This document shows, one piece after another, positions 1-64,000 of a DNA stretch of 64,000 nucleotides (position 1 is the stretch's first letter; each line of letters starts with the position of its first letter). The stretch is taken from positions 1,090,443 to 1,154,442 of the forward strand of contig JAVLKG010000001.1 in the NCBI GenBank assembly GCA_032128875.1. Direction: 5' to 3'. Under the pieces are notes generated by a model. The model had not been told where the DNA came from. It did no database searches and saw only the letters and a program-made list of their open reading frames with translations. The position numbers were made by a program, and so were the translations under genes. This stretch comes from Candidatus Melainabacteria bacterium 17Bon1m (lineage in GTDB: Bacteria; Cyanobacteriota; Vampirovibrionia; Obscuribacterales; Obscuribacteraceae).

Positions 1-41
1 AAGCCGCCGTTACAATTAAACCTGGGGAGAGACGACGCCGA

Positions 42-962
42 ATGCTGGCACTGCTAATTAAGAGAATGTTGACTGCCATACCGGTACTGCTGGTAGTGGC
101 GACGCTAACTTTTTTTCTTATGCGTCTGGTGCCGGGCGGACCTTTTGACGCTGACAAAAACCTGCCACCAGCCATCGTTGCCAACTTGAATGCGAAGTAT
201 CAATTGGACAAACCGGTTGCTCAACAGTACGTTACTTATCTCTCCAGAGTTGTGCGAGGCGATCTAGGTATTAGCTACAAGTATCTAAATAGAACGGTTC
301 GCGACATTCTCGGTGAAGCGATGCCTGTTTCTATCCAGCTTGGTTTCACAGCCCTTGTCCTTGCTGTTCTCATCGGTGTACCTCTAGGCACAATCGCTGC
401 CGTCAACCGTGGATCATGGATAGACGTAACAGCCATGTTTCTTTCCACCGCGGGTATTTCTGTTCCGGGCTTTGTCATCGGTGCATTTTTGATCTTCATC
501 TTCGGTGTTTGGTTGAAAGTCTTGCCCGTTGCGCTTTGGGAAACACCCTGGCACATGGTCTTGCCCTCATTGACTTTGGCCTTCTCCCCGGCAGCATACC
601 TGGCGCGTTTGACGAGGGCTAGCGTACTTGAAGTTCTGGAAAAAGACTGGGTGCGAACAGCAAGATCGAAAGGACTTTCACGTTGGGCGACGGTGATGAA
701 ACATACTTTGCGCAATGCTTTGGTTCCTGTTGTAACGGTACTTGGTCCTCTGACCGCGATATTGATCACTGGTTCGTTCGTTGTCGAATATCTGTATGCA
801 ATCCCTGGCATGGGGCGCTTCTTCGTGACGGCGGTTACCAACCGCGACTACGATTTGATTATGGGAACAACTCTGGTTTTTGCAGCGCTTCTGATTGTCA
901 CTAATGCGATTGTCGATGTCGCTTATCAAATTCTTGATCCACGCATGAAGGTGGAGGGATAA
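42..962 (+). CDS. oppB: Oligopeptide ABC transporter permease OppB
   Basis: N-terminal 'FFLMRLVPGGPFD', 'GDLGISY' and EAA-like 'WVRTARSKGLS...KHTLRNAL' motifs; multiple TM helices. Confidence 0.93.
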   Translation: MLALLIKRMLTAIPVLLVVATLTFFLMRLVPGGPFDADKNLPPAIVANLNAKYQLDKPVAQQYVTYLSRVVRGDLGISYKYLNRTVRDILGEAMPVSIQLGFTALVLAVLIGVPLGTIAAVNRGSWIDVTAMFLSTAGISVPGFVIGAFLIFIFGVWLKVLPVALWETPWHMVLPSLTLAFSPAAYLARLTRASVLEVLEKDWVRTARSKGLSRWATVMKHTLRNALVPVVTVLGPLTAILITGSFVVEYLYAIPGMGRFFVTAVTNRDYDLIMGTTLVFAALLIVTNAIVDVAYQILDPRMKVEG

Positions 963-1862
963 ATGACGGCATCTCTGAATGCACCTGCGCCCGAACCTGT
1001 AAAAGCCGTCTCCCGTGTGGAGTTAGCATTCACCCGTTTAAAGAAAATCCCCAGTGCTTACATTGCATTTTGGGTCGTCTGTCTCATTTGTCTGTTGGCG
1101 ATTTTGTCAGCTTTTGGTGTTCCACTTTCACCTTATTCGTTCGATCAAGCTACCGATGATTTGCTAGTCGCTCCGTCGCTAAAACACATCATGGGCACCG
1201 ATGAATTGGGGCGCGACCTCTTCGCCAGAGTCATCTACGGTTCTCGACTTTCCATTGCAATTGGTTTTGTGACGGCGGGAGTCGCATTTATTTTGGGAAC
1301 CACATATGGTGCTATCTCAGGCTACTGTGGAGGCAAGGTCGACACGCTCTTGATGCGTGGCGTTGACATTGCATATTCACTGCCTGACTTGCTTGTAATG
1401 ATTTTGGTAGGTGTTCTAGTCGGCAAAGGAACCTTCGGAATTCTCTTTGCGCTTGGACTCGTAAGTTGGATGGGCACTGCTCGTCTGGTACGCGCGCAAC
1501 TGCTTCAGCTTAAGGAGGAAGAATTTGTCGAAGCCGCAAGAGCCGCTGGGCAAGATGGTTTTTCCATAGTTATGAAACATTTGCTGCCCAACGCAATGGG
1601 GCCGATTATCGTCGCTCTCACCTTTACAGTTCCTTCTGCCATTTTGTCCGAGTCCACCTTGAGTTTCATAGGTTTGGGTTTGTCGGCACCCGAATGTAGT
1701 TGGGGAACTCTTGCCAGTGACGGCTGGCGCTCGCTGCGCTCTTATCCGCATCTTCTCGGCTTCCCAAGTTTGTTCATCTTTCTCACGGTTCTATCTTTTA
1801 ACTGCCTGGGCGACGGACTGCGTGATGTTCTCGATCCCCGCACAAGACTGTTCAAAGGCTAA
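963..1862 (+). CDS. oppC: Oligopeptide ABC transporter permease OppC
   Basis: 'HIMGTDELGRDLFARVIYGSRLS', 'EFVEAARAAG', 'LGDGLRDVLDP'; ATG directly follows the oppB TAA. Confidence 0.93.
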   Translation: MTASLNAPAPEPVKAVSRVELAFTRLKKIPSAYIAFWVVCLICLLAILSAFGVPLSPYSFDQATDDLLVAPSLKHIMGTDELGRDLFARVIYGSRLSIAIGFVTAGVAFILGTTYGAISGYCGGKVDTLLMRGVDIAYSLPDLLVMILVGVLVGKGTFGILFALGLVSWMGTARLVRAQLLQLKEEEFVEAARAAGQDGFSIVMKHLLPNAMGPIIVALTFTVPSAILSESTLSFIGLGLSAPECSWGTLASDGWRSLRSYPHLLGFPSLFIFLTVLSFNCLGDGLRDVLDPRTRLFKG

Positions 1863-1987
1863 ATATGGTGGGCTTCGCAAGTGCGAAGAGAGATGACTTG
1901 TTGAGGGAGTGGATTCCTAACTCAACATGCCGTATTGCAGCGGGGGCGCGGCTCCGGGGTGAAACTAAGGACAATGGCTAATAATTT

Positions 1988-2014
1988 GGTTTTTCAGCCA
2001 TAAATAAAGGGTAC
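1988..2014 (+). promoter_or_regulatory. Candidate SigB/SigF-type promoter (GGTTT-N16-GGGTAC)
   Basis: GGTTT at 1988-1992 and GGGTAC at 2009-2014, about 44 nt upstream of ATG 2058; matches the general SigB/SigF-family promoter pattern. Confidence 0.45.
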
Positions 2015-2057
2015 ATGGAATAACGTGAGTGTGGATTCAGGGGAGGGTGTGCTCGAA

Positions 2058-2906
2058 ATGACGCGCCACGGCAGACTGCCGAGAATTTTTAGCCGAGCAG
2101 CTTTATTGACTTTGGCTCTGGTACTGCCTTTTATAGCGTCCGTTGCACCGGCGCAGGCTGATGACAAGGGTTGGGTCCTGACCCAGAAGAGTCTGATGAT
2201 GGGCGACATGTATTTATATGTCAGTCCCTCGGGCTTCAAGTTCGTCAATCCCAAAGCTGGAGTCAACTTCGTCACCCGTTCTCCGAACTGGGACGTGATT
2301 ATGTTCAACGACCGCACCAAAGTCTGCTATTCGGCAACCCTGGACACTTTTAAAAAACAGGTCACAGCAAATCTGCCCCAGCGCCGATCGGAGCTGGGCG
2401 CTGCCAATTGGCAAAAAGGCTCCGTGTCCAATATCGCAAATCTAAGAGCCACTCAGTATGTGATGTCGGACGCTGCAGGCGTGCAAGCGCGAGTCGCTGC
2501 CAGAAAGGGCCAGCGCGTGCAGCAGCATCTCAAGGGGGCAGATTATTGGGTGTGCGAGGAGATTCAAGTACCTCCACAGTTGGCTGATTTGATTTCCAGC
2601 ATGTACGGGTTGCCTAATACATTGAATGTGCCGCTCCGGTTGAGCGTCACGACCGCCGAGCAGGGCACCAAAATGCAACTTGATACTTATCGCTCTCAAG
2701 CGTGTCCAATTCCGATATCTTATTATTCGATGCCTAGCGGCTATCGTCCGGTGAAGAGCAGCGTTGAAGTGATGGCTGACGAGGATACCAAGCAAATTAT
2801 TGATGATATGGCTAAAGACCTCAGCAATGAAGGCGGAGGGAATAACAACAAGCCGATTACGAATGAAGACCTGGACCGCTTCCTGAATAAGTTCAAGAAG
2901 CGCTAA
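2058..2906 (+). CDS. Secreted/periplasmic hypothetical protein
   Basis: GGGAGG RBS before ATG 2058; signal peptide 'RAALLTLALVLPFIASVAPAQA'; beta-rich mature part; ORF track starts at GTG 2025. Confidence 0.75.
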   Translation: MTRHGRLPRIFSRAALLTLALVLPFIASVAPAQADDKGWVLTQKSLMMGDMYLYVSPSGFKFVNPKAGVNFVTRSPNWDVIMFNDRTKVCYSATLDTFKKQVTANLPQRRSELGAANWQKGSVSNIANLRATQYVMSDAAGVQARVAARKGQRVQQHLKGADYWVCEEIQVPPQLADLISSMYGLPNTLNVPLRLSVTTAEQGTKMQLDTYRSQACPIPISYYSMPSGYRPVKSSVEVMADEDTKQIIDDMAKDLSNEGGGNNNKPITNEDLDRFLNKFKKR

Positions 2907-2921
2907 ACGAGGAGAAATTTT

Positions 2922-5174
2922 CTGAACCTGCAGCGAGTAAATCTCAAGCTTTCTCACAAGGGACTGATTCTGGTTTCGGTACCTCTGCTGTTTGAGTTGA
3001 TCTTCTTGCTCACTCTGACAATGCTCTTGAGGCAGGCGGAAATTGAGGTTCAGCGCCAGATTCGTTCGAAGGCGATCATCTCCCAGGCTAACACTCTCTC
3101 GAAACTTTTCTACGACGCCGGTGTGGCGATGGGTGGATATTCAATCACCAAATCGCCATTGTTCAGCGACCGCTATGACAAGATTGTGCGCCAGATTCCG
3201 CAGGATCTTAACGAACTGAAGAGCTTGGTTGGCGACAATCCCAGACAGCAAAAGATTCTGGAAAACCTTGCCGATATCACGGTTACCGGTTTGAAAATCC
3301 TTGGTGAAGCAAAAGCGGCGATTGACGACAACCGCGTCGACGTAGCGCAATTCCGCGCCCGGCATATGTACAAGGAAATCCGTTCGCTGGCTGACCGACT
3401 GCAAGACGAATTGCGCGGATTGACCGAAGACGAACGGAAAATAGAAAGTGAATCGCCCGAAGTTCAAAACAGAAACAGAGCAACAGTAAAGTTATTCCTT
3501 GTAGTCGGCGTAGTCTTCAACATCTTGCTGGCAGTAGCCCTTGCCCTTTTCTTCAGCCGCGGGATCGGCCGCCGTTTGAATGTTCTTACAGACAACTCAA
3601 TTCGCTTGGCTCGTGGCGAACCGCTCAATCCGCCGCTTACAGGCGGCGATGAAATCGCTCACTTGGATGGTGTGTTCCACAGCATGGCCGACGCGCTCAC
3701 TGAAGCATCGCGTAAAGAGCGCGCCGTTATCGAAAATTCCGCCGACGTAATCTGCTCGATTGACATCGACGGCAAATTCGTAGCCGTCAGCCCTGCATCT
3801 ATGACGATGTTCGGCTTCTCGCCAGACGAGCTGATGGGCAAGCGTTTTATCGATTTGATTATCCCTGAGGACGTACAAGAAACCATCAAAGCTGTTCGCG
3901 CCATCCGCGCAGAGCAAGCAACGATGAATTTCGAAAACCGTATCAAACGGAAGGATTCGTCGACAGTTACGGTGTTGTGGTCAGCTTACTGGTCGGAATC
4001 AGAGCGTTCGATGTTCTGCGTCGCGCACGACATCACAGAGCGGAAATTGGCTGAAGAAGCCACAAAAGCCTCTGAAAAGAGAATCAGAACAATCATCGAA
4101 AACATGCTTGTCGGTTTGATTATCATCAGTCCGGATGGCATCATCGAATCTGTAAACCCGCGCACAGAGCAAATCTTTGGTTTTACATCCAGCCAGATGG
4201 TCGGTCGACATTTGATGTCGCTGTTCACAGAAGCAAGGCTTTATTCGATGAACAGCCGCGAGGATCTGCAGAAGTTTATGGACAATATGTTCCATAAAGC
4301 GCTTAACAGAGTAGGTGAATTCGACGCGTTAAAACAGACGGGAGAAGACTTCCCGATCGAGCTTTCGCTCTCTGAGTTCAACATGGCAGATGGTCGTTTT
4401 TACTTGGCGAACATTCTCGACGTTTCTGAAAGACGAGAAGTAGAGCGCTTGAAGAAAGAATTCGTATCTACAGTTTCTCACGAACTGCGTACTCCGCTCA
4501 CATCCATCCGTGGTTCTCTCACCCTCCTCAACGTTGGCGCGTTGGGCGCTTTGCCCGATCAAGCCATGAAGGTAGTGAACATTGCGGAAAGAAACACGAT
4601 TCGTTTGATCGGCCTTATCAACGACATTCTCGATATCGAAAAACTCGAATCCGGAAAAATGGACATGGTCTTCCAGGATGTTGAACTCAACTCGGTTCTT
4701 GATCGTTCGTACGAATCGGTGAAGACTTTCGCCGACAACAATGGCGTTGTCCTTGAAATGGTTCCTTCCACCATTCGTGTAAACGCAGACGGAGACCGAC
4801 TTGTACAGGTTATCGTCAACTTGATGTCCAACGCCTGCAAATTCTCACCCAAGGGTGCGACCGTCACAGTGCGGGTGGATGAGATTCCAAACTGGATCGA
4901 AGTGAAGGTAATCGACCGTGGACGTGGTATCCCGGCGAAATTCAAAAACCTTCTTTTCCAGCGATTCCAACAGGTCGAAGCCTCTGACGCCAAGCGAAAA
5001 GGTGGTACCGGTCTCGGTCTTGCCATTTGCAAAGGTATCATCGAGGCACACGGCGGCACAATCGGTGTAGATTCAGAAGAAGGCAAAGGCTCCGTTTTCT
5101 GGTTCCGCATTCCGCCCGCTCAAGCAGGGTCCAAAGTCGTTGTCCCGGGCGAGAAGGAAAAGATGGTTTCGTAG
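2922..5174 (+). CDS. Membrane sensor histidine kinase (TM-extracellular sensor-TM-HAMP-PAS-PAS-HisKA-HATPase)
   Basis: H-box 'VSHELRTPLTSI', N-box 'NLMSNACKFS', G-boxes 'DRGRGI' and 'GGTGLGLAI'; two PAS/PAC units. Start inferred at CTG 2922 (ORF track gives TTG 2997). Confidence 0.93.
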   Translation: MNLQRVNLKLSHKGLILVSVPLLFELIFLLTLTMLLRQAEIEVQRQIRSKAIISQANTLSKLFYDAGVAMGGYSITKSPLFSDRYDKIVRQIPQDLNELKSLVGDNPRQQKILENLADITVTGLKILGEAKAAIDDNRVDVAQFRARHMYKEIRSLADRLQDELRGLTEDERKIESESPEVQNRNRATVKLFLVVGVVFNILLAVALALFFSRGIGRRLNVLTDNSIRLARGEPLNPPLTGGDEIAHLDGVFHSMADALTEASRKERAVIENSADVICSIDIDGKFVAVSPASMTMFGFSPDELMGKRFIDLIIPEDVQETIKAVRAIRAEQATMNFENRIKRKDSSTVTVLWSAYWSESERSMFCVAHDITERKLAEEATKASEKRIRTIIENMLVGLIIISPDGIIESVNPRTEQIFGFTSSQMVGRHLMSLFTEARLYSMNSREDLQKFMDNMFHKALNRVGEFDALKQTGEDFPIELSLSEFNMADGRFYLANILDVSERREVERLKKEFVSTVSHELRTPLTSIRGSLTLLNVGALGALPDQAMKVVNIAERNTIRLIGLINDILDIEKLESGKMDMVFQDVELNSVLDRSYESVKTFADNNGVVLEMVPSTIRVNADGDRLVQVIVNLMSNACKFSPKGATVTVRVDEIPNWIEVKVIDRGRGIPAKFKNLLFQRFQQVEASDAKRKGGTGLGLAICKGIIEAHGGTIGVDSEEGKGSVFWFRIPPAQAGSKVVVPGEKEKMVS

Positions 5175-5381
5175 AAGCAGGGCTGCGCCAGGGCAGCAGG
5201 TCGCTTTTGAAAGAGCCGGCGAACCGTATGACTTGTCTGCGTTTCCTGAATCTGCATTCTTAAGGACAAAGAGCTCCAAAACCCCGAATCTGTGGGGAAT
5301 TATGGCGCTCAAAGTTTTTTGTTAGATCTGCAAAACCGGGTATATGAAAATTGTAGGCACGCGAGCGGGGCTGATATCAGC

Positions 5382-5747
5382 ATGAAAGTTCTCATCATCG
5401 ATGACGAGGAAGACACACGCAGTATTGCCGCCATGAGCTTGAACATTCTCGGCGGACTTGATGTTGTGGAAGCGGAAAATGGCAAGGTTGGCGTCGAAAA
5501 GGCGGCAGCAGAGCAGCCTGACTGCATTTTGCTTGATTGCATGATGCCTGTGATGGATGGCGAAAGCACGCTTGCAGAGCTGCTCACCAACGAGCATACC
5601 AAAGGCATTCCGGTGATATTCCTCACCGCGAAAGCTATGACCAGTGAGATTGAGCGCCTAAAACGCTTGGGAGCAATCGGAGTTCTGACTAAGCCGTTTG
5701 ACCCTACAGCGCTGGCAGGGCAAGTAAAAGCGCTACTGGGGAGATAA
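5382..5747 (+). CDS. Single-domain response regulator (receiver)
   Basis: 'MKVLIIDDE', phosphoacceptor 'LLDCMMP', 'FLTAKA', 'TKPF'. Confidence 0.93.
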   Translation: MKVLIIDDEEDTRSIAAMSLNILGGLDVVEAENGKVGVEKAAAEQPDCILLDCMMPVMDGESTLAELLTNEHTKGIPVIFLTAKAMTSEIERLKRLGAIGVLTKPFDPTALAGQVKALLGR

Positions 5748-5756
5748 GCCGGCTAC

Positions 5757-7415
5757 ATGCAAGAGTGGAAAGAGACATTCGGAGAACTGAAAGAGCAGTA
5801 TGTCAGGCGCTCGTCGGAGCGGCTCGGCAAAATTGTCGAGATGGTGAGCCTTCTCATTGAAAACCCCAGCGACATCGAGACCGTCAAACAGTTGACCCGA
5901 CATTTCCACTGGCTGGCGGGGTCCGGCACTATGTACGGCTATCCGGCTGTGTCGATGCTCGGCTCTGAAGGTGAATCTCACTGCGAGCAGGTTATACGAG
6001 GCACCTTGCCTCAAGCCGATGTAGACAGATTGAAAGCCCTTCTTCACGAGCTTTCTTTCCAATTCTCAGAACAGGACGCTCCTCCGGATACGGTGACCTT
6101 GAGCCCCAGCGCACCGCCGGAGCAAAAGCGTACTGAAAACGACATTCTTATTGTGGGCGAAGATCAAACCGATCTGCAAAACATGGCGCGCCTTGTCGAG
6201 GCGGAAGGCTACCCTGTGCGCACAGCGCGCTCGATGTCTACTGCCGTTAACGAAATTCAGGCAGAGCTGCCGATTGGCGTAATCATTGAGATTCCACTGC
6301 CGGACGGCGATTGCTATGAAATGGTTGAGCAGATTCGCTCCATGAATGGCGGCGACGAGCCGGCGATCATTATATTGTCGAAGCGAACCGGCTTCCTCGA
6401 TAAAGTCCGCTCAATTCACTGCGGTGCCGACTCGCACTTTGAAAAGCCTATTGATACAAAGGCAATGTTGCGGCGTCTGCGCTATTTGCTGGATAAGCAC
6501 AAGAAAGAAGTCGTCAAAATTTTGTCCGTGGAAGACGATCCAGATCAAGCCGCCTTCATTCGAGCTTTCTTGGAGTCTGCCGGATATCAGGTTCGTACTG
6601 TCACTGATCCAAAACACTTCGAGTCTGCTTTGTCGCAGTTCCAGCCGGATCTCGTCCTCCTTGATGCGATGTTGCCGGGTGTCACCGGTTATGAGTTGGC
6701 TCGCTTCATCAGGCAAGACGAGCGCTATGCCACGTTGCCGGTTCTGTTCCTGACGACGCAGGGACACCTGGAGGCGCGTATCGAATCTGCCAGAGCCGGC
6801 GGCGACGACCACCTCGTAAAGCCGGTTCCGCCGGCGCTTTTGCTCTCTGCTGTTTCGTCTCGCATCGAACGTTCTCGCTTTCTGAAAACTCTCTTGCACC
6901 GCGATGGTTTGACCAGCATGCTGAATCACTCGGCATTCATGGACCAGGCTCAGCGTGTCATTGCCGAAAGAAAGCGCCGCAACGAACATACAGCACTGAT
7001 TGTTGTGGACGTCGATTATTTCCGGTCGATTAACGAACGCCACGGATACCCAGGCGGAGACAAGGTTCTACAGGCACTTTCGTTGCTCTTGCGCAGGCGT
7101 GTCAGGCAGTCTGACATTCTTGGTCGCATCGGTGGAGATGAGCTAGCTGTCATTGCCGAAGGGCTTGAAGAGACAGAAGCCGTCACTTTGGCGAGCCGAT
7201 TGATCTCTGATTTCCAAGGAATCAGTCACACTACACCATCGCATGTCGGTTTTTATGCCACCTTGAGCGCAGGCGTTTGCATGCTCGATCCGAAAACTAT
7301 GGATCTCGAAGGTTGGATGGGCGAGGCGTACAAAGCGCTCAAGCAGGCTAAAGACTCCGGTCGAAATTGCGCCGTAGCTGCACCAAGCAATCGCAATCAG
7401 CCCGTAAGCAAATAG
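5757..7415 (+). CDS. Hpt-pseudoREC-REC-GGDEF diguanylate cyclase response regulator
   Basis: Hpt 'HWLAGSGTMYG'; REC1 has E at the acceptor position ('IIEIPLPDG'); REC2 'LLDAMLPG'; cyclase 'DVDYFRSINERHG...RQSD...RIGGDEL'. Confidence 0.88.
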   Translation: MQEWKETFGELKEQYVRRSSERLGKIVEMVSLLIENPSDIETVKQLTRHFHWLAGSGTMYGYPAVSMLGSEGESHCEQVIRGTLPQADVDRLKALLHELSFQFSEQDAPPDTVTLSPSAPPEQKRTENDILIVGEDQTDLQNMARLVEAEGYPVRTARSMSTAVNEIQAELPIGVIIEIPLPDGDCYEMVEQIRSMNGGDEPAIIILSKRTGFLDKVRSIHCGADSHFEKPIDTKAMLRRLRYLLDKHKKEVVKILSVEDDPDQAAFIRAFLESAGYQVRTVTDPKHFESALSQFQPDLVLLDAMLPGVTGYELARFIRQDERYATLPVLFLTTQGHLEARIESARAGGDDHLVKPVPPALLLSAVSSRIERSRFLKTLLHRDGLTSMLNHSAFMDQAQRVIAERKRRNEHTALIVVDVDYFRSINERHGYPGGDKVLQALSLLLRRRVRQSDILGRIGGDELAVIAEGLEETEAVTLASRLISDFQGISHTTPSHVGFYATLSAGVCMLDPKTMDLEGWMGEAYKALKQAKDSGRNCAVAAPSNRNQPVSK

Positions 7416-7455
7416 TTTAGTAAAGTTTGCAATGCCGCTTGCAACCAATTGTAGG

Positions 7456-7527
7456 CTTTGCAGTCCTTCCGGTTCTTGCGGTTCTTTTGGTCCTTGCAGT
7501 CTTTTCAGTGTTTTCGTACTTTGCAAT
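7456..7527. repeat. Degenerate 9-bp tandem repeat, 8 units
   Basis: ctttgcagt/ccttccggt/tcttgcggt/tcttttggt/ccttgcagt/cttttcagt/gttttcgta/ctttgcaat in an intergenic region. Confidence 0.65.
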
Positions 7528-7662
7528 TCTTCTTCCGTTTGAGTAAAACATTCTGGTACTAAATACGGTGCTGCATATTTGTGTTTCGGACTTGGGTTAA
7601 ACGTGTGAAACTTCTGACAAAACCTCGTAGAATATTGCTTTCACTGGCGAAGACGGCAAACT

Positions 7663-8769
7663 GTGGCTGACAACGCGGCAAATTCCGTTCATAAGAACGC
7701 AGGCATCTCGATTCTCGGCGCCGGAAGCTGGGGAATGACCCTGGCGTGGCTGCTTGGAAATGCAGGTCATGATGTAATTCTTTATACGCGCAGTCAGGAG
7801 AAGGCGAAGCGTTTGACTGCCGAGCGCACAGTTACCGAGCCTGTGAAAGTCGAATTGCCTGCCTCTCTCAAGGTGACATGTGACCTGGAAGAAGCTGTCA
7901 AAGCCGAGCGGGTAATAATTCTGGCGTGTACGTCTCAGACTGTTCGCGAATTAGCTACCGCTGTGCACCGCGTGCTCGAGGCCTCGCCATCCACGACACC
8001 GCCTGTTGTAGTGAGCGCCGTCAAGGGGTTGGAACTCGAGACTCTTAAGCGAATGTCTGAGGTTATTGCCGAGAGCATTCCGAACGCCAATGTCTGTTCG
8101 CTTTCCGGTCCCAATCTTGCCGACGAGATCTTGATGGGTATGCCTGCCGCGACAGTCGTTGCCTGCGAAGAGGCGGAGGTGGCAGCCTTTGTGCAAAGTG
8201 TTTTGACCTCAAAAAGATTTCGCGTCTATACCAATACTGACATCGTCGGCGTCGAGCTGGGCGGCTCGCTCAAAAACATCATTGCGATTGCCGCCGGTGT
8301 GTCTGACGAATTGCACTTGGGTGCCAATTCGAAAGCTGCACTTTTAACGCGAGGCTTGGCTGAGATGACAAGATTGTCTGTCACTCTGGGCGGGCAAGGC
8401 TCAACGATGGCTGGGCTGGCGGGTATGGGCGACCTCTTTGCCACGTCTGCTGCCGTGACATCGCGCAACTACCGGCTGGGCACTGCCATCGCCAGGGGCG
8501 CTACTGCCAAGGAGGCGGAAGCCTCACTGGGCGTAGTTGCTGAGGGGGTGGCGACGACGTTTGCCGTTTGTGAACTTGCAAAACGGCTCAATCTGGACCT
8601 TCCCATCGCTTCGGCTGTGGAGTCGATGCTCTTAGGTAAAACTACGCCGGAAGGCGCGATAATGACTCTGATGTCCAGACCGCCGGTTTCTGAAGCCAGA
8701 TCTTCCAAAGATAACGAGAAGACTGGTCGCACCGGCGGACAAAGTGTCAACAGCATCATCGGTGGCTAA
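7663..8769 (+). CDS. gpsA: NAD(P)H-dependent glycerol-3-phosphate dehydrogenase
   Basis: 'GAGSWG', 'SGPNLA', 'GVELGGSLKNIIAIAAG', 'GMGDL', 'SRNYRLG'. Confidence 0.95.
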   Translation: MADNAANSVHKNAGISILGAGSWGMTLAWLLGNAGHDVILYTRSQEKAKRLTAERTVTEPVKVELPASLKVTCDLEEAVKAERVIILACTSQTVRELATAVHRVLEASPSTTPPVVVSAVKGLELETLKRMSEVIAESIPNANVCSLSGPNLADEILMGMPAATVVACEEAEVAAFVQSVLTSKRFRVYTNTDIVGVELGGSLKNIIAIAAGVSDELHLGANSKAALLTRGLAEMTRLSVTLGGQGSTMAGLAGMGDLFATSAAVTSRNYRLGTAIARGATAKEAEASLGVVAEGVATTFAVCELAKRLNLDLPIASAVESMLLGKTTPEGAIMTLMSRPPVSEARSSKDNEKTGRTGGQSVNSIIGG

Positions 8770-8787
8770 GGAGAACGAAAGTAATCT

Positions 8788-10038
8788 ATGACTGACAAAC
8801 GCCTGCTCATGCTCTCCTGGGAATACCCGCCGCGCATCATTGGCGGTTTGGCTCGTGTGGTTGAGGCTCTGTCTCGCCAGCTGGCTAATGACAAATGGGA
8901 AGTGCATGTGGTCACCGCGGACCACCCAGGCACTCCCGAACACGAAGTTATGGACGGTGTCCATGTGCACCGCGTGAAAAACCAAACAGACATGACCCCA
9001 GATTTTCTTACCTGGGTGAATCGTTTGAATTTCGGCATGTTGCAGCACGCAATTCAATTGCATCGCAAACATCCGTTTTCAATCGTACACGCACATGACT
9101 GGATGGTTACTGATGCCGCCTGGACGATCAAGTCAGGATGCGGCATTCCGATGGTTGCCACCATGCACGCTACCGAAGCAGGTCGCATGCATGGAATTCA
9201 CAACGATCTCAATCGCTACATTCACCAAATGGAATGGCGTCTCACTTTCGAATCGTGGGAAGTTATCGTCAACAGCCACAGCATGCACGCAGAGCTGCAG
9301 CGCCTCTTTGGCGTTCCTAAAGACAAGATAGTTGTTATTCCGAATGGAACCGATCCGGATACTTTCAATTTCGACTTTGATCCGTATCCGATGCGCAGCC
9401 AATACGCAGGCGAACACGATCAGGTTATTTTGTATGTCGGCAGATTGGTAAATGAAAAGGGTGTGCAAATCCTTTTGGATGCCGCTCCCAAGATTATTTC
9501 CGCCTGTCCCGGGGCGCGCTTCCTGATTGTTGGAACAGGCTATTACATGGATCACTTGAAGAATCAGGCACGTTCTCTCGGTATCGACAATTACGTTCGA
9601 TTCCTTGGTTATGTGGATGATGATTCACTGAAGAAGTTCTTCAAGATCTCGGATGTAGTCTGCATACCAAGTTTATATGAGCCTTTCGGCATTGTTGCGT
9701 TAGAAGGTATGGCAGCAGGCAAACCGGTCGTGACTTCCGACACCGGTGGTTTGACTGACTTTGTAGAGCACGGTGTAACCGGCCTGACCACCTACACCGG
9801 TGACTCCAACAGCCTCGCCTGGGGGATCATGGAGGTGCTTCGAAACCCTGAGTTGGCCCAGCGAATGGCGAAGGACGCATATGAGAAAGTTCAGCATATC
9901 TACAACTGGAAGGTGATTGCAAAACGCACTGAAGAGTTGTACGACAAAGTCATAGCTGAGGCCGCAGAAATTGGAACCGAGGGAGTTTCGTCCCGTCCGA
10001 AGGTTCCAGTGAGCGCTAGCAAACCGGCTGTTTCTTAG
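8788..10038 (+). CDS. Glycosyltransferase family 4 (GT-B, glycogen-synthase-like)
   Basis: 'SWEYPPRIIGGL', 'HAHDW', 'GRLVNEKG', 'PSLYEPFGIVALEGMA'. Confidence 0.92.
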   Translation: MTDKRLLMLSWEYPPRIIGGLARVVEALSRQLANDKWEVHVVTADHPGTPEHEVMDGVHVHRVKNQTDMTPDFLTWVNRLNFGMLQHAIQLHRKHPFSIVHAHDWMVTDAAWTIKSGCGIPMVATMHATEAGRMHGIHNDLNRYIHQMEWRLTFESWEVIVNSHSMHAELQRLFGVPKDKIVVIPNGTDPDTFNFDFDPYPMRSQYAGEHDQVILYVGRLVNEKGVQILLDAAPKIISACPGARFLIVGTGYYMDHLKNQARSLGIDNYVRFLGYVDDDSLKKFFKISDVVCIPSLYEPFGIVALEGMAAGKPVVTSDTGGLTDFVEHGVTGLTTYTGDSNSLAWGIMEVLRNPELAQRMAKDAYEKVQHIYNWKVIAKRTEELYDKVIAEAAEIGTEGVSSRPKVPVSASKPAVS

Positions 10039-10101
10039 TGGCTTGCAATTGTTTTTGATTTGAAAAATGTCCCTTAGTTGAAAGATATGGAGGTCACAAA
10101 G

Positions 10102-12669
10102 ATGAAAGCGGTGATCATGGCGGGAGGATCTGGAACCCGGCTGAGACCTCTAACCAGCAACCTTCCGAAGCCAATGGTGCCGGTTTATAACGCGCCGATG
10201 GCGGAGCATATCGTCAATCTTTTGAAGACGCACGACTTCAAAGACATTATTTTTACCCTCCACTATTTGCCGGATTCGATTCGCGATCACTTTGGTGATG
10301 GAACCGATTTTGGTTGCAAGATTTCGTACTCGGTGGAAGAAGGAAAACCGCTTGGAACTGCGGGTTGCGTCAAGCAAATACAAGATCAGCTCGATTCTAC
10401 TTTCGTTGTTATTTCCGGTGACAGTTTGACCGACATGGACTTGACCAAAGCGGTCAAATTCCATAAAGAGAAGAAATCAAAGGCTACTTTGATCTTGAAA
10501 CGTGTTGAAAGTCCGCTCGATTATGGTGTGGTCATTGTCGACGGAGAGCAGCGCATCAAGCGCTTCGTAGAGAAGCCCGGTGCATCTGAGATTTTCTCCG
10601 ACACCGTCAATACCGGTACATATATTCTCGAGCCTGAAGTTATGCTCTATGTCATTCTGGGGCGTGAGCAAGACTTCTCCAACGACCTTTTCCCGCTTCT
10701 CCTTTTGAGAAACGAGCCCATGTACGGTTATGTTGATGATGGCTACTGGTGCGACATCGGTAACCTTGCCGTCTATCGCCAGGCTCACCAAGATGTGCTC
10801 GAAGGAAAAGTAAAACTCAAGAATCGCTCGTCAGAAATTCGTCCTGGTGTTTGGGTCGGAGAAGGCACCGAAATTGATGCTTCAGTGAAGATCGAACCGC
10901 CGGTCATCATCGGTCGCAACTGCCGTATTGGACGTGATGCAGAGATTGATCAATTCACGGTTTTGGGCGACAACGTTGTTGTTCAAGAGAAGGCCACTCT
11001 GAAGCGTCCGGTGATTTGGTCCAACTCTTATATCGGCAGCAATTCCAATTTAACGGCCTGCGTAATTTGCAACGGTGCGACAATTCATAATTCAGTTGAA
11101 ATTTTGGAAGGTGCCATAGTCGGCGCTAACAGCAATATTGGGCAAGAAGCTCAAATCAGCCCAGATGTGCGCATTTGGCCGGATAAACTTATTGATTCCG
11201 GCGCACGCGTAACTTCCTCTGTCATATGGGGAACCAAAGCACCACGCACCTTATTTGGTGCCCACGGTGTTCGTGGTTTGGCCAACATTGATATAACTCC
11301 GGAATTCGCAGTCAACCTGGCGGCTGCATACGGTTCTACCCTGAAGTCGGGACCAGTGCTGGTTAGCCGCGATTACTGGAGAGTCAGTCAAATGATTTCC
11401 AGAGCGGTCGTATCCGGTCTTGTTTCTGTCGGCGTCGAGGTTCAAAACCTTGAGTCTATGTCTTTGCCGATTGCTCGGTATTACGTCAAGACCCAGCGCG
11501 CAGCAGGTTTGATGCACATTCGTGTGTCTCAGAGAGAACCAGACAAACTCTCGATTGAATTCTTCGACAGCGAAGGCATTGCGATTACCAAAGCAATGGA
11601 GAGAAAAATCGAGACCACATTCTTCAAAGAGGACTTCCCTCGCTGCTTGCCTGCAGATGTAGGCAGCATCACCTTCCCGAGCCGCGTACGTGAATACTAT
11701 GCGGACGAATTCTTGAAGCACGTTAAGGGACAAGTTTTTGAAGAAGACAAAGTTCCATTCTGTATCGTGCCTGGAAGCAACTACACGAGAAAAACCAAAT
11801 CCGGTGCTATCGCAACACAAGCGCCCAAAGTTGTAATTGACTACGCGATGGCCGAGACCGGCGTACTGCTGCCGGACTTGCTTGGACAAATAGGTATTGA
11901 AACAGTTGTTCTCAACTCTTCAATCCGCAACATGCCACCACGTCCTGAAGAAAGAATCGGCATGCGTAAGCAACTGGCTGATGTGGTCAAGGCTCTCAAT
12001 GCGGAGCTTGGCGTACAGGTTGGACGCAATGGTGAACAAATGACATTGGTCGATGAGACCGGTCAGATTATTCGTGGCGAACTTCTTCTTGCCGTCGTTG
12101 CAGACATCATTCTGCGCGATAAGCCAGGGCGCTCTATAGTTGTGCCGGTCAACAGCAGTTCTTCAATCGAGCGTATTGCTGCTCGTTATAACTGCCGCGT
12201 AGTTCGCTGTAAAGCGTCGGAAACAGAAATCGGCAGCACCACAGCGAAGTTAGAAGGAGCAGTCCTGGGTGGAAGCGCAAACGGTTGCTTTATCTTCCCA
12301 GAATTCCAGAATGGCTATGACGCCATGTTCACGGTAGGACAAGTTCTCGAACATTTGACCTACCAGGGACGTACGTTAAGTGAAGCAGTCGCAGACTTGC
12401 CGCCGCTCATCTATCAAGTCGATTCTGTTCACTGCCCGTGGGAAAGAAAGGGTCGCGTAATGCGTCTCCTGGTGGAAAAACATCAGGATCGACCGATGGA
12501 GCTTTTGGACGGCGTTAAGATTCAGACTCGCCCAGAGCACTGGATTTTGGTCTTGCCAGATGCGGTAGAGCCGCTTGTGCACGTCTATGCCGACGGCTTG
12601 GACTTGCAGCAGACCTCAGCCGACTTAAATGAATACACTCAACTAGTCCGTTATCTCCAAAACGCCTAG
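10102..12669 (+). CDS. Mannose-1-phosphate guanylyltransferase fused to a left-handed beta-helix and a degenerate phosphomannomutase-like domain
   Basis: 'MAGGSGTRLRPLT...PKPMVP', hexapeptide repeats, then 'LFGAHGVRG' PGM/PMM fold; GGAGGT RBS before ATG 10102. Confidence 0.9.
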   Translation: MKAVIMAGGSGTRLRPLTSNLPKPMVPVYNAPMAEHIVNLLKTHDFKDIIFTLHYLPDSIRDHFGDGTDFGCKISYSVEEGKPLGTAGCVKQIQDQLDSTFVVISGDSLTDMDLTKAVKFHKEKKSKATLILKRVESPLDYGVVIVDGEQRIKRFVEKPGASEIFSDTVNTGTYILEPEVMLYVILGREQDFSNDLFPLLLLRNEPMYGYVDDGYWCDIGNLAVYRQAHQDVLEGKVKLKNRSSEIRPGVWVGEGTEIDASVKIEPPVIIGRNCRIGRDAEIDQFTVLGDNVVVQEKATLKRPVIWSNSYIGSNSNLTACVICNGATIHNSVEILEGAIVGANSNIGQEAQISPDVRIWPDKLIDSGARVTSSVIWGTKAPRTLFGAHGVRGLANIDITPEFAVNLAAAYGSTLKSGPVLVSRDYWRVSQMISRAVVSGLVSVGVEVQNLESMSLPIARYYVKTQRAAGLMHIRVSQREPDKLSIEFFDSEGIAITKAMERKIETTFFKEDFPRCLPADVGSITFPSRVREYYADEFLKHVKGQVFEEDKVPFCIVPGSNYTRKTKSGAIATQAPKVVIDYAMAETGVLLPDLLGQIGIETVVLNSSIRNMPPRPEERIGMRKQLADVVKALNAELGVQVGRNGEQMTLVDETGQIIRGELLLAVVADIILRDKPGRSIVVPVNSSSSIERIAARYNCRVVRCKASETEIGSTTAKLEGAVLGGSANGCFIFPEFQNGYDAMFTVGQVLEHLTYQGRTLSEAVADLPPLIYQVDSVHCPWERKGRVMRLLVEKHQDRPMELLDGVKIQTRPEHWILVLPDAVEPLVHVYADGLDLQQTSADLNEYTQLVRYLQNA

Positions 12670-12697
12670 CTATCGTGGGGGCGTTGAGTACCGTGTC

Positions 12698-14695
12698 GTG
12701 AGTTCGCAAGACGAAATCAAAACCGGCGAAGTCTCTATTAATGACCGGACTTTAGTCAATGTGTCCGACAATCCAGCCTTGGCTGATCCGCTTGTGCAAA
12801 ATCAGTTGAGCGAAGGTCAGGTTCTCGCCGGTAAGTACAAGATTGTGCAATACGTCGGCGCTGGCGGAATGAGCGTTGTATATAAAGCTCGCGATCAAGT
12901 TTTGTCCCGAGATGTTGCTATCAAAATGCTTTCCGCTTCGCGTGTTTCAGACGATAAGAGCGTTCGTAGATTTCACCAGGAAGGCACAGCGGTTGGACGG
13001 CTCAACCACCAAAACATTGTTAGTGTTTACGATGTTGGGCTAACGGAGAACGGCGAGCCGTTTCTCGTCATGGATTTTGCAAAAGGAAAAACACTTACTG
13101 AGCTAGTCAGTTTTTCCGGAAGATGTTCACCGCTGCGTGCTTTGCATCTCATCAATAATGTTCTCGATGCACTGGTGCACGCTCATGAAAAGGGCGTTGT
13201 ACACAGGGATTTGAAGCCCGGCAACATAATTGTTTCCAATCCCGGAGAGGCAAATGAGTTTGCCAGAGTTTTCGATTTTGGCATTGCAAAACTCATGCCC
13301 GGAGCTGATACCACCAGTAGTGAACTGACTCAAACTGGAGAAATCTTTGGAAGTCCGCTCTATATGAGCCCTGAACAGTGTCTTGGTAAGGCTCTCGATG
13401 GGCGCTCAGATATCTATTCTGTTGGTTGTATTCTCTTTGAATTACTTGTCGGTCATCCGCCACATCAAGCAGAGACTTCTGTTGAAACGATCATCAAACA
13501 TGTTCAAGACCAAGCGAAATCGCTCAAAGAATCTTGCCCAGGAGCAAGATTTGATGAGGGTCTTGAAGATGTAGTTCGCAAAGCATTATGCAAAAATCCT
13601 GCAGATAGATTTCAAACTTCAAAAGAGATGAAAGATGCAATTGAGCAATTGATTGATGCTTCGAATAGTTCACGTTTGGAAGCGACCCAAAGACAAAAAT
13701 TGTTTGGTCTATTCGAAAAGGATTTACTAACCGTCGGGATCGTTGGTGGACTCTGCGTCTTGGGCATAGTCTTGATCGGCGTACTGGGCTGGTTTACATT
13801 TTCTTCTTTCTCGCAGAAGAACAAACCGCTGCGCACGGATATGAATTCGGGCATGATGCGTTATGCGGTCGATGAAGCTCAAAAAATTACCGAGCGCGAA
13901 AACCTTGGTGCTGACGAACGTGACCAATCGTTCCATTTCCCTGACGGTACTGCTGCTCTCTCCTATCAAGACATTGATGACACCGTTGTCGGCAAACTGA
14001 CAAATACAGCTGGCATCAGCAAAATCGACATTAACCACAGCAGAGTGACAGCGTCTAAATTGTTGCTCAGTTACTTTTCGCGCCTGGAAGCAACATCCGT
14101 GAACATGGTGGGAAGCAAGTTTGATTTGGAGTTCTTGCGCGCCTTGTCGCGAATGAAAACGCTTCGTGTCCTGGAGATCTCTGACTTGGAGGAGCCGCTG
14201 ACTGAGGCGCAAATGGAGCTTATCTGCGACGTGCCTACCCTGCAAGAACTTTGGTTGAGCCGTTCCATAGAATCAGACGAGGCGCTCAAACCCATTGTTA
14301 AGCTCAAAAATCTTCTCACGCTCGATTTGTCGAGGTGTAAGGTCACGGACAAAGCGATGGAGTACGTAGGTCAGTGTCAAGCCTTGCTTCGCCTGGATAT
14401 GAACGGTGCCAGGGTGAGTGGCACAGGTCTGCGAAGACTCGCCGGTTTAAAGAAGCTGACGTCTCTCGATATAGCCAACAATCGAATGTCCGACCAAGAC
14501 GTTGACGGGATTTGTGCTTTGTCTGGTCTGAGGAATTTAAACCTCGAAGGCAATAACATTACGGACTCAGGACTAATGAATCTCACTAAGCTGAAGAAGC
14601 TGGCGGTCCTGCGACTGGAGCGATGCCCGAAAATTACGCACAGCGGTATTTCGAAGTTTCTCGCGGTGCTGCCCCATTGCTCGGTTAAGCGATAG
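12698..14695 (+). CDS. Hanks-type Ser/Thr kinase with TM helix and C-terminal leucine-rich repeats
   Basis: GAGGMS, VAIK, HRDLKPGN, DFG, 'GSPLYMSPEQ'; TM 'LLTVGIVGGLCVLGIVLIGVLGWF'; LxxLxL repeats. Confidence 0.93.
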   Translation: MSSQDEIKTGEVSINDRTLVNVSDNPALADPLVQNQLSEGQVLAGKYKIVQYVGAGGMSVVYKARDQVLSRDVAIKMLSASRVSDDKSVRRFHQEGTAVGRLNHQNIVSVYDVGLTENGEPFLVMDFAKGKTLTELVSFSGRCSPLRALHLINNVLDALVHAHEKGVVHRDLKPGNIIVSNPGEANEFARVFDFGIAKLMPGADTTSSELTQTGEIFGSPLYMSPEQCLGKALDGRSDIYSVGCILFELLVGHPPHQAETSVETIIKHVQDQAKSLKESCPGARFDEGLEDVVRKALCKNPADRFQTSKEMKDAIEQLIDASNSSRLEATQRQKLFGLFEKDLLTVGIVGGLCVLGIVLIGVLGWFTFSSFSQKNKPLRTDMNSGMMRYAVDEAQKITERENLGADERDQSFHFPDGTAALSYQDIDDTVVGKLTNTAGISKIDINHSRVTASKLLLSYFSRLEATSVNMVGSKFDLEFLRALSRMKTLRVLEISDLEEPLTEAQMELICDVPTLQELWLSRSIESDEALKPIVKLKNLLTLDLSRCKVTDKAMEYVGQCQALLRLDMNGARVSGTGLRRLAGLKKLTSLDIANNRMSDQDVDGICALSGLRNLNLEGNNITDSGLMNLTKLKKLAVLRLERCPKITHSGISKFLAVLPHCSVKR

Positions 14696-14834
14696 GACGA
14701 CTGGACCGATAATATGGTGGAAACGCAGCGGGGCACGAATCCCCGTTTCGAGTGATTTTTGCCGCATTCTCGAGGTGAAACGTCGTCCGCCCCAGCAAAT
14801 CAGTGTTTCAGCTTGCTGCATAGAACCATAAAGT

Positions 14835-14861
14835 GGTTTTGACCTTTAAATGTAAGGGTAA
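14835..14861 (+). promoter_or_regulatory. Candidate SigB/SigF-type promoter (GGTTT-N16-GGGTAA)
   Basis: GGTTT at 14835-14839 and GGGTAA at 14856-14861, upstream of AAGGAGG RBS and ATG 14920. Confidence 0.45.
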
Positions 14862-14919
14862 AGGATACTTTGAGACTGGTTGCAAAAAATTGGCTTGCAG
14901 CCGAAAAGGAGGCCGTCTG

Positions 14920-15723
14920 ATGTGGGAGAAGAAAGAGAATCCCAAGGGCAAGGGATCTCGAAAGGATGGCGATAAGCGCAAATTCCTGGATGCCCATCCG
15001 GCTAAGCCGAAAGGTCCTTCGGGGCAGGGTGGCGGCGTTACTCCTGAAAGCGTGCAGTTTCACGCCATGCAGCAGTCGGACCAGATTGCCAACGTAGCGC
15101 AACAAGTTTTGGTCTATCACGAGTCATCGGACGGAGCCACAAACAGCGGTACCGATTGGATGAGCCGTCTGAAAGAAGAGTCTATGAACTTCCTGGCAGA
15201 GCAGCGGGGTGTTCAGCTTCAGCAGCTTTACAGAGAAGCGGCTTATAAAAAAGGCGTGGAAGTCCTCGTAGATAAGATTTACGGACTGCTTCAGCGCTAT
15301 GCCTTTGAGTTTAACCAGATAGCCGGCGGAACCGAATTGCACGTATCCGGCACCATATCCGGTGACGTGACCGAGGCTACCAAGGTTAACCGGATGAGAG
15401 AAATTGAGGAGACCGAAACCTTCTTCCGTGCCAGATTCTCAACCAAGCTTTTCAGCCTCGTGGTTCGTGGCAAAGACGACCATATAGATTTTTATCTGCT
15501 GCCGACCAGTCGCATGTTGGCGGGCAGCCTGGTCGAAGGTGAATATAAACCAATTTCCACCTTGCAAGTGCGTATCGCGGAGCAGGGCATGATGTGGCGC
15601 ATGGCTGATGCCATTCCTCCTGTGGACAATCTCGATAAGCTCTGTATGTGGCTGTTTACCACCCTTATTGAAGAAACCAAGGAAGCCACGAAAGACGAAG
15701 AAGATGAAGGCAAAAAAGCGTAA
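14920..15723 (+). CDS. Hypothetical protein
   Basis: AAGGAGG RBS before ATG 14920; 267-codon ORF with globular alpha/beta-like composition; no recognised motif. Confidence 0.75.
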   Translation: MWEKKENPKGKGSRKDGDKRKFLDAHPAKPKGPSGQGGGVTPESVQFHAMQQSDQIANVAQQVLVYHESSDGATNSGTDWMSRLKEESMNFLAEQRGVQLQQLYREAAYKKGVEVLVDKIYGLLQRYAFEFNQIAGGTELHVSGTISGDVTEATKVNRMREIEETETFFRARFSTKLFSLVVRGKDDHIDFYLLPTSRMLAGSLVEGEYKPISTLQVRIAEQGMMWRMADAIPPVDNLDKLCMWLFTTLIEETKEATKDEEDEGKKA

Positions 15724-15811
15724 AGGTAGATATTTGTTAGTTTGGTGGTAATAATCTCATAGGGACCCCGGGGGTCTAACTGTTTTTGTCCGGAGTTTCT
15801 GGAGTCGCTAT

Positions 15812-16777
15812 ATGTCCATCAATCCTGAAATGCTGAAGCAGCTTCTCGAAGAATTCAACGAGAAGGAAGCTCTTAATGCTGCTGAAATCAATGTTGTCGA
15901 GCAGCAGATTGTGGAAATGGAGCAAAGAATAGTCGAAGTCAAAGCAAAGCTTCAGACTGTGGCGGCTGACAGAGAAAAAGTGACAGCGATGATGACCCGC
16001 CATACCGCGGGGGGCGATTGGACTCTGCCTGCCGACGTTCTGGCTGCATCTCCCGCCGCTGCTGCAGCTGCAGCATCTTCCCAGGCTTCGACGGCAGCAC
16101 CCGCCCCGACGCCTGCCGCCTCAGCACCCGCTGCTGCTGTAGCTCCGACCGCACCTCCGGCAATGCCGGCTCCACCAAAACCTACATCCACTTCACAAGC
16201 GCTTGCTGCCCTGGCAAAGCCTGCCCCGCAAGCTGCCGAGCCTGTGCCCGCTCCTGCCGCAGCACCGGCGCCTGCCGTAAATCCAGCTCTGGCTCCGACC
16301 TCAGCAACCTCCTCCGGGGTTTTCGCGGTTCCCGCTCCGGCTCCAAGTAGCGCCCTGTTCTCATCTCCTCCTCCAGGCGATATTCCGGGCACGGTCTCCG
16401 GAACGTTCCAGCCCGTCACTCAACCTACTGCATCGGGCACTTTCCCTGCGGTTGCTTCTGCTCCTGCTCAACCTGCTCCGTCTCAACCGGCAGTCTCTCC
16501 ACAACCTTTCCAACCGGCGCCGCCTACAGGATTTCCGCCGCCGTCCCCCCTGCAGGCAGATACGACTGCCAATCCTTTTGCATCTTCTGCTCCTTCTGCG
16601 CCTCCCGCTCCTCAGCCTTACGCTCAGATGCCGCAGGGGCAGATGCCTCAGGGTTTTGAAACTGCCCCGGGCGTTCCGGCCGCCGACCCTACGACCGCTC
16701 AGCCTGCTGCCGAGGGCGAAGAGGATGAGGAAACCGTCAGAGATATCAACGATGCTCTGCGCGGTCTTTTCCGTTAA
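15812..16777 (+). CDS. Coiled-coil / Pro-Ala-rich disordered hypothetical protein
   Basis: N-terminal ~65 aa heptad helix, ~230 aa P/A/S/Q-rich linker, C-terminal 'TVRDINDALRGLFR'; GGAG RBS. Confidence 0.75.
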   Translation: MSINPEMLKQLLEEFNEKEALNAAEINVVEQQIVEMEQRIVEVKAKLQTVAADREKVTAMMTRHTAGGDWTLPADVLAASPAAAAAAASSQASTAAPAPTPAASAPAAAVAPTAPPAMPAPPKPTSTSQALAALAKPAPQAAEPVPAPAAAPAPAVNPALAPTSATSSGVFAVPAPAPSSALFSSPPPGDIPGTVSGTFQPVTQPTASGTFPAVASAPAQPAPSQPAVSPQPFQPAPPTGFPPPSPLQADTTANPFASSAPSAPPAPQPYAQMPQGQMPQGFETAPGVPAADPTTAQPAAEGEEDEETVRDINDALRGLFR

Positions 16778-16794
16778 ACCAAATCTTGGAAGTT

Positions 16795-16840
16795 CGCTTA
16801 CATAGAAATCATGATTCCTGCGCTTACACAGAAATCATGA
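16795..16840. repeat. 20-bp direct repeat pair (period 26)
   Basis: CGCTTACATAGAAATCATGA (16795-16814) and CGCTTACACAGAAATCATGA (16821-16840), one mismatch. Confidence 0.85.
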
Positions 16841-16983
16841 GACTTTCGAGCCGCTTTGCTAACATATGCGCCCGCACGTGCATTTGAGCGGCTTCCGACT
16901 CCAGTGCCCGGTGTCGCGTATTTTCGATTGCTTACTTGCAAATCAGTTGCAGTGTCCCAACCCATTTCAAAACGGCAGAACCA

Positions 16984-17196
16984 ATGAAACAAATTCCTTC
17001 CATGATGGCCGGCGTCGTTGTAGAACTCCTCGTTAAGCCCGGAGATTCAGTCTCTGACGGCATGGACGTAGCCATCCTCGAATCGATGAAAATGCAGTTG
17101 CCAGTGCAGTCCAATACTGCAGGCACTGTAAAAGCTGTCAAAGTCGCAGCCGGAGACTTCGTCAATGAAGGCGACGCGCTCATGGAACTTGAATAA
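16984..17196 (+). CDS. Stand-alone biotin carboxyl carrier protein
   Basis: 70 aa with biotinylation motif 'LESMKMQ' and 'VKPGDSV'/'VAAGDFV' hairpins. Confidence 0.9.
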   Translation: MKQIPSMMAGVVVELLVKPGDSVSDGMDVAILESMKMQLPVQSNTAGTVKAVKVAAGDFVNEGDALMELE

Positions 17197-17231
17197 TAGA
17201 TATTAGTGACACTCATTGAGGAAGGCACACC

Positions 17232-18188
17232 ATGCTTGAGACTATTCCCAAGCAAGTAAGAATAGTGGAAGTCGGACCCAGAGACGGTTTGCAGAACGAA
17301 GCTCGTCATATTCCGACTGCCGACAAAGTGCGTCTCATTGAAGCGCTTGCCGCATCTGGCCTGAAAAACATCGAGGTCACATCCTTCGTAAGTCCGAAGT
17401 GGATTCCGCAGCTCGCGGACGGTTTGGATGTTTGCCGCTCGCTCAATTTGCCATCCGATGTGATTAAGACGGCGCTGGTGCCGAACGCGAAGGGCTACGA
17501 ATCAGCGAATGAAGCAGGTTTGTCGCATATCGCGCTCTTCATGTCTGCAACCGAATCGCATAGCAAGAAGAACATCAACAAGTCGGTGGATGAAGCGTTA
17601 TCGACTTTGGGAGAGCTTGCTAAGCAAGCCAAATCCGATGGCAAATGGGTGCGTTGCTATTTGTCTGTCGTGTTTGAGTGTCCTTATGAAGGGACTGTGA
17701 AACCTGATCAGGTCGCTAGAATTACCGACAAGCTCGTCGAAATGGGCGTTGACGAGATCTCGCTGGGAGACACCATTGGTGCGGCAACTCCTCGTCAGGT
17801 CGAGAATGTCGTAAAGCTTATTTTGCGCAGCACTGATATTTCCAAACTCGCATTGCACTTCCACGATACTAGAGGAACCGCTCTGGCAAACGTTCTTGCC
17901 GGATTGGAATTAGGCATCTCAATTTTTGATTCCAGCCTGGGTGGCATGGGCGGCTGCCCGTATGCACCTGGTGCTGCCGGCAATCTTGCTACTGAAGACC
18001 TCGTCTACATGCTCGACGGCATGGGTGTGAAGACTGGTGTTGATTTGGAAAAACTGGTGGATGCCGGTTGTCTTGCCGAACAGTTATTAGAGAAAAAACT
18101 TCCTGGGAGGTATTTGCGGGCATGCCTGTCGACGAGAGAGAAAGAAAGTTGCAGCAAGGCGAGCACGGCAAGTGCAGTGAAGCAGTAA
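17232..18188 (+). CDS. Hydroxymethylglutaryl-CoA lyase
   Basis: 'VEVGPRDGLQNE', 'HFHDTRG', 'GGCPYAPGAAGNLATED'. Confidence 0.95.
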   Translation: MLETIPKQVRIVEVGPRDGLQNEARHIPTADKVRLIEALAASGLKNIEVTSFVSPKWIPQLADGLDVCRSLNLPSDVIKTALVPNAKGYESANEAGLSHIALFMSATESHSKKNINKSVDEALSTLGELAKQAKSDGKWVRCYLSVVFECPYEGTVKPDQVARITDKLVEMGVDEISLGDTIGAATPRQVENVVKLILRSTDISKLALHFHDTRGTALANVLAGLELGISIFDSSLGGMGGCPYAPGAAGNLATEDLVYMLDGMGVKTGVDLEKLVDAGCLAEQLLEKKLPGRYLRACLSTREKESCSKASTASAVKQ

Positions 18189-18205
18189 ACAGCGGGGAAA
18201 AATCC

Positions 18206-19018
18206 TTGGACAGCGAACAGGTCTTGTTAGTAGAACGTGAAGGTGAGATTGCCTGGTTCAAACTGAATCGTGGCAAAGTGATGAACTGCCTCAATCGCCC
18301 GCTTTTGAAAGCCCTGATTGAAGCCTGCCACGAAGTCGCTAAAGACCGTAGCGTTCGTGTCGTTGTTATCATCGGCGCAGGTAAGAAAGCATTTTGCGCA
18401 GGCGCAGATTTGGCAGAGCGCAAAGGTATGACACAAGCTGAAACTCTCGATTATCTCGCTTTGATTCAAAAGACAATGCGCACAATCGAAACGTTGCCTC
18501 AACCAGTCATCTGCGCCATCAATGGTTCTGCCTATGGTGGAGGAACAGAACTGGCCCTCTCTTGCGACCTCAGAGTCATGGTTGAAGAAGCGCAGTTGCG
18601 TCTTACTGAGGTTAAGCTCGGTATCATACCTGGTGCTGGCGGCACTCAACGCTTGCCTCGTCTCATCGGCAAATCCAAAGCCAAAGAGATGATTCTAACC
18701 GGCGCCCCAATCAATGCTTTTGAAGGTCAACAATTTGGTCTCATTCACAAAGTCGTGACCGAGAAGGGACCGGACGACGCAGAATTCAACCCCGCGCTCA
18801 TGGATACAGTCCGTGAGTGGGTGAAGGAAATTGCCACTGGAGCACCGCTCTCTCTGGCTGCCGCCAAAGAAGCTATCGACAACGGTTATGACCGCGATCT
18901 CGAAGCCGGTTTGGCACTGGAAACCAAGTCTTATTTGACGTTACTCAACACGAAGGACCGTTTGGAAGGTCTCGCCGCTTTTGCAGAAAAGAGAAAGCCT
19001 GTTTATGTAGGAGAATAA
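18206..19018 (+). CDS. Enoyl-CoA hydratase (probable methylglutaconyl-CoA hydratase)
   Basis: 'AFCAGADLAER', 'GGGTELALSCD', 'LGIIPGAGGTQRLPRL'; TTG start 18206 after GGGG avoids overlap with the lyase. Confidence 0.9.
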   Translation: MDSEQVLLVEREGEIAWFKLNRGKVMNCLNRPLLKALIEACHEVAKDRSVRVVVIIGAGKKAFCAGADLAERKGMTQAETLDYLALIQKTMRTIETLPQPVICAINGSAYGGGTELALSCDLRVMVEEAQLRLTEVKLGIIPGAGGTQRLPRLIGKSKAKEMILTGAPINAFEGQQFGLIHKVVTEKGPDDAEFNPALMDTVREWVKEIATGAPLSLAAAKEAIDNGYDRDLEAGLALETKSYLTLLNTKDRLEGLAAFAEKRKPVYVGE

Positions 19019-19020
19019 TC

Positions 19021-19680
19021 TTGGATTTCCTCATCGACTCTCCAACGCGCGAACCGTTGCCGCTTCAGGTGACCGGGCTGATTTTGTCCGGCGGCAAGAG
19101 CAAGCGCATGGGCAGACCGAAAGCCTTCCTGCCATTTGAAGGGTCGACTGTAATTGGACACATCGTCCACGAAATAAAAGATCTGTTCAACGAGATATTC
19201 ATTGTCGCCAACGAAGTGGAGAGTTTCGAAGACCTCGGCGTGGACGTCGTGAAGGATATTCTGCCGCACCGCGGACCGTTGGGCGGGATACTTTCCGGCT
19301 TGATGACTTCTAGCAATCACTACGCATTTGTCATGGCCTGTGACATGCCGCTCATCGACAAACGTCTCGTTCGCGAGCTGGTTTCGCGCCGCCAGGACAA
19401 CGACGTAGTTGTTCTTTCTCACCCTCAGGGTATTGAACCATTGTTCGGCGTTTATTCTAAAAACTGCATCAAGCCGCTTGAAGAGTCACTCTTTGCGGGT
19501 AATCTATCCGTACAAGACTTCTTGTCAGGTTTGAAAGCCGGTATCTATGAATGGATGCCTGAGCGCTCAGATGCCGATGCGCTGCCGCCGTTTTTCAACA
19601 TCAATACTCCGCAGGACTATTCCCGCGTGATTGCAAGAGCGGGGATGGGTGTTTCCATCCTGCCAGAACGCCGCCCGTAA
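19021..19680 (+). CDS. mobA: Molybdenum cofactor guanylyltransferase
   Basis: 'ILSGGKSKRMGRPKA', 'GPLGGI', 'ACDMP', 'NINTPQD'. Confidence 0.9.
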   Translation: MDFLIDSPTREPLPLQVTGLILSGGKSKRMGRPKAFLPFEGSTVIGHIVHEIKDLFNEIFIVANEVESFEDLGVDVVKDILPHRGPLGGILSGLMTSSNHYAFVMACDMPLIDKRLVRELVSRRQDNDVVVLSHPQGIEPLFGVYSKNCIKPLEESLFAGNLSVQDFLSGLKAGIYEWMPERSDADALPPFFNINTPQDYSRVIARAGMGVSILPERRP

Positions 19681-19690
19681 TAGTTGTACT

Positions 19691-19714
19691 GTAGGGGCGG
19701 CATTCATGCCGCCC
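19691..19714 (+). repeat. GTAG-type REP palindrome (single)
   Basis: GTAG-GGGCGGCAT-TC-ATGCCGCCC about 10 nt after the mobA stop; same architecture as 49055-49108. Confidence 0.7.
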
Positions 19715-19774
19715 GCGTAATTTCTTTGGTTGCTATTTCTTATATAATTTCGCTTCCACTTCAGGGAGTCTGCC

Positions 19775-21004
19775 ATGGCCAAGCCACAAGGAAATCACGT
19801 CCAGTTGTTGATTGGCACCCGCAAGGGCGCCTTTACGCTCACATCGGATCCGGTGCGTTCAACCTGGAAACTTGAAGGACCACTGTATTTGGGTCACATC
19901 GTTTACCACTACATGGTCGATCCTCGTGACGCCAGTTCGCAGATTATGGCGATGAAGGCTGGGCACCTTGGACCGACCGTCTTCTTTTCGAAAGATGGTG
20001 GCAAAACATGGAAAGAATCCTCGAAGCCGCCGCAATTTCCGAAGGCAGTTACACACGAAAACGGCAAGCCAGACCCTGACAAGAATATTGCCGAGATGGA
20101 TGCGGATAAGAGTGGAGAAACGGGAAAGGAAGGCGGAGCGGACGGAAAGAAAGATGGCAGCGCAGTAAGTGTTGTTTTCTGGCTGTCTCCTGGGCATGAA
20201 ACCCAACCTGGTGTTTGGTACGCAGGTTCTGCACCACCCGGTATGTTTATCACCACAGATGGTGGCGATACATGGACGCCGGTCGAGGGTTTTAATAAAT
20301 ACTGCCAGGACACAGACGGCTTGCACGGCGAGGGGGAAACACCTGGCGGGCAACTAACACACTCTATTCTCATCGACCCGCGTGATCCGAATCACATGTA
20401 CGTTTCAATTTCAGTCGGTGGAACATTCGAATCCCACGACGCCGGCGCGACCTGGAAGCCTTTGAATAAGGGCGTTGAAGCTGAGTGGCTGCCTGACCCG
20501 GAAGCCGAACACGGACACGATCCCCACTTTGTTGTAATGCATCCGGCAGATCCGGATCGTCTCTATCAGCAAAATCACTGCGGAATCTATCGCATGGATA
20601 GAAAGGACGGCAAGTGGATTCGAGTTGGAAACAACATGCCGAAAGAAATCGGCGATATCGGCTTTCCTATTGTTACTCATCCGCACGATGTTAATCGGGC
20701 CTGGGTTTTTCCAATGGATGGAACAACCGTGTGGCCACGCACTAGTCCAGGTGGAAGACCTGCAGTGTATGAAACTACTGACGCAGGCGAATCCTGGCAC
20801 CGTCATGATCTTGGCTTGCCGACAGAGCACGGCTATTTCACCGTGAAGCGCCAGGCGATGTGTGCAGATGCTCAACTGCCTATGGGGCTTTACTTTGGCA
20901 CCACTGGTGGTGAGATCTGGGGAAGTCTGGACGAAGGAAAAAGCTTTGACTGTATTGTCAGGCACTTGCCCGAGATCTACTCAATTACTGCGACTCTGGT
21001 TTAG
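19775..21004 (+). CDS. BNR/Asp-box beta-propeller protein, no signal peptide
   Basis: Asp-boxes SKDGGKTW, TTDGGDTW, SHDAGATW, TTDAGESW, SLDEGKSF. Confidence 0.88.
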   Translation: MAKPQGNHVQLLIGTRKGAFTLTSDPVRSTWKLEGPLYLGHIVYHYMVDPRDASSQIMAMKAGHLGPTVFFSKDGGKTWKESSKPPQFPKAVTHENGKPDPDKNIAEMDADKSGETGKEGGADGKKDGSAVSVVFWLSPGHETQPGVWYAGSAPPGMFITTDGGDTWTPVEGFNKYCQDTDGLHGEGETPGGQLTHSILIDPRDPNHMYVSISVGGTFESHDAGATWKPLNKGVEAEWLPDPEAEHGHDPHFVVMHPADPDRLYQQNHCGIYRMDRKDGKWIRVGNNMPKEIGDIGFPIVTHPHDVNRAWVFPMDGTTVWPRTSPGGRPAVYETTDAGESWHRHDLGLPTEHGYFTVKRQAMCADAQLPMGLYFGTTGGEIWGSLDEGKSFDCIVRHLPEIYSITATLV

Positions 21005-21022
21005 CTTTCGGGAGCGAACATC

Positions 21023-21283
21023 GTGCTAGTACACATTCCCAGCCCGCTGCGTTCCTATACCAATGGGGCTTCAAAAGTCGAAGCGGAAGGCACAAGTGTT
21101 GATGAAATGCTCGATCATTTGGACAAACAATTTCCAGGTATCAAGTTTCGTATGATTGATGAGCAAAGCCGGATGCGTCAGCACATCAGGATCTTCGTTA
21201 ACAAAGACACTGTGGAAACCGTAAAAGCACCGCTCAAATCAGCCGACGAAGTGCGCATCATCTGCGCCCTTTCCGGAGGGTAG
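21023..21283 (+). CDS. MoaD/ThiS/CysO-family ubiquitin-like (beta-grasp) protein
   Basis: 86 aa, 'IPSPLRSYT...IRIFVN', C-terminal 'ALSGG'. Confidence 0.92.
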   Translation: MLVHIPSPLRSYTNGASKVEAEGTSVDEMLDHLDKQFPGIKFRMIDEQSRMRQHIRIFVNKDTVETVKAPLKSADEVRIICALSGG

Positions 21284-21289
21284 GGCTCG

Positions 21290-22033
21290 ATGTTTCTTTC
21301 TCGACTAGTTGATTGGAAACCCTTATGTGTCTTTTTGACAATTTGTTATTTTGCAAGTTGCTTGCCTTCAATCGCATCGTTCATCACCATAGTCTACGTA
21401 CTACCGAAGACCAAGTTTGAAGAATATTGCAAAATAGCGGAACTAGTACCTAAGTCGCAAGCGCCGGAACGGTCATTAGTCCCGATGATTGCGGTCGCTG
21501 GCAGAAGATCAGAAACGCTCAAAGAGAAGCGGCTGCGTGAACGTGCTGATCGCGCCCAGAAATTTCTTGATGTAAACGGAAAAGAGCCGTACAAATACAA
21601 TTGGTCTGGAATTGTTCTTATGGAAGTTCTAAAGACGCTAAAAGAAGTGAACGGTATAGATCTTATGGAGCGCTCCATTCGAAATCCAGATGATTACTAT
21701 GATTGGTATGTCTTCGATGAAGGCATTAAGACCAAATATCTCGATAAGCTGAATCCGAGCAATTTCACTGCAAAGGGACTTGAAGCGTCTTTCATCGCAA
21801 ACGAAAAACGAGAGCGCGAAGAGACCAAAAGAGATTTTCAAATTCGCAGCGAAGAACTGTTAACGAAAGGAAAAATTACCAAGGAGCAGCTGAAGCAACT
21901 AGTTGGTACTATGGAAGTTCAGGAAGCATTTCCGGAAAGGGGTAAAGCCATGATGGATTCCGTTATTTTCCTCCACCGGTATTTGCAATTTGCTGACCGC
22001 AATAATATGGTGATCTTACAGATCGTACAGTAA
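21290..22033 (+). CDS. Hypothetical protein, possible signal peptide
   Basis: 247-aa ORF starting 6 nt after the Ubl gene; hydrophobic N-terminus. Confidence 0.6.
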   Translation: MFLSRLVDWKPLCVFLTICYFASCLPSIASFITIVYVLPKTKFEEYCKIAELVPKSQAPERSLVPMIAVAGRRSETLKEKRLRERADRAQKFLDVNGKEPYKYNWSGIVLMEVLKTLKEVNGIDLMERSIRNPDDYYDWYVFDEGIKTKYLDKLNPSNFTAKGLEASFIANEKREREETKRDFQIRSEELLTKGKITKEQLKQLVGTMEVQEAFPERGKAMMDSVIFLHRYLQFADRNNMVILQIVQ

Positions 22034-22051
22034 AAAAACGTTGGTTTGCGG

Positions 22052-22963
22052 TTATCTCTCTTTGAGGGAAAAAACAGACTTGGCGTAGCGGTATAGTTCT
22101 ATGTCGAAAGAGTTCAATGTTTCGATGAGTTTAATTGCCTCAGGGTCTACTTCTTGCAGGCTTTTTCGATCTGCGTTGATGTTCAATTTTTCTTCTTCTG
22201 TATTCCAACCAAATTGTTTGCTAACGAATGGAAGAAATTCGCTGTACTCGTCAGTGAAGCCAACAAAATCGAAGTGATGCAGCAAATTGTTTTTTGCACT
22301 CTCAAGCATTTCCTGTGTGCAGGCACCCCAAGTTATGCTGTTTGTGTCGCATCCTGTAAGCATTCGCAGCATAGGATTGTCGGTCGTAAGATCGAACCTT
22401 GACTGCGCAAAATCCACCAGCGACATGTTTCTCTCCACTATCTGCTTTCCAATTGGATTTGCGTCGGCGATGCTGCGCAGGTAGTAGTAGAGAGAAACCA
22501 GTCGGTCGACCGGTTCGCGCAGTATCGTCACGTAACAGCATTCACGCTTTAAGAGCTGATCTATGCGCAGATAAAACGAGCTGTGTCCTGTTACCGCTTG
22601 CAGATTCTCCAACCGCTCGTTCAAGGAACTTTGAAGTGCTTCTCTGTCATGAAGCTGTTCGCTAGGAATCTCATACAGAGCGCCGCCTTTGTAGTTCTTA
22701 TACAAAGTTCCAGCAAAGCTGCTTCCTGCTGTCTTTGGAATATGTATGAAGACGATTAGCGGCAGCTCTGAAGTCTTTGAATAGCCTTTGACTGCATCGA
22801 GTTGGAAACGATTCTGGCGCGCGGTCCACTGCTCATTTAGATTTGCAGTTATTAGTCTGGCAAGGCGCTCTTTGTAATTCTGCTCTCTAAGCGCGGCTTT
22901 CAAGCTGTCATTGCTGCTCGGCTTGAAATAGAGGCGCTTCAGTGAGTTCAATGATTTCAACAT
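22052..22963 (-). CDS. Sulfotransferase family protein
   Basis: 5'-PSB 'FIHIPKTAGSS' and 3'-PB 'LREPVDRLVSLYYY'; C-terminal 'DIELYRYAK'. Confidence 0.88.
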   Translation of the reverse strand: MLKSLNSLKRLYFKPSSNDSLKAALREQNYKERLARLITANLNEQWTARQNRFQLDAVKGYSKTSELPLIVFIHIPKTAGSSFAGTLYKNYKGGALYEIPSEQLHDREALQSSLNERLENLQAVTGHSSFYLRIDQLLKRECCYVTILREPVDRLVSLYYYLRSIADANPIGKQIVERNMSLVDFAQSRFDLTTDNPMLRMLTGCDTNSITWGACTQEMLESAKNNLLHHFDFVGFTDEYSEFLPFVSKQFGWNTEEEKLNINADRKSLQEVDPEAIKLIETLNSFDIELYRYAKSVFSLKER

Positions 22964-22975
22964 GGTGCTTTGCGT

Positions 22976-24247
22976 TTAGTATCTTGGCATTGAGCGATCT
23001 ACATCTAACGCCCACGCGGTGATTCCACCTGTGAGGTTGCGGACTTTCTTGAAGCCGTTTCTCCTCATGACACTGGCGGCGTGATGGCTGCGAACTCCAG
23101 CGTGGCAATAGACAACGATGTCCTCATTCTTGTCCAGCTCGTTCATCCTGCGTTCTAATTCAGGAAGCGGAATCAAATGTGAGTTGGCGAGATTGCATAT
23201 CATTGTTTCTTCGATGCTGCGAACATCCAGCAAATAAGGGCTCTTTCCTGCCTTTATAAGATCGCTAAGTTCGGTTGCGCTGATTGCCGTTGGGAAAGTA
23301 TCCTCAGCATCACGCGATTGATTTTTGCTCGGCACTTCAGTTTTTTCCTTATCGTTTTTCTTAGATTCGGAATTCTTTTCGGAAGAACAAACGAAGTTGG
23401 TTTCTTCCAAAGTCGTGATGCTTGGCTTTTCTCCGCAGAGTGGGCATTTTACATTGCGCTTCAGATTTACAGTGTCGAAGTTTGCTTCCAATGCATCATA
23501 TAAAAGCAAGCGACCCAACAGTGTCTGTCCTTTGCCGAGCAATAACTTTATTGCTTCAGCCGCTTGAATAGAGCCGATTACTCCGGCAAGAACACCGAGA
23601 ACACCGCCTTCTGCACAGTTTGGAACCGCACCTGTTTCAGGTGGATCGGGGTAGATGCAGCGGTAACAGGGACCGTGCGGTGGATAGAAAACGGTTGCTT
23701 GACCTTCGAAACGGAAGATCGAGCCGTACACCAGCGGTTTTTTTCCTAAAACACAAGCATCATTGACGAGATATCGCGTTTGGAAATTGTCCGTGCCATC
23801 AATAACTACGTCGTAGTTTGAAATCAACTTGAGAGCGTTGTCTACCGATATACGCTCCTCATGCACTATAACATTGACCTCAGGATTCACTTCCAGCAAG
23901 CGAGCTCTTGCTGACTGCGTTTTTTTCTTGCCTACATTCTCTGTCGAATGCAGAATCTGCCGCTGCAGATTCGAGAGTTCAACCGAGTCGAAATCAACGA
24001 TTCCGATAGTTCCAACCCCCGCGGCCGCGAGATACAGGCTAATAGGCGAACCCAAGCCGCCCATGCCGATGACGAGCGCACGCGACTGTTTCAACCTGAG
24101 CTGACCTTCTTTACCGACTTCTTCGAGGAGAAGATGTCGGCTGTATCTGGTCAATTCAGAGGAGGAAAGTGTATCTGCCGCGCACTGGGAGGCTGTTCCA
24201 CACTTCGAGTCTGTTTCAGGGTTTGAATTGGACTTTGATTGAGTCAT
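22976..24247 (-). CDS. moeB: ThiF/MoeB-family E1 adenylyltransferase with C-terminal rhodanese (MoeZ/MoeBR type)
   Basis: 'RYSRHL', 'GMGGLG', 'SNLQRQ', CYRC/CPLC zinc ligands, rhodanese 'YCHAGVRS'; start uncertain (24247 or 24322). Confidence 0.93.
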   Translation of the reverse strand: MTQSKSNSNPETDSKCGTASQCAADTLSSSELTRYSRHLLLEEVGKEGQLRLKQSRALVIGMGGLGSPISLYLAAAGVGTIGIVDFDSVELSNLQRQILHSTENVGKKKTQSARARLLEVNPEVNVIVHEERISVDNALKLISNYDVVIDGTDNFQTRYLVNDACVLGKKPLVYGSIFRFEGQATVFYPPHGPCYRCIYPDPPETGAVPNCAEGGVLGVLAGVIGSIQAAEAIKLLLGKGQTLLGRLLLYDALEANFDTVNLKRNVKCPLCGEKPSITTLEETNFVCSSEKNSESKKNDKEKTEVPSKNQSRDAEDTFPTAISATELSDLIKAGKSPYLLDVRSIEETMICNLANSHLIPLPELERRMNELDKNEDIVVYCHAGVRSHHAASVMRRNGFKKVRNLTGGITAWALDVDRSMPRY

Positions 24248-24456
24248 ATGCGTGCTAAATAACCGTGGATTCGACTGCTGCAGCTCAGCTGAGGGCGATT
24301 TCGTCTTGAGAAGTGAAATCATAGCAGGCGCGACCTGCCAATAGGTTTGTGAACTGTATGGGTGCCACTCTCATGTGTTTCATTGTGCGCTAAAGTGCGT
24401 TAAGTGTCTGGGCGCCAGCGCCCGCCGAAAATCATTAAGATGGGAAATCGCAAGAG

Positions 24457-24843
24457 ATGGAAAAGGCCAATATAATCGCTGCCTGGATTGCCATTCTCGT
24501 TGGATTTTTCGCCGGAGTCATACCAGGGCTGTTTTTCCATGACGAAGAATGGATGGGCGGCTATTCCAGCTGGCCGCGGCGGCTAATGCGCCTGGGCCAT
24601 GTTTCATTCTTCGGCATCGCTTTCGTTAACTTCGCATTCGCTTTTACAGTCGGACACCTCCAGTTGACGGGCGATTTGGTTAAGACCTCGTCCATCCTAT
24701 TTATCGTTGCGCAGATTGCCATGCCAACAATCTGCTATGGAGCATCACTTAAGAAAGTGTTGCGCAACCTGTTTTTCATCCCTGTGCTCAGCCTTATTAT
24801 TGGCGCATCAGCACTTTTGGTTGCCATTTTTCAGGGGCGCTAA
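24457..24843 (+). CDS. Small 4-TM membrane protein
   Basis: Hydrophobic segments around 'WMGGYSSWPRRLMRLGH'; stop is 2 nt before the radical SAM start. Confidence 0.8.
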   Translation: MEKANIIAAWIAILVGFFAGVIPGLFFHDEEWMGGYSSWPRRLMRLGHVSFFGIAFVNFAFAFTVGHLQLTGDLVKTSSILFIVAQIAMPTICYGASLKKVLRNLFFIPVLSLIIGASALLVAIFQGR

Positions 24844-24845
24844 GC

Positions 24846-26186
24846 TTGAAAATTGCACTTATATCAATGAATGGGATTCGCGCCAACGACAAGGAATTGT
24901 TGCGGCTCGGTCTGAACTTGCCGGGCTTTGTTGAGCGAAGTCGGGCAATCGCGTCGCTGCCAAGTCTGGGATTACTTACCCTGGGCGCACTTACGCCGTC
25001 TGAGCACGACCAAACTTACCTTGAAATTCCAGATATTAATGAGATGACAGCTCTGCCAAGCGGGTTTGACCTCGCGGCCATTTCCTGCTTTAGCGCTCAA
25101 ATCGCTGAAGCCTATCAACTTGCAGACCGGCTTAGATTGGCAGGGACGAAAGTTGTTATGGGCGGCAATCATGTCTCTAGCGAAACCGAAGAAGCGCTGG
25201 AGCACGCGGATTGCGTGATGATTGGAGAGGGTGAACTCTTTTGGCAGACGATGCTTTCAGATGCTGAATCTGGCTGTTTGAAGGAAACATACGGCAGCAT
25301 GTTCGGAAATTTCAACCTTTCAGACTCCCCTCTGCCTGCGTATAAGCTTCTGAAACCCGAGAAATATAATCGGGTCACTTTGCAAACGAGTCGGGGCTGT
25401 CCAATGCGCTGCGAGTTCTGCGCAAGCTCTGTTCTCTACACCAGGCGCTACAAGCAAAAGCCGAAAGAGCTTGTGATTGCTGAGATGCAGCAGTTGAAAG
25501 CACTTTTTCCTAGACCATTTATTGAATTTGTTGATGACAATGCTTTTGTTGATCGACGTTACTGGAAAGAACTTTTGCCTGAAATTGCTGAGCAGGATGT
25601 GCGGTGGTTTGCTGAAACGGATGTTTCTGTTGCTGATGATCCGGAAATGCTCGAATCTATGCGTTTGGCGGGCTGCAAGCAGGTCTTGATTGGCTTTGAA
25701 AGCCCTATTGAAGAAGGGTTGAATGGTTTGGAACTCAATTCCAATTGGAAAGCAAAGCGATGGAAAAAGTATAAGCAAGCAATCCAGCGAATCCAATCGC
25801 ACGGTATTCGAGTCATTGCGTGTTTTATGGTCGGGCTTGATGGTCAAGGAGAAGAAATCTTTCCCGCAATCCTCGATTTCGTTCGCGAAGCGACTCCGTT
25901 TGACGTGCAAATTACCGTCCCTACTGCATTTCCGGGAACTCCTTATTACCGTCGGCTGCTCGCAGAAGGTCGTTTGATTGAGCCAAGAGCATGGAGTAAG
26001 TGCACTCTTTTCGATGTCAATTTCAGACCGACAAATATGACAGCAGATGAGCTATCTAGCGGCTTTCGAAGGCTCGGGGTAGAACTCTACGGCGACGATA
26101 TGATGAAACATCGCCGAGAAGGTTTCATGCGCCAATGGAAAGATAATATAATTTGCCGGAGGCGTGCGCACCGAGAGGCAATATGA
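24846..26186 (+). CDS. B12-binding-domain radical SAM enzyme
   Basis: N-terminal cobalamin-binding-like domain ('LGLLTLGAL', 'VVMGGNH', 'IGEGE'); 'SRGCPMRCEFC' CxxxCxxC; 'IGFES', 'PGTP'. Confidence 0.92.
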   Translation: MKIALISMNGIRANDKELLRLGLNLPGFVERSRAIASLPSLGLLTLGALTPSEHDQTYLEIPDINEMTALPSGFDLAAISCFSAQIAEAYQLADRLRLAGTKVVMGGNHVSSETEEALEHADCVMIGEGELFWQTMLSDAESGCLKETYGSMFGNFNLSDSPLPAYKLLKPEKYNRVTLQTSRGCPMRCEFCASSVLYTRRYKQKPKELVIAEMQQLKALFPRPFIEFVDDNAFVDRRYWKELLPEIAEQDVRWFAETDVSVADDPEMLESMRLAGCKQVLIGFESPIEEGLNGLELNSNWKAKRWKKYKQAIQRIQSHGIRVIACFMVGLDGQGEEIFPAILDFVREATPFDVQITVPTAFPGTPYYRRLLAEGRLIEPRAWSKCTLFDVNFRPTNMTADELSSGFRRLGVELYGDDMMKHRREGFMRQWKDNIICRRRAHREAI

Positions 26187-26593
26187 GCGAAAAGGAACTG
26201 AAAACGATATCGGCACTATTTTATTTCAGTTCTGCTTACGACTTTGTACTCGGTGTTGTTTTTTTGCTGGTGGCACCTTGGTTCTTTCGTGTATTTGTTG
26301 TCGATCCGCCCAATCACTGGGGATACATTCAATTTCCCGCATTGCTGCTGATTCTGTTTGGAATTATGTTCTATCAAATTGCTGAAAATCCCAGAGCCAA
26401 CCGCAATTTAATTCCGTACGGATGTCTTCTAAAAGCATCGTACTGCTCTGTTGTTGCATTGCACACTTTTGTTTTTGCCAATATGCCGGACATGTGGAAA
26501 CCCTTTGCTATAGCAGATTTCCTTATGCTTTTAGGCTTTCTTTGGTCGTACACGAAACTCGATCCGAAAAGAATATCTTCGACAGATTTTTGA
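26183..26593 (+). CDS. Small 4-TM membrane protein
   Basis: ATGA overlap with the radical SAM stop; four hydrophobic segments. Confidence 0.78.
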   Translation: MSEKELKTISALFYFSSAYDFVLGVVFLLVAPWFFRVFVVDPPNHWGYIQFPALLLILFGIMFYQIAENPRANRNLIPYGCLLKASYCSVVALHTFVFANMPDMWKPFAIADFLMLLGFLWSYTKLDPKRISSTDF

Positions 26594-26620
26594 AATATGT
26601 CTGAGCAGTGATGCAATGTC

Positions 26621-27028
26621 TTAGATGATGGAAAGCCTTGCTTTGCGCACGATCTCGTCTCGCCACCTTTGGATTTGAGTGGTATCAACACCCAATTCAC
26701 AACTGATTTGCTGGTGGCTTAAGCCTTCACCAATGAGCATCAACAAGTCGATGTCACTGTCGCTCAAGACACCTTCGCCTACATTTGCATCAACGATTGT
26801 GTGAGCGTAGCACGGCGAGAGCAGCTGCTCGCCTTGTACGCAATGCGTCGGTTTATAAGCATTCGACCTTTGCGACGCTCTGCAAATCAAATTATTGATT
26901 TTGACAATATTGTCTATAAGGGCTCCCAGATCTTTATGAGCGTCCGGCTCTTTGACTAAATAACTCATTCTTATTGATCGCTTGCGTGGCTTGCAACACT
27001 CCTGTCCCATGAGTTTGAATTCACGCAA
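26621..27028 (-). CDS. Small protein with LuxR-like C-terminal HTH
   Basis: 'LSDSDIDLLMLIGEGLSHQQISCELGVDTTQIQ' resembles a LuxR/GerE HTH; start uncertain. Confidence 0.55.
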   Translation of the reverse strand: MREFKLMGQECCKPRKRSIRMSYLVKEPDAHKDLGALIDNIVKINNLICRASQRSNAYKPTHCVQGEQLLSPCYAHTIVDANVGEGVLSDSDIDLLMLIGEGLSHQQISCELGVDTTQIQRWRDEIVRKARLSII

Positions 27029-27343
27029 TTGCCCCCCCTAGGGTCAAAATAGCTCACTGGCATTGCGTCCGCCTATTACCAGAAAGAGTGATTTCTCTTC
27101 GGTGAAAATCGAAGTTGGCGAGAAGAATTCAGGCGCACAAAAACGCTGCTAAATTCTTGCTGCTATTACCTTCCATCGATAAGTAACCAATACTTATGGG
27201 TGAAGGAACAATTCGTACCAATAGGGACTGTGCAAGTTTTCGACCCTCACACTTTTATGCAGAAAAAAGGTAAGTCAACGAGTTTTGAATACGCACATTG
27301 ACTAGAGTTCGTTGAAAGCAAAAAGGCGATTGACTTTCTGACT

Positions 27344-27928
27344 CTATGTCATCTGCTTGAGTAGTGCGCGAAGAGCTGCTGTATCAGCGCGTTTCATTGG
27401 TTTGTTTGTGACGGACGAATAGAGGACTGTGTCTCTCCAACTCCACGGGTAGACTGTAATTTCGACTGGGTATTCTCGCTCGTACCATTTCAAATGCACA
27501 AAACGGCCTTTGCGATTGTCCACCAACTCTACGTCGACATCCTCGTAACCCCAGTCTTCAAGCTGGTTTTGCAGCATGGTGTAGTCATCGCTGTAAGCGT
27601 GCAGATCGATATCGGAGCTGTCTCGAATTTGTCCAGATAGTGTACTGCCGATGAGAAAAGGATCTGAGTCTTCTATTACTTGCATTATTTCCAGCGCGAT
27701 TTCGCGCATCTCTCGAATGCGACGTTTTACCTCATCGTGTCCTAACTGGCTGGCGGTGAGTAATGCGATACATTCTTTTATTTTTTTGTTGGACGGCAAA
27801 TGACTATTGCTGGAAAGACCGAGCATCGATATGGCACGCTCCTTCGCGTGCAGATATTCTGCTTCCGCTCCTTCAACAATAAATCGAGCCGCCTCCTCTG
27901 CGACTCTGCGTCTTTCTTTTTTTGGCAT
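27344..27928 (-). CDS. Pol-beta-superfamily nucleotidyltransferase domain protein
   Basis: 'LIGSTLSGQIRDSSDIDLH' hGS...DxD motif with a helical N-terminal domain. Confidence 0.8.
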   Translation of the reverse strand: MPKKERRRVAEEAARFIVEGAEAEYLHAKERAISMLGLSSNSHLPSNKKIKECIALLTASQLGHDEVKRRIREMREIALEIMQVIEDSDPFLIGSTLSGQIRDSSDIDLHAYSDDYTMLQNQLEDWGYEDVDVELVDNRKGRFVHLKWYEREYPVEITVYPWSWRDTVLYSSVTNKPMKRADTAALRALLKQMT

Positions 27929-28026
27929 AAATTTGCAAGTCGAATACTTGCTTTCAGGGCGCTACCGGCCATCGCTGCCGGACATCCGAGACTTCCGCAA
28001 CTTTTAGTCTATCACTCTGCCCAGAA

Positions 28027-28929
28027 TTATCGAAGAGAAGAAAGATGCTTAACAGTGCGCTCGCCTTCTTCCTCTAGAGTGACCGACGAAGGCGATACCG
28101 CTATGACATTCAGAAAGTCGACAGTGTCCCCGGGCGACAGTGCAAGGGTTTTCGGCAGCCTGTATGTGCGCCTTAAATTTTGATCTGTGACCGACATGAA
28201 AGCTTTGTCACCGAGAATACCAACCAGCTTTAGATGTTTTGCTATGGAAGGCTTTTCTGGAGGCGTGGGTAGCTCTGAAAGAGGAAGTGACTCGCCTTGT
28301 GCGCCGGAAAGAATAGGAGGAGGGGGCGGCGGAATTCCGTCTATTGGAGGCGGAGGGATGAGTCCGGTCTTGTGGCTGGAATGCTTCTCTTCCTCAGGTT
28401 TGCTCAGCCTGCGCTCGCCAGAGGTTGGAAATGACCGGTATCCGCTGATTGGCGCCAGGGGATCGATTTTTCCGGCACTTTCTCTAGCCATTGGCGCTGC
28501 CTGTTCGCGTGTAATTGCAGGCAGAGCATAGGCTGATTGAGTGGAGAGAGCTAGTCTTGCCGCAGCAATTTCGGGCGATGTTGTCTTCTCGGTTTCACCC
28601 GGCGACATCAGGTGATTGGGAATGTCTTTGAGAGAATCTTGCAATTTCGCAATATTCGAACCGATCGCATTGGGATCCATTACTTGCGATGCCGTCTTGC
28701 TCACGCCGGTAATGGAATCTGTGATGATGTTTGTAGATGTAGTCGTTGTTACCGTAGTCGTGCTCGTGGCAGCGGCGGCAGCCGGCTTTTGCGCCACACG
28801 CTTAGGCGGAAGCACAGCATTTTGCTCCTCAGCCATTCTGGTTTCATCATTGATGTGATTGATCCACAAGAATGCCCCTCCAATGAGGAGCACACCGGCA
28901 GTGACCAGAAGTATTAATCGGAAAAGCAT
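28027..28929 (-). CDS. PilP-like membrane-anchored Pro-rich protein
   Basis: N-terminal TM, 'GKIDPL' motif, Pro-rich linker, C-terminal beta domain 'LKLVGILGDKAFM...SVTLEE'; directly follows pilO. Confidence 0.65.
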   Translation of the reverse strand: MLFRLILLVTAGVLLIGGAFLWINHINDETRMAEEQNAVLPPKRVAQKPAAAAATSTTTVTTTTSTNIITDSITGVSKTASQVMDPNAIGSNIAKLQDSLKDIPNHLMSPGETEKTTSPEIAAARLALSTQSAYALPAITREQAAPMARESAGKIDPLAPISGYRSFPTSGERRLSKPEEEKHSSHKTGLIPPPPIDGIPPPPPPILSGAQGESLPLSELPTPPEKPSIAKHLKLVGILGDKAFMSVTDQNLRRTYRLPKTLALSPGDTVDFLNVIAVSPSSVTLEEEGERTVKHLSSLR

Positions 28930-29643
28930 CTAAGGTAAATAATAAACCGAAAGGAGAAAACACATCACAGGTTGGCTAAGCTTCAGCTTTTTCGCCCGAT
29001 CGGAGGCTTTGTCTGTTTCAGCTTTGGCCTCTTCTTTAGGAACAGCGATAACTACGTGCGAGACGCCCATGACTCGCTCGTAAGCTTCGATATTGCGGAC
29101 AAATTGCACCATTGAAGCGTAATTGCCTGTCACATAGACTTCTTTGTCAATTTGCTTGAGCCCTAATTCGCTGCCTACATCTGCCGGTTTTGAGGCGAGC
29201 GGCGCGGGGGCGGCTGGTTTTGTTTCTTTAGGCTTCGGTTTTGCTTGCTTGCCTTTCAGATCTTCAAGCATCTCAACCATTTCTTTGCGAGACTCTTTTA
29301 CATCTTCCGTGCCCGGTGTTTCAAATCCGATCAAGTCAACGTTGGCTTGTTTAGCCAATCTTTCTAAATCAATCAAAAGCAAATCAACGTTTGCTTCTTT
29401 AGGAACTGCGTTGCGCAATGAAGCAATATCCGCGACAAGAGCTTGTTTTTCTCTATCTATTCGAAGCTTCTCTTTTAGCTTCAAATCGAGCTGCTCTTTT
29501 TGCTGCCTGTGCTGTGTGAGGTCAACCATTTTTGCAGACTCTTCATTTATGCACGGGTAAACGAGCATAGCAAAAACCAGGATGGCAAGCCCATAAATGA
29601 CAGCGAGAGCACCGTACTGAAATCTAGTGAGCATTGTTTTCAC
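28930..29643 (-). CDS. pilO: Type IV pilus alignment protein PilO
   Basis: TM, coiled coil, 'VPKEANVDLLLIDL', 'VTGNYASMVQFVRNIEAYERVM'. Confidence 0.85.
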   Translation of the reverse strand: MKTMLTRFQYGALAVIYGLAILVFAMLVYPCINEESAKMVDLTQHRQQKEQLDLKLKEKLRIDREKQALVADIASLRNAVPKEANVDLLLIDLERLAKQANVDLIGFETPGTEDVKESRKEMVEMLEDLKGKQAKPKPKETKPAAPAPLASKPADVGSELGLKQIDKEVYVTGNYASMVQFVRNIEAYERVMGVSHVVIAVPKEEAKAETDKASDRAKKLKLSQPVMCFLLSVYYLP

Positions 29644-31438
29644 CGCCCGCTAGTTCAGCAATTTTTTGACTTTTGATTGATTGACTGCCGGTTTTTACCG
29701 GTTGTGACATCGTATTTGATTGTGGTTGGTTCGGTGTAGTCGAAGTAGATGCAGGTGCTTCAGAAAGTTTTGCTGATATTGAAAAATCCAAACGTTCTGG
29801 AGTCTTTTCCTGCCGTGTCACCCAGTCCACCTGAGAATCTTGGAGAAAGACAGAACCACCCATATTGATCGCGAGATTTGAAACACTATTGAAGTCGATG
29901 GCAATACCTTCGACCTTCATTTCTTTTCCGCGTAAAGTAATTCTGTCAATTTGAACGCCTTTCGGAGTGTCGATTGTCAATTCAGAAAGCAGAGCAGACC
30001 AGCGATTATGTTTTTTCAAAAGAGCGTCCAGCACTCGTTTTCTGGCGCTTAAAATCGTATTCTCCTGGCGCGTGTTCGCCATCGATTTTATTTGCTGATT
30101 GCCCAACATAATTTCATTAGAGAGCGTTTCGATCTCTTGCTCTTTTTGAGGCAAATCGACATAGCGCATGATTCCATATGCAGCTAGCCCGAGAGCCAGC
30201 AAGGCAATTCCTGCAATCAATACTGGTTTTTGCCAAGCAGGAGGACCTATTGAGAGATCCTTCGTCATTGTCTGTGTGGCACGCTCATCAAAGAGCAGTG
30301 GCACGCGACCTTCTTTATTTAAATCGAGGTCGACCGTGTATGAAGGATTCCACGTTGGTTCAATGGACGAACCAATAAGGGCGGCAAGAATTGGGCGCAT
30401 GCGATCGACGATTTCTGTTTCGTCATGCCTGATGTCTCGCATCGGATCGCTAATTACCGTGCGCACATTCAATTTATTCGAGAAGAATTGATCAAGCCCG
30501 GGCACCATGCAACCCGGACCGGCAAGGATAATCTGGTCCATCTTCACGTCGCCGACTTGCGAGCGATAAAATTCCAGTGACTTGGAAAGCTCGTCGGATA
30601 TGTCACTAAATATGGTGCGAGCTACTTGAGCCGCTTGTCCCATTTTGGGATCGGTTGGATTCGGATTGAAGATCGAAATCTCCGGCAACATGTCGAGTGC
30701 TTGATCGAATGGCATGTCCAGGCTTCGTGAGACAGCCTCGGTCATGGCTTCGACACCTAGCATTACGGAGCGCCCAAAGAGAGGCATGCAACTGCGGACG
30801 ATGTTGATGTCGGTTGCGTCTTGCCGCATGTTTACTATCATCGAAAGATGCCCGGATGACCCGAGATATCCGGACAACGCCATGCTTCGAATGACCGCAA
30901 GAGATGATACTTCGACCCGACCGAGTTTTGCTCCGGCAGCGTCAGCCATACGCCAATAAGCTTCGACGATGCTGCGCTGGATTGCTGCAAGAATGACATC
31001 GACTCGTCTGACGCCATCGAAGTCTGTTCGCTCCGTCGCCGGCATTACAGCCCAGTCCAGGTTGGCGTCGGCAATTGGAAATGGAACGTGATTGGTCGCT
31101 TCCTGGGTGACGACGTCTGCCAGCTCGTCCTCCGGCATACCTACAGGAACCGGCATCAGACGAATTACCACAGCTTGAGCCGGAACGACGATGTTAAGAA
31201 CCGGCGTTTGCCCGGATGGAGGCACACCGGCTTCATTCATCAGGTCGATGACGACTTCGCCGATTAATTCAGGTTCGGCAACTACACCTTCCCTTACCGA
31301 GTTAGCCGGCGTAGGCTGGCAAGCAAAACGAGCCACTTCGATTCCGGCGCGGGTTTTTTCCAGCTGCAAAAGAGTAATGCTGTCGCTGTTTATGTCCAGC
31401 CCCAGCGTCGGTCCTTTGCGTTTTCCAAAACCGAACAT
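29624..31438 (-). CDS. pilM: PilM-PilN fusion protein
   Basis: PilM actin-like part ('LGLDINSDSI', 'EATNHVPF', 'SLEFYRSQ', 'ILAGPG') in frame with TM, coiled coil and PilN-like 'WSALLSELTIDTPKGVQIDRI...VEGIA'. Confidence 0.88.
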   Translation of the reverse strand: MFGFGKRKGPTLGLDINSDSITLLQLEKTRAGIEVARFACQPTPANSVREGVVAEPELIGEVVIDLMNEAGVPPSGQTPVLNIVVPAQAVVIRLMPVPVGMPEDELADVVTQEATNHVPFPIADANLDWAVMPATERTDFDGVRRVDVILAAIQRSIVEAYWRMADAAGAKLGRVEVSSLAVIRSMALSGYLGSSGHLSMIVNMRQDATDINIVRSCMPLFGRSVMLGVEAMTEAVSRSLDMPFDQALDMLPEISIFNPNPTDPKMGQAAQVARTIFSDISDELSKSLEFYRSQVGDVKMDQIILAGPGCMVPGLDQFFSNKLNVRTVISDPMRDIRHDETEIVDRMRPILAALIGSSIEPTWNPSYTVDLDLNKEGRVPLLFDERATQTMTKDLSIGPPAWQKPVLIAGIALLALGLAAYGIMRYVDLPQKEQEIETLSNEIMLGNQQIKSMANTRQENTILSARKRVLDALLKKHNRWSALLSELTIDTPKGVQIDRITLRGKEMKVEGIAIDFNSVSNLAINMGGSVFLQDSQVDWVTRQEKTPERLDFSISAKLSEAPASTSTTPNQPQSNTMSQPVKTGSQSIKSQKIAELAGGENNAH

Positions 31439-31541
31439 TATTCAAATCCGCATTCAGATTTACAGGTCCACATGTTCAAGTTTAGTCCAAAATCGGCCTT
31501 ATATAGATGCTTTAATGAGATCTGGCTGACTTGCCCCTGGC

Positions 31542-32615
31542 TCACATTCTTTCGGCCGGGAAAATCGAGTGTGGCATTATGAACATCGAGACTCCAGCGG
31601 CCATCGCCAATGCTGGACCGAACGGGAAGGGTTTGGAAACTCTTTTGCCGGTCCAGATATAAGCGAAAACACCGGATGCGATGGCAAATATTGCTATTGA
31701 TACGCCCCACTGAACTTCCCAAATAGACTGGCTGCTTACCTGCGCCAAAACGGAGAACATAGCGGTGCCGACAACGGCCGCGACACCAAACCAAATGAGC
31801 CCCCACTTGAGGCAATGTCTAAATATGCCTGCCTTCTTCATCTCTCGGGTCAGATAAACTCCACCCAGGAGTGCACCAAGGATGAAACCAAGCATAACCG
31901 CAACTATTAAGCGCTCCCAGCCAAGCCAAGCAGAAACCAGAGCAGCCAGCACGGCATCGCCGCCGCCCATCACTTCGAATTCTTCTTCCTCTTTTGCTGG
32001 CCCTACTTCAAACACTGCGTCGATTTCTTCATCGCCCTCTTCTTCCTCCGGCGTCTCTTTTGATTCGGGGTGCAGATACGGATAAAGTACGAGTCCATAG
32101 AAAGCAATGAAGTCAAAGAGGATATAGCTGCCGCCGATACCGGCCATGGTGCCAACTAGATCGTTGCGAACCAAACCGCTGAACATAATTCCAAGAAGAA
32201 TGGAAGGATAAGTAATCTCGTGCGGGATGAGCTTCTCGCGGAAGTCCGTGACGGTTACAGCAATCAGCACCGAGGAGAAATAGAGCATGCCGAAGCCTTC
32301 AGGCGTCAGGCCAAACCGCCAGATAACAACCATGAACCAGAGGGCAGTAAATAGTTCAACAACCGGATATTGCCATGAGATTTTTTTCTTGCAGTGCTTG
32401 CATCTTCCGCCGATCAAAAAATAAGAAGCGATCGGAATGAGCTCGAAGGGTCCCAATCTCTTGTCGCAATCGGGACACGAAGACGGCGGCCAGAACACGT
32501 TTTTCTCAGCCAACGATCGAATTGCCAGTACATTGAGAAAGCTGCCGACACACGCACCCACAACAAATGTGAGCGAGTAGAGCGCTGCCGGTGAATCTGC
32601 GATAGATATGCTCAT
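31542..32615 (-). CDS. pilD: Prepilin peptidase/N-methyltransferase
   Basis: 'GSFLNV', CPDC and CKHC zinc motifs, catalytic 'VTD' and 'MGGGD', 'PFPFGPAL'. Confidence 0.93.
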   Translation of the reverse strand: MSISIADSPAALYSLTFVVGACVGSFLNVLAIRSLAEKNVFWPPSSCPDCDKRLGPFELIPIASYFLIGGRCKHCKKKISWQYPVVELFTALWFMVVIWRFGLTPEGFGMLYFSSVLIAVTVTDFREKLIPHEITYPSILLGIMFSGLVRNDLVGTMAGIGGSYILFDFIAFYGLVLYPYLHPESKETPEEEEGDEEIDAVFEVGPAKEEEEFEVMGGGDAVLAALVSAWLGWERLIVAVMLGFILGALLGGVYLTREMKKAGIFRHCLKWGLIWFGVAAVVGTAMFSVLAQVSSQSIWEVQWGVSIAIFAIASGVFAYIWTGKRVSKPFPFGPALAMAAGVSMFIMPHSIFPAERM

Positions 32616-33433
32616 GTGAATTCTTTTCTTTCTGTCACTATAGCTGCTAAAACCAGCAGCATGAGGACATAGGCAAGCACATAAGTGATGAGGTAGGTCA
32701 GTACCTCAGTCCCTGGAACTGTCCCATACAAAAGATGCCCGCGAATTCTGGTCAAGCCGGCAAAATCGGGAAGACAATAAAAAACTATGCTGAGGCATTG
32801 CGCAAGAAATGGATTTTGAGAAAGTTTGCCCAATTCCAAAAGAGACTCTCCCAGATGTCCTGCAAGCCAGATTGCCAGGGTGAAAAGCACGCTCATGACC
32901 GGGGTTGAGAACGTCGAAAAAAACGTAGCCAGGGCGGTTACGAATAATAGTTCTAGGTAAATAAGCGACAGTTCTTGAGTAATTTCTCTAAGCTGATCAA
33001 AGAAAGAAGCGCCTCCAAAACCGCTGCCAACCGAAGCAACAATTATGGAGAGAAACGCTCCCATCGCCGCTACCATGACCAGAACGCAGAGGCAAAGACC
33101 GATATATTTCCCCAGCACAAACTGCCATCCGCTCACAGGCTTCGTGAAAATGATGTAGATGGTGCGTCTCTCGAGTTCTTTATAAACAAGATTGGTGCCT
33201 GCAAAAACTGCGATGATGCCACCAATTAGAGAAATTGCCGCAAGCCCGATGTCCTTAAGGATGCGAATATCCTGACCTACGGATAGCGAACCGAGAATTA
33301 TGCCGAGTACGGTGACAATCGCGGCGAAAAGAATCAACGCGTAAATAATGCGGTCGCGAACTGTCTCACGAAAAGTGTTCAGCGCTATCGCTATGACCGC
33401 ATCGACGGAATTGTTGCGGCTGTTCTCGCTCAT
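32612..33433 (-). CDS. ABC-2-type permease (PilI-like)
   Basis: 'IALNTFRETVRDR', 'KELERRTIYIIFTKPV...LGKYIG'; ATGA-coupled to the ATPase gene. Confidence 0.85.
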   Translation of the reverse strand: MSENSRNNSVDAVIAIALNTFRETVRDRIIYALILFAAIVTVLGIILGSLSVGQDIRILKDIGLAAISLIGGIIAVFAGTNLVYKELERRTIYIIFTKPVSGWQFVLGKYIGLCLCVLVMVAAMGAFLSIIVASVGSGFGGASFFDQLREITQELSLIYLELLFVTALATFFSTFSTPVMSVLFTLAIWLAGHLGESLLELGKLSQNPFLAQCLSIVFYCLPDFAGLTRIRGHLLYGTVPGTEVLTYLITYVLAYVLMLLVLAAIVTERKEFT

Positions 33434-34230
33434 GAGACAGCCTCCTTCGATTGAGTTCCGGCAGCTGCCGCCGCGCCGCTGTCCGCTTCGGCTTTTGCAA
33501 TTACCTCGAGGAAGAAATCTTCCAGGTCTTTGTAATTACCCTGCCCCGAAATGTTCTTCACTTTCTCCTGCACCACCATGCGCCCCTTGAACATGACGCC
33601 GACCCGGTCGCAGACCTCGTTGACGTCCGGCAGCAGATGGGAGTTGAAAAATATAGTGGTGCCTTTTTCTTTTAGAGAAAGAAGAATTTGGCGTACATCT
33701 CGGCGCCCGATCGGATCGAGACCGGACATAGGCTCGTCCCAGAAGACCAGTTCCGGGTTATTGATCAAAGACTGCGCGATGCCCAGCCTTTGCAGCATTC
33801 CTTTGGAATACTTACGCATCTGCATGTCTGCCGCTTCACTCAGTCCGACTGTCTTTATCAGTTCGCCGGCGCGCTCTCGCCTTTGTTTTGATTCGATACC
33901 GAACAATTGACCGGCAAAATCGAGAAATTCCCTGCCGGTCAAATGTGAGTAGAAGTATGGGTTTTCAGGCAAATAGCCGAGTTTTGCCAGTGCGCGTTTG
34001 TCGCCTGCGGGCATGCCAAGAATCTCTGCTTTCCCTTCCGTGGGCCGCATCAGTCCTAGCATCAGTTTTATGGATGTAGTTTTGCCCGCCCCGTTCGGTC
34101 CGATCAGACCAAACGTTTCGCCTCTGGTTACGCTCAAATCCAGCCCGCTTAGAATACGGACTTTGCGGCGTAAAAGACTGCTGGTTAGCTCTTTAGATAA
34201 GTTGGTCGTTTGGATGACAACATCCGACAT
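33430..34230 (-). CDS. ABC transporter ATP-binding protein (PilH-like)
   Basis: GPNGAGKT, 'YSKGMLQRLG', 'DEPMSGLDP'. Confidence 0.92.
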   Translation of the reverse strand: MSDVVIQTTNLSKELTSSLLRRKVRILSGLDLSVTRGETFGLIGPNGAGKTTSIKLMLGLMRPTEGKAEILGMPAGDKRALAKLGYLPENPYFYSHLTGREFLDFAGQLFGIESKQRRERAGELIKTVGLSEAADMQMRKYSKGMLQRLGIAQSLINNPELVFWDEPMSGLDPIGRRDVRQILLSLKEKGTTIFFNSHLLPDVNEVCDRVGVMFKGRMVVQEKVKNISGQGNYKDLEDFFLEVIAKAEADSGAAAAAGTQSKEAVS

Positions 34231-34233
34231 CGA

Positions 34234-35115
34234 CTAACTGCCTTTCTGACCACCAGTCTTTCTGTTCTGCGTGATGATCTTATGGAGTTCGGCAGTTGCT
34301 GCTCTCAGTCGGCGAGAGACTTGCATCTGCGAAATTCCCAAGCGGCGCGCTACTTCTGTTTGGCTCAAATCTTCGTAGAAAGTCAGCTGCACGACTTCGC
34401 GCAGACCATCTCTCAACTGTTTGATTGCCTCAGCCAACATGAAGCGGTCTTCTTTCGCCATCTGATTTGTTTGGTATTTGCCATCCACCAGAGTGTCGAT
34501 GAGCGACTGCTCGGAGCCTGCATCGTTGGACAGCGCTTGGTCCAGAGAGATCAAAGTGCGTCTGCGATCGACTTCGTATGCTTCATTGACGCGGCTGACT
34601 GGAATTTCCAGTTCATGCGCGATTTCAACGTCTGAAGGCTCGCGGCCAAGACGTGCAGTAAGACTTTGCACCAGTCTATTGATGCGGAAGGACAACTCCT
34701 GCAATTCGCGCGGTGCACGAATCATGGCAGTCTTGTCTCTCAGATAATGTCGAATTTCGCCAGTAATCAAGTGTGTGGCGTAAGTTTGGAACTTGGCGCC
34801 GGCATCGGGCTTGAACTGGTCGACTGCCTTGATGAGCCCGATAGAGCCCACCTGGATCAGATCTTCGACAGGGTCGGTCGAGCGTCGCGCCAGACCGTAG
34901 GCAATTCTTTTCACAAGCGGTAAGGACGCTTGGATGATCGAGTCACGCATGGCCGGATCGCGAGATTCAGAATACACAGATAGCCAGTGGTGAATCTGGT
35001 CTGTACCTTTTCCTGTTGCGTCCATTTTGGCCGTTGTGCCGCTCGATATAGATGATGACTTTGATACGTACAAGCTTTTGCTCACTTGATATATTTTCAC
35101 AGACCCGCCAGACAT
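34234..35115 (-). CDS. sigF: SigB/SigF/SigG-family RNA polymerase sigma factor
   Basis: 'EDLIQVGSIGLIKAVDQF', 'ITGEIRHYLRD', 'SQTEVARRLGISQMQVSRRL'. Confidence 0.9.
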   Translation of the reverse strand: MSGGSVKIYQVSKSLYVSKSSSISSGTTAKMDATGKGTDQIHHWLSVYSESRDPAMRDSIIQASLPLVKRIAYGLARRSTDPVEDLIQVGSIGLIKAVDQFKPDAGAKFQTYATHLITGEIRHYLRDKTAMIRAPRELQELSFRINRLVQSLTARLGREPSDVEIAHELEIPVSRVNEAYEVDRRRTLISLDQALSNDAGSEQSLIDTLVDGKYQTNQMAKEDRFMLAEAIKQLRDGLREVVQLTFYEDLSQTEVARRLGISQMQVSRRLRAATAELHKIITQNRKTGGQKGS

Positions 35116-35182
35116 ATTGTAGAACCCTAAGGCAGATTAGCAAACAAAAAGATTAATCGCCAGTGCTTGGAAATATGAATTG

Positions 35183-36415
35183 CTATCTAAGTTGTTCGAT
35201 TACGGTGAAAATCGGCAGATACATACCCACGACAACTGACCCGACAATTCCCCCAATCCCAACAACCATGATGGGTTCGAGCAACGAGGTCAGTGACTCG
35301 ACAGAGTTGTCCACTTCCATATCGTAAAATTCGGCGACTTTGGTCAACATCTCGTCCAAATTCCCAGTTTCTTCTCCAACCGCCACCATTTGAGTGACCA
35401 TGGCCGGAAAGAGGGAAATTCTTGCCATCGGTTTGGAGATGGACCCGCCCTGTCTTACCTCGTTGTAGATTTTCTCCACCGAACGGGCAATGCTGGCGTT
35501 TCCGGCGGTGTCTTTGACCACGTCAAGAGCAGATAGCATTGGTACCCCGGCTTTGATTAGCGTGCCGAAGGTGCGGCAAAAGCGGGCTATTGCAACCTTT
35601 CTTGATAAATCGCCGAAGAGTGGAAGCGATAGAAAGATGCCGTCTATGTGCTCGCGCCCCTTTTCCGTCCGGTAATAACGCCGGACAAAATAGAGAGAGA
35701 CAAGGACGCATACAACGAAAAGCGCCATCCAAATAGAGCGCATGTATTCCGACAGGCTCATCAAAAATCTTGTGTAAGCCGGCAGTTCTGACCCTATGTT
35801 TTTGAAGAGTCCTTCAAAAATAGGCAAAATAAAGGTCAGCATCACCCAGAAAACAAGAACGGCAATTGCCAACACTACCGAAGGGTAAACCATTGCTGAG
35901 CGCACTTTTTGGTTGAGCTTCTGGCGAGCCTCCAGAAAGTCGGCAAGACGGGTCAAGACCTCCGCCAGAAATCCGCCTGCTTCTCCTGCTCGGACCATAG
36001 ACACATATAGCTTGTCGAAAACCCCGTGCTGCCGCACCAGTGCGTCCGAAAGCGACAGCCCCGACTCTACCGAGCGCCGCACTTCTTCCAGGCAAGACTT
36101 CAATTTCCTGTTCTTGCACTGCTCGACAATAATAGAAAGAGTCCTCAAAAGAGGCACCCCGGCGCTAATCATGGCGGCAAATTGGCGGCTGAAGACAACC
36201 ATGTCCTTAAGCCCGATTGGCTCCAGCTTTGCCACTGCAGCATCAAGCTCGGCAATCATAGGAATTTGCATGAGCGAAAAGCCGCGCTCTTTTATTTCGA
36301 TCACTTCATAGCCGCGTGCTGAAAGGCGGGCTTGAAGCAGTTGAGCGTTTTCAGCCTTAGCTGAAGACTCCCGGATCGCTCCGCTCATATCTTTTACTTT
36401 ATAGACAAAGTCCAT
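35183..36415 (-). CDS. pilC: Type IV pilus platform protein PilC (GspF family)
   Basis: 'FSRQFAAMISAGVPL', 'AGEAGG', 'SAMVYP', 'VGEETGNLDEML', 'LEP'. Confidence 0.95.
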   Translation of the reverse strand: MDFVYKVKDMSGAIRESSAKAENAQLLQARLSARGYEVIEIKERGFSLMQIPMIAELDAAVAKLEPIGLKDMVVFSRQFAAMISAGVPLLRTLSIIVEQCKNRKLKSCLEEVRRSVESGLSLSDALVRQHGVFDKLYVSMVRAGEAGGFLAEVLTRLADFLEARQKLNQKVRSAMVYPSVVLAIAVLVFWVMLTFILPIFEGLFKNIGSELPAYTRFLMSLSEYMRSIWMALFVVCVLVSLYFVRRYYRTEKGREHIDGIFLSLPLFGDLSRKVAIARFCRTFGTLIKAGVPMLSALDVVKDTAGNASIARSVEKIYNEVRQGGSISKPMARISLFPAMVTQMVAVGEETGNLDEMLTKVAEFYDMEVDNSVESLTSLLEPIMVVGIGGIVGSVVVGMYLPIFTVIEQLR

Positions 36416-36440
36416 TTCGCCCTTCAGCCAAATTCATGAC

Positions 36441-37592
36441 CTAACCGAAACTACCATAGCCGAATCCCTGGCTTCCGCCGGCTCCGGTTCTTGTCGGGGC
36501 TTTCGACGCGGACGCCAGCAACTGTTCCAATTCGTCGGGTCTGGATGTTTTGGCCAGAGCATCTGCCGCGCTGATTGCATTCTGTTTCACCAGTGCTGCC
36601 AGGGCTGCTTCCAAAGTTTGCATCCCGAGATTGCCGCCCATTTGAATGGATGAGTAAATTTGAGCTGTTTTCGATTCTCGAATCAGGTTGGAGATAGCTG
36701 CAGTATTGATAAGTACTTCTGCTGCAAGCACCCGGCCTTTTGTGACTGGGCTGCCGCCCGCTGATTCCTGCATACGTGGCAATAAGGTTTGGCTGACAAT
36801 TGCCACCAAGCCGTTCGATAACATGATGCGAATCTGTTGTTGTTGGCCCGGGGGAAACGCGTCGATAATGCGATCGATGGTTTGTGGTGCAGAGCTCGTG
36901 TGCACTGTGCCAAACACAAGGTGACCGGTTTCTGCTGCCGTAAGCGCCAGGTGGATAGTTTCCAAATCCCGCATTTCACCCACTAAGATGACGTCAGGAT
37001 CTTCTCTAAGCGCAGAGCGAAGTGCGTTGGAAAAACTTCTTGTGTCCGCTCCCAGTTCTCTTTGAGAAACAACCGATTTCTTGCTCGAGTGCAAGAACTC
37101 AATCGGATCTTCAATCGTGAGAATGTGTTCGGAACGATTTTCATTTATATAGTCGATCATCGAGGCAAGTGTCGTCGACTTGCCGGAGCCGGTCGGACCA
37201 GTGATAAGAATCAGTCCGCGTGGCTTTTGCGTAATTTCCTTGCAGATATTCGGCAGGCACAGGTCGGCAAGCGACGGTATTGAGGATGGTACTACGCGAA
37301 ATGCTGCCGCATAATTGCCACGTTCTTTAAATACATTGATACGAAATCGCCCAACTCCATCAATCCCAAAACTCGCATCCAATTCCAGATTGGTTTCCAA
37401 AAGGTGTCGCTGCTCAGGCGTCAAAACCTCAAAGACCAGTCTCTCTACATCGGACTGCGAAAGGGTGGGAAGTTGGCTGCGCAAGAGCTTTCCAGACACA
37501 CGTATGACAGGGGGCTGCCCGACTTTCAAATGCAAATCCGATGCCGACCGGTCCTGAACCAGTTGGAGAATTTCCTGCATCTCAATTTGCAT
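36441..37592 (-). CDS. pilT: Type IV pilus retraction ATPase PilT
   Basis: GPTGSGKS, 'TIEDPIE', 'LREDPDVILVGEMRD', 'AISNLIRE' variant of AIRNLIRE. Confidence 0.95.
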   Translation of the reverse strand: MQIEMQEILQLVQDRSASDLHLKVGQPPVIRVSGKLLRSQLPTLSQSDVERLVFEVLTPEQRHLLETNLELDASFGIDGVGRFRINVFKERGNYAAAFRVVPSSIPSLADLCLPNICKEITQKPRGLILITGPTGSGKSTTLASMIDYINENRSEHILTIEDPIEFLHSSKKSVVSQRELGADTRSFSNALRSALREDPDVILVGEMRDLETIHLALTAAETGHLVFGTVHTSSAPQTIDRIIDAFPPGQQQQIRIMLSNGLVAIVSQTLLPRMQESAGGSPVTKGRVLAAEVLINTAAISNLIRESKTAQIYSSIQMGGNLGMQTLEAALAALVKQNAISAADALAKTSRPDELEQLLASASKAPTRTGAGGSQGFGYGSFG

Positions 37593-37606
37593 ATCTGCCC
37601 CCTACG

Positions 37607-39670
37607 CTACATCTTCTTCGGCTGCTTCCTTGGCTCCTGGCAATACGGGCAACGCGACCATTCGCCTAGAATTTCAGCATTGCATCCAGTACATTCTGTC
37701 TCTCTTTGTGCTTCCTCTTCTGTCAGTCCGCACTTCGGGCAACTTGTCCATCCTTCTTGCTGCAGTGTTCCGCAACGCTGGCAAGTTGTCTTCAGATCGT
37801 GCTGGCAGAATGGGCATTTTATAAAATCGTCGCTTATAGGTGTTCGGCATTTAGGGCAAAGCTTGTCATCACCTTCGGTATCAGCCAGGGTCACTCTCAC
37901 TACTTCATCAGCCGTCGTCAAGCCCTGACCAACCAGGCGAATACTGTAGTCTTTGAGTGTGATCATGCCTGATTGCTTGCCTGCAAAACGAATCATCGCC
38001 GTACTTGAGCCTTTGGAAATGAGGTCTCGCAGTTCATCATTCATGCGCATGACTTCGAAAACACCGATACGATTTTTGTAGCCGGTTTGATTGCAGCCAT
38101 CGCATCCAATACCACGCTGAAAGATCGGCCAGCCATTTTCGTCAGTTCTAAAACGGAAATACTGAATAGTTGATTCAGCTGGTTTTTCTTGGAGACGGTC
38201 GAGAACACCGAGATATTCGAGTGCTGACCTCTCCGGTTTATACTCTTGTATGCAGTCAGGGCAAATGCGTCTCACTAATCTTTGGGCGACAACTCCAATG
38301 GTCGCCGATGCCACCAAATACGGGTCCACTTCCATTTCTGCAAGACGAGTAATTGCGCCGGGAGCGTCATTCGTGTGCAATGTGGTGAAAACCAAGTGAC
38401 CAGTGAGAGCCGCTTCTACAGCGATTTTTGCTGTTTCACGGTCGCGGGTTTCTCCAACGAGCATGATGTCCGGATCTTGACGCAAGAATGAACGCAATAT
38501 TCTGGCAAAGTCCAGTCCTTTTTCACGCAAAACCTGAACCTGCGTAATTCCTGCCATCTCGTATTCAATCGGGTCTTCGGCAGTGACGATATTCACTTCG
38601 GGCGAATTGCGCTCGGCAAGCGCAGAATAGAGGGTCGTTGTTTTTCCTGAACCAGTTGGTCCGGTGACGAAGATAATGCCGTAAGGCTTGCTGACCATCT
38701 CGCGAATGACATCAAGGGTGCTCTCATCGCTGACGAGTTTATCCAATCCAAGCATGGTGCCGGACTTGTCGAGCATTCTCATCACAATCTTTTCGCCGTG
38801 CTTGGAGGGCAACGAAGATACCCGGAAGTCAATGTCTCTGCCGGAAAACCGCACTCTAATTCGTCCATCTTGTGGCAAGCGTCTTTCTGCTATGTCCATG
38901 TCTGCCATGATTTTGTAGCGCGAAACGAGCGCTGCCAAAATCGCACGCGGCAACTTGCGATCGACGAACAGAACACCATCCAGGCGATAACGAATTACAA
39001 CGGAATTTACCGTCGGCTCGATATGGATATCAGAGCAATGTCTTTTGATGGCTTTGGCAAGTACCTGGTTGGCGAGGTGAACGATCGGGGCATCCTGCGC
39101 TTGTTTTGCAAGGTCAAGATCGTTGATGTGATCTTCGGCACTGCTGATTAAGTCGAGCGTTGAGAGATCGACTTCTGCTTCGATGAATGTTTGATCCGCT
39201 TCCTCATACGACTCTTCTTGCAGCAAATCTTGGCGCGATGCATAGATGTTTTCCATGAAATGCTGGAAGTCGTCTTCTGTGCAAACCATGGTCTTAATCT
39301 GCATGCTTTTCAGGCGATATTTGATATCGTCCAGTGCCAGCAGGTTATTGGGATTGACCATTGCCACCATCAGGCAATTGCCTTCGCTACTTACCGGAAC
39401 GACCTGGTGCTGGCGCATCAAAGTCTCCGGTAATAGTTCTAATGCTCCGAGCTCTGGCTGTGATTTTGCCAGTGAAATATATTTGACGCCGAACTGCATT
39501 TCCAGAGCGTTCTGCAGATGGGTTTCATTGGCCAAACCAAGCCGAGACAGAATCAAACTAATCGGCTCGCCGGTGCGAAGCCTCTCTTGCTGAACGAGCT
39601 TCAACTCCTCGGCAGTAATCAGCCCGTTGTCTACGAGCAGTTCTCCAAAATCTTTCTTGATTAGTGCCAT
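37607..39670 (-). CDS. pilB: Type IV pilus assembly ATPase PilB with N-terminal MshEN-like domain and C-terminal triple zinc ribbon
   Basis: 'FGELLVDNGLI', 'RRLPQDGRI', GPTGSGKTT, 'LRQDPD', tetracysteine motif, then six C-terminal CxxC. Confidence 0.95.
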   Translation of the reverse strand: MALIKKDFGELLVDNGLITAEELKLVQQERLRTGEPISLILSRLGLANETHLQNALEMQFGVKYISLAKSQPELGALELLPETLMRQHQVVPVSSEGNCLMVAMVNPNNLLALDDIKYRLKSMQIKTMVCTEDDFQHFMENIYASRQDLLQEESYEEADQTFIEAEVDLSTLDLISSAEDHINDLDLAKQAQDAPIVHLANQVLAKAIKRHCSDIHIEPTVNSVVIRYRLDGVLFVDRKLPRAILAALVSRYKIMADMDIAERRLPQDGRIRVRFSGRDIDFRVSSLPSKHGEKIVMRMLDKSGTMLGLDKLVSDESTLDVIREMVSKPYGIIFVTGPTGSGKTTTLYSALAERNSPEVNIVTAEDPIEYEMAGITQVQVLREKGLDFARILRSFLRQDPDIMLVGETRDRETAKIAVEAALTGHLVFTTLHTNDAPGAITRLAEMEVDPYLVASATIGVVAQRLVRRICPDCIQEYKPERSALEYLGVLDRLQEKPAESTIQYFRFRTDENGWPIFQRGIGCDGCNQTGYKNRIGVFEVMRMNDELRDLISKGSSTAMIRFAGKQSGMITLKDYSIRLVGQGLTTADEVVRVTLADTEGDDKLCPKCRTPISDDFIKCPFCQHDLKTTCQRCGTLQQEGWTSCPKCGLTEEEAQRETECTGCNAEILGEWSRCPYCQEPRKQPKKM

Positions 39671-39817
39671 GGTCTTGAGTCTCCAGAAGTGGAAAACAAC
39701 CGACCTGCGGTTGATTTTCGACTTAGATTACAAAGCTAACTTTCCACTTTCTTTCTTATAAATACCGGTTGGGCCCAAATCAGAACAATTCGATGTAAAA
39801 CCGTCGATGCTCGAAGA

Positions 39818-42064
39818 CTACTCAATCCAGACGAGAATGTGCTCACCGCCTGCGGTATGGGGAACAACGGTCAATCGCAGGTTAAAGTCTTTGCCGGACA
39901 TTCTGACTTTGACCCGGCCATCCTGGGGCAAGCGCCTGTCTTGCTGATCGACGCGACCCATTTTACGAAAACGCTGAGTGAGCGCCGGCATCAGCATTTT
40001 TGGCAGCTTGCGCACTATCATCAACTGACCTTGAATGCGGTAGTGCACCAAAACCTGCTTGTCCATTGCCTCTACGTGAATGGTTGAAGCACCTTTGGCA
40101 ATGCCGTTGGCTAAGATTTGATTGCAGAGCATGATTACAGCGGCGTCATCACTTTCTTTCTCGAGAGCATCAGGTTGTTTCTGCTCGGTAGAAGTGCGAG
40201 CGATCGACTCGCTTGCAACCGGTTCGCATTCGCCAAGACCTGCTTCTCCAGTGGATTTCGGTGTGATTGCTTTGAATTCTTCGCTGGCCTGCTCCAATTT
40301 GACTTCGGTTGTTTTATCTTGTAAAACCTGCTTTGTCTCTTCCTTCGTCGCAGCCGCGGAATCAGCCTCTGGCTCAGGCTTTTTCTCTTCCTTCGGCTCA
40401 GGCTTGGATTCTTGCGCGGGCGGTTTTTTCTCGACAGTCGGACTGACTAGTGCGTCGAATTCACCTGTGGCCTCATCATCTTTGAGCCCCGCTTTGCCTG
40501 GTTCTTCTGCCAGCTCTTTGGCCAATTCTCTGGCGACATCTCTGGCATCCGGACGTTCTTTTTTTGTTTCCGACTTGGATTCTGATTTCGTTTCTGATTT
40601 TGTCTCAGCCTTTGTCTCAGCCTTGGTCTCCGTATCTGAGCCCTTGTCCTCGGTTTTCTTTTGAGGCTCGGCTTCTGCCTTGGGCTCTTCTTTCTTTTCT
40701 TCTACTGACTCAGCCTTCTTCTCGTCTTCGGACTCCGGTTTTTTCTCGTCTACCGGTGCAGCTTTTTTCTCAGCCTCCGGCTCTGATTTCTTCGCTTCAG
40801 AGTCTTTGTTGTCCTCTCTGGCTGGTTCAACCTTTGTTTCAGGCGCCTCGACCTCTTTCTTTTCTTCAGCCTGTTTTTCTTTTGGTTCTTTATCTTCAGT
40901 TTTTGCCGCAGGTTCGGACCCTGCCGACTTTGAAGTATTATCAGCCGGCTTCTTGCCAGCCTTATTGCGGGTTTCTTCAATATGCTTTTGCAGCATGTTT
41001 AAGTCGAATTTGCCGGTTTCGTCGTTTGTCGGTATTTCCGGCTCAGTCCTGAACATATTGTCGAGTTCGGACTTATAGGCGCTGTCTAAATCTGCTTTGA
41101 CTACAATTTCTGGCTCTGTTTTGCCAAGAGATGCTGATTCTGCCTTCGCTTTCGCTTCAGCCTCGGCTTTTTGCGCTTCTACTTTCGCTGCTTCCGCTTT
41201 CTCTGCTTCCGCTTTCTCTGCTTCTGCTTTCTGTGCAGCTTCTTTGTCCGCCGCGGCCTTATCGGCAGCTGCTTTCTCGCTTTCAGCCTTCTCTTTTTCT
41301 GCCTTTTCTCTCGCTTCAGTTTCTGCCTTGAGCGCTGCCTCAGCGTCTGCTTTGGCTTTTGCCGCGGCTTCTGCTTCAGCCTTGGCGGCTGCTTCTGACT
41401 CTGCTTTGCCCTTAGCTGCAGCCTCAGCCTCAGCTTTTGCCGCAGCTTCTGCTTCCGCCTGGGCTGCTGCTTCTTGTTCGGCCTTGCCCTTAGCGAGGAA
41501 TGCGGCTAGAGGCGAAAGTGTCGGCTTCTCCTCTGCTTTTGCTTCAGCAGCAGGAGCAGCTTCTTTCTTGCTTGAGTTCTCATCCTTGGCGCCATTATTG
41601 CCTTTGTCCGTTGGCTTGGCGTCTAAATTCTCCTGATAAAGATTGCTCATGAACAGCATGAAGTCGTCTTCAGTACAGACGACGGGCGTGAATTGCCTGT
41701 CTCCGAAATATTGTTTGAGCGCCGCCAAGCCCGTTGAATGCTCAGGATTGACCATGACAACGGTTATGCGTGAGCCTTTCTCATTGACTGGAACCATCAT
41801 GTGTTCGCGGATCTTCGCTTCCGGCACGATCTTCAAAATTTCCGGTTGAATTTCTGTGCGCGCCAGGCTGACGTATGTGACCCCGTATTTGAGCTCCAGG
41901 GCGTTCTTAAAATGGTGTTCGTAAGCTAGTCCAAGTCTCGACAAAATGATGCTGAGCGGCTCTCCGGTGCTTTTTGCCTCTCTCTCGGCAAGCCGCAATT
42001 CATCGGCGCTTATTTGACCGTTGTCGACCAAAAGTTCGCCGATGGATTTTTCCACTACTGACAT
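39818..42064 (-). CDS. ATPase-less PilB paralog (MshEN-like domain, long charged linker, N2D domain)
   Basis: N-terminus 'IGELLVDNGQI...GEPLSIILSRLGLA' closely parallels pilB; C-terminus 'NQILANGIAKGASTIHVE...RRLPQDGRV'; no Walker motifs; ORF track extends to 42316. Confidence 0.85.
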   Translation of the reverse strand: MSVVEKSIGELLVDNGQISADELRLAEREAKSTGEPLSIILSRLGLAYEHHFKNALELKYGVTYVSLARTEIQPEILKIVPEAKIREHMMVPVNEKGSRITVVMVNPEHSTGLAALKQYFGDRQFTPVVCTEDDFMLFMSNLYQENLDAKPTDKGNNGAKDENSSKKEAAPAAEAKAEEKPTLSPLAAFLAKGKAEQEAAAQAEAEAAAKAEAEAAAKGKAESEAAAKAEAEAAAKAKADAEAALKAETEAREKAEKEKAESEKAAADKAAADKEAAQKAEAEKAEAEKAEAAKVEAQKAEAEAKAKAESASLGKTEPEIVVKADLDSAYKSELDNMFRTEPEIPTNDETGKFDLNMLQKHIEETRNKAGKKPADNTSKSAGSEPAAKTEDKEPKEKQAEEKKEVEAPETKVEPAREDNKDSEAKKSEPEAEKKAAPVDEKKPESEDEKKAESVEEKKEEPKAEAEPQKKTEDKGSDTETKAETKAETKSETKSESKSETKKERPDARDVARELAKELAEEPGKAGLKDDEATGEFDALVSPTVEKKPPAQESKPEPKEEKKPEPEADSAAATKEETKQVLQDKTTEVKLEQASEEFKAITPKSTGEAGLGECEPVASESIARTSTEQKQPDALEKESDDAAVIMLCNQILANGIAKGASTIHVEAMDKQVLVHYRIQGQLMIVRKLPKMLMPALTQRFRKMGRVDQQDRRLPQDGRVKVRMSGKDFNLRLTVVPHTAGGEHILVWIE

Positions 42065-42321
42065 TAAGACCGCCTTTTCATTAATTTCGCCGTCTTGGTG
42101 ACAGCTTGGAAGGCTCGGACTCCGGCATGTCTGGTCGCCAAGAGATGCTGCTGTAAAGCCTTCCCAAATTTTGTGCCCGCTGCTTTTTTCTATTAAACAG
42201 ACTGTATACAGATCAGAATATGAGACTTTAATTTGCCGTGTGCAAGAATAGCTAGCAAGGGTTTTGCGATAGCGCCTTTGAATTTCAGGGCTTTTCCAGC
42301 GATTTATTATCTGCACAAATC

Positions 42322-43731
42322 ATGACTGAAAGAGCCGAAGAAACCAAAGAGGAAGCCACAAAGGATACGCTTTTGAATTCAGAGCCATCGAATTCCCCTA
42401 AAGGCAATGCGGCAAATAAAATGGACAAACCAATTCCCACGGCTTGGGGATACCGCGGGTTTGTTTTGGTAAGTTGCACCTTCGTCATTTTCGAGCTTAT
42501 TTTTGTCACGCTATATTCGACCACATCATGGTTTTCCACCGATATCCGGTACCTAGGAATACCAGTGGTAATCGTTTTGCTTCCCATTGCCCATCAAATT
42601 CTCCTCTCTTTCGAAAGGAAAATCCTTCTGAAAATCGCCTCGCCTCTGCGCGATGGTTTGCCACTAATTTTGTATTGGAATTGGATAAAACTCGACGAAA
42701 CCGCGCTTTCAATCGGGCTGAGAAAGGTTGCGTATTCTGCAATCGATGAACTGAAACTGACTATTTGGGGAAATTTGCACATCCGTACTCGCGCGTTGCG
42801 TACCGGCTTCGAGAATACGAGCGATGCTCGAATTTCGGCTGGTGATGGGAATGTTTCGACCGGAGACGCCCGTGTTTTAGCAGATGATGCCAGTGTTTCG
42901 GCTGCTTCTTCTAAGGGCGAACCCACTGATCTGATTTTCAAGCTGCCACTGGGAGTGGTATCGCCTCAATTTCAAAAGATGTTGATTGAAACTGTGAAAA
43001 AGGCAAATCCGCATGTGGAGATCAATAAGCGTTTGAGAAAGCGCCTTTCGCAGCAGGATGTTTCAACCACTCAAATGGTAGGCGTGATGGGCGCAGCTTT
43101 TCTGCTCATAGTACTTCTCGACTTAGGCCAGGCTTCTTACACGTCCCTGGATGTTTTGAAAAACTATTACCTTGCCGATTTGAATGCCCGGAAGCACGAG
43201 ATGGCTGTTGCCGAAAGCTATCTAGAAACTGGCGATAAGCTCATAACCGGTGCACTGCCGATGTCCTGGATCAAGACGAAATTCTTTGACGAAGGTAATG
43301 GTGCTGCAGGTGTCAAAGTTGCGCGCGCTGAAGCGCTTTGGCAGCTTGGACGTCGAGAGGAGGCGGTCGCCGAATGCCGTAACGCCTTAAAGCTTTCACC
43401 GAAGGGCTTTCGTATCAACTTGCGAATGGCACGCATGCTGACCGCAATGGGGTCTCCGAAAGAGGCGAAAGCCGAAATTGAGCAGGCTATGGAGGCAAAT
43501 AAAGACTCTTTCGTGCCAAACGAATACATGATGGCGTTGGCGTTAGAGACATCCGGCAAGCTGGAAGCCCAAAAGCTCTACGAAACATATCTTAAGGAGC
43601 TGGATGAAGAGGTCTTCGGCGAAGAGCCTGTGTGGCCTCCGGGCGGCGAGCGAATGATACACAACGTCTGGTTTAGGGAGGACTTGACATTCCTGTTTCA
43701 GCGCCTTTTCAAACAGCTTGGGCGCTCTTGA
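42322..43731 (+). CDS. Membrane protein with C-terminal TPR repeats
   Basis: Two N-terminal TMs, one central TM, TPR-like 'RAEALWQLGRREEAVAECRNALKLSP'. Confidence 0.75.
   Translation: MTERAEETKEEATKDTLLNSEPSNSPKGNAANKMDKPIPTAWGYRGFVLVSCTFVIFELIFVTLYSTTSWFSTDIRYLGIPVVIVLLPIAHQILLSFERKILLKIASPLRDGLPLILYWNWIKLDETALSIGLRKVAYSAIDELKLTIWGNLHIRTRALRTGFENTSDARISAGDGNVSTGDARVLADDASVSAASSKGEPTDLIFKLPLGVVSPQFQKMLIETVKKANPHVEINKRLRKRLSQQDVSTTQMVGVMGAAFLLIVLLDLGQASYTSLDVLKNYYLADLNARKHEMAVAESYLETGDKLITGALPMSWIKTKFFDEGNGAAGVKVARAEALWQLGRREEAVAECRNALKLSPKGFRINLRMARMLTAMGSPKEAKAEIEQAMEANKDSFVPNEYMMALALETSGKLEAQKLYETYLKELDEEVFGEEPVWPPGGERMIHNVWFREDLTFLFQRLFKQLGRS
42823..42906 (+). repeat. Degenerate 21-bp in-frame tandem repeat (4 units)
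   Basis: Encodes DARISAG/DGNVSTG/DARVLAD/DASVSAA. Confidence 0.6.
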
Positions 43732-43810
43732 TTTCTTAGACCTAGTCAATTTATTGAAGACCTCGAAAGAGGTATCATCGTTAGCCAAATAGTAAGGCTT
43801 TTCGAGTTTT

Positions 43811-45049
43811 TTGATGACGTTGGCTAAGGGATCAGTTGGAGTCGTTGTGGCCGCCCTCTGTTTCTGCATTGCAGTAGAGGGCTGGATAGCCTTTGCACAC
43901 CCTTTTGCGCGTTTGCCAGTCGCTACTATCGAGCAAGGCGAGCTGTTCAACTCGATGAGAGACATCGCCAAACAAACCTCGGGCAAAAACCCTCAACCGT
44001 ACATGGTGCTGCTCGGCAGCTCTCTCGTGGTGGCGCCTGTGGTGCAAGCTGAGTCACAGCATCGCAAGCGAGCAATCAAACGCTTTTACGAACGGCGCGC
44101 AACAGCCTGCGAAGAGCAATTGCAACAGTGCATTTCATTGCCTTCGAGCCAACCTGTCCAGATATTCAATGCCGCTGTCGGCGGTGGCATGGCATCTGAT
44201 GATTATTTTGTTGCCAGAGAATTGCTTGAATCGAAACACAAACCAGTTGCTTTGGTTTGCGGTGTGGCTCCTCGTGATTTCCAGGATAACCTGGTGCCGG
44301 GAATGTACTCAACGAGCGCGTTCCAGATACTCTCGAATCTGTCCGACGTGAAAAGCGTTTTCTGCGACGAATCACTGACGCTAGACAAAAAGTTCGACAT
44401 TGCTATGGGTCGCGTCAGCAATCTTTGGCGCAATCGGGCTGAAGTGAAATCATTTTTCGGCTTGCTTTCGAAAAAACTGATTGAGAAGACTTGCCCTTTC
44501 ATTCTTTTTGAGAAATACGGCGGGACAAGTATGGCGCTTGCACCTCAGAAGGACGGCATCTTTCCCGAAGAGGTCAAAGGAACGCCTTTTGCTTATCCGG
44601 GCTATGCAATCGATCACTACGAGCCGAAGAAGACCTGTGAGCAGTATATGCGCAGCTACAATCCTGTGGACAAGCGTATGGTCGACGAACAGTTTGACTA
44701 TTTCGATCGCACCCTGGAATTAGCTCAAAAGCATGGCGTCGAGGTTCTCGTTGTGAATATGCCGCTTAGCGGAACCAACAAGACGCTTCTCGCACCTGGA
44801 TTTTATGAGTCGTACCTGACGAAGCTGAAGAGCATCTGTGCAACTCGAAATGTTCAACTGACCGACTTCAACAATTCGTCGTGGGACAAGGAAGGCAATT
44901 TTATCGACACGGTCCACATCTCTGCCGAGAGGAGTAATGCTTTCATTCGCGCATTGATGGAGTCTGTCGCTCAATCGCCTCTTTCTGTGGCTTTGTCTGG
45001 CGAGCACAAGCAGCAGATCGGCGCTAAGTCGATTTCAATTCCTCAATAA
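43811..45049 (+). CDS. SGNH-like (DltD/DUF1574-like) membrane-anchored protein
   Basis: N-terminal TM, 'VLLGSSL', 'NAAVGG', 'VNMP', 'DTVH'. Confidence 0.65.
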   Translation: MMTLAKGSVGVVVAALCFCIAVEGWIAFAHPFARLPVATIEQGELFNSMRDIAKQTSGKNPQPYMVLLGSSLVVAPVVQAESQHRKRAIKRFYERRATACEEQLQQCISLPSSQPVQIFNAAVGGGMASDDYFVARELLESKHKPVALVCGVAPRDFQDNLVPGMYSTSAFQILSNLSDVKSVFCDESLTLDKKFDIAMGRVSNLWRNRAEVKSFFGLLSKKLIEKTCPFILFEKYGGTSMALAPQKDGIFPEEVKGTPFAYPGYAIDHYEPKKTCEQYMRSYNPVDKRMVDEQFDYFDRTLELAQKHGVEVLVVNMPLSGTNKTLLAPGFYESYLTKLKSICATRNVQLTDFNNSSWDKEGNFIDTVHISAERSNAFIRALMESVAQSPLSVALSGEHKQQIGAKSISIPQ

Positions 45050-45134
45050 AAATACCTTTTATAAGTGCTAAACATCTTCACCCGGGGAATACTTCCAGTG
45101 GAGTCCGGTTTGTTGTTTCACGAGGTGAAATGCC

Positions 45135-46529
45135 GTGTTGCCTGCCAGACTGTACTTTGCGGCGCTACTTTCTGTTTTCGCCGCTCTTTCGCCCCTTTGT
45201 TCGGCTGTAGCTGACACTGTTCAAGCTCCGACCGAGCAGACCAAAGCAGTGGACACAGTTCTGGACTCCAAGCGTCCAATTAGAGACAAATGGGCTCTCG
45301 TTGTAGGCATCAGCAATTTTGAAAATCCCAAAGTCCCTACGCTCAAATACTCGACAAAAGACGCACGCGACTTTTACAACTATTTGATCAAAGACGCAAA
45401 CTTCCAGCCCTCACATGTGCGTCTGTTGCTTGATGAGAAAGCAACGCGCAGGCGCATTATCTCTGAGCTTGGCAATAAGTTTTTGGCTCGCTTAGCACGC
45501 CCAGGGGACTTGATTGTCCTATTTTTTTCTACTCACGGTAGTCCGTCTCAGATGGATTTGCGAGGTAAGAGTTATTTGGTCACTTACGACGCGGATCCGG
45601 AAGACCTTGATGCTACGGGCATTGGGATGCAGGAAGTGAACGATAAGATTCACAGCCGCGTGCTTTCCGACCGTGTTGTGTTGGTTCTTGACGCATGCCA
45701 TTCCGGCAGCAGCGATCCGAATGCCAAAGGTATGTATCGCGTCGGCAATATGAATGCCCAAGAACTGGCTGAAGGTTCTGGTCAGTTGGTAATTTGCAGC
45801 AGCCGCCCTGACGAGCAATCTTGGGAGTCTAAGCGCTATGAGAATGGTGTTTTCACAAGAAATTTGCTGGAGGCTTTGCGGGGCTCAAGCGGAAAGTTGC
45901 CGCTCGGCGCAGCTTTCGAGAAAGCTCAGCAATTAGTGGAGACTGAAGTGCGTGAAGACCGGCCTGGAGCGCGTCAATCTCCAATGCTCAATGCAAAATG
46001 GGCGGGCAATGACATCGTACTCTCGGTTCCAGCGTCCGAACCGCAAAAGTTGGCTCCGACTGTAGTTGCAGATCTCGAGCCAGACAGCACAGCACCCAAT
46101 ACGGGACAATCTAGACTGTCCAGCAAAAACGTTTCAGAAGTGCAGACAATAGCAATGGCTCAAACAGTAAAAACAGCTTCTATGTTTCCTACTGCGAATC
46201 AAAAATTGGTTTTGACAGCCAGCTATTTTTCCAATGTGCCAAATCCGAAAGAAGCTCTGACTGGCGCCTATGAGGCATCCGCCGCTAATTTCAACAACGT
46301 CGAATTTTACTGGCGTAAAGCAAAACTTCTGATTCAATTAGGTAAATGGACATCAGCAATGGAGTGCCTTAAAGGATGTATCGTGGACGATCCGAATCAA
46401 TCGGACTTTTATTTGGCGCGCGCTCTTTGCTATCACCACATGAAAATGCATGGACTGGCAACACGCGATATAGAGACCGCTCAGTTCAAAAACCCTTTAG
46501 TCTCGAGAAATATAGAATTTGGAGAATGA
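45135..46529 (+). CDS. Exported caspase-family (peptidase C14) protease with C-terminal TPR
   Basis: Signal peptide; 'KWALVVGIS', catalytic 'FSTHG' and 'LDACHSG', 'GVFT'; TPR-like tail. Confidence 0.88.
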   Translation: MLPARLYFAALLSVFAALSPLCSAVADTVQAPTEQTKAVDTVLDSKRPIRDKWALVVGISNFENPKVPTLKYSTKDARDFYNYLIKDANFQPSHVRLLLDEKATRRRIISELGNKFLARLARPGDLIVLFFSTHGSPSQMDLRGKSYLVTYDADPEDLDATGIGMQEVNDKIHSRVLSDRVVLVLDACHSGSSDPNAKGMYRVGNMNAQELAEGSGQLVICSSRPDEQSWESKRYENGVFTRNLLEALRGSSGKLPLGAAFEKAQQLVETEVREDRPGARQSPMLNAKWAGNDIVLSVPASEPQKLAPTVVADLEPDSTAPNTGQSRLSSKNVSEVQTIAMAQTVKTASMFPTANQKLVLTASYFSNVPNPKEALTGAYEASAANFNNVEFYWRKAKLLIQLGKWTSAMECLKGCIVDDPNQSDFYLARALCYHHMKMHGLATRDIETAQFKNPLVSRNIEFGE

Positions 46530-47398
46530 GACTCCATCCAGCTTTTCTTTTGAAATTCATAGGGTTTGTGCTGATTCAGACCTCTTGCACGCAGACCCTG
46601 TTTGCAGCAGAGCTGGCTCCTTCGGATTCTCTTGCGAGGGGCATTACTCTATACAACCAAAAAAATTATGTTGCCGCGCAAGAATTTTTGGCAAAGGCAG
46701 TAAGCGGTGAACATCGTAATGCAGCGGTTGCGCATTACTATTATGCCAACGCGCTTATGCAGACAAATAAGATAAATGCTGCTTTGGAAGAATACGAGCG
46801 TTGTTACAATCTGGCTCCATTCAGTTCATTTTCCGGCTACTGCCGAATGGTGCTATTGAGGTATGGAAGAAGTCCTGATTCCAAATTAGAAACAAGAGCC
46901 GCTGGAAAAAACTCCGCGGAGCAAGGTGGCAGTATTCCTGGAACGGCAGCTGAAAAATTTGCCCGCGAAACGCCAGCAGTAGCCGAGAAGCCGCGCGATG
47001 AAGCTGAAGTCCAGGCATTAAAAGCTCGTCTGCCACGTCTTGTAGCAATAGTGAAAGAAACTCCCCTTGCATTGGATGTAATGGCTGACAATATTTCCTT
47101 TCGCTCTGCATTCGTCGGCGAAGCGGAGCAACGAAAGACTCGCGCTTTTGAGCGACTTGAGCAGTCGCGCCAAACTTTGAAGCATGCCGAAGCAGTAACG
47201 CATTCTTTTGTTCCGTCTGTCAAATCATTTGGCGAAACCGATGAAGAGTTCCGCGCCAGAAGAGTGAAGGCTGAGGAGACCGTTCAATCTTTACTTACAT
47301 CTTTTCGTGAGAATGTAAACGAGGCGGAAAAGAATTTCCAAACGGAATCTTCACTTCTGGACAATTGCATCAATGCCAGAAATGGCTATCAGTATTGA
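46526..47398 (+). CDS. Exported TPR protein
   Basis: ATGA overlap with the caspase stop; signal peptide; 'AHYYYANALMQTNKINAALEEYERCYNLAP'. Confidence 0.78.
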   Translation: MRLHPAFLLKFIGFVLIQTSCTQTLFAAELAPSDSLARGITLYNQKNYVAAQEFLAKAVSGEHRNAAVAHYYYANALMQTNKINAALEEYERCYNLAPFSSFSGYCRMVLLRYGRSPDSKLETRAAGKNSAEQGGSIPGTAAEKFARETPAVAEKPRDEAEVQALKARLPRLVAIVKETPLALDVMADNISFRSAFVGEAEQRKTRAFERLEQSRQTLKHAEAVTHSFVPSVKSFGETDEEFRARRVKAEETVQSLLTSFRENVNEAEKNFQTESSLLDNCINARNGYQY

Positions 47399-47458
47399 AA
47401 GCGAAGCACCATTGCTGGTGCCCCGCTCTAATTTGAGTCAGCTACTTAACTTGTCCTG

Positions 47459-48019
47459 TTATTCACTCGTGGTGCTGGTGGGCGTCACCACAGGTTTCTG
47501 ACCCTTTTGCCAATCTATTGTGTAGTCCCCTTTGTTTTGGGTGTCTATGGTTGTGGTGGCACCCTGACCCTTTGCATAGTTTGTCGTGCCATCATATCCA
47601 TAGGATTGCCCTTGAGGGTTTGTATATGAGGCTCCGCTATTTCGTGTTCCGGTGCCTGTTTGCGCATTGTATGCGTTGTTCATGTATCCGCTGGCATTGC
47701 CACCATTGGCCCCGGTGGCTTGAAATTGTTTCGCACGAAATGCGCCCACGCCTTTTTTGTAGGCTCCGCCTTGAGCCGTTTGTAGAGTGCTTCCATTTGG
47801 ACCTTGATACGATCCGCCTCTAAAACCAAAGCCTTGATTCGCACCGAGGGCGCGTGCGCCTGCTCGTTGTCCATATTGCCCTTGATGCGCAAACGCACCG
47901 ATCGAGCCATTTGCACCGCGCGCAAAGGCTCGGCGAGCTTCCGCCGGCGGTGTGACCGCCATTGAAAAGACAGCCAGTAACGCCGCTGTAAACGCAAGTG
48001 GGGCTGCGTAGTTTCTCAT
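47459..48019 (-). CDS. Small secreted Gly-rich beta-repeat protein
   Basis: AGGAG RBS, signal peptide ending PAEA, repeated GANG/GPNG/GQG turns. Confidence 0.72.
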   Translation of the reverse strand: MRNYAAPLAFTAALLAVFSMAVTPPAEARRAFARGANGSIGAFAHQGQYGQRAGARALGANQGFGFRGGSYQGPNGSTLQTAQGGAYKKGVGAFRAKQFQATGANGGNASGYMNNAYNAQTGTGTRNSGASYTNPQGQSYGYDGTTNYAKGQGATTTIDTQNKGDYTIDWQKGQKPVVTPTSTTSE

Positions 48020-48241
48020 TCTCTTTCTCCTGCACGTATGTATGAGTCGGTTGCGCGCACTTCCGAATGCAAATACACAGACTGGCAAGAAAAGTTTCGC
48101 CAGAGCGCCCTGCGCCAGGATTAAATCCCAAAACAATTACTCCGACTGAGATTAGGGATGTTTAAGAATTCTGCATGCAAGACGGGCGCCAGAAAAAGCC
48201 TGTGAGATTATGGTTGCAATGTTCTTGACAGGTCCTCCACC

Positions 48242-49018
48242 ATGAAAAAACTGAAGCAACTTACCAAAAATGGAACCTCAGGATTCTTTAAAGCACTGAT
48301 GATTCTTTCCGTCGTGCTGATCGGGCTTTGTGTTGTAGTGCCATTACTAAATGTGTTTCTTTCGACACCTCCGGCGCAGCACGGAAAATTGGTATTCAGT
48401 CTTGTTCTTTTCTGCTTATTGTTTCTGTCGATGCAGCTTCTTGCACAAAGCGCAGTCTATAGAGAGAACAAAAAGAAGTTAGAAACGATGGAAGAGAATC
48501 AGTCGACTGCGTATACAGATGATGTGATCAAACTCTCTCAACAGGCTATTGATATGCCGGTGTCTTTGGCGCTTGCATGGGATTGCTTGAAGGAAGCAAC
48601 CAATGGATTGGATATCAAAGCGCTGGATAAACGTCGTGCATCGTGGCTTGTAGATTCTGTTGATGACGACAGAAGAACCGTGAAGTGCTCGCTTCAATAT
48701 ATACAAGATCCGTTGGGCCGAAAGCTGAGTCAGATTTATCCGCGCACCATCGAGATGGTCGCAACTGTTGACGGATCTGGTATCAACACCAAGTTGCGCA
48801 CACGATACAGTTTTGCGACCCCTATGGACTTGGAAGCAGTGTCTGAAATCATCAGTAAGACGAATTCGCGGCTCAATGAAATGATTGTAGTTGCAGACAA
48901 ATCATACAAAGAACAAAGAGAACGCCGAAGCGCATCTGCTGTTGCTCAATTAGAACAACCGGCAACGTTGAATTTGGACGAACTCGGTTGTATCAACTTT
49001 CCAATCAGTTTGAACTAG
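48242..49018 (+). CDS. Membrane protein (2 TM plus soluble domain)
   Basis: Two hydrophobic helices, then an alpha/beta domain with no recognised motif. Confidence 0.7.
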   Translation: MKKLKQLTKNGTSGFFKALMILSVVLIGLCVVVPLLNVFLSTPPAQHGKLVFSLVLFCLLFLSMQLLAQSAVYRENKKKLETMEENQSTAYTDDVIKLSQQAIDMPVSLALAWDCLKEATNGLDIKALDKRRASWLVDSVDDDRRTVKCSLQYIQDPLGRKLSQIYPRTIEMVATVDGSGINTKLRTRYSFATPMDLEAVSEIISKTNSRLNEMIVVADKSYKEQRERRSASAVAQLEQPATLNLDELGCINFPISLN

Positions 49019-49054
49019 CGGCGCTCGATATTTTGTAGGCGTGCTCATTATCTT

Positions 49055-49108
49055 GTAGGGGCGGCGCATGCGCCGCCCTGAGCAGGGAGCCGCATGCGGC
49101 TCCCCTAC
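49055..49108. repeat. Inverted pair of GTAG-type REP palindromes (REPIN-like); could also act as a bidirectional terminator
   Basis: GTAGGGGCGGCGCATGCGCCGCCC, TGAGCA spacer, then the reverse complement of GTAGGGGAGCCGCATGCGGCTCCC, between convergent genes. Confidence 0.8.
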
Positions 49109-49114
49109 GGGAAT

Positions 49115-51508
49115 TTATTTCCCTGACGCTTCCAGTCCCACGCGAATTACCGGCAGTTTTTCTCCCAGATTCGACATTGTCTGATAGGTGAGAGCGGCGA
49201 CATCGGCTCTCGTTGCTAACTCATTTGGTTTTATCGATTCAGAATCGGGATAGCTGACAATGATGTTTGCATTAGCAGCCTTCGCAACGCTCGGCAGAGC
49301 CCATGTCGGCACGCTGCCACCGTCTTTGTATCGGCTCAATGCAGAGGTGTCCGCATTGGGATTTTGCAGAGCTTTGGCGAGAATCACAAGCGCTTGAGCA
49401 CGCGTGATTTTGTCTTCCGGGCGGAAACTGCCATCTGGAAATCCTGTTACCAGCCCCGCATCGCTGACCTGGCTGATCGCATTTGCTGCCCAATACTTTG
49501 CAGGGACATCTCTAAAGTTAGCTGGTCTGCCTGCTGGCGGCAGTTTCAGAGCACGCGTGGCAATCGCAGCAAATTGGGCCCTTGTGATGTAATCATTCGG
49601 CTTGAAAGAACCATCAGGAAATCCTCCGATGGTGCCGCGTTTTTGCAACAGCCCTATGTATTGCTCTGCCCAATGTCCGCGAGTGTCTGACGCTGCTCCG
49701 GAAGTATCGACTTTGATTGGTTTTGTCAACGTGCGAGCTATCTCCGAATCGAGACGGTCAAGGTCACGCGCGACAGTCATGACTTCCCAATCGGAGAGTT
49801 GGTTGTCTGAGCTTCTGAACGCACCTTCTACATCTTTTATGCGATCGAATTCGTGATTGAAGTCGCGGCGATTGTCTTCAGTAATTGCTCCGATTTTTGC
49901 GGCTTCTTCGATGCGATTTTGAATGGCAGTTTCTTTTGCTGCAATGTCTGGAAGTGGTGGCAGTGCTTTGTCAATGCGTGAAGAAACAGCATCGTACTCT
50001 TTGGAAAGTGCGATGATTGCTTGATCGCTCAAGCCACCTTCGGACCCTTTGAAAGTGGTTTCTAGTCCATTGATGCGAACAAGATCAGCCTTCAAAGCAC
50101 TCGCATCGTCTGGTCTTAAACGTCCAGAGGCAATCGCTTCGTTGATTTTGCGATCGAGATCGGCACGCCTGGTGCTGATCTCTGGAAGTGGTGCCACGGC
50201 TTTGTCTGCAGAGATTCTGAAATTGTCGAAGTCTGATGCTAACGTCGCTGATTCCGTGCTGTCTAAACGACCGTCTTGCATGAAATATCTGTATCGCGCA
50301 TCAATGCGGTCAAGTTGCGTGCGCAGATCTTGTGCTGCTGCTGTGCTCACGCGTCCTGTACTTTCGCTGGCTAAGAGACGCCTTTTGGCTTCAGTAACTC
50401 TTTGACTGACATTTTGTAAAGATGGGGTGCCACCGTATGTTTCAATCTTTGCTTTCAGGCTGTCTAAGTCGCGCGCCAGTGTCAGCGTTTCTGTATCCGA
50501 AAGACTTCCGTCAATGCGGAACGTCGCTTCTAGTGATGCGATACGATCGAACTCCTGTTTTAAATCAACAACTTGTTGCGAACTCAGTCTCCCGGAATAA
50601 AGCGCATCAGTAATCAATTTTTCAACTTCTTGCTGGCGTTGATCGATGCCGGGCGGATTGGTTGCTAGCGGCTGATAGCGGTCGAGCGCGGTGGAGAGTT
50701 TTTCCAATTCAATCGCCAGTGTCAGCGATTCGTTTGTATCTAACTTTCCATCGTTGCTCTTGAACGCAGTCTCTTGCGCTTCGATTCTGCTTAGCTCTTG
50801 TCCATAAATGTTTGCTTCGGCAAGTGTGATTTTTCCGCTCGCCAGCAGATCTTTGACGCGTCGATTGATCTCGATTTTCTTGGACTCGGTATTGGTGTCA
50901 TTGACGGTGACCGGCTTGATTTTCGCGTGAACGTTTTGTTGCAACTTGTCCAAGTCCACTGAGAGAGTGAGCAGCTCGTTGTTGTTCAAGTTTCCATCAG
51001 CTCTAAAAGAACTTTCCTGCAACTTTATGCGGTCCAGTTCAGCAAGAAAAACTTCCCCGTCCTGTCTGTTCAAGCGTCCACTGAATAGTGCGTCTGAAAT
51101 CTCACGCGTGATTTCTGCCGAGCGCCCTGGAAGGTCGGCTGTTGCTGTGGTTCTAGGCGCCAACTGAGAGTCGATTTGCCTTTGTAGATTGTCAAGCTCG
51201 AATGCGAGCCGCATCTTTTCCCATACGCTGAGCTTACCGTCCGCCATGTACTGGGTTTCACTCTGTTTTATGCGCTCCAAAGATGCCTTAAAAGAAGCAG
51301 CATTTTCGCTGGAAAGTCGTCCCTGCGTCTGTGCTTCAGCGATGCTTTGAGTCATTTTCGCCAGTCTGGTGCTCACATCCACCATTTGCGGCATCTGCCC
51401 AAACGTCTGTGCCCAGTTGGTTTGTGCCAGAGTCGGTTGAACCGCTATAGAACAGGTAGCCAAGGAAACCAGGGACAGTGACACAGCAAGAACAGCGGCA
51501 CGTTTCAT
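49115..51508 (-). CDS. Exported protein with seven helical repeats and three C-terminal SLH domains
   Basis: GGAGG RBS, signal peptide; 'GFPDGSFKPNDYITRAQF', 'GFPDGSFRPEDKITRAQA', 'IKPNELATRAD'. Confidence 0.9.
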   Translation of the reverse strand: MKRAAVLAVSLSLVSLATCSIAVQPTLAQTNWAQTFGQMPQMVDVSTRLAKMTQSIAEAQTQGRLSSENAASFKASLERIKQSETQYMADGKLSVWEKMRLAFELDNLQRQIDSQLAPRTTATADLPGRSAEITREISDALFSGRLNRQDGEVFLAELDRIKLQESSFRADGNLNNNELLTLSVDLDKLQQNVHAKIKPVTVNDTNTESKKIEINRRVKDLLASGKITLAEANIYGQELSRIEAQETAFKSNDGKLDTNESLTLAIELEKLSTALDRYQPLATNPPGIDQRQQEVEKLITDALYSGRLSSQQVVDLKQEFDRIASLEATFRIDGSLSDTETLTLARDLDSLKAKIETYGGTPSLQNVSQRVTEAKRRLLASESTGRVSTAAAQDLRTQLDRIDARYRYFMQDGRLDSTESATLASDFDNFRISADKAVAPLPEISTRRADLDRKINEAIASGRLRPDDASALKADLVRINGLETTFKGSEGGLSDQAIIALSKEYDAVSSRIDKALPPLPDIAAKETAIQNRIEEAAKIGAITEDNRRDFNHEFDRIKDVEGAFRSSDNQLSDWEVMTVARDLDRLDSEIARTLTKPIKVDTSGAASDTRGHWAEQYIGLLQKRGTIGGFPDGSFKPNDYITRAQFAAIATRALKLPPAGRPANFRDVPAKYWAANAISQVSDAGLVTGFPDGSFRPEDKITRAQALVILAKALQNPNADTSALSRYKDGGSVPTWALPSVAKAANANIIVSYPDSESIKPNELATRADVAALTYQTMSNLGEKLPVIRVGLEASGK

Positions 51509-51645
51509 CTAAACCTCCTGGCAAGTTGCGGCAAATTTTGGCGCGATTTCTCTGCGCTGGGCTCGGTCGAACCCGCTTGTGGCGGCAAATTTAGCATATT
51601 GACGACGCTTCAGCCAACGACCGAAGTGATGGTCTATGCCCCAGT

Positions 51646-53307
51646 TTATTTGCTGTACAAGCCTTTTAAGTCGTTCCAGGCATCATGTTTTTTACCTGGA
51701 GAATTAACTGCAGGTTTGGGTGGCGATGAGCGTTTTACGATATTTTGTGGACGAACTTTAGGTTGCGTTCGAATTCTTGGTGATGCTTGAACTCGCACTG
51801 GGGCTACTTTTGGTGCGTCGTTTACAGCAGGCTTAGTAGATTCGCGTGTACCTTTTTCCACAGTTTCTGTGCTGGATGTCGTAGAAGAACTTGGCGTCTC
51901 GCTTGTGGATGATGTGGTGGTTGAGTTCGGCGAAATGGTGTTCCCTTTGGGCTCATTAGGGTTTGCATTCGACGCATCAACGTTTGCATTCGGCGCGTTG
52001 GTTTGCGTTGTGGCTGTTTCTGTTTTTCCATTGCGCATCGAAACTGCGGCAAATAGACCCAGAGCGCAGAGTACTACAACAATGAAACCGACAATGACCA
52101 TCTTTCCTGCGTTAGATTTTTTTTGCTGATCTTCTGCATCTAAACTGCTGAATCTGTCCCGCGCTAATTGCCGAGTCGACGAACCTTTTCCTGAGTCATC
52201 GGTCTCTGCTGCTTTGCTTCCTCTGTCTAAGAAGGCATCTTCAACGCTCATGCCAGCCATCGGATCGAGTGCCAGATTGAAATTGTTTGCGAAATTTACT
52301 TGTGATACCGCATTTTGTTGCGCGCCAGAAACACCCATGCCTGCCATAATTTTGAGATTGCCAGATTCACGCGAAGCTGCTTCTGAGCACGCTTTTACAA
52401 GTGCAGTGCTCAACTCTCCAGCCGTTTGATAGCGGTCTTTAGGATCTTTCGCCATTGCTTTGAAGATCACGCGCTCAAGTTCATCCGGCAAATTCAGCAT
52501 CGGATTGATGGAACGCATCGAAGGAGGTGGGGTGTTGACGTGATATTGAATCAATTCGTAAATTGTGGTGCCGTTGTGGAAGGGATCTTTTCCAGTTAGC
52601 ATCTCGTACATAACGCAGCCGAATGAATAGATATCGGAGCGCGCGTCTTCAGGTTTCCCAACGCATTGCTCGGGACTGAGGTATGGAGGACTTCCCCATA
52701 GTTCGCCGGATTGAGTGAGCTTTCTACTTTCCTCACTTAGTTTTGCCAGACCGAAATCCACCACTTTGACGAAATCCATTTCGTCATCCATCAAGACAAG
52801 ATTGCCTGGTTTTAAATCACGGTGAACGACGCCATTTTTGTGCGCGTAATCGAGCGCACTGCACACCTGTACAGCAATGCGGGCAAAACGATCGATATCT
52901 AGCGGGCCTTCCTCTTTGATAAGCGCTTCAAGGCTGCGTCCGCGTAAATAGTCCATGACGACATAGGGCTGCTGCTCGTCGTCGAAAATGCAGTCGTAAA
53001 CCGTGACAATATGCGGATGATTGAGCGCGCACAACAGATTAATTTCGCGCTGAAATCTGTCGCGGTACACCTGTTTTGTGTCCAGCTGCAATTTCAAGGT
53101 TTTGATGGCGACCTGGCGATTGACGCGAATCTGAGTGGCGAGATAAACGACGCTCATTCCACCGGAGCCGAGCACATCATCAATGTGGAAGCGACCGTCT
53201 AGAACCGTACCTACGAGAGGATCGCGAGCTTTTCCCCTTTCGTTAGCGTTTTGGAGTTTTTCGCCGGAACTCAAATGGTTCACACCTTTCTGCGGTAGTG
53301 GGCACAC
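51646..53307 (-). CDS. Hanks-type Ser/Thr kinase with TM and low-complexity extracellular tail
   Basis: GSGGMS, VAIK, HRDLKPGN, DFG, 'GSPPYLSPEQ'; TM 'MVIVGFIVVVLCALGLFAAV'; start uncertain. Confidence 0.92.
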   Translation of the reverse strand: MCPLPQKGVNHLSSGEKLQNANERGKARDPLVGTVLDGRFHIDDVLGSGGMSVVYLATQIRVNRQVAIKTLKLQLDTKQVYRDRFQREINLLCALNHPHIVTVYDCIFDDEQQPYVVMDYLRGRSLEALIKEEGPLDIDRFARIAVQVCSALDYAHKNGVVHRDLKPGNLVLMDDEMDFVKVVDFGLAKLSEESRKLTQSGELWGSPPYLSPEQCVGKPEDARSDIYSFGCVMYEMLTGKDPFHNGTTIYELIQYHVNTPPPSMRSINPMLNLPDELERVIFKAMAKDPKDRYQTAGELSTALVKACSEAASRESGNLKIMAGMGVSGAQQNAVSQVNFANNFNLALDPMAGMSVEDAFLDRGSKAAETDDSGKGSSTRQLARDRFSSLDAEDQQKKSNAGKMVIVGFIVVVLCALGLFAAVSMRNGKTETATTQTNAPNANVDASNANPNEPKGNTISPNSTTTSSTSETPSSSTTSSTETVEKGTRESTKPAVNDAPKVAPVRVQASPRIRTQPKVRPQNIVKRSSPPKPAVNSPGKKHDAWNDLKGLYSK

Positions 53308-53372
53308 CCGGCGCCCGCTACCTATATTCCACGTAAGATTGAACCTATCATGTGCGCAGAGTTTTCAGACGC

Positions 53373-54536
53373 TTAGAAGGGTGGACCACCGCCGCCCGGA
53401 CCCATACCACCGCCGCCTTGAGGTCCCATGCCTCCACCTCCTTGCGGGCCCATTCCACCGCCGCCACCTTGGGGACCCATTCCGCCACCCTGACCGCCAG
53501 GGCCAAATGCGGAGGATCCCAATACTTTGGTCGCTGCGAGGTCGAAGCTGTGCATAAGCTCAAAAGCTTTGGCATCTTGATGGCTGGAAAAAGCCTTTTC
53601 GATTTCGGTTTTCAAATCCCGTAATCTGTAGCCTTCCGAGCTGTTCTTTCGTGTGACCTGGCTGATAATCTCGTTGCTCTGTGCATTGAAGGTCGCTTTA
53701 AGATGCTCTGCTTCGGGCGGAATGTACCCGCTGGCTGCGCTTTGAGCGGGGGGCGAACCATGCCCACTCGGTGACGTTCCTGCTCCAGCACCTGCTCCTG
53801 CGCCGGCCGATGAGGCTGTTTTGATAGCAGGAACTCCTCTGCCGCGCAAAGAATCCTTTGCTTGCTTGACCTGCTCTTCTTGTCCGGTCAATTTCGATTC
53901 GAGATAGGTCAGTTTTTGTGAGACCTTTTCGGCATCGTTCGCCTTGGCGAGCCCCTGAATCTCCTTGAAGATCGCCTCAAATGGCGAAACGCCAGTGCCC
54001 TGTGCTCGCAGTTTATCAATACGCTTCCATGCTAGCAAACGTCGCTCAACCTCTGGTCCATCATTGATTTCCGGCATATTGTCTGCCTGAACCGAGACGA
54101 GAGCCAGCGATTGCAACAGAGTGGCAGCCGAAATGCGTCCTGCACTGAAGTCATTGATCTCTGCACGCGAGATGGTGACGTGTCGTGCCGGCTTGCCTGT
54201 TTGGCTGAAGAGCACCTTCACCTTTTCAATTTGACCGGGCGCTCCTTCGATTAATGTTCTTGCGAGAAACATCGAATCAATCTTCAAATCTTTGTCTTGC
54301 GCGACTTCTCTCTCTTCTGCCAAAACCGTGACCAGCGGTCCGGTGCCAACTACAGTGACGCTCATGGCGCGAGCGCCTACGGAAGGATCACGCACCAGTG
54401 CCGTTAGTTGTGCGTTGGACAGGTTGGATTTGCCGCTTGCAACCTCAGCAAAAGCTGGAGACGGGCACGCTGAAAAAGCGACAAAACTGCCAATTGCCAC
54501 GCTCATCGCGGTTCGACGGGCGTTTGATATGGACAT
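53373..54536 (-). CDS. Secreted hypothetical protein with C-terminal GGGMGPQG repeats
   Basis: Signal-like N-terminus ending PAFA; Gly/Pro/Met tail; start uncertain (54536-54560). Confidence 0.7.
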   Translation of the reverse strand: MSISNARRTAMSVAIGSFVAFSACPSPAFAEVASGKSNLSNAQLTALVRDPSVGARAMSVTVVGTGPLVTVLAEEREVAQDKDLKIDSMFLARTLIEGAPGQIEKVKVLFSQTGKPARHVTISRAEINDFSAGRISAATLLQSLALVSVQADNMPEINDGPEVERRLLAWKRIDKLRAQGTGVSPFEAIFKEIQGLAKANDAEKVSQKLTYLESKLTGQEEQVKQAKDSLRGRGVPAIKTASSAGAGAGAGAGTSPSGHGSPPAQSAASGYIPPEAEHLKATFNAQSNEIISQVTRKNSSEGYRLRDLKTEIEKAFSSHQDAKAFELMHSFDLAATKVLGSSAFGPGGQGGGMGPQGGGGGMGPQGGGGMGPQGGGGMGPGGGGPPF

Positions 54537-54643
54537 GAATCTGGTCATGAAGACTCTCACCGTGAGGGGGCGCTAGATGATTCCAATGTAGGAATTTTAC
54601 CCGGCGGGCGGTCTTTCTAAGAAAGTTATGCGGACGTGGCGAT

Positions 54644-55174
54644 CTAGGGCAGGATTGTCCAGTTGACCGAGACGTAAGTATTTCCATCCGCGCGACCAAC
54701 GATGCTCACGGATATTCTTTCTTTTGCACGTGTTCCTTGCATCATGAATGCTGAGCCAGGTGGACCAATTTTGGCAAGCATTTCTTCTTTTGGTATCTGC
54801 AACGCAAAACTTCGTGACCGCAGTGCGGATTGGTAAAACGAGTTGACCGTGCTTGCCGAGTCTTTCGTAACGATGGACAAAGTTGCTGTAGGCGCACCTG
54901 CAGTGGTGTTTACAAAATTAGTAGACACAATGTTGCTGCGATAAACATCCACTGGAAAGTTTGTAGGAGCAGTTTGGGACATATGAAGATTCGGAATCTT
55001 CAGGTAAGCAGGCACTTCCCCCTTCTTCAGGTTAAGCACCCCTAGCTTGCGCGCCTTTTCCAAAGTTTCGGGTGGTGCTTGTGCAATCGCAATATTTGAA
55101 GAGGTTGTGAGTGCCATCATCAAACCGATAATCGCTTTAGATCGTGCACTGGCTTTTTTTGTTACCGAGACCAT
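54644..55174 (-). CDS. Secreted hypothetical protein
   Basis: Signal peptide ending IAIA-QA; 10 nt after the TadG-like gene. Confidence 0.68.
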   Translation of the reverse strand: MVSVTKKASARSKAIIGLMMALTTSSNIAIAQAPPETLEKARKLGVLNLKKGEVPAYLKIPNLHMSQTAPTNFPVDVYRSNIVSTNFVNTTAGAPTATLSIVTKDSASTVNSFYQSALRSRSFALQIPKEEMLAKIGPPGSAFMMQGTRAKERISVSIVGRADGNTYVSVNWTILP

Positions 55175-55184
55175 CTCTAAACCT

Positions 55185-56909
55185 CTAAATTAGGGGAACA
55201 CAAATACCAATGGAGATAACGTTTGTTTCTCGTTGTACTCTGACTTTTCCAAGGCAGCCATTAACACCTGTTCCGGGCTGCCAGAAGAGCGATTTGTCCA
55301 TCGTTCCAAAACCAAGACCGAAGTTTTCGACACAGAATGGGTCTGGAACAATAACAGGATGAAAAGGCGGCATAGCGGCAGGGAGCGAAATGCTGCTTTC
55401 TCCCTTTTTCTTTTCCGAACCATCAGGCGTTTGGTTGGCGATCAATGATAGCCACGGAGCTTGGGGATCTGCCACCACACCGCTGACAATAGGCAGGCAT
55501 CGGATTGACTTTCCATCAGGACTGTATAGAGCGAAGTCCTGAGACAATCCTGAAAGAAGTGCTGCAGAACAAAGAGGATTTGAAAGGGCTGAGTGAACTT
55601 CTGATGCAGTAACGGTTTCACCTACTTTTGTGATCATTTCGTTGCAGCGGGAAACCAATTCCTGCTCAATGTAATTCTCAGCACTTCCAGCCTTAGGTGG
55701 AAGGAAAACCATTCCGTCTACACCTGTAGCTAAAAGCGCGACATATTCCAAACCAACCGTAACACTGACTGCTTGTACTGTCGCACAGAGTGGCCCTCCT
55801 GCTGGAGCCGGTGGACTGCTCATCGACTTCGGCGTAAAACCATCCATCGTGTCTGTGAAATAGGTGACAGGAAATGCAAGTGGAACGAATTGCCAATTTA
55901 CTTTCGGTTTTTCTACTCTCAGTCTGACGAAACTGTGCGGAATCGCGGCTTTGTATGTTTGTCGTGGGTTGGTAATTACCCATGCCATACCCTTCTCAGC
56001 AGGCTTGCCAGGCTGAGACGCAACGCCTTCTGCCGAGAATGCATTTGGAACAGCATTAGACCAACCGGAGGCATTGTTCTTTGCCTTTTCGAAGTCACCT
56101 TTTGACACCATATGTGGTTTGTCTTCGAAGAGAAAGGGAACTTGCCAAATTGAATCTCCACCGAAGTCCAGGTTTTCATATCCTTTCAGGAAGAACATTC
56201 CATTGCTGTTTGCAGGCGCAGGCGATCGTCTGGTGTTGGTGACGTTGCTTCCCTTCCACGTAAATCCGTGGGGCGCAAAAAAGTTGTTTCCTGCGTTTCC
56301 ACCGATCATGATGTTGCTTTCAGCAACTTTGTTGGTCCCTTCAATCATCTTCGATGTTTGCCAGTTGAGTCCCGGAATTTCCTTTACTGAAGCGGAATTT
56401 CCGATCATACGAATGTTGTTTTGTCTTGCGAGATCTTTGAAAAAGGGATACAGCTCCGTTTGAATTTTCAATCTGGTGGCGAGGAGATCGCTGGTTTGCT
56501 CGGCGCTCTGCAGTGCGCTGGATGCATTGCTCATGCCGTTGTTATCTTGTCCTTCATTTTTCTGTGCGAGCGCATTTATTTTGTAGAGCATCGCTTCTGC
56601 CCAGACTCTATTGATGCGGCGCAAATTGACGGTCAATTTCGATGGATCCGGAATAATGCTGTTGTCGTCAGGATCTGAGCAAACATCCCAGAAGGCTTTG
56701 TTTGTGACCGGAACAGATATTTCATCAAGTGCCTTCTTGCCGACGTTTAGAGTGCCGGCGTCTATGGCGTTTTTGGTTTCTTTCTGTGCATTCATAAACA
56801 TGATGAAGAAGAAGAATCCAACACCGAGAACAACCAACGCCAGCCCAAGAGCCGCGGTGAGAGCTAAAATTGAGCCCTTTTCTCTTCTTGCTAATCGCGC
56901 CGTTGCCAT
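55185..56909 (-). CDS. TadG-like pilus-associated protein with pilin-type N-terminus
   Basis: 'RREKG|SILALTAALGLALVVLGVGFF' then 'KNAIDAGTL' (Tad-domain-like). Confidence 0.65.
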   Translation of the reverse strand: MATARLARREKGSILALTAALGLALVVLGVGFFFFIMFMNAQKETKNAIDAGTLNVGKKALDEISVPVTNKAFWDVCSDPDDNSIIPDPSKLTVNLRRINRVWAEAMLYKINALAQKNEGQDNNGMSNASSALQSAEQTSDLLATRLKIQTELYPFFKDLARQNNIRMIGNSASVKEIPGLNWQTSKMIEGTNKVAESNIMIGGNAGNNFFAPHGFTWKGSNVTNTRRSPAPANSNGMFFLKGYENLDFGGDSIWQVPFLFEDKPHMVSKGDFEKAKNNASGWSNAVPNAFSAEGVASQPGKPAEKGMAWVITNPRQTYKAAIPHSFVRLRVEKPKVNWQFVPLAFPVTYFTDTMDGFTPKSMSSPPAPAGGPLCATVQAVSVTVGLEYVALLATGVDGMVFLPPKAGSAENYIEQELVSRCNEMITKVGETVTASEVHSALSNPLCSAALLSGLSQDFALYSPDGKSIRCLPIVSGVVADPQAPWLSLIANQTPDGSEKKKGESSISLPAAMPPFHPVIVPDPFCVENFGLGFGTMDKSLFWQPGTGVNGCLGKVRVQRETNVISIGICVPLI

Positions 56910-56996
56910 TTAACTTGCCCTCACGCCTTGAATATTTTTGCGACTTGAATCTGCAACAGAAACGTCGTAAAACCGATTACTGATTGCTTATGAAAA

Positions 56997-57410
56997 TTAG
57001 CGGGGAGCTCCGCCAACGATTGGCTCGACAGCCGTACCTCTGAAGGTTATTTCGTTCAACCCTGGAAAAGGTACCGGCACGCGAACAACCATAGTGGTTT
57101 TTGCTGTGCAAACATCATTATCTTTATATGCAAGATCATCCAGCGTTAGTGACTTGACGATACCTGATTGTTGAAAAGTAGCCAAAACCTTGTCGGCTGC
57201 TTCGCCGGCTGATTGTGGATTTGGTTGATTTGCACCAGCTCGAGCACAGTTTTTCACTGCAGTATCGTTCATCGAGTTCGCTACTACGATTGCAATTAAA
57301 TCAACAATCAAAAGAGCAATCGGAATCAAAATCAGAGCCCCCAGTGCAGCTTCAATCAAGCTGACACCTCTTTTGTTTCTTCGAGATTGCACTTTTTTTG
57401 ACACTTGCAT
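56997..57410 (-). CDS. TadE-like pseudopilin
   Basis: 'RNKRG|VSLIEAALGALILIP', 'ARAGA'. Confidence 0.8.
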   Translation of the reverse strand: MQVSKKVQSRRNKRGVSLIEAALGALILIPIALLIVDLIAIVVANSMNDTAVKNCARAGANQPNPQSAGEAADKVLATFQQSGIVKSLTLDDLAYKDNDVCTAKTTMVVRVPVPFPGLNEITFRGTAVEPIVGGAPR

Positions 57411-57435
57411 TTTCCTGAATCGAAACTAAACAATC

Positions 57436-57990
57436 CTACTGTTGGGAAAAGTCTGGATTTTCCATTTGCTTTTCCTGAAAAACGACTATCGGAAAAGGCG
57501 CATTTATCCCCGGAATACCGACGAAAAATGGAATTGGTAAAAATGGATTGCAGGTGACTGTCGTGCGCACTCTAACTATGACATCCTGGGCATCAGTAGC
57601 GCCCTTGCCGGTTTCCGTTTGACCATTTCTGTAAGAGACATCCGTTTGTACATTGCCGGACATGTTGACGAATTTGCCCATGCCTCCGCGCCATGTATCT
57701 GGAATTCCTTTTTTGATATCGCCGCCAGGATTTGCAGCTTCGCTGGCTCTAATCAGCGCTGCCTGTGCGACCTGGTTGTAATTGAGAACCATAATCGTGC
57801 AGTAAGACAAACATACGCTCAACAAATCAACGAGCGGAAAAAATATGCAAATTACGAGGACAAGTATTCCTGGCCCAAACTCAGCAATACCCGCACCGCG
57901 ATTGGTGCGTCGTCTTCGAGTTCTTATCCTTTCAACCGACATGTTTCGTCCCTCAGAACTTTTCGAACCCGTTAACTGTCGGTTCGACAT
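57436..57990 (-). CDS. TadE/F-like pseudopilin
   Basis: 'RRRTNRG|AGIAEFGPGILVLV'; start may be 57942. Confidence 0.75.
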   Translation of the reverse strand: MSNRQLTGSKSSEGRNMSVERIRTRRRRTNRGAGIAEFGPGILVLVICIFFPLVDLLSVCLSYCTIMVLNYNQVAQAALIRASEAANPGGDIKKGIPDTWRGGMGKFVNMSGNVQTDVSYRNGQTETGKGATDAQDVIVRVRTTVTCNPFLPIPFFVGIPGINAPFPIVVFQEKQMENPDFSQQ

Positions 57991-58219
57991 GTAAAATGTA
58001 CGCCCACCTACGGAAATTTAGGGGATTCCAAGATTAGATTTATCATCATTATATTGCCGTCCCCCTAACCGCAAAAGGCGTCACGTATAAGGAAGTATAG
58101 CCACACCACCCGGCGACGTTGTCCGGGGGGAAGGCAAGCAGGAAAAGCTTTTGCGGTGTTCATCTGAGGTATGATGATTGCGGACGCAAAGGGTTTGAGC
58201 ACAACGACTTTGGACGGTC

Positions 58220-60823
58220 ATGAGCAAGAAGAAGAAACCTTCGGCTAAGCAAACCAAGCCTAATACGCAGGATTCTGCTGATAAGTCAGCTAAGGAAACA
58301 GATGCGCCGAAGAAAGACGCGTCTGATTCAAAGAAGGAAGTGGCTTCTAAGCGTTCCTCCGTTGTTGCTTCGCAATCAAAAGACAAGCAGCCCGAGCAAG
58401 TCGAGTCGAAATCAGAAAAATCAGAGAGTGTCTCAAAGGGCAAAGAGGCTGCCGAGAGCAAAGCCACTGCTTTAAAGAGTAAAACTGCCGGCAAGGCTTC
58501 TACCAAGGGTCAGAAGGGCGATAAGAAGAAAGATAAGACCCCTCGTCAATCCCTTGAAACTGAAGAGTCCGCAACAGAGCCGGTTGATGAGTCTGCTGTG
58601 TCGCCAACTGGTGACGTCGAGGTTCAAGAATTAGCCCAGGGCAGTTCTACAGAACCCGCTCAGGCAGTAGCAGAAGCGCCTCTTCCAGCGACTTCGCCTA
58701 GTGAGCAAGTTCAAGAAAAAGCACCAGCTGCGGGCGAACAACCCCGAAAGGTCGCCAAGACTCTGATTGATGAGGAGATAACTCTTCCACCTCAAGGTTC
58801 GCCGCTTCACGAAGCGGATATCGCCAGTCTGAAAGAAGCTGCCGCCAAAGCCACGGGTATCGCACCCAAACCCGACGAGCCTCCGCGCAAAGTTGCGAAG
58901 ACTCTGATGGAGATTGATCAGGACTCCCTGCGGAATGCAATTGAGGCTTCTTCGAGAGCCACCGAAAATGAAATTGCTGCAGCGCGCCTTAGAGATGCAG
59001 TGGAAGCATCGGCGCGAGCTATCGAAGACGAGATTGCAGCTGCAATCGCAGAGTCTCAAGCTCCTGAAAATCCTGGTGCGGTTACTTCATCTGCTGCTCA
59101 AGAGACTGTTTCCAAACCAACAGTTCCCAAATCGGCTGATCGAAAAATTGCAAAAACGATGCTCGATTTTAAAGCGGAAGAGTTTTTCGAGCTTGCCGAT
59201 TTTGGCACGGATAGCGCTAGTGGAGCGGGTTTGGCAAATCCTACAGCTTCAGCAGATCCAGCCACTCCAAAGACTCCGGCCTCGTCTGAAGCAAAACCAT
59301 CGGCTTCCCCACCGGGACAGCAGCCCCGCAAAGTCGCAAAGACAATGCTTGAGGTCGATGTAGCAAACATCAACGCCATGGTTGAACAGGCAAGTGCAGC
59401 AGCGCAGGCACAAAATGCGTCGACGGAATCTGCGGCCCAGGCATCGCAGAGAATGCCGGCAGAAGCCTTCGCAGACGCAACTCATGAACCGCGCGATCTG
59501 TCTGCCGGATATGATGACGTCAGCATGGACGACTTGAACGAATTCGCCCAAGCACTTCGCGACAATACAGCTATGAGCCCACCTGGTTCTCGTGCGGAGC
59601 GTTTGAGAAAGACCTTCATGGGCATTCGCAAACGCGGACTCTCCAGCTCTCCATCAATGCCTGGTGTGAGTTTTACAGAAGAAAACGCAACACCCAATTC
59701 GGCTGAATCTGTAGCGCCATTGCAGGTTTCCCGCTCGCTTCATCCGCTGGATAATTTCTCTTTCGACAACCTTTGTCCCTCTGATGATGTTTCACCCTCG
59801 GGCTCACAGTCAGAATCCATGCCGCCGGAGCACGATGTTTTGGCTGACTCGATCTCACCTGTGCAAAGCGAGCAGTCGGAATATGCCGAGTGGCACGAGC
59901 CTCAAGACCAGGGCTCTTTCGGTAAGAAGAACACCGGCACTGTTGAACTCAGCCAAAATACTCACGATACTGAAGCCAGCGCATTCAAAGGCGAGACAAC
60001 CGTTTGGCCTGACGAACAAGAGAAGCGGGATGCCGAGGCGCGGCAGGGGGCTGTCAAACCAGAACGGTTTATCCCAAAAACCATGCTCGATATGGACTTC
60101 TTGAAGGAAAGTCTCTCGGTTTCCGTCAGTCGAGCCGAACAGCGTTTAGCGGAATCTATCGCCCAAAAGCAATCTGAGCCGCCTAAGCAGGTGCTTACGG
60201 CAGACGACTATAAGATGGCAACGCCCAACTGTCCTTTCGTGTGGTCAGACAATTCTGACAATCCCAAAGAAAGGGTGAAGTACTGTACTAACTGCAATGC
60301 CCAGGTCTATAACCTGTCCGGCTTCGATATGAATGAATCACAGTCGCTCATCTTCAAGCGGGAGAATCGCAACAACGCACCGCTGTACAAGCGTGAAGAC
60401 GGCAAGTTCATGACGAGCGATTGTCCGATTGCGCTGAAGAAGAAGAAAGACAAGCAAATGCTTATTGGAGGCGCTGCGCTTGTTCTGGTTTTGCTCATCA
60501 TTATGGTCGTGGCTTCATTCATGGCACCTCAGCCTCCGCAGGCACCTACGTCGACTGCGACAGATTCGTCTACAAGTTCTGACACTGCAACTTCTTCAAG
60601 TACGAGCGAATCAACAAATGATGTTTCCGGCTCAAGTAAGACTGGCGCCTTAGATCCTCCGGGCACCTTCCACTACAAAAAGGGTAAAGTCACCAAGGAG
60701 CCTGACACTGGCGCCCCAGCCGTTACCGTGCCCCAGGATAGCCAGCCTGCTGTCCCCGGAACTAATTCCGGCTACGATGAAGGCGGCCAGTTCTGGCAAT
60801 ATTCGGACAAGGGCAATAACTAA
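58220..60823 (+). CDS. Large disordered membrane protein with repeated RK[VI]AKT[LM][ILM][DE] motifs, a Cys-rich domain and a C-terminal TM
   Basis: 867-aa ORF; 'CPFVW...YCTNCNAQVYNLS...FMTSDC'; TM 'MLIGGAALVLVLLIIMVVASFMA'. Confidence 0.85.
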   Translation: MSKKKKPSAKQTKPNTQDSADKSAKETDAPKKDASDSKKEVASKRSSVVASQSKDKQPEQVESKSEKSESVSKGKEAAESKATALKSKTAGKASTKGQKGDKKKDKTPRQSLETEESATEPVDESAVSPTGDVEVQELAQGSSTEPAQAVAEAPLPATSPSEQVQEKAPAAGEQPRKVAKTLIDEEITLPPQGSPLHEADIASLKEAAAKATGIAPKPDEPPRKVAKTLMEIDQDSLRNAIEASSRATENEIAAARLRDAVEASARAIEDEIAAAIAESQAPENPGAVTSSAAQETVSKPTVPKSADRKIAKTMLDFKAEEFFELADFGTDSASGAGLANPTASADPATPKTPASSEAKPSASPPGQQPRKVAKTMLEVDVANINAMVEQASAAAQAQNASTESAAQASQRMPAEAFADATHEPRDLSAGYDDVSMDDLNEFAQALRDNTAMSPPGSRAERLRKTFMGIRKRGLSSSPSMPGVSFTEENATPNSAESVAPLQVSRSLHPLDNFSFDNLCPSDDVSPSGSQSESMPPEHDVLADSISPVQSEQSEYAEWHEPQDQGSFGKKNTGTVELSQNTHDTEASAFKGETTVWPDEQEKRDAEARQGAVKPERFIPKTMLDMDFLKESLSVSVSRAEQRLAESIAQKQSEPPKQVLTADDYKMATPNCPFVWSDNSDNPKERVKYCTNCNAQVYNLSGFDMNESQSLIFKRENRNNAPLYKREDGKFMTSDCPIALKKKKDKQMLIGGAALVLVLLIIMVVASFMAPQPPQAPTSTATDSSTSSDTATSSSTSESTNDVSGSSKTGALDPPGTFHYKKGKVTKEPDTGAPAVTVPQDSQPAVPGTNSGYDEGGQFWQYSDKGNN

Positions 60824-60893
60824 ATTAAGGGAAACAGCCCGAAAGCACGCGCGAGTGTCTCAGTTAGCTGACCGGAAGGTTGTGCCTTGCCGA

Positions 60894-61190
60894 TTATTCG
60901 ATTCTGAAGAAGGTTCTGCCCACTTTGATGACATCAAGTGGCGCTAATTGATGTGGTTTGGAAAGCAGCTGGTCGTTAACGCTCGTGCCATTGCTGCTTC
61001 CCAGGTCTTCTATCCACCAAATGCCGTTGTCCCAGAAGATGCGAGCGTGGCTAGCCGAAGCGTAGCCGTCATCAGGCAAAATGACCTGATTGTCATCAGC
61101 GCGTCCCAATTTTATGGACGGATCGTTTAAGACGTATCTCTCGCCGGTTGCCTGGTTTACCAAAGTTGGCAAGCGGGGTTCGTTGCTCAT
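60894..61190 (-). CDS. Stand-alone FHA domain protein
   Basis: 'LGR', 'ASASHA', 'EDLGSSNGT' pThr-binding residues intact. Confidence 0.93.
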   Translation of the reverse strand: MSNEPRLPTLVNQATGERYVLNDPSIKLGRADDNQVILPDDGYASASHARIFWDNGIWWIEDLGSSNGTSVNDQLLSKPHQLAPLDVIKVGRTFFRIE

Positions 61191-61618
61191 ATCTCTCTTA
61201 ATCCCTGTGTTTCCAGAGGACGGTCTAATGCTTGTGGAGCACCATTTTATGGTGCAAGGATAGCAGAATTTTACAGCGTGCCAAAATCGACATTGTCGAG
61301 GGGACGAGATCTATTTTCCAAGTGAAAGGTGAAAATTAACGCTGCAAGGCTTATCCGACACAAAAACTTTTGTCCTGATAAAGTGGACTCTCGCGGGCCA
61401 TAGGTAAGTTAAAACGGCTTGCACACCGGTTGAGCGCAGGAAATAATGCAAGGCTTACGAACTTCGATTTGGTGAAAAATTGAAAAAGGTTTGTCAGATT
61501 TTGCGATTGAAAATGTTTTACGACAAATCAGAAAAACTTTTTCGGACACTCAGTCGGCCGACAGCCACGCAGCAAAGAATTCTGAGCAATGAAATGCTTG
61601 CGAATGAGAGGTTAAAAC

Positions 61619-62929
61619 TCACAACGGATCAAGAGACTTTAGCCCAGTAGTTTGATCTTGATTATCAACTTTGCTTTTTTGAGTTGCCATCTTTCGATTC
61701 ATTTGAGTTTTAAGTACTCTTCTAATATCAGGAAGTGCTTTTCTTGTTGCGGTTTCACCAGCCAGTATCGCCTTTCTGGCATCCTCGGCATTCCCTTTCA
61801 AGACTGGCAATCCACTCACCTGTGGATTGATGATGATATCTGCAAACGGCAATTGCCGAGCATCAGCAACGGCAAGCATCACATCACCGAGGCGCTCGAA
61901 AATACCGCTGAGATGTCGAAATCGCTTGGCCGGAACAACCCTTAAGGGTTCATCGACTAATACAGCTATGACAATGTCAGCACCAGTGTCCCTGGCTGCG
62001 GATGCGGGGAGATTTGCTCGTACTCCACCATCTACGTAGACCTTGTCACCAATTGCCACCGGCTGAAGAATCGAAGGTATGGAAGAGCTTGCGCGCATTG
62101 CGGTAGAAAGTCTTCCGTTGCTTATTCTGTAGGCTTTTCCATCTATAAGGTTTGTAGCGACTGCCGAAAATGGTATGACTGTATCTTCGACATTTTCAAC
62201 TCCGGATGGAATTTGTTTCTCCAGAAACTTGCCGAATTTCTTACCCGTCCAAAGCCCGGCATAATGTTTTCTCCATGGAGGCAAAACCTTCGATATGGGG
62301 CTGATGAGGAGCTTCGTTGCCAGCATTCCAGGCATGTACGCTTTCAGCAATGATCCATCAATCATAATTCTTTCTATGTCTTCCAGCTTCGCTCCTGCAG
62401 AATACAATCCACCTACGATAGATCCCATACTGTTTCCGACAATGTAGTCTATGGGGATTTCTGCTTCTCTCAAGACTTTCAGCACACCGATGTGAGCTGT
62501 CCCTCGAACGCCACCACCACCCAATGCGAGTGAAATGGTGGGACGGCGGATTTTGACAAATTCCGTGGGAGTATATGGTTCGCTTTGAATATCTTTGCCA
62601 ATCTTCGTAGACTCATTTGACACATCGTTCTTTTGTTTCGATGTGGTTAGTACGCGACCGGAGCCGGCTGGTTCAACGAGCTCTAGCTGATCCTTCTTTA
62701 TGCTGTCATTGATTTGTTTTTCGGCTGCTCTTTCTACTGTTCTAGTAGGTTCCTCATTTTCACTTCTATCGAATATTGGAAATTCATCTATTGCGTGCGT
62801 ATCGGTAGAACGCGGTGTTTGTTCTTGTGCCAGGCATGAAGTATTTGTTGTGGTCCCACCTACTAGAAAGACTATGGCGAGTGACATTAAATATTTGAAT
62901 GCGATTTTATCTCTGGAAATTAGTGTCAT
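61619..62929 (-). CDS. Patatin-like phospholipase with signal/anchor
   Basis: 'LGGGGVRG', nucleophile 'GNSMG', catalytic 'DGG'. Confidence 0.92.
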   Translation of the reverse strand: MTLISRDKIAFKYLMSLAIVFLVGGTTTNTSCLAQEQTPRSTDTHAIDEFPIFDRSENEEPTRTVERAAEKQINDSIKKDQLELVEPAGSGRVLTTSKQKNDVSNESTKIGKDIQSEPYTPTEFVKIRRPTISLALGGGGVRGTAHIGVLKVLREAEIPIDYIVGNSMGSIVGGLYSAGAKLEDIERIMIDGSLLKAYMPGMLATKLLISPISKVLPPWRKHYAGLWTGKKFGKFLEKQIPSGVENVEDTVIPFSAVATNLIDGKAYRISNGRLSTAMRASSSIPSILQPVAIGDKVYVDGGVRANLPASAARDTGADIVIAVLVDEPLRVVPAKRFRHLSGIFERLGDVMLAVADARQLPFADIIINPQVSGLPVLKGNAEDARKAILAGETATRKALPDIRRVLKTQMNRKMATQKSKVDNQDQTTGLKSLDPL

Positions 62930-62993
62930 AGCTCACCTGGTCGTAATTTAAATGACATAGACTTGGTCACATGACTAGTAAACCGCAGTTGAA

Positions 62994-63350
62994 GTGAAAG
63001 TCCTGTTAAAACCTATTTGATTGAGACTGCAATCAGTTGTAGAGGCGATGAATTTCCTCGGCAATCGAAGGATTGACTTGATAATCTTTGATGTACATTT
63101 AGAAAATGGTGGCAGCGTTTTTGAATTTCTAAGTGTTACTCGAAGTAATTCGAAAACGAGTCGGACTCCATTTGTTCTCTTCAGTTTTAAACCAAGTCCT
63201 AAAGCAAGATATCTTGCGGTTCTGGTACGAACATCAGCGTTGCTCTTGGGTGCAAGTGACTACGTTGAAATGGATGAGTTCGATTGGGCAAAGTTTCAAG
63301 AATGCATTAACAGAATTGTAGAACTTCACCCAGTTTTAACAGACAGCTAG
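62994..63350 (+). pseudogene. Truncated or degenerate receiver domain
   Basis: 'DLIIFDVHL', 'TPFVLFS', 'GASDYV' present; first strand/acidic pocket missing; in-frame TGA at 63018 separates 'VKVLL' from the rest. Confidence 0.45.
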
Positions 63351-63569
63351 GATAGTGGAAATGTAGGCGTCGTCTTCTTGTGGGCGGGACGACCTTATAG
63401 AGAAAAGATGACTTTCATGTGAGTACTCAGTCTCAAAGGGTTGTAAGCGAACGAATGAATTCGCGCTTTTCTCGGTTTGGACGGAGCACAATCACATAAT
63501 GATTGCGTCGTATGTGGTTTCCTTCGCACTAGCTCTACCGTCGCTGTTAGATCACAGGAGGGCGTAGCT

Positions 63570-63926
63570 ATGTCAATACATAACAGTTGGACAGATACCT
63601 TTTCAAATTTTTTGCATGCTGTTTTCTCGAAAGCGAGAACCGAGGAGGATCGAGCAACCAACCTGCGTCTTTTTCGGTTAACTGATGTTGCTTCTATGCC
63701 GAGAAAAACTCAGTTATTGCTCGCCCATTCCTTGCAACGAAATGATCCTTATATAACGCTGCAAGATCGTGATGAAGATGCTGCTTGTTTGATTGCGAAT
63801 GGTTTGCTAAATACAATCGAGTGCACCACAATTGGTATCGCTTGTTACAGGATCAAACCGTTCTTTTGGCATCGCCTGAAGACTAACAGTGGAGACCTTT
63901 TAAATCTAGTGTCGGACGCCGAATGA
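63570..63926 (+). CDS. Hypothetical protein
   Basis: AGGAGG RBS before ATG 63570; 118 aa. Confidence 0.5.
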   Translation: MSIHNSWTDTFSNFLHAVFSKARTEEDRATNLRLFRLTDVASMPRKTQLLLAHSLQRNDPYITLQDRDEDAACLIANGLLNTIECTTIGIACYRIKPFFWHRLKTNSGDLLNLVSDAE

Positions 63927-64000
63927 TTGGCGTCAAATTAAATTGAACGTCAACGACAATTAGAATTGCGCTTTTAGGACTTCCTTTCCTCCTTTGCTGC

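Follow-up and report, generated by a model that had tools for sequence, protein, structure and literature searches.

A repeated threonine motif on a disordered membrane protein and a linked FHA-domain protein form a candidate phospho-docking array in Obscuribacterales

Toward one end of the 64,000-nucleotide stretch of DNA analyzed here (the window), a gene for a long, disordered membrane protein converges on a gene for a stand-alone FHA-domain protein. The question raised by this locus is why the disordered protein, hereafter the scaffold, carries the same threonine-centered peptide many times over, and whether its FHA neighbor is the protein that reads it.

The scaffold gene (58220..60823, + strand) encodes 867 amino acids from a start that is kept in 21 orthologues (M1 and the MSKKKK beginning), and the N-terminus of the protein is lysine-rich. 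Its sequence exceeds the respective cut-off of no family in Pfam or NCBIfam. A, S, K, E, and P are abundant, and the protein is mostly disordered in the AlphaFold2 model, where pLDDT is below 50 for 599 of the 867 residues. The folded C-terminal module begins with a long helix and a four-cysteine domain (60092..60439, + strand; residues 625-740) that has the signature CPFxW...YCxxC...LIFKREN...YKRxDGKFMTxDCP; C671, C689, C692, and C735 are invariant in 28 sequences and also in 38 C-terminal segments. These cysteines have CP...CxxC...CP spacing on a beta-hairpin scaffold, and a model of residues 606-775 (mean pLDDT 78.1) places strands where a zinc ribbon has them. By sequence and model, the domain is a probable zinc ribbon with a putative metal site. 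Searches of the PDB with the C-terminal module gave no match by sequence (best E 0.027) and 0 matches by fold at E <= 0.001. A transmembrane helix follows (60458..60523, + strand; residues 747-768), preceded by KKKKDK and corresponding to a modeled helix at 736-767. The remaining tail, predicted to be periplasmic, is rich in Ser, Thr, and Pro (60524..60823, + strand) and ends in the conserved peptide GYDEGGQFWQYSDKGNN; T848, S850, G851, E854, G856, F858, W859, D863, N866, and N867 are invariant in the 21 orthologues, and W859 in 28 sequences. With the N-terminus assigned to the cytoplasm by the positive-inside rule, sequence and models indicate that the scaffold is a single-pass membrane protein whose cytoplasmic part of about 745 residues is mostly disordered.

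The disordered region carries six copies of a motif with the nine-residue consensus R-[KR]-[VI]-[AP]-[KR]-T-[ML]-[LMI]-[DE], one of them a variant. On the + strand, these are RKVAKTLID (58745..58771; T181, codon ACT at 58760), RKVAKTLME (58886..58912; T228, ACT at 58901), RKIAKTMLD (59141..59167; T313, ACG at 59156), RKVAKTMLE (59327..59353; T375, ACA at 59342), the variant ERLRKTFMG, containing LRKTFMG (59597..59623; T465, ACC at 59612), and RFIPKTMLD, containing FIPKTMLD (60065..60091; T621, ACC at 60080). The last copy lies directly upstream of the folded C-terminal module. When the window was scanned in all six frames with R..[AP][KR]T[LMIFV][LMIFV][DEG], every one of the 5 matches fell inside the scaffold ORF. 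An initial annotation of this DNA had reported the repeated threonine motifs, the conservation of their peptides despite different codons, and a Cys-rich domain followed by a membrane helix after the disordered region. The motif threonines lie exactly where it placed their codons, the codons do differ among copies, and the last feature corresponds to the four-Cys domain and single transmembrane helix described above.

The scaffold family, sampled as 47 genes in 42 loci, is unannotated, and every label given to its members is Melainabacteria or Obscuribacterales. Across 21 orthologues with 42-94% identity, the motif is conserved column by column and the linkers have diverged: T228, T313, T375, T465, and T621 never vary, and only one orthologue lacks T181 (20 of the 21 have it). 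T313 is also at least 90% conserved in 28 sequences, and T621 and D624 are invariant both in those and in the 38 C-terminal segments. Distant paralogues (24-30% identity) have kept 2-6 copies in regions that cannot be aligned. Two features of the array were not mentioned in the initial annotation. The T465 copy reads LRKTMLG in orthologues, its +3 residue being Gly or Asn in all of the 21 but one (Glu in P0020), and a seventh copy, present in 13 of the 21, has been lost from the scaffold of this genome.

With a pattern defined by the flanks only, the center was Thr in 223 of 224 instances from 73 distinct proteins, with one Ala and no Ser, while the flanks freely exchanged similar residues (K255/R50 at -1, M171/L109 at +1, D146/E135 at +3). 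Thr likewise occupied the center in 278 of 281 instances from a further 139 cluster representatives. The strict motif occurred 0 times in 348,802 residues of non-family ORFs from the 42 loci. By this sequence evidence, the motif is real and under selection, and its central threonine is specifically required. The basic residues at -5, -4, and -1 and the hydrophobic ones at +1 and +2 are as conserved as the Thr and the +3 position. Such nine-residue conservation exceeds what FHA recognition by itself requires, and the motif must therefore be under constraint from another reader as well, be it the kinase or a partner of some unrelated kind.

FHA domains read phosphothreonine (pThr), reject phosphoserine, and select at the +3 position, which in the scaffold motif is occupied by Asp or Glu. 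The convergent neighbor (60894..61190, - strand), 70 bp from the scaffold stop codon, is a 98-aa protein that matches nearly the whole of PF00498 (65.6 bits, cut-off 20.7; E 5.3e-18; positions 2-67 of the 67 in the profile) and has no further domain in Pfam. G29, R30, S45, H48, S66, N67, G68, and T69 are invariant in 35 sequences, and the pThr-binding residues (Gly-Arg, Ser-x-x-His, Asn-Gly-Thr) align with those of the FHA domain of Mycobacterium tuberculosis TB39.8, the closest solved structure (E 1.2e-10). The phosphate-binding S45 is followed by an alanine, A46, that is at least 90% conserved, at a position where Arg, Lys, or Asn is found in many FHA domains that bind pThr. The protein falls below the cut-offs of the FhaB/FipA equivalog NF049868 (85.7 bits against 125, covering only positions 75-157 of 158) and the type VI secretion Fha/TagH family TIGR03354 (36.4 against 120.25), and the Pfam results of the 52 window ORFs scanned contain no type VI secretion families.

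This FHA gene is linked to the scaffold well beyond one genome. Of the 41 family genes that could be evaluated, 23 have it convergent at a distance of 7-350 bp downstream, among them those of all 10 loci with full-length orthologues, and the other 18 have no adjacent FHA gene. It is also the most conserved gene of the neighborhood: its identity in loci L001-L010 is 93-98%, whereas the scaffold has 40-80% and the kinase described below 66-88%. FHA-linked scaffolds have a median of 5 motif copies (n=19) and unlinked ones a median of 1 (n=18); the Mann-Whitney p of 4e-6 is not an independent-sample probability because the rows are related. Two of the marks expected of a multi-site pThr docking scaffold are present, namely a repeated, conserved Thr motif in a disordered region and a reader gene linked to it across relatives. 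The description of the neighbor in the initial annotation as a minimal FHA domain with intact GR, SxxH, and NGT residues is borne out by the PF00498 score and the invariance in 35 sequences, while two doubts it had raised, that the threonines might not be conserved and that the adjacency might be unique to this genome, are dispelled by the orthologues and by the family-wide linkage.

The candidate writer for such an array is a membrane-anchored Hanks Ser/Thr kinase of 553 aa (51646..53307, - strand; PF00069, E 1.4e-55). Its kinase domain spans residues 41-295, a hydrophobic stretch lies around residue 420, and the tail is of low complexity. Of the 7 orthologue loci that could be evaluated, 5 keep this kinase in synteny, and in L002 and L007 the synteny of both the kinase and the 395-aa gene described below is broken. 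The other writer proposed in the initial annotation, a kinase with Pkinase and LRR domains (12698-14695), is 44 kb away and is an unsupported candidate. Hanks kinases are only weakly enriched near family genes, at 0.61 per 10 kb within 2.5 kb and 0.40, 0.47, and 0.11 in further bins; this window has about 0.31. No PP2C-type phosphatase was found among the Pfam results of the 52 window ORFs scanned. If the positive-inside rule holds for the modeled topologies, the array, the kinase domain, and the FHA protein would share one compartment.

On its other side, the scaffold gene diverges from a set of TadE- and TadG-like genes on the - strand, neighbors that the initial annotation had not mentioned. 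The first encodes a TadE-like membrane protein of 184 aa (57436..57990), whose name rests on its neighbors because it has no Pfam match; by tblastn, this gene adjoins the family gene in L001-L005, L007, L009, L010, L014, L016, L017, L019, and L029. Three genes in conserved synteny follow. A 137-aa TadE-like pseudopilin candidate (56997..57410) scores below the cut-offs for PF07811 TadE (16.9 bits against 22.9) and NF041390 (13.5 against 40). A TadG-like protein of 574 aa with an N-terminal hydrophobic segment (55185..56909) likewise has no Pfam match of its own; its nearest Atlas clusters score 0.98 and contain PF13400 Tad in 17-20% of members, and a Bdellovibrionota cluster scoring 0.96 contains it in 84%. 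The third is a conserved 176-aa protein (54644..55174). Beyond it lies the gene for a 395-aa protein with a Gly-rich C-terminus (53373..54560), which adjoins the 176-aa gene in L001, L003, L004, L009, and L010 and is absent there in L002 and L007. The hydrophobic N-termini of both proteins look like signal peptides. On the strength of synteny and sequence, the TadE/TadG-like set is a conserved divergent neighbor of the scaffold.

We consider a multi-site pThr docking array read by the FHA protein to be the best reading of this locus, with about an even chance of being correct. The motif threonines would be phosphorylated by a basophilic Hanks kinase, for which the membrane kinase in synteny at 51646-53307 is the best candidate, and each resulting pThr-x-x-Asp/Glu site would become a docking site for the 98-aa FHA protein. 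In this way, the more active the kinase, the more of the minimal FHA adaptor the array would bring to the inner membrane, in a graded and multivalent manner. The output would probably be control of a pilus- or pseudopilus-type envelope machine, because the scaffold-FHA pair is divergently linked to the TadE/TadE/TadG-like set. Weighing against this reading are the Ala after S45, the conservation beyond the needs of FHA recognition, the +3 residue and helical setting of the T465 copy, the 18 family genes with no adjacent FHA gene, the weak kinase enrichment and the synteny broken in two loci, and the lack of a PP2C-type phosphatase among the ORFs scanned. We infer from the gene sequences and their arrangement that the motifs are phosphorylated and bound by the FHA protein, which kinase is the writer, and what the output is; 'counting' of phosphorylation events and 'clustering' of FHA proteins are speculation.

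Two other explanations deserve weight, each of them rather improbable. The motifs may be docking or substrate sites of a kinase, or sites for another reader, with the FHA protein reading a different phosphoprotein of the same pathway, such as the kinase or an envelope component; the adjacency would then reflect a common pathway instead of direct binding. We judge this to have perhaps a one-in-several likelihood. The conserved basic and hydrophobic positions at -5, -4, -1, +1, and +2 fit a kinase or another domain, 18 of the 41 evaluable genes lack an adjacent FHA gene, and some of the paralogues without one have a Hanks kinase directly alongside (100 bp away in L015, 222 bp in L034, and 31 bp in L035). 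In the type VI secretion pathway, moreover, the only PpkA substrate known until TssL was a protein of the Fha family (PMC3953482). Against these points, motif copy number tracks FHA adjacency, and the FHA protein consists of a pThr-binding fold and no other domain. Many Ser/Thr kinases would tolerate Ser, but Ser never takes the place of Thr here, as a pThr-specific reader predicts.

It is similarly unlikely that the motifs act independently of phosphorylation, as short linear motifs that could form a strand or helix-start element (T-x-x-D/E being a helix capping box) and bind either the scaffold's own helix/zinc-ribbon module or a conserved partner in the cytoplasm, for example a component of a pilus or secretion machine, with the FHA protein unrelated to them. 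In the full-length model, helices do start 1-6 residues past the motif Thr in four copies (at 234 for T228, 314 for T313, 381 for T375, and 625 for T621), the alternating hydrophobic/acidic pattern from +1 to +6 suits a strand or helix, and copy 6 is fused to the folded module in all family members that have it. However, only T313 holds the N-cap position, no helix follows copy 1, T465 sits inside a predicted helix (456-471), and the upstream R-K-V-A-K lies outside any helix. A capping box tolerates Ser and Asp as well as Thr in its N-cap position, yet Ser is never found in the 224 instances. As for self-docking, motif residues have low pLDDT in both the full-length and the C-terminal models, and therefore no intramolecular docking is predicted. 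The FHA linkage and its correlation with copy number would also be left unexplained.

Finally, the idea that the repeats arose by chance or from the composition of a region of low complexity that was recently duplicated is refuted, with practically no probability left to it, even though the scaffold is rich in A, S, K, E, and P: KT[LMFIV][LMFIV][DE] occurs 5 times in the protein compared with at most two in 20,000 shuffles (0 copies in 19,604, 1 in 391, and 2 in 5), the gene has no tandem DNA repeats, its direct repeats that cover motifs comprise the motif-coding stretches only (72-94% identity) with differing codons, and the motifs are conserved over 73 distinct family proteins.

The proposed docking array has partial counterparts elsewhere. 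In eukaryotes, the SDT repeats of MDC1, read by the FHA domain of NBS1, and the MELT repeats of KNL1/Spc105 are phospho-docking arrays in which dosage is set by the number of phosphorylated copies. The likeness, hypothetical on the bacterial side, lies in a disordered scaffold with many copies of one phospho-Thr motif and one reader module per copy; there is no homology, the kinases differ, and the processes are nuclear or kinetochore ones, so that the resemblance is functional only. By this analogy, the locus could conceivably be a bacterial counterpart, found in non-photosynthetic relatives of the cyanobacteria, with 6-10 identical sites on a membrane-tethered scaffold, a basophilic Hanks kinase, recruitment of a minimal, almost invariant FHA adaptor in proportion to phosphorylated sites, and thresholded or condensate-like control of a Tad/pseudopilus-type envelope machine, though we think this improbable. 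By sequence, the closest FHA domains are those of M. tuberculosis FhaA (Rv0020c, TB39.8) and FhaB/FipA (Rv0019c), small FHA adaptors that work with membrane Hanks kinases in envelope processes; the TB39.8 structures 2lc1, 3po8, and 3oun match at E 1.2e-10 to 4e-10. In contrast to FhaB_Rv0019c, the 98-aa protein has no N-terminal or transmembrane part, and its partner and gene context differ.

A precedent comes from Agrobacterium tumefaciens, in which TssL, a protein of the inner membrane, is phosphorylated on Thr14 by PpkA; binding of this pThr by Fha then activates type VI secretion (PMC3953482). It shares with the proposal an inner-membrane Thr substrate, a Hanks kinase, an FHA reader, an envelope machine, and clustered genes. 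TssL, however, has one site compared with six to ten copies of a nine-residue motif in the scaffold, to which it is unrelated, and the FHA protein here is a bare 98-aa domain with Tad-like neighbors. The ABC transporter Rv1747 is reported to combine a pair of FHA domains with a disordered linker in which T152 and T210 are pThr sites (PMC3138270, PMC8339232). It resembles the scaffold in having a disordered, membrane-tethered segment with several phospho-acceptor threonines read by FHA domains. Its FHA domains and two sites are in one polypeptide, whereas in the present locus reader and array are encoded separately and the sites follow a strict consensus. The C-terminal module of the scaffold is shared by unannotated helix, four-Cys, and transmembrane proteins labeled Myxococcota (Polyangiaceae, Sorangium, Byssovorax) and Fimbriimonas (E 1e-21 to 1e-24 against profile A3; CxxW...RFCxxC...DG..T.DCP, then a transmembrane helix). 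These are short (86-298 aa), and 111 of 114 lack [KR]T[hydrophobic][hydrophobic][DE]. In the searches made, the motif array was found solely in proteins labeled Melainabacteria or Obscuribacterales, where labeled.

Most of what is known of bacterial signaling through FHA domains and Hanks kinases concerns single phospho-sites, which lie on segments that are folded or short. If the docking array is true, a disordered membrane scaffold with 6-10 repeats of a nine-residue consensus, together with a bare FHA domain 93-98% identical across genera, would be a clearer candidate than any other in bacteria for a phospho-docking array of the multivalent, dosage-dependent type. Since the peptide (RKVAK-pT-MLE) and the 98-aa reader are both exactly defined, the idea is testable despite the organisms being uncultured. 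A large unannotated protein family, with 6,906 cluster representatives matching the C-terminal module at E <= 1e-3, would thereby gain its first hypothesis.

The scaffold gene (58220-60823, forward strand) encodes an 867-aa protein in which a short threonine motif recurs. The copies are RKVAKTLID (copy 1; T181, codon 58760), RKVAKTLME (copy 2; T228, codon 58901), RKIAKTMLD (copy 3; T313, codon 59156), RKVAKTMLE (copy 4; T375, codon 59342) and FIPKTMLD (copy 6; T621, codon 60080), with a weaker variant, LRKTFMG, at T465 (codon 59612). All are on the forward strand, and the peptides and threonine codon positions listed in the initial annotation proved exact, as did its observation that the copies use different codons. 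Direct DNA repeats covering the motifs are limited to the motif-coding stretches (72-94% identity), and Tandem Repeats Finder detected no tandem repeats in the gene. A chance origin of the repeats is excluded: the pattern KT-hydrophobic-hydrophobic-D/E occurs five times in the scaffold and never more than twice in 20,000 shuffles of the protein (no copy in 19,604, one in 391 and two in five). With a stricter pattern, a six-frame scan of all 64 kb returned five matches, all of them inside the scaffold ORF.

In an AlphaFold2 model based on a 21-sequence alignment, 599 of the 867 scaffold residues have a pLDDT below 50, so the motif array is predicted to sit in a largely disordered region, as originally described. 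The N-terminus is Lys-rich. Copy 6 leads into a long helix and then a small beta-rich module whose four cysteines (C671, C689, C692, C735) are invariant; a KKKKDK stretch and a transmembrane helix (residues 747-768) come next, an order that matches the Cys-rich domain and membrane segment first noted behind the array. Modelled separately, residues 606-775 reach a mean pLDDT of 78.1. By the positive-inside rule, the array and Cys module would be cytoplasmic and the tail periplasmic. This Ser/Thr/Pro-rich tail (60524-60823, forward strand) terminates in the conserved peptide GYDEGGQFWQY-x-DKGNN, in which ten residues do not vary among 21 orthologues and W859 is unchanged in a set of 28 sequences. 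Such conservation hints at a periplasmic partner and hence at transmembrane coupling.

The scaffold matches no Pfam or NCBIfam family above cut-off; scores below it were 18.7 bits for New_glue (cut-off 31), in the S/T-rich tail, and 13 bits for CbiN. A C-terminal profile found nothing credible among PDB sequences (best E 0.027, a histone demethylase), and Foldseek returned no match of the C-terminal model to PDB folds at E ≤ 0.001 (best E 0.63). In the Atlas, the C-terminal module has leads below 0.9 only, in Myxococcota and Melainabacteria clusters. A word-indexed search retrieved 27 scaffold relatives, 20 of them full-length (40-94% identity); the named sources of the latter are Melainabacteria, Obscuribacterales or ‘Cyanobacteria bacterium’. 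A single scan of GTDB species genomes yielded 42 loci with 2,552 ORFs, of which a local HMM of the C-terminal module assigned 47 to the family. Exhaustive profile searching with this module retrieved 6,906 cluster representatives at E ≤ 1e-3, 4,696 at E ≤ 1e-10 and 241 at E ≤ 1e-30. Short helix/Cys/TM proteins of 86-298 aa (records P0207-P0320) are labelled Polyangiaceae, Sorangium, Byssovorax and Fimbriimonas; short module-only proteins are annotated as ‘hypothetical proteins’, nearly all without a precomputed Pfam family. The helix, four-Cys and TM module looks like a large uncharacterised membrane-protein family. Since 111 of the 114 short members lack the motif, the array is, in these searches, confined to proteins labelled Melainabacteria or Obscuribacterales where they are labelled, where it appears as an addition to a far more widespread, equally uncharacterised membrane module.

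Several copies of the family gene can share a genome, as tandem or divergent pairs at one locus (L019, L028, L030, L034, L037) and at up to five loci per assembly (several-locus assemblies include those of L033, L036, L038, L039 and L041). Some records with a scaffold-family and/or FHA gene carry other labels, namely loci L022, L037 (Drouetiella sp.), L029, L030 (Proteobacteria bacterium) and proteins P0034 and P0044, and some FHA homologues carry oxygenic-cyanobacterial labels (Trichormus, Oculatellaceae). Either the family extends past Obscuribacterales or the bin labels are unreliable.

The linkers diverge across the 21-sequence orthologue alignment, while T228, T313, T375, T465 and T621 are present in every sequence and T181 in 20. 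Thirteen of these orthologues have a seventh copy, PRKVAKT-x-LE, between copies 1 and 2; the remaining eight, that of the window among them, have it in degenerate form or not at all. The consensus pooled from 73 distinct family proteins has R at -5; K/R at -4; V/I/L at -3; A/P/S at -2; K (255) or R (50) at -1; T at 0; M (171) or L (109) at +1; L/M/I at +2; and D (146), E (135) or G (24) at +3. A pattern that fixes only the flanks, [RK]x[VILF]x[KR]-X-[LMIV][LMIV][DE], matched 224 times: X was Thr in 223 matches, Ala in one and Ser in none. A similar pattern matched 281 times in 139 further representatives, 278 times with Thr; because orthologous columns are counted repeatedly, the matches are not independent of one another. 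All other motif positions interchange freely with their chemical twins; the Thr never becomes Ser. FHA domains discriminate against pSer, so this is what a phosphothreonine-specific reader would predict. Conservation of all nine residues implies at least one further constraint. The strict motif has no occurrence in 348,802 residues of non-family ORFs from the 42 loci.

Regular arrays are found in distant members. One (L020, 9314-11983, forward strand) contains 10 copies, of which nine recur at intervals of about 38-44 residues (positions 212-538), and two others (L027, 8672-10825, and L031, 8879-10783, both forward strand) contain seven copies each, with six at intervals of about 36-46 residues. 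Such spacing suggests expansion through duplication of a unit of roughly 40 residues, in contrast to the irregular spacing in the window scaffold.

Converging on the scaffold gene is a 98-aa ORF (60894-61190, reverse strand) encoding a bare PF00498 FHA domain (65.6 bits). No terminator was detected by a simple scan of the 70 bp separating the two genes, and one promoter-like site, a consensus match only, lies upstream of the FHA gene (61284-61257, reverse strand). The domain is closest to that of M. tuberculosis TB39.8 (E 1.2e-10), which we take to be FhaA; against the FhaB/FipA model it scores 85.7 bits, below the cut-off of 125. The initial annotation had described the GR/SxxH/NGT residues as intact, and G29, R30, S45, H48, S65, S66, N67, G68, T69 and R92 are indeed invariant in 35 sequences. 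The residue following S45 is Ala (A46), deviating from many FHA domains, which have a phosphate-contacting Arg, Lys or Asn after that Ser. Two co-folding runs without controls, which paired scaffold residues 296-392 (copies 3 and 4, scaffold alignment A1) with the FHA protein (alignment A4), scored 0.00 by a method that does not represent phosphothreonine, a result neutral on binding. In an FHA alignment of 24 loci plus the window, the residue after N-G-T is Lys/Arg in five FHA-linked [KR]-T-L-L-E loci (L020, L021, L027, L030, L031) and Ser/Thr in nearly all K-T-M-L loci; the exception is L033, which has T-L-L-D with Thr. Covariation of reader and motif at this residue is possible, a weak lead confounded by phylogeny.

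The adjacency of the two genes recurs beyond this genome. In all ten full-length orthologue loci (L001-L010), tblastn placed an FHA orthologue convergent with the scaffold gene and immediately downstream; identities across these loci are 93-98% for the FHA protein, 40-80% for the scaffold, 66-88% for the kinase and 49-98% for the TadG-like protein. Family genes counted as evaluable if the FHA gene was detected or the locus continued for at least 1,500 bp downstream, which held for 41 of the 47 (L011, L015, L023, L026, L032 and L035 were left out). The FHA gene lies 7-350 bp downstream of 23 evaluable genes, and 18 are unlinked. Complete FHA-linked ORFs have 1-10 motif copies (median 5, n = 19) versus 0-5 in unlinked ones (median 1, n = 18; Mann-Whitney p = 4e-6, with related rows), four 5'-truncated ORFs being left out. 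Usually the FHA neighbour adjoins one family member per genome, the many-motif one; in L035 the FHA gene is instead upstream of the family gene.

Four conserved genes are divergent from the scaffold gene. They encode a 184-aa TadE-like protein, a 137-aa TadE-like protein (TadE 16.9 bits, below cut-off), a 574-aa protein with Atlas neighbours in which 17-84% of members have the TadG-type PF13400, and a 176-aa protein with a hydrophobic N-terminus that reads like a signal peptide. This set is found beside family genes in L001-L005, L007, L009, L010, L014, L016, L017, L019 and L029, and partly in L026. Past this set, the locus encodes a 395-aa protein and a Hanks kinase (51646-53307, reverse strand); the kinase domain of the latter is cytoplasmic, and there is a hydrophobic stretch near its residue 420. 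Both genes are kept in L001, L003, L004, L009 and L010; other genes are found there in L002 and L007. When all loci are pooled, kinases are slightly more frequent close to family genes, with 0.61 per 10 kb in the nearest 2.5 kb compared with 0.40, 0.47 and 0.11 per 10 kb in more distant bins, a weak enrichment. The whole window has two kinases in 64 kb, and no PP2C phosphatase was found among its 52 scanned ORFs.

A type IV pilus set (PilM/N, PilO-like, PilD, PilC, PilT, PilB) occupies 28.9-42.3 kb of the window. Directly upstream of a complete PilB with a C-terminal double zinc ribbon (37607-39670, reverse strand) is an 832-aa PilB-like protein (39818-42316, reverse strand), which has an MshEN domain at residues 144-229 and only positions 1-108 of the 370 of the T2SSE ATPase before its stop. 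Possible readings are a truncated paralogue and a stand-alone N-terminal half with a regulatory role. Its translation includes an Ala/Glu/Lys-rich low-complexity insert of roughly 450 aa, to which the AT skew at 40001-42000 (-0.447) is attributable. The stretch separating the pilus genes from the kinase encodes a caspase-family (Peptidase_C14) protein, two TPR proteins and one protein with three SLH domains (45135-46529, 42322-43731 and 46376-47398, forward strand; 49115-51508, reverse strand), for which no link to the scaffold-FHA pair was established.

We judge it an even chance that the scaffold is a membrane-tethered disordered array of putative pThr-x-x-D/E docking sites for the neighbouring FHA protein. 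The phospho-docking scaffold proposed initially is partly supported and, in sharpened form, is the best-supported reading; phosphorylation of the motifs and their binding by the FHA protein are steps that we infer. Phosphorylation would fall to a basophilic Hanks kinase, for which the syntenic membrane kinase is the first candidate, and the array would be attached to a Tad/pseudopilus-like envelope system. Within this docking model, the A46 substitution and the 18 unlinked paralogues need explaining. It is unlikely, although conceivable, that the motifs serve a kinase or another reader and the FHA protein acts elsewhere in the pathway. Similarly improbable is that they are phosphorylation-independent linear motifs. 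A helix capping box was rejected as the sole explanation of this kind: the Thr is modelled at the N-cap in one of the six copies, and the missing Ser is left unexplained.

The closest precedent for the proposed docking between scaffold and FHA protein is the type VI secretion system of Agrobacterium, in which PpkA phosphorylates TssL at Thr14 and Fha binds the resulting pThr (PMC3953482). A second bacterial example is Rv1747, where FHA domains are reported to read pThr in a disordered membrane-tethered linker (PMC3138270, PMC8339232). A search of the Melainabacteria FHA literature found nothing relevant, and the family is not described in the titles or abstract starts among the matches listed for cyanobacterial FHA domains, type IV pili and threonine kinases. 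FHA/Hanks-kinase phospho-docking on a membrane component is of a known kind; what would be new here is a consensus motif arrayed in many copies and paired with a minimal reader encoded by a gene of its own.
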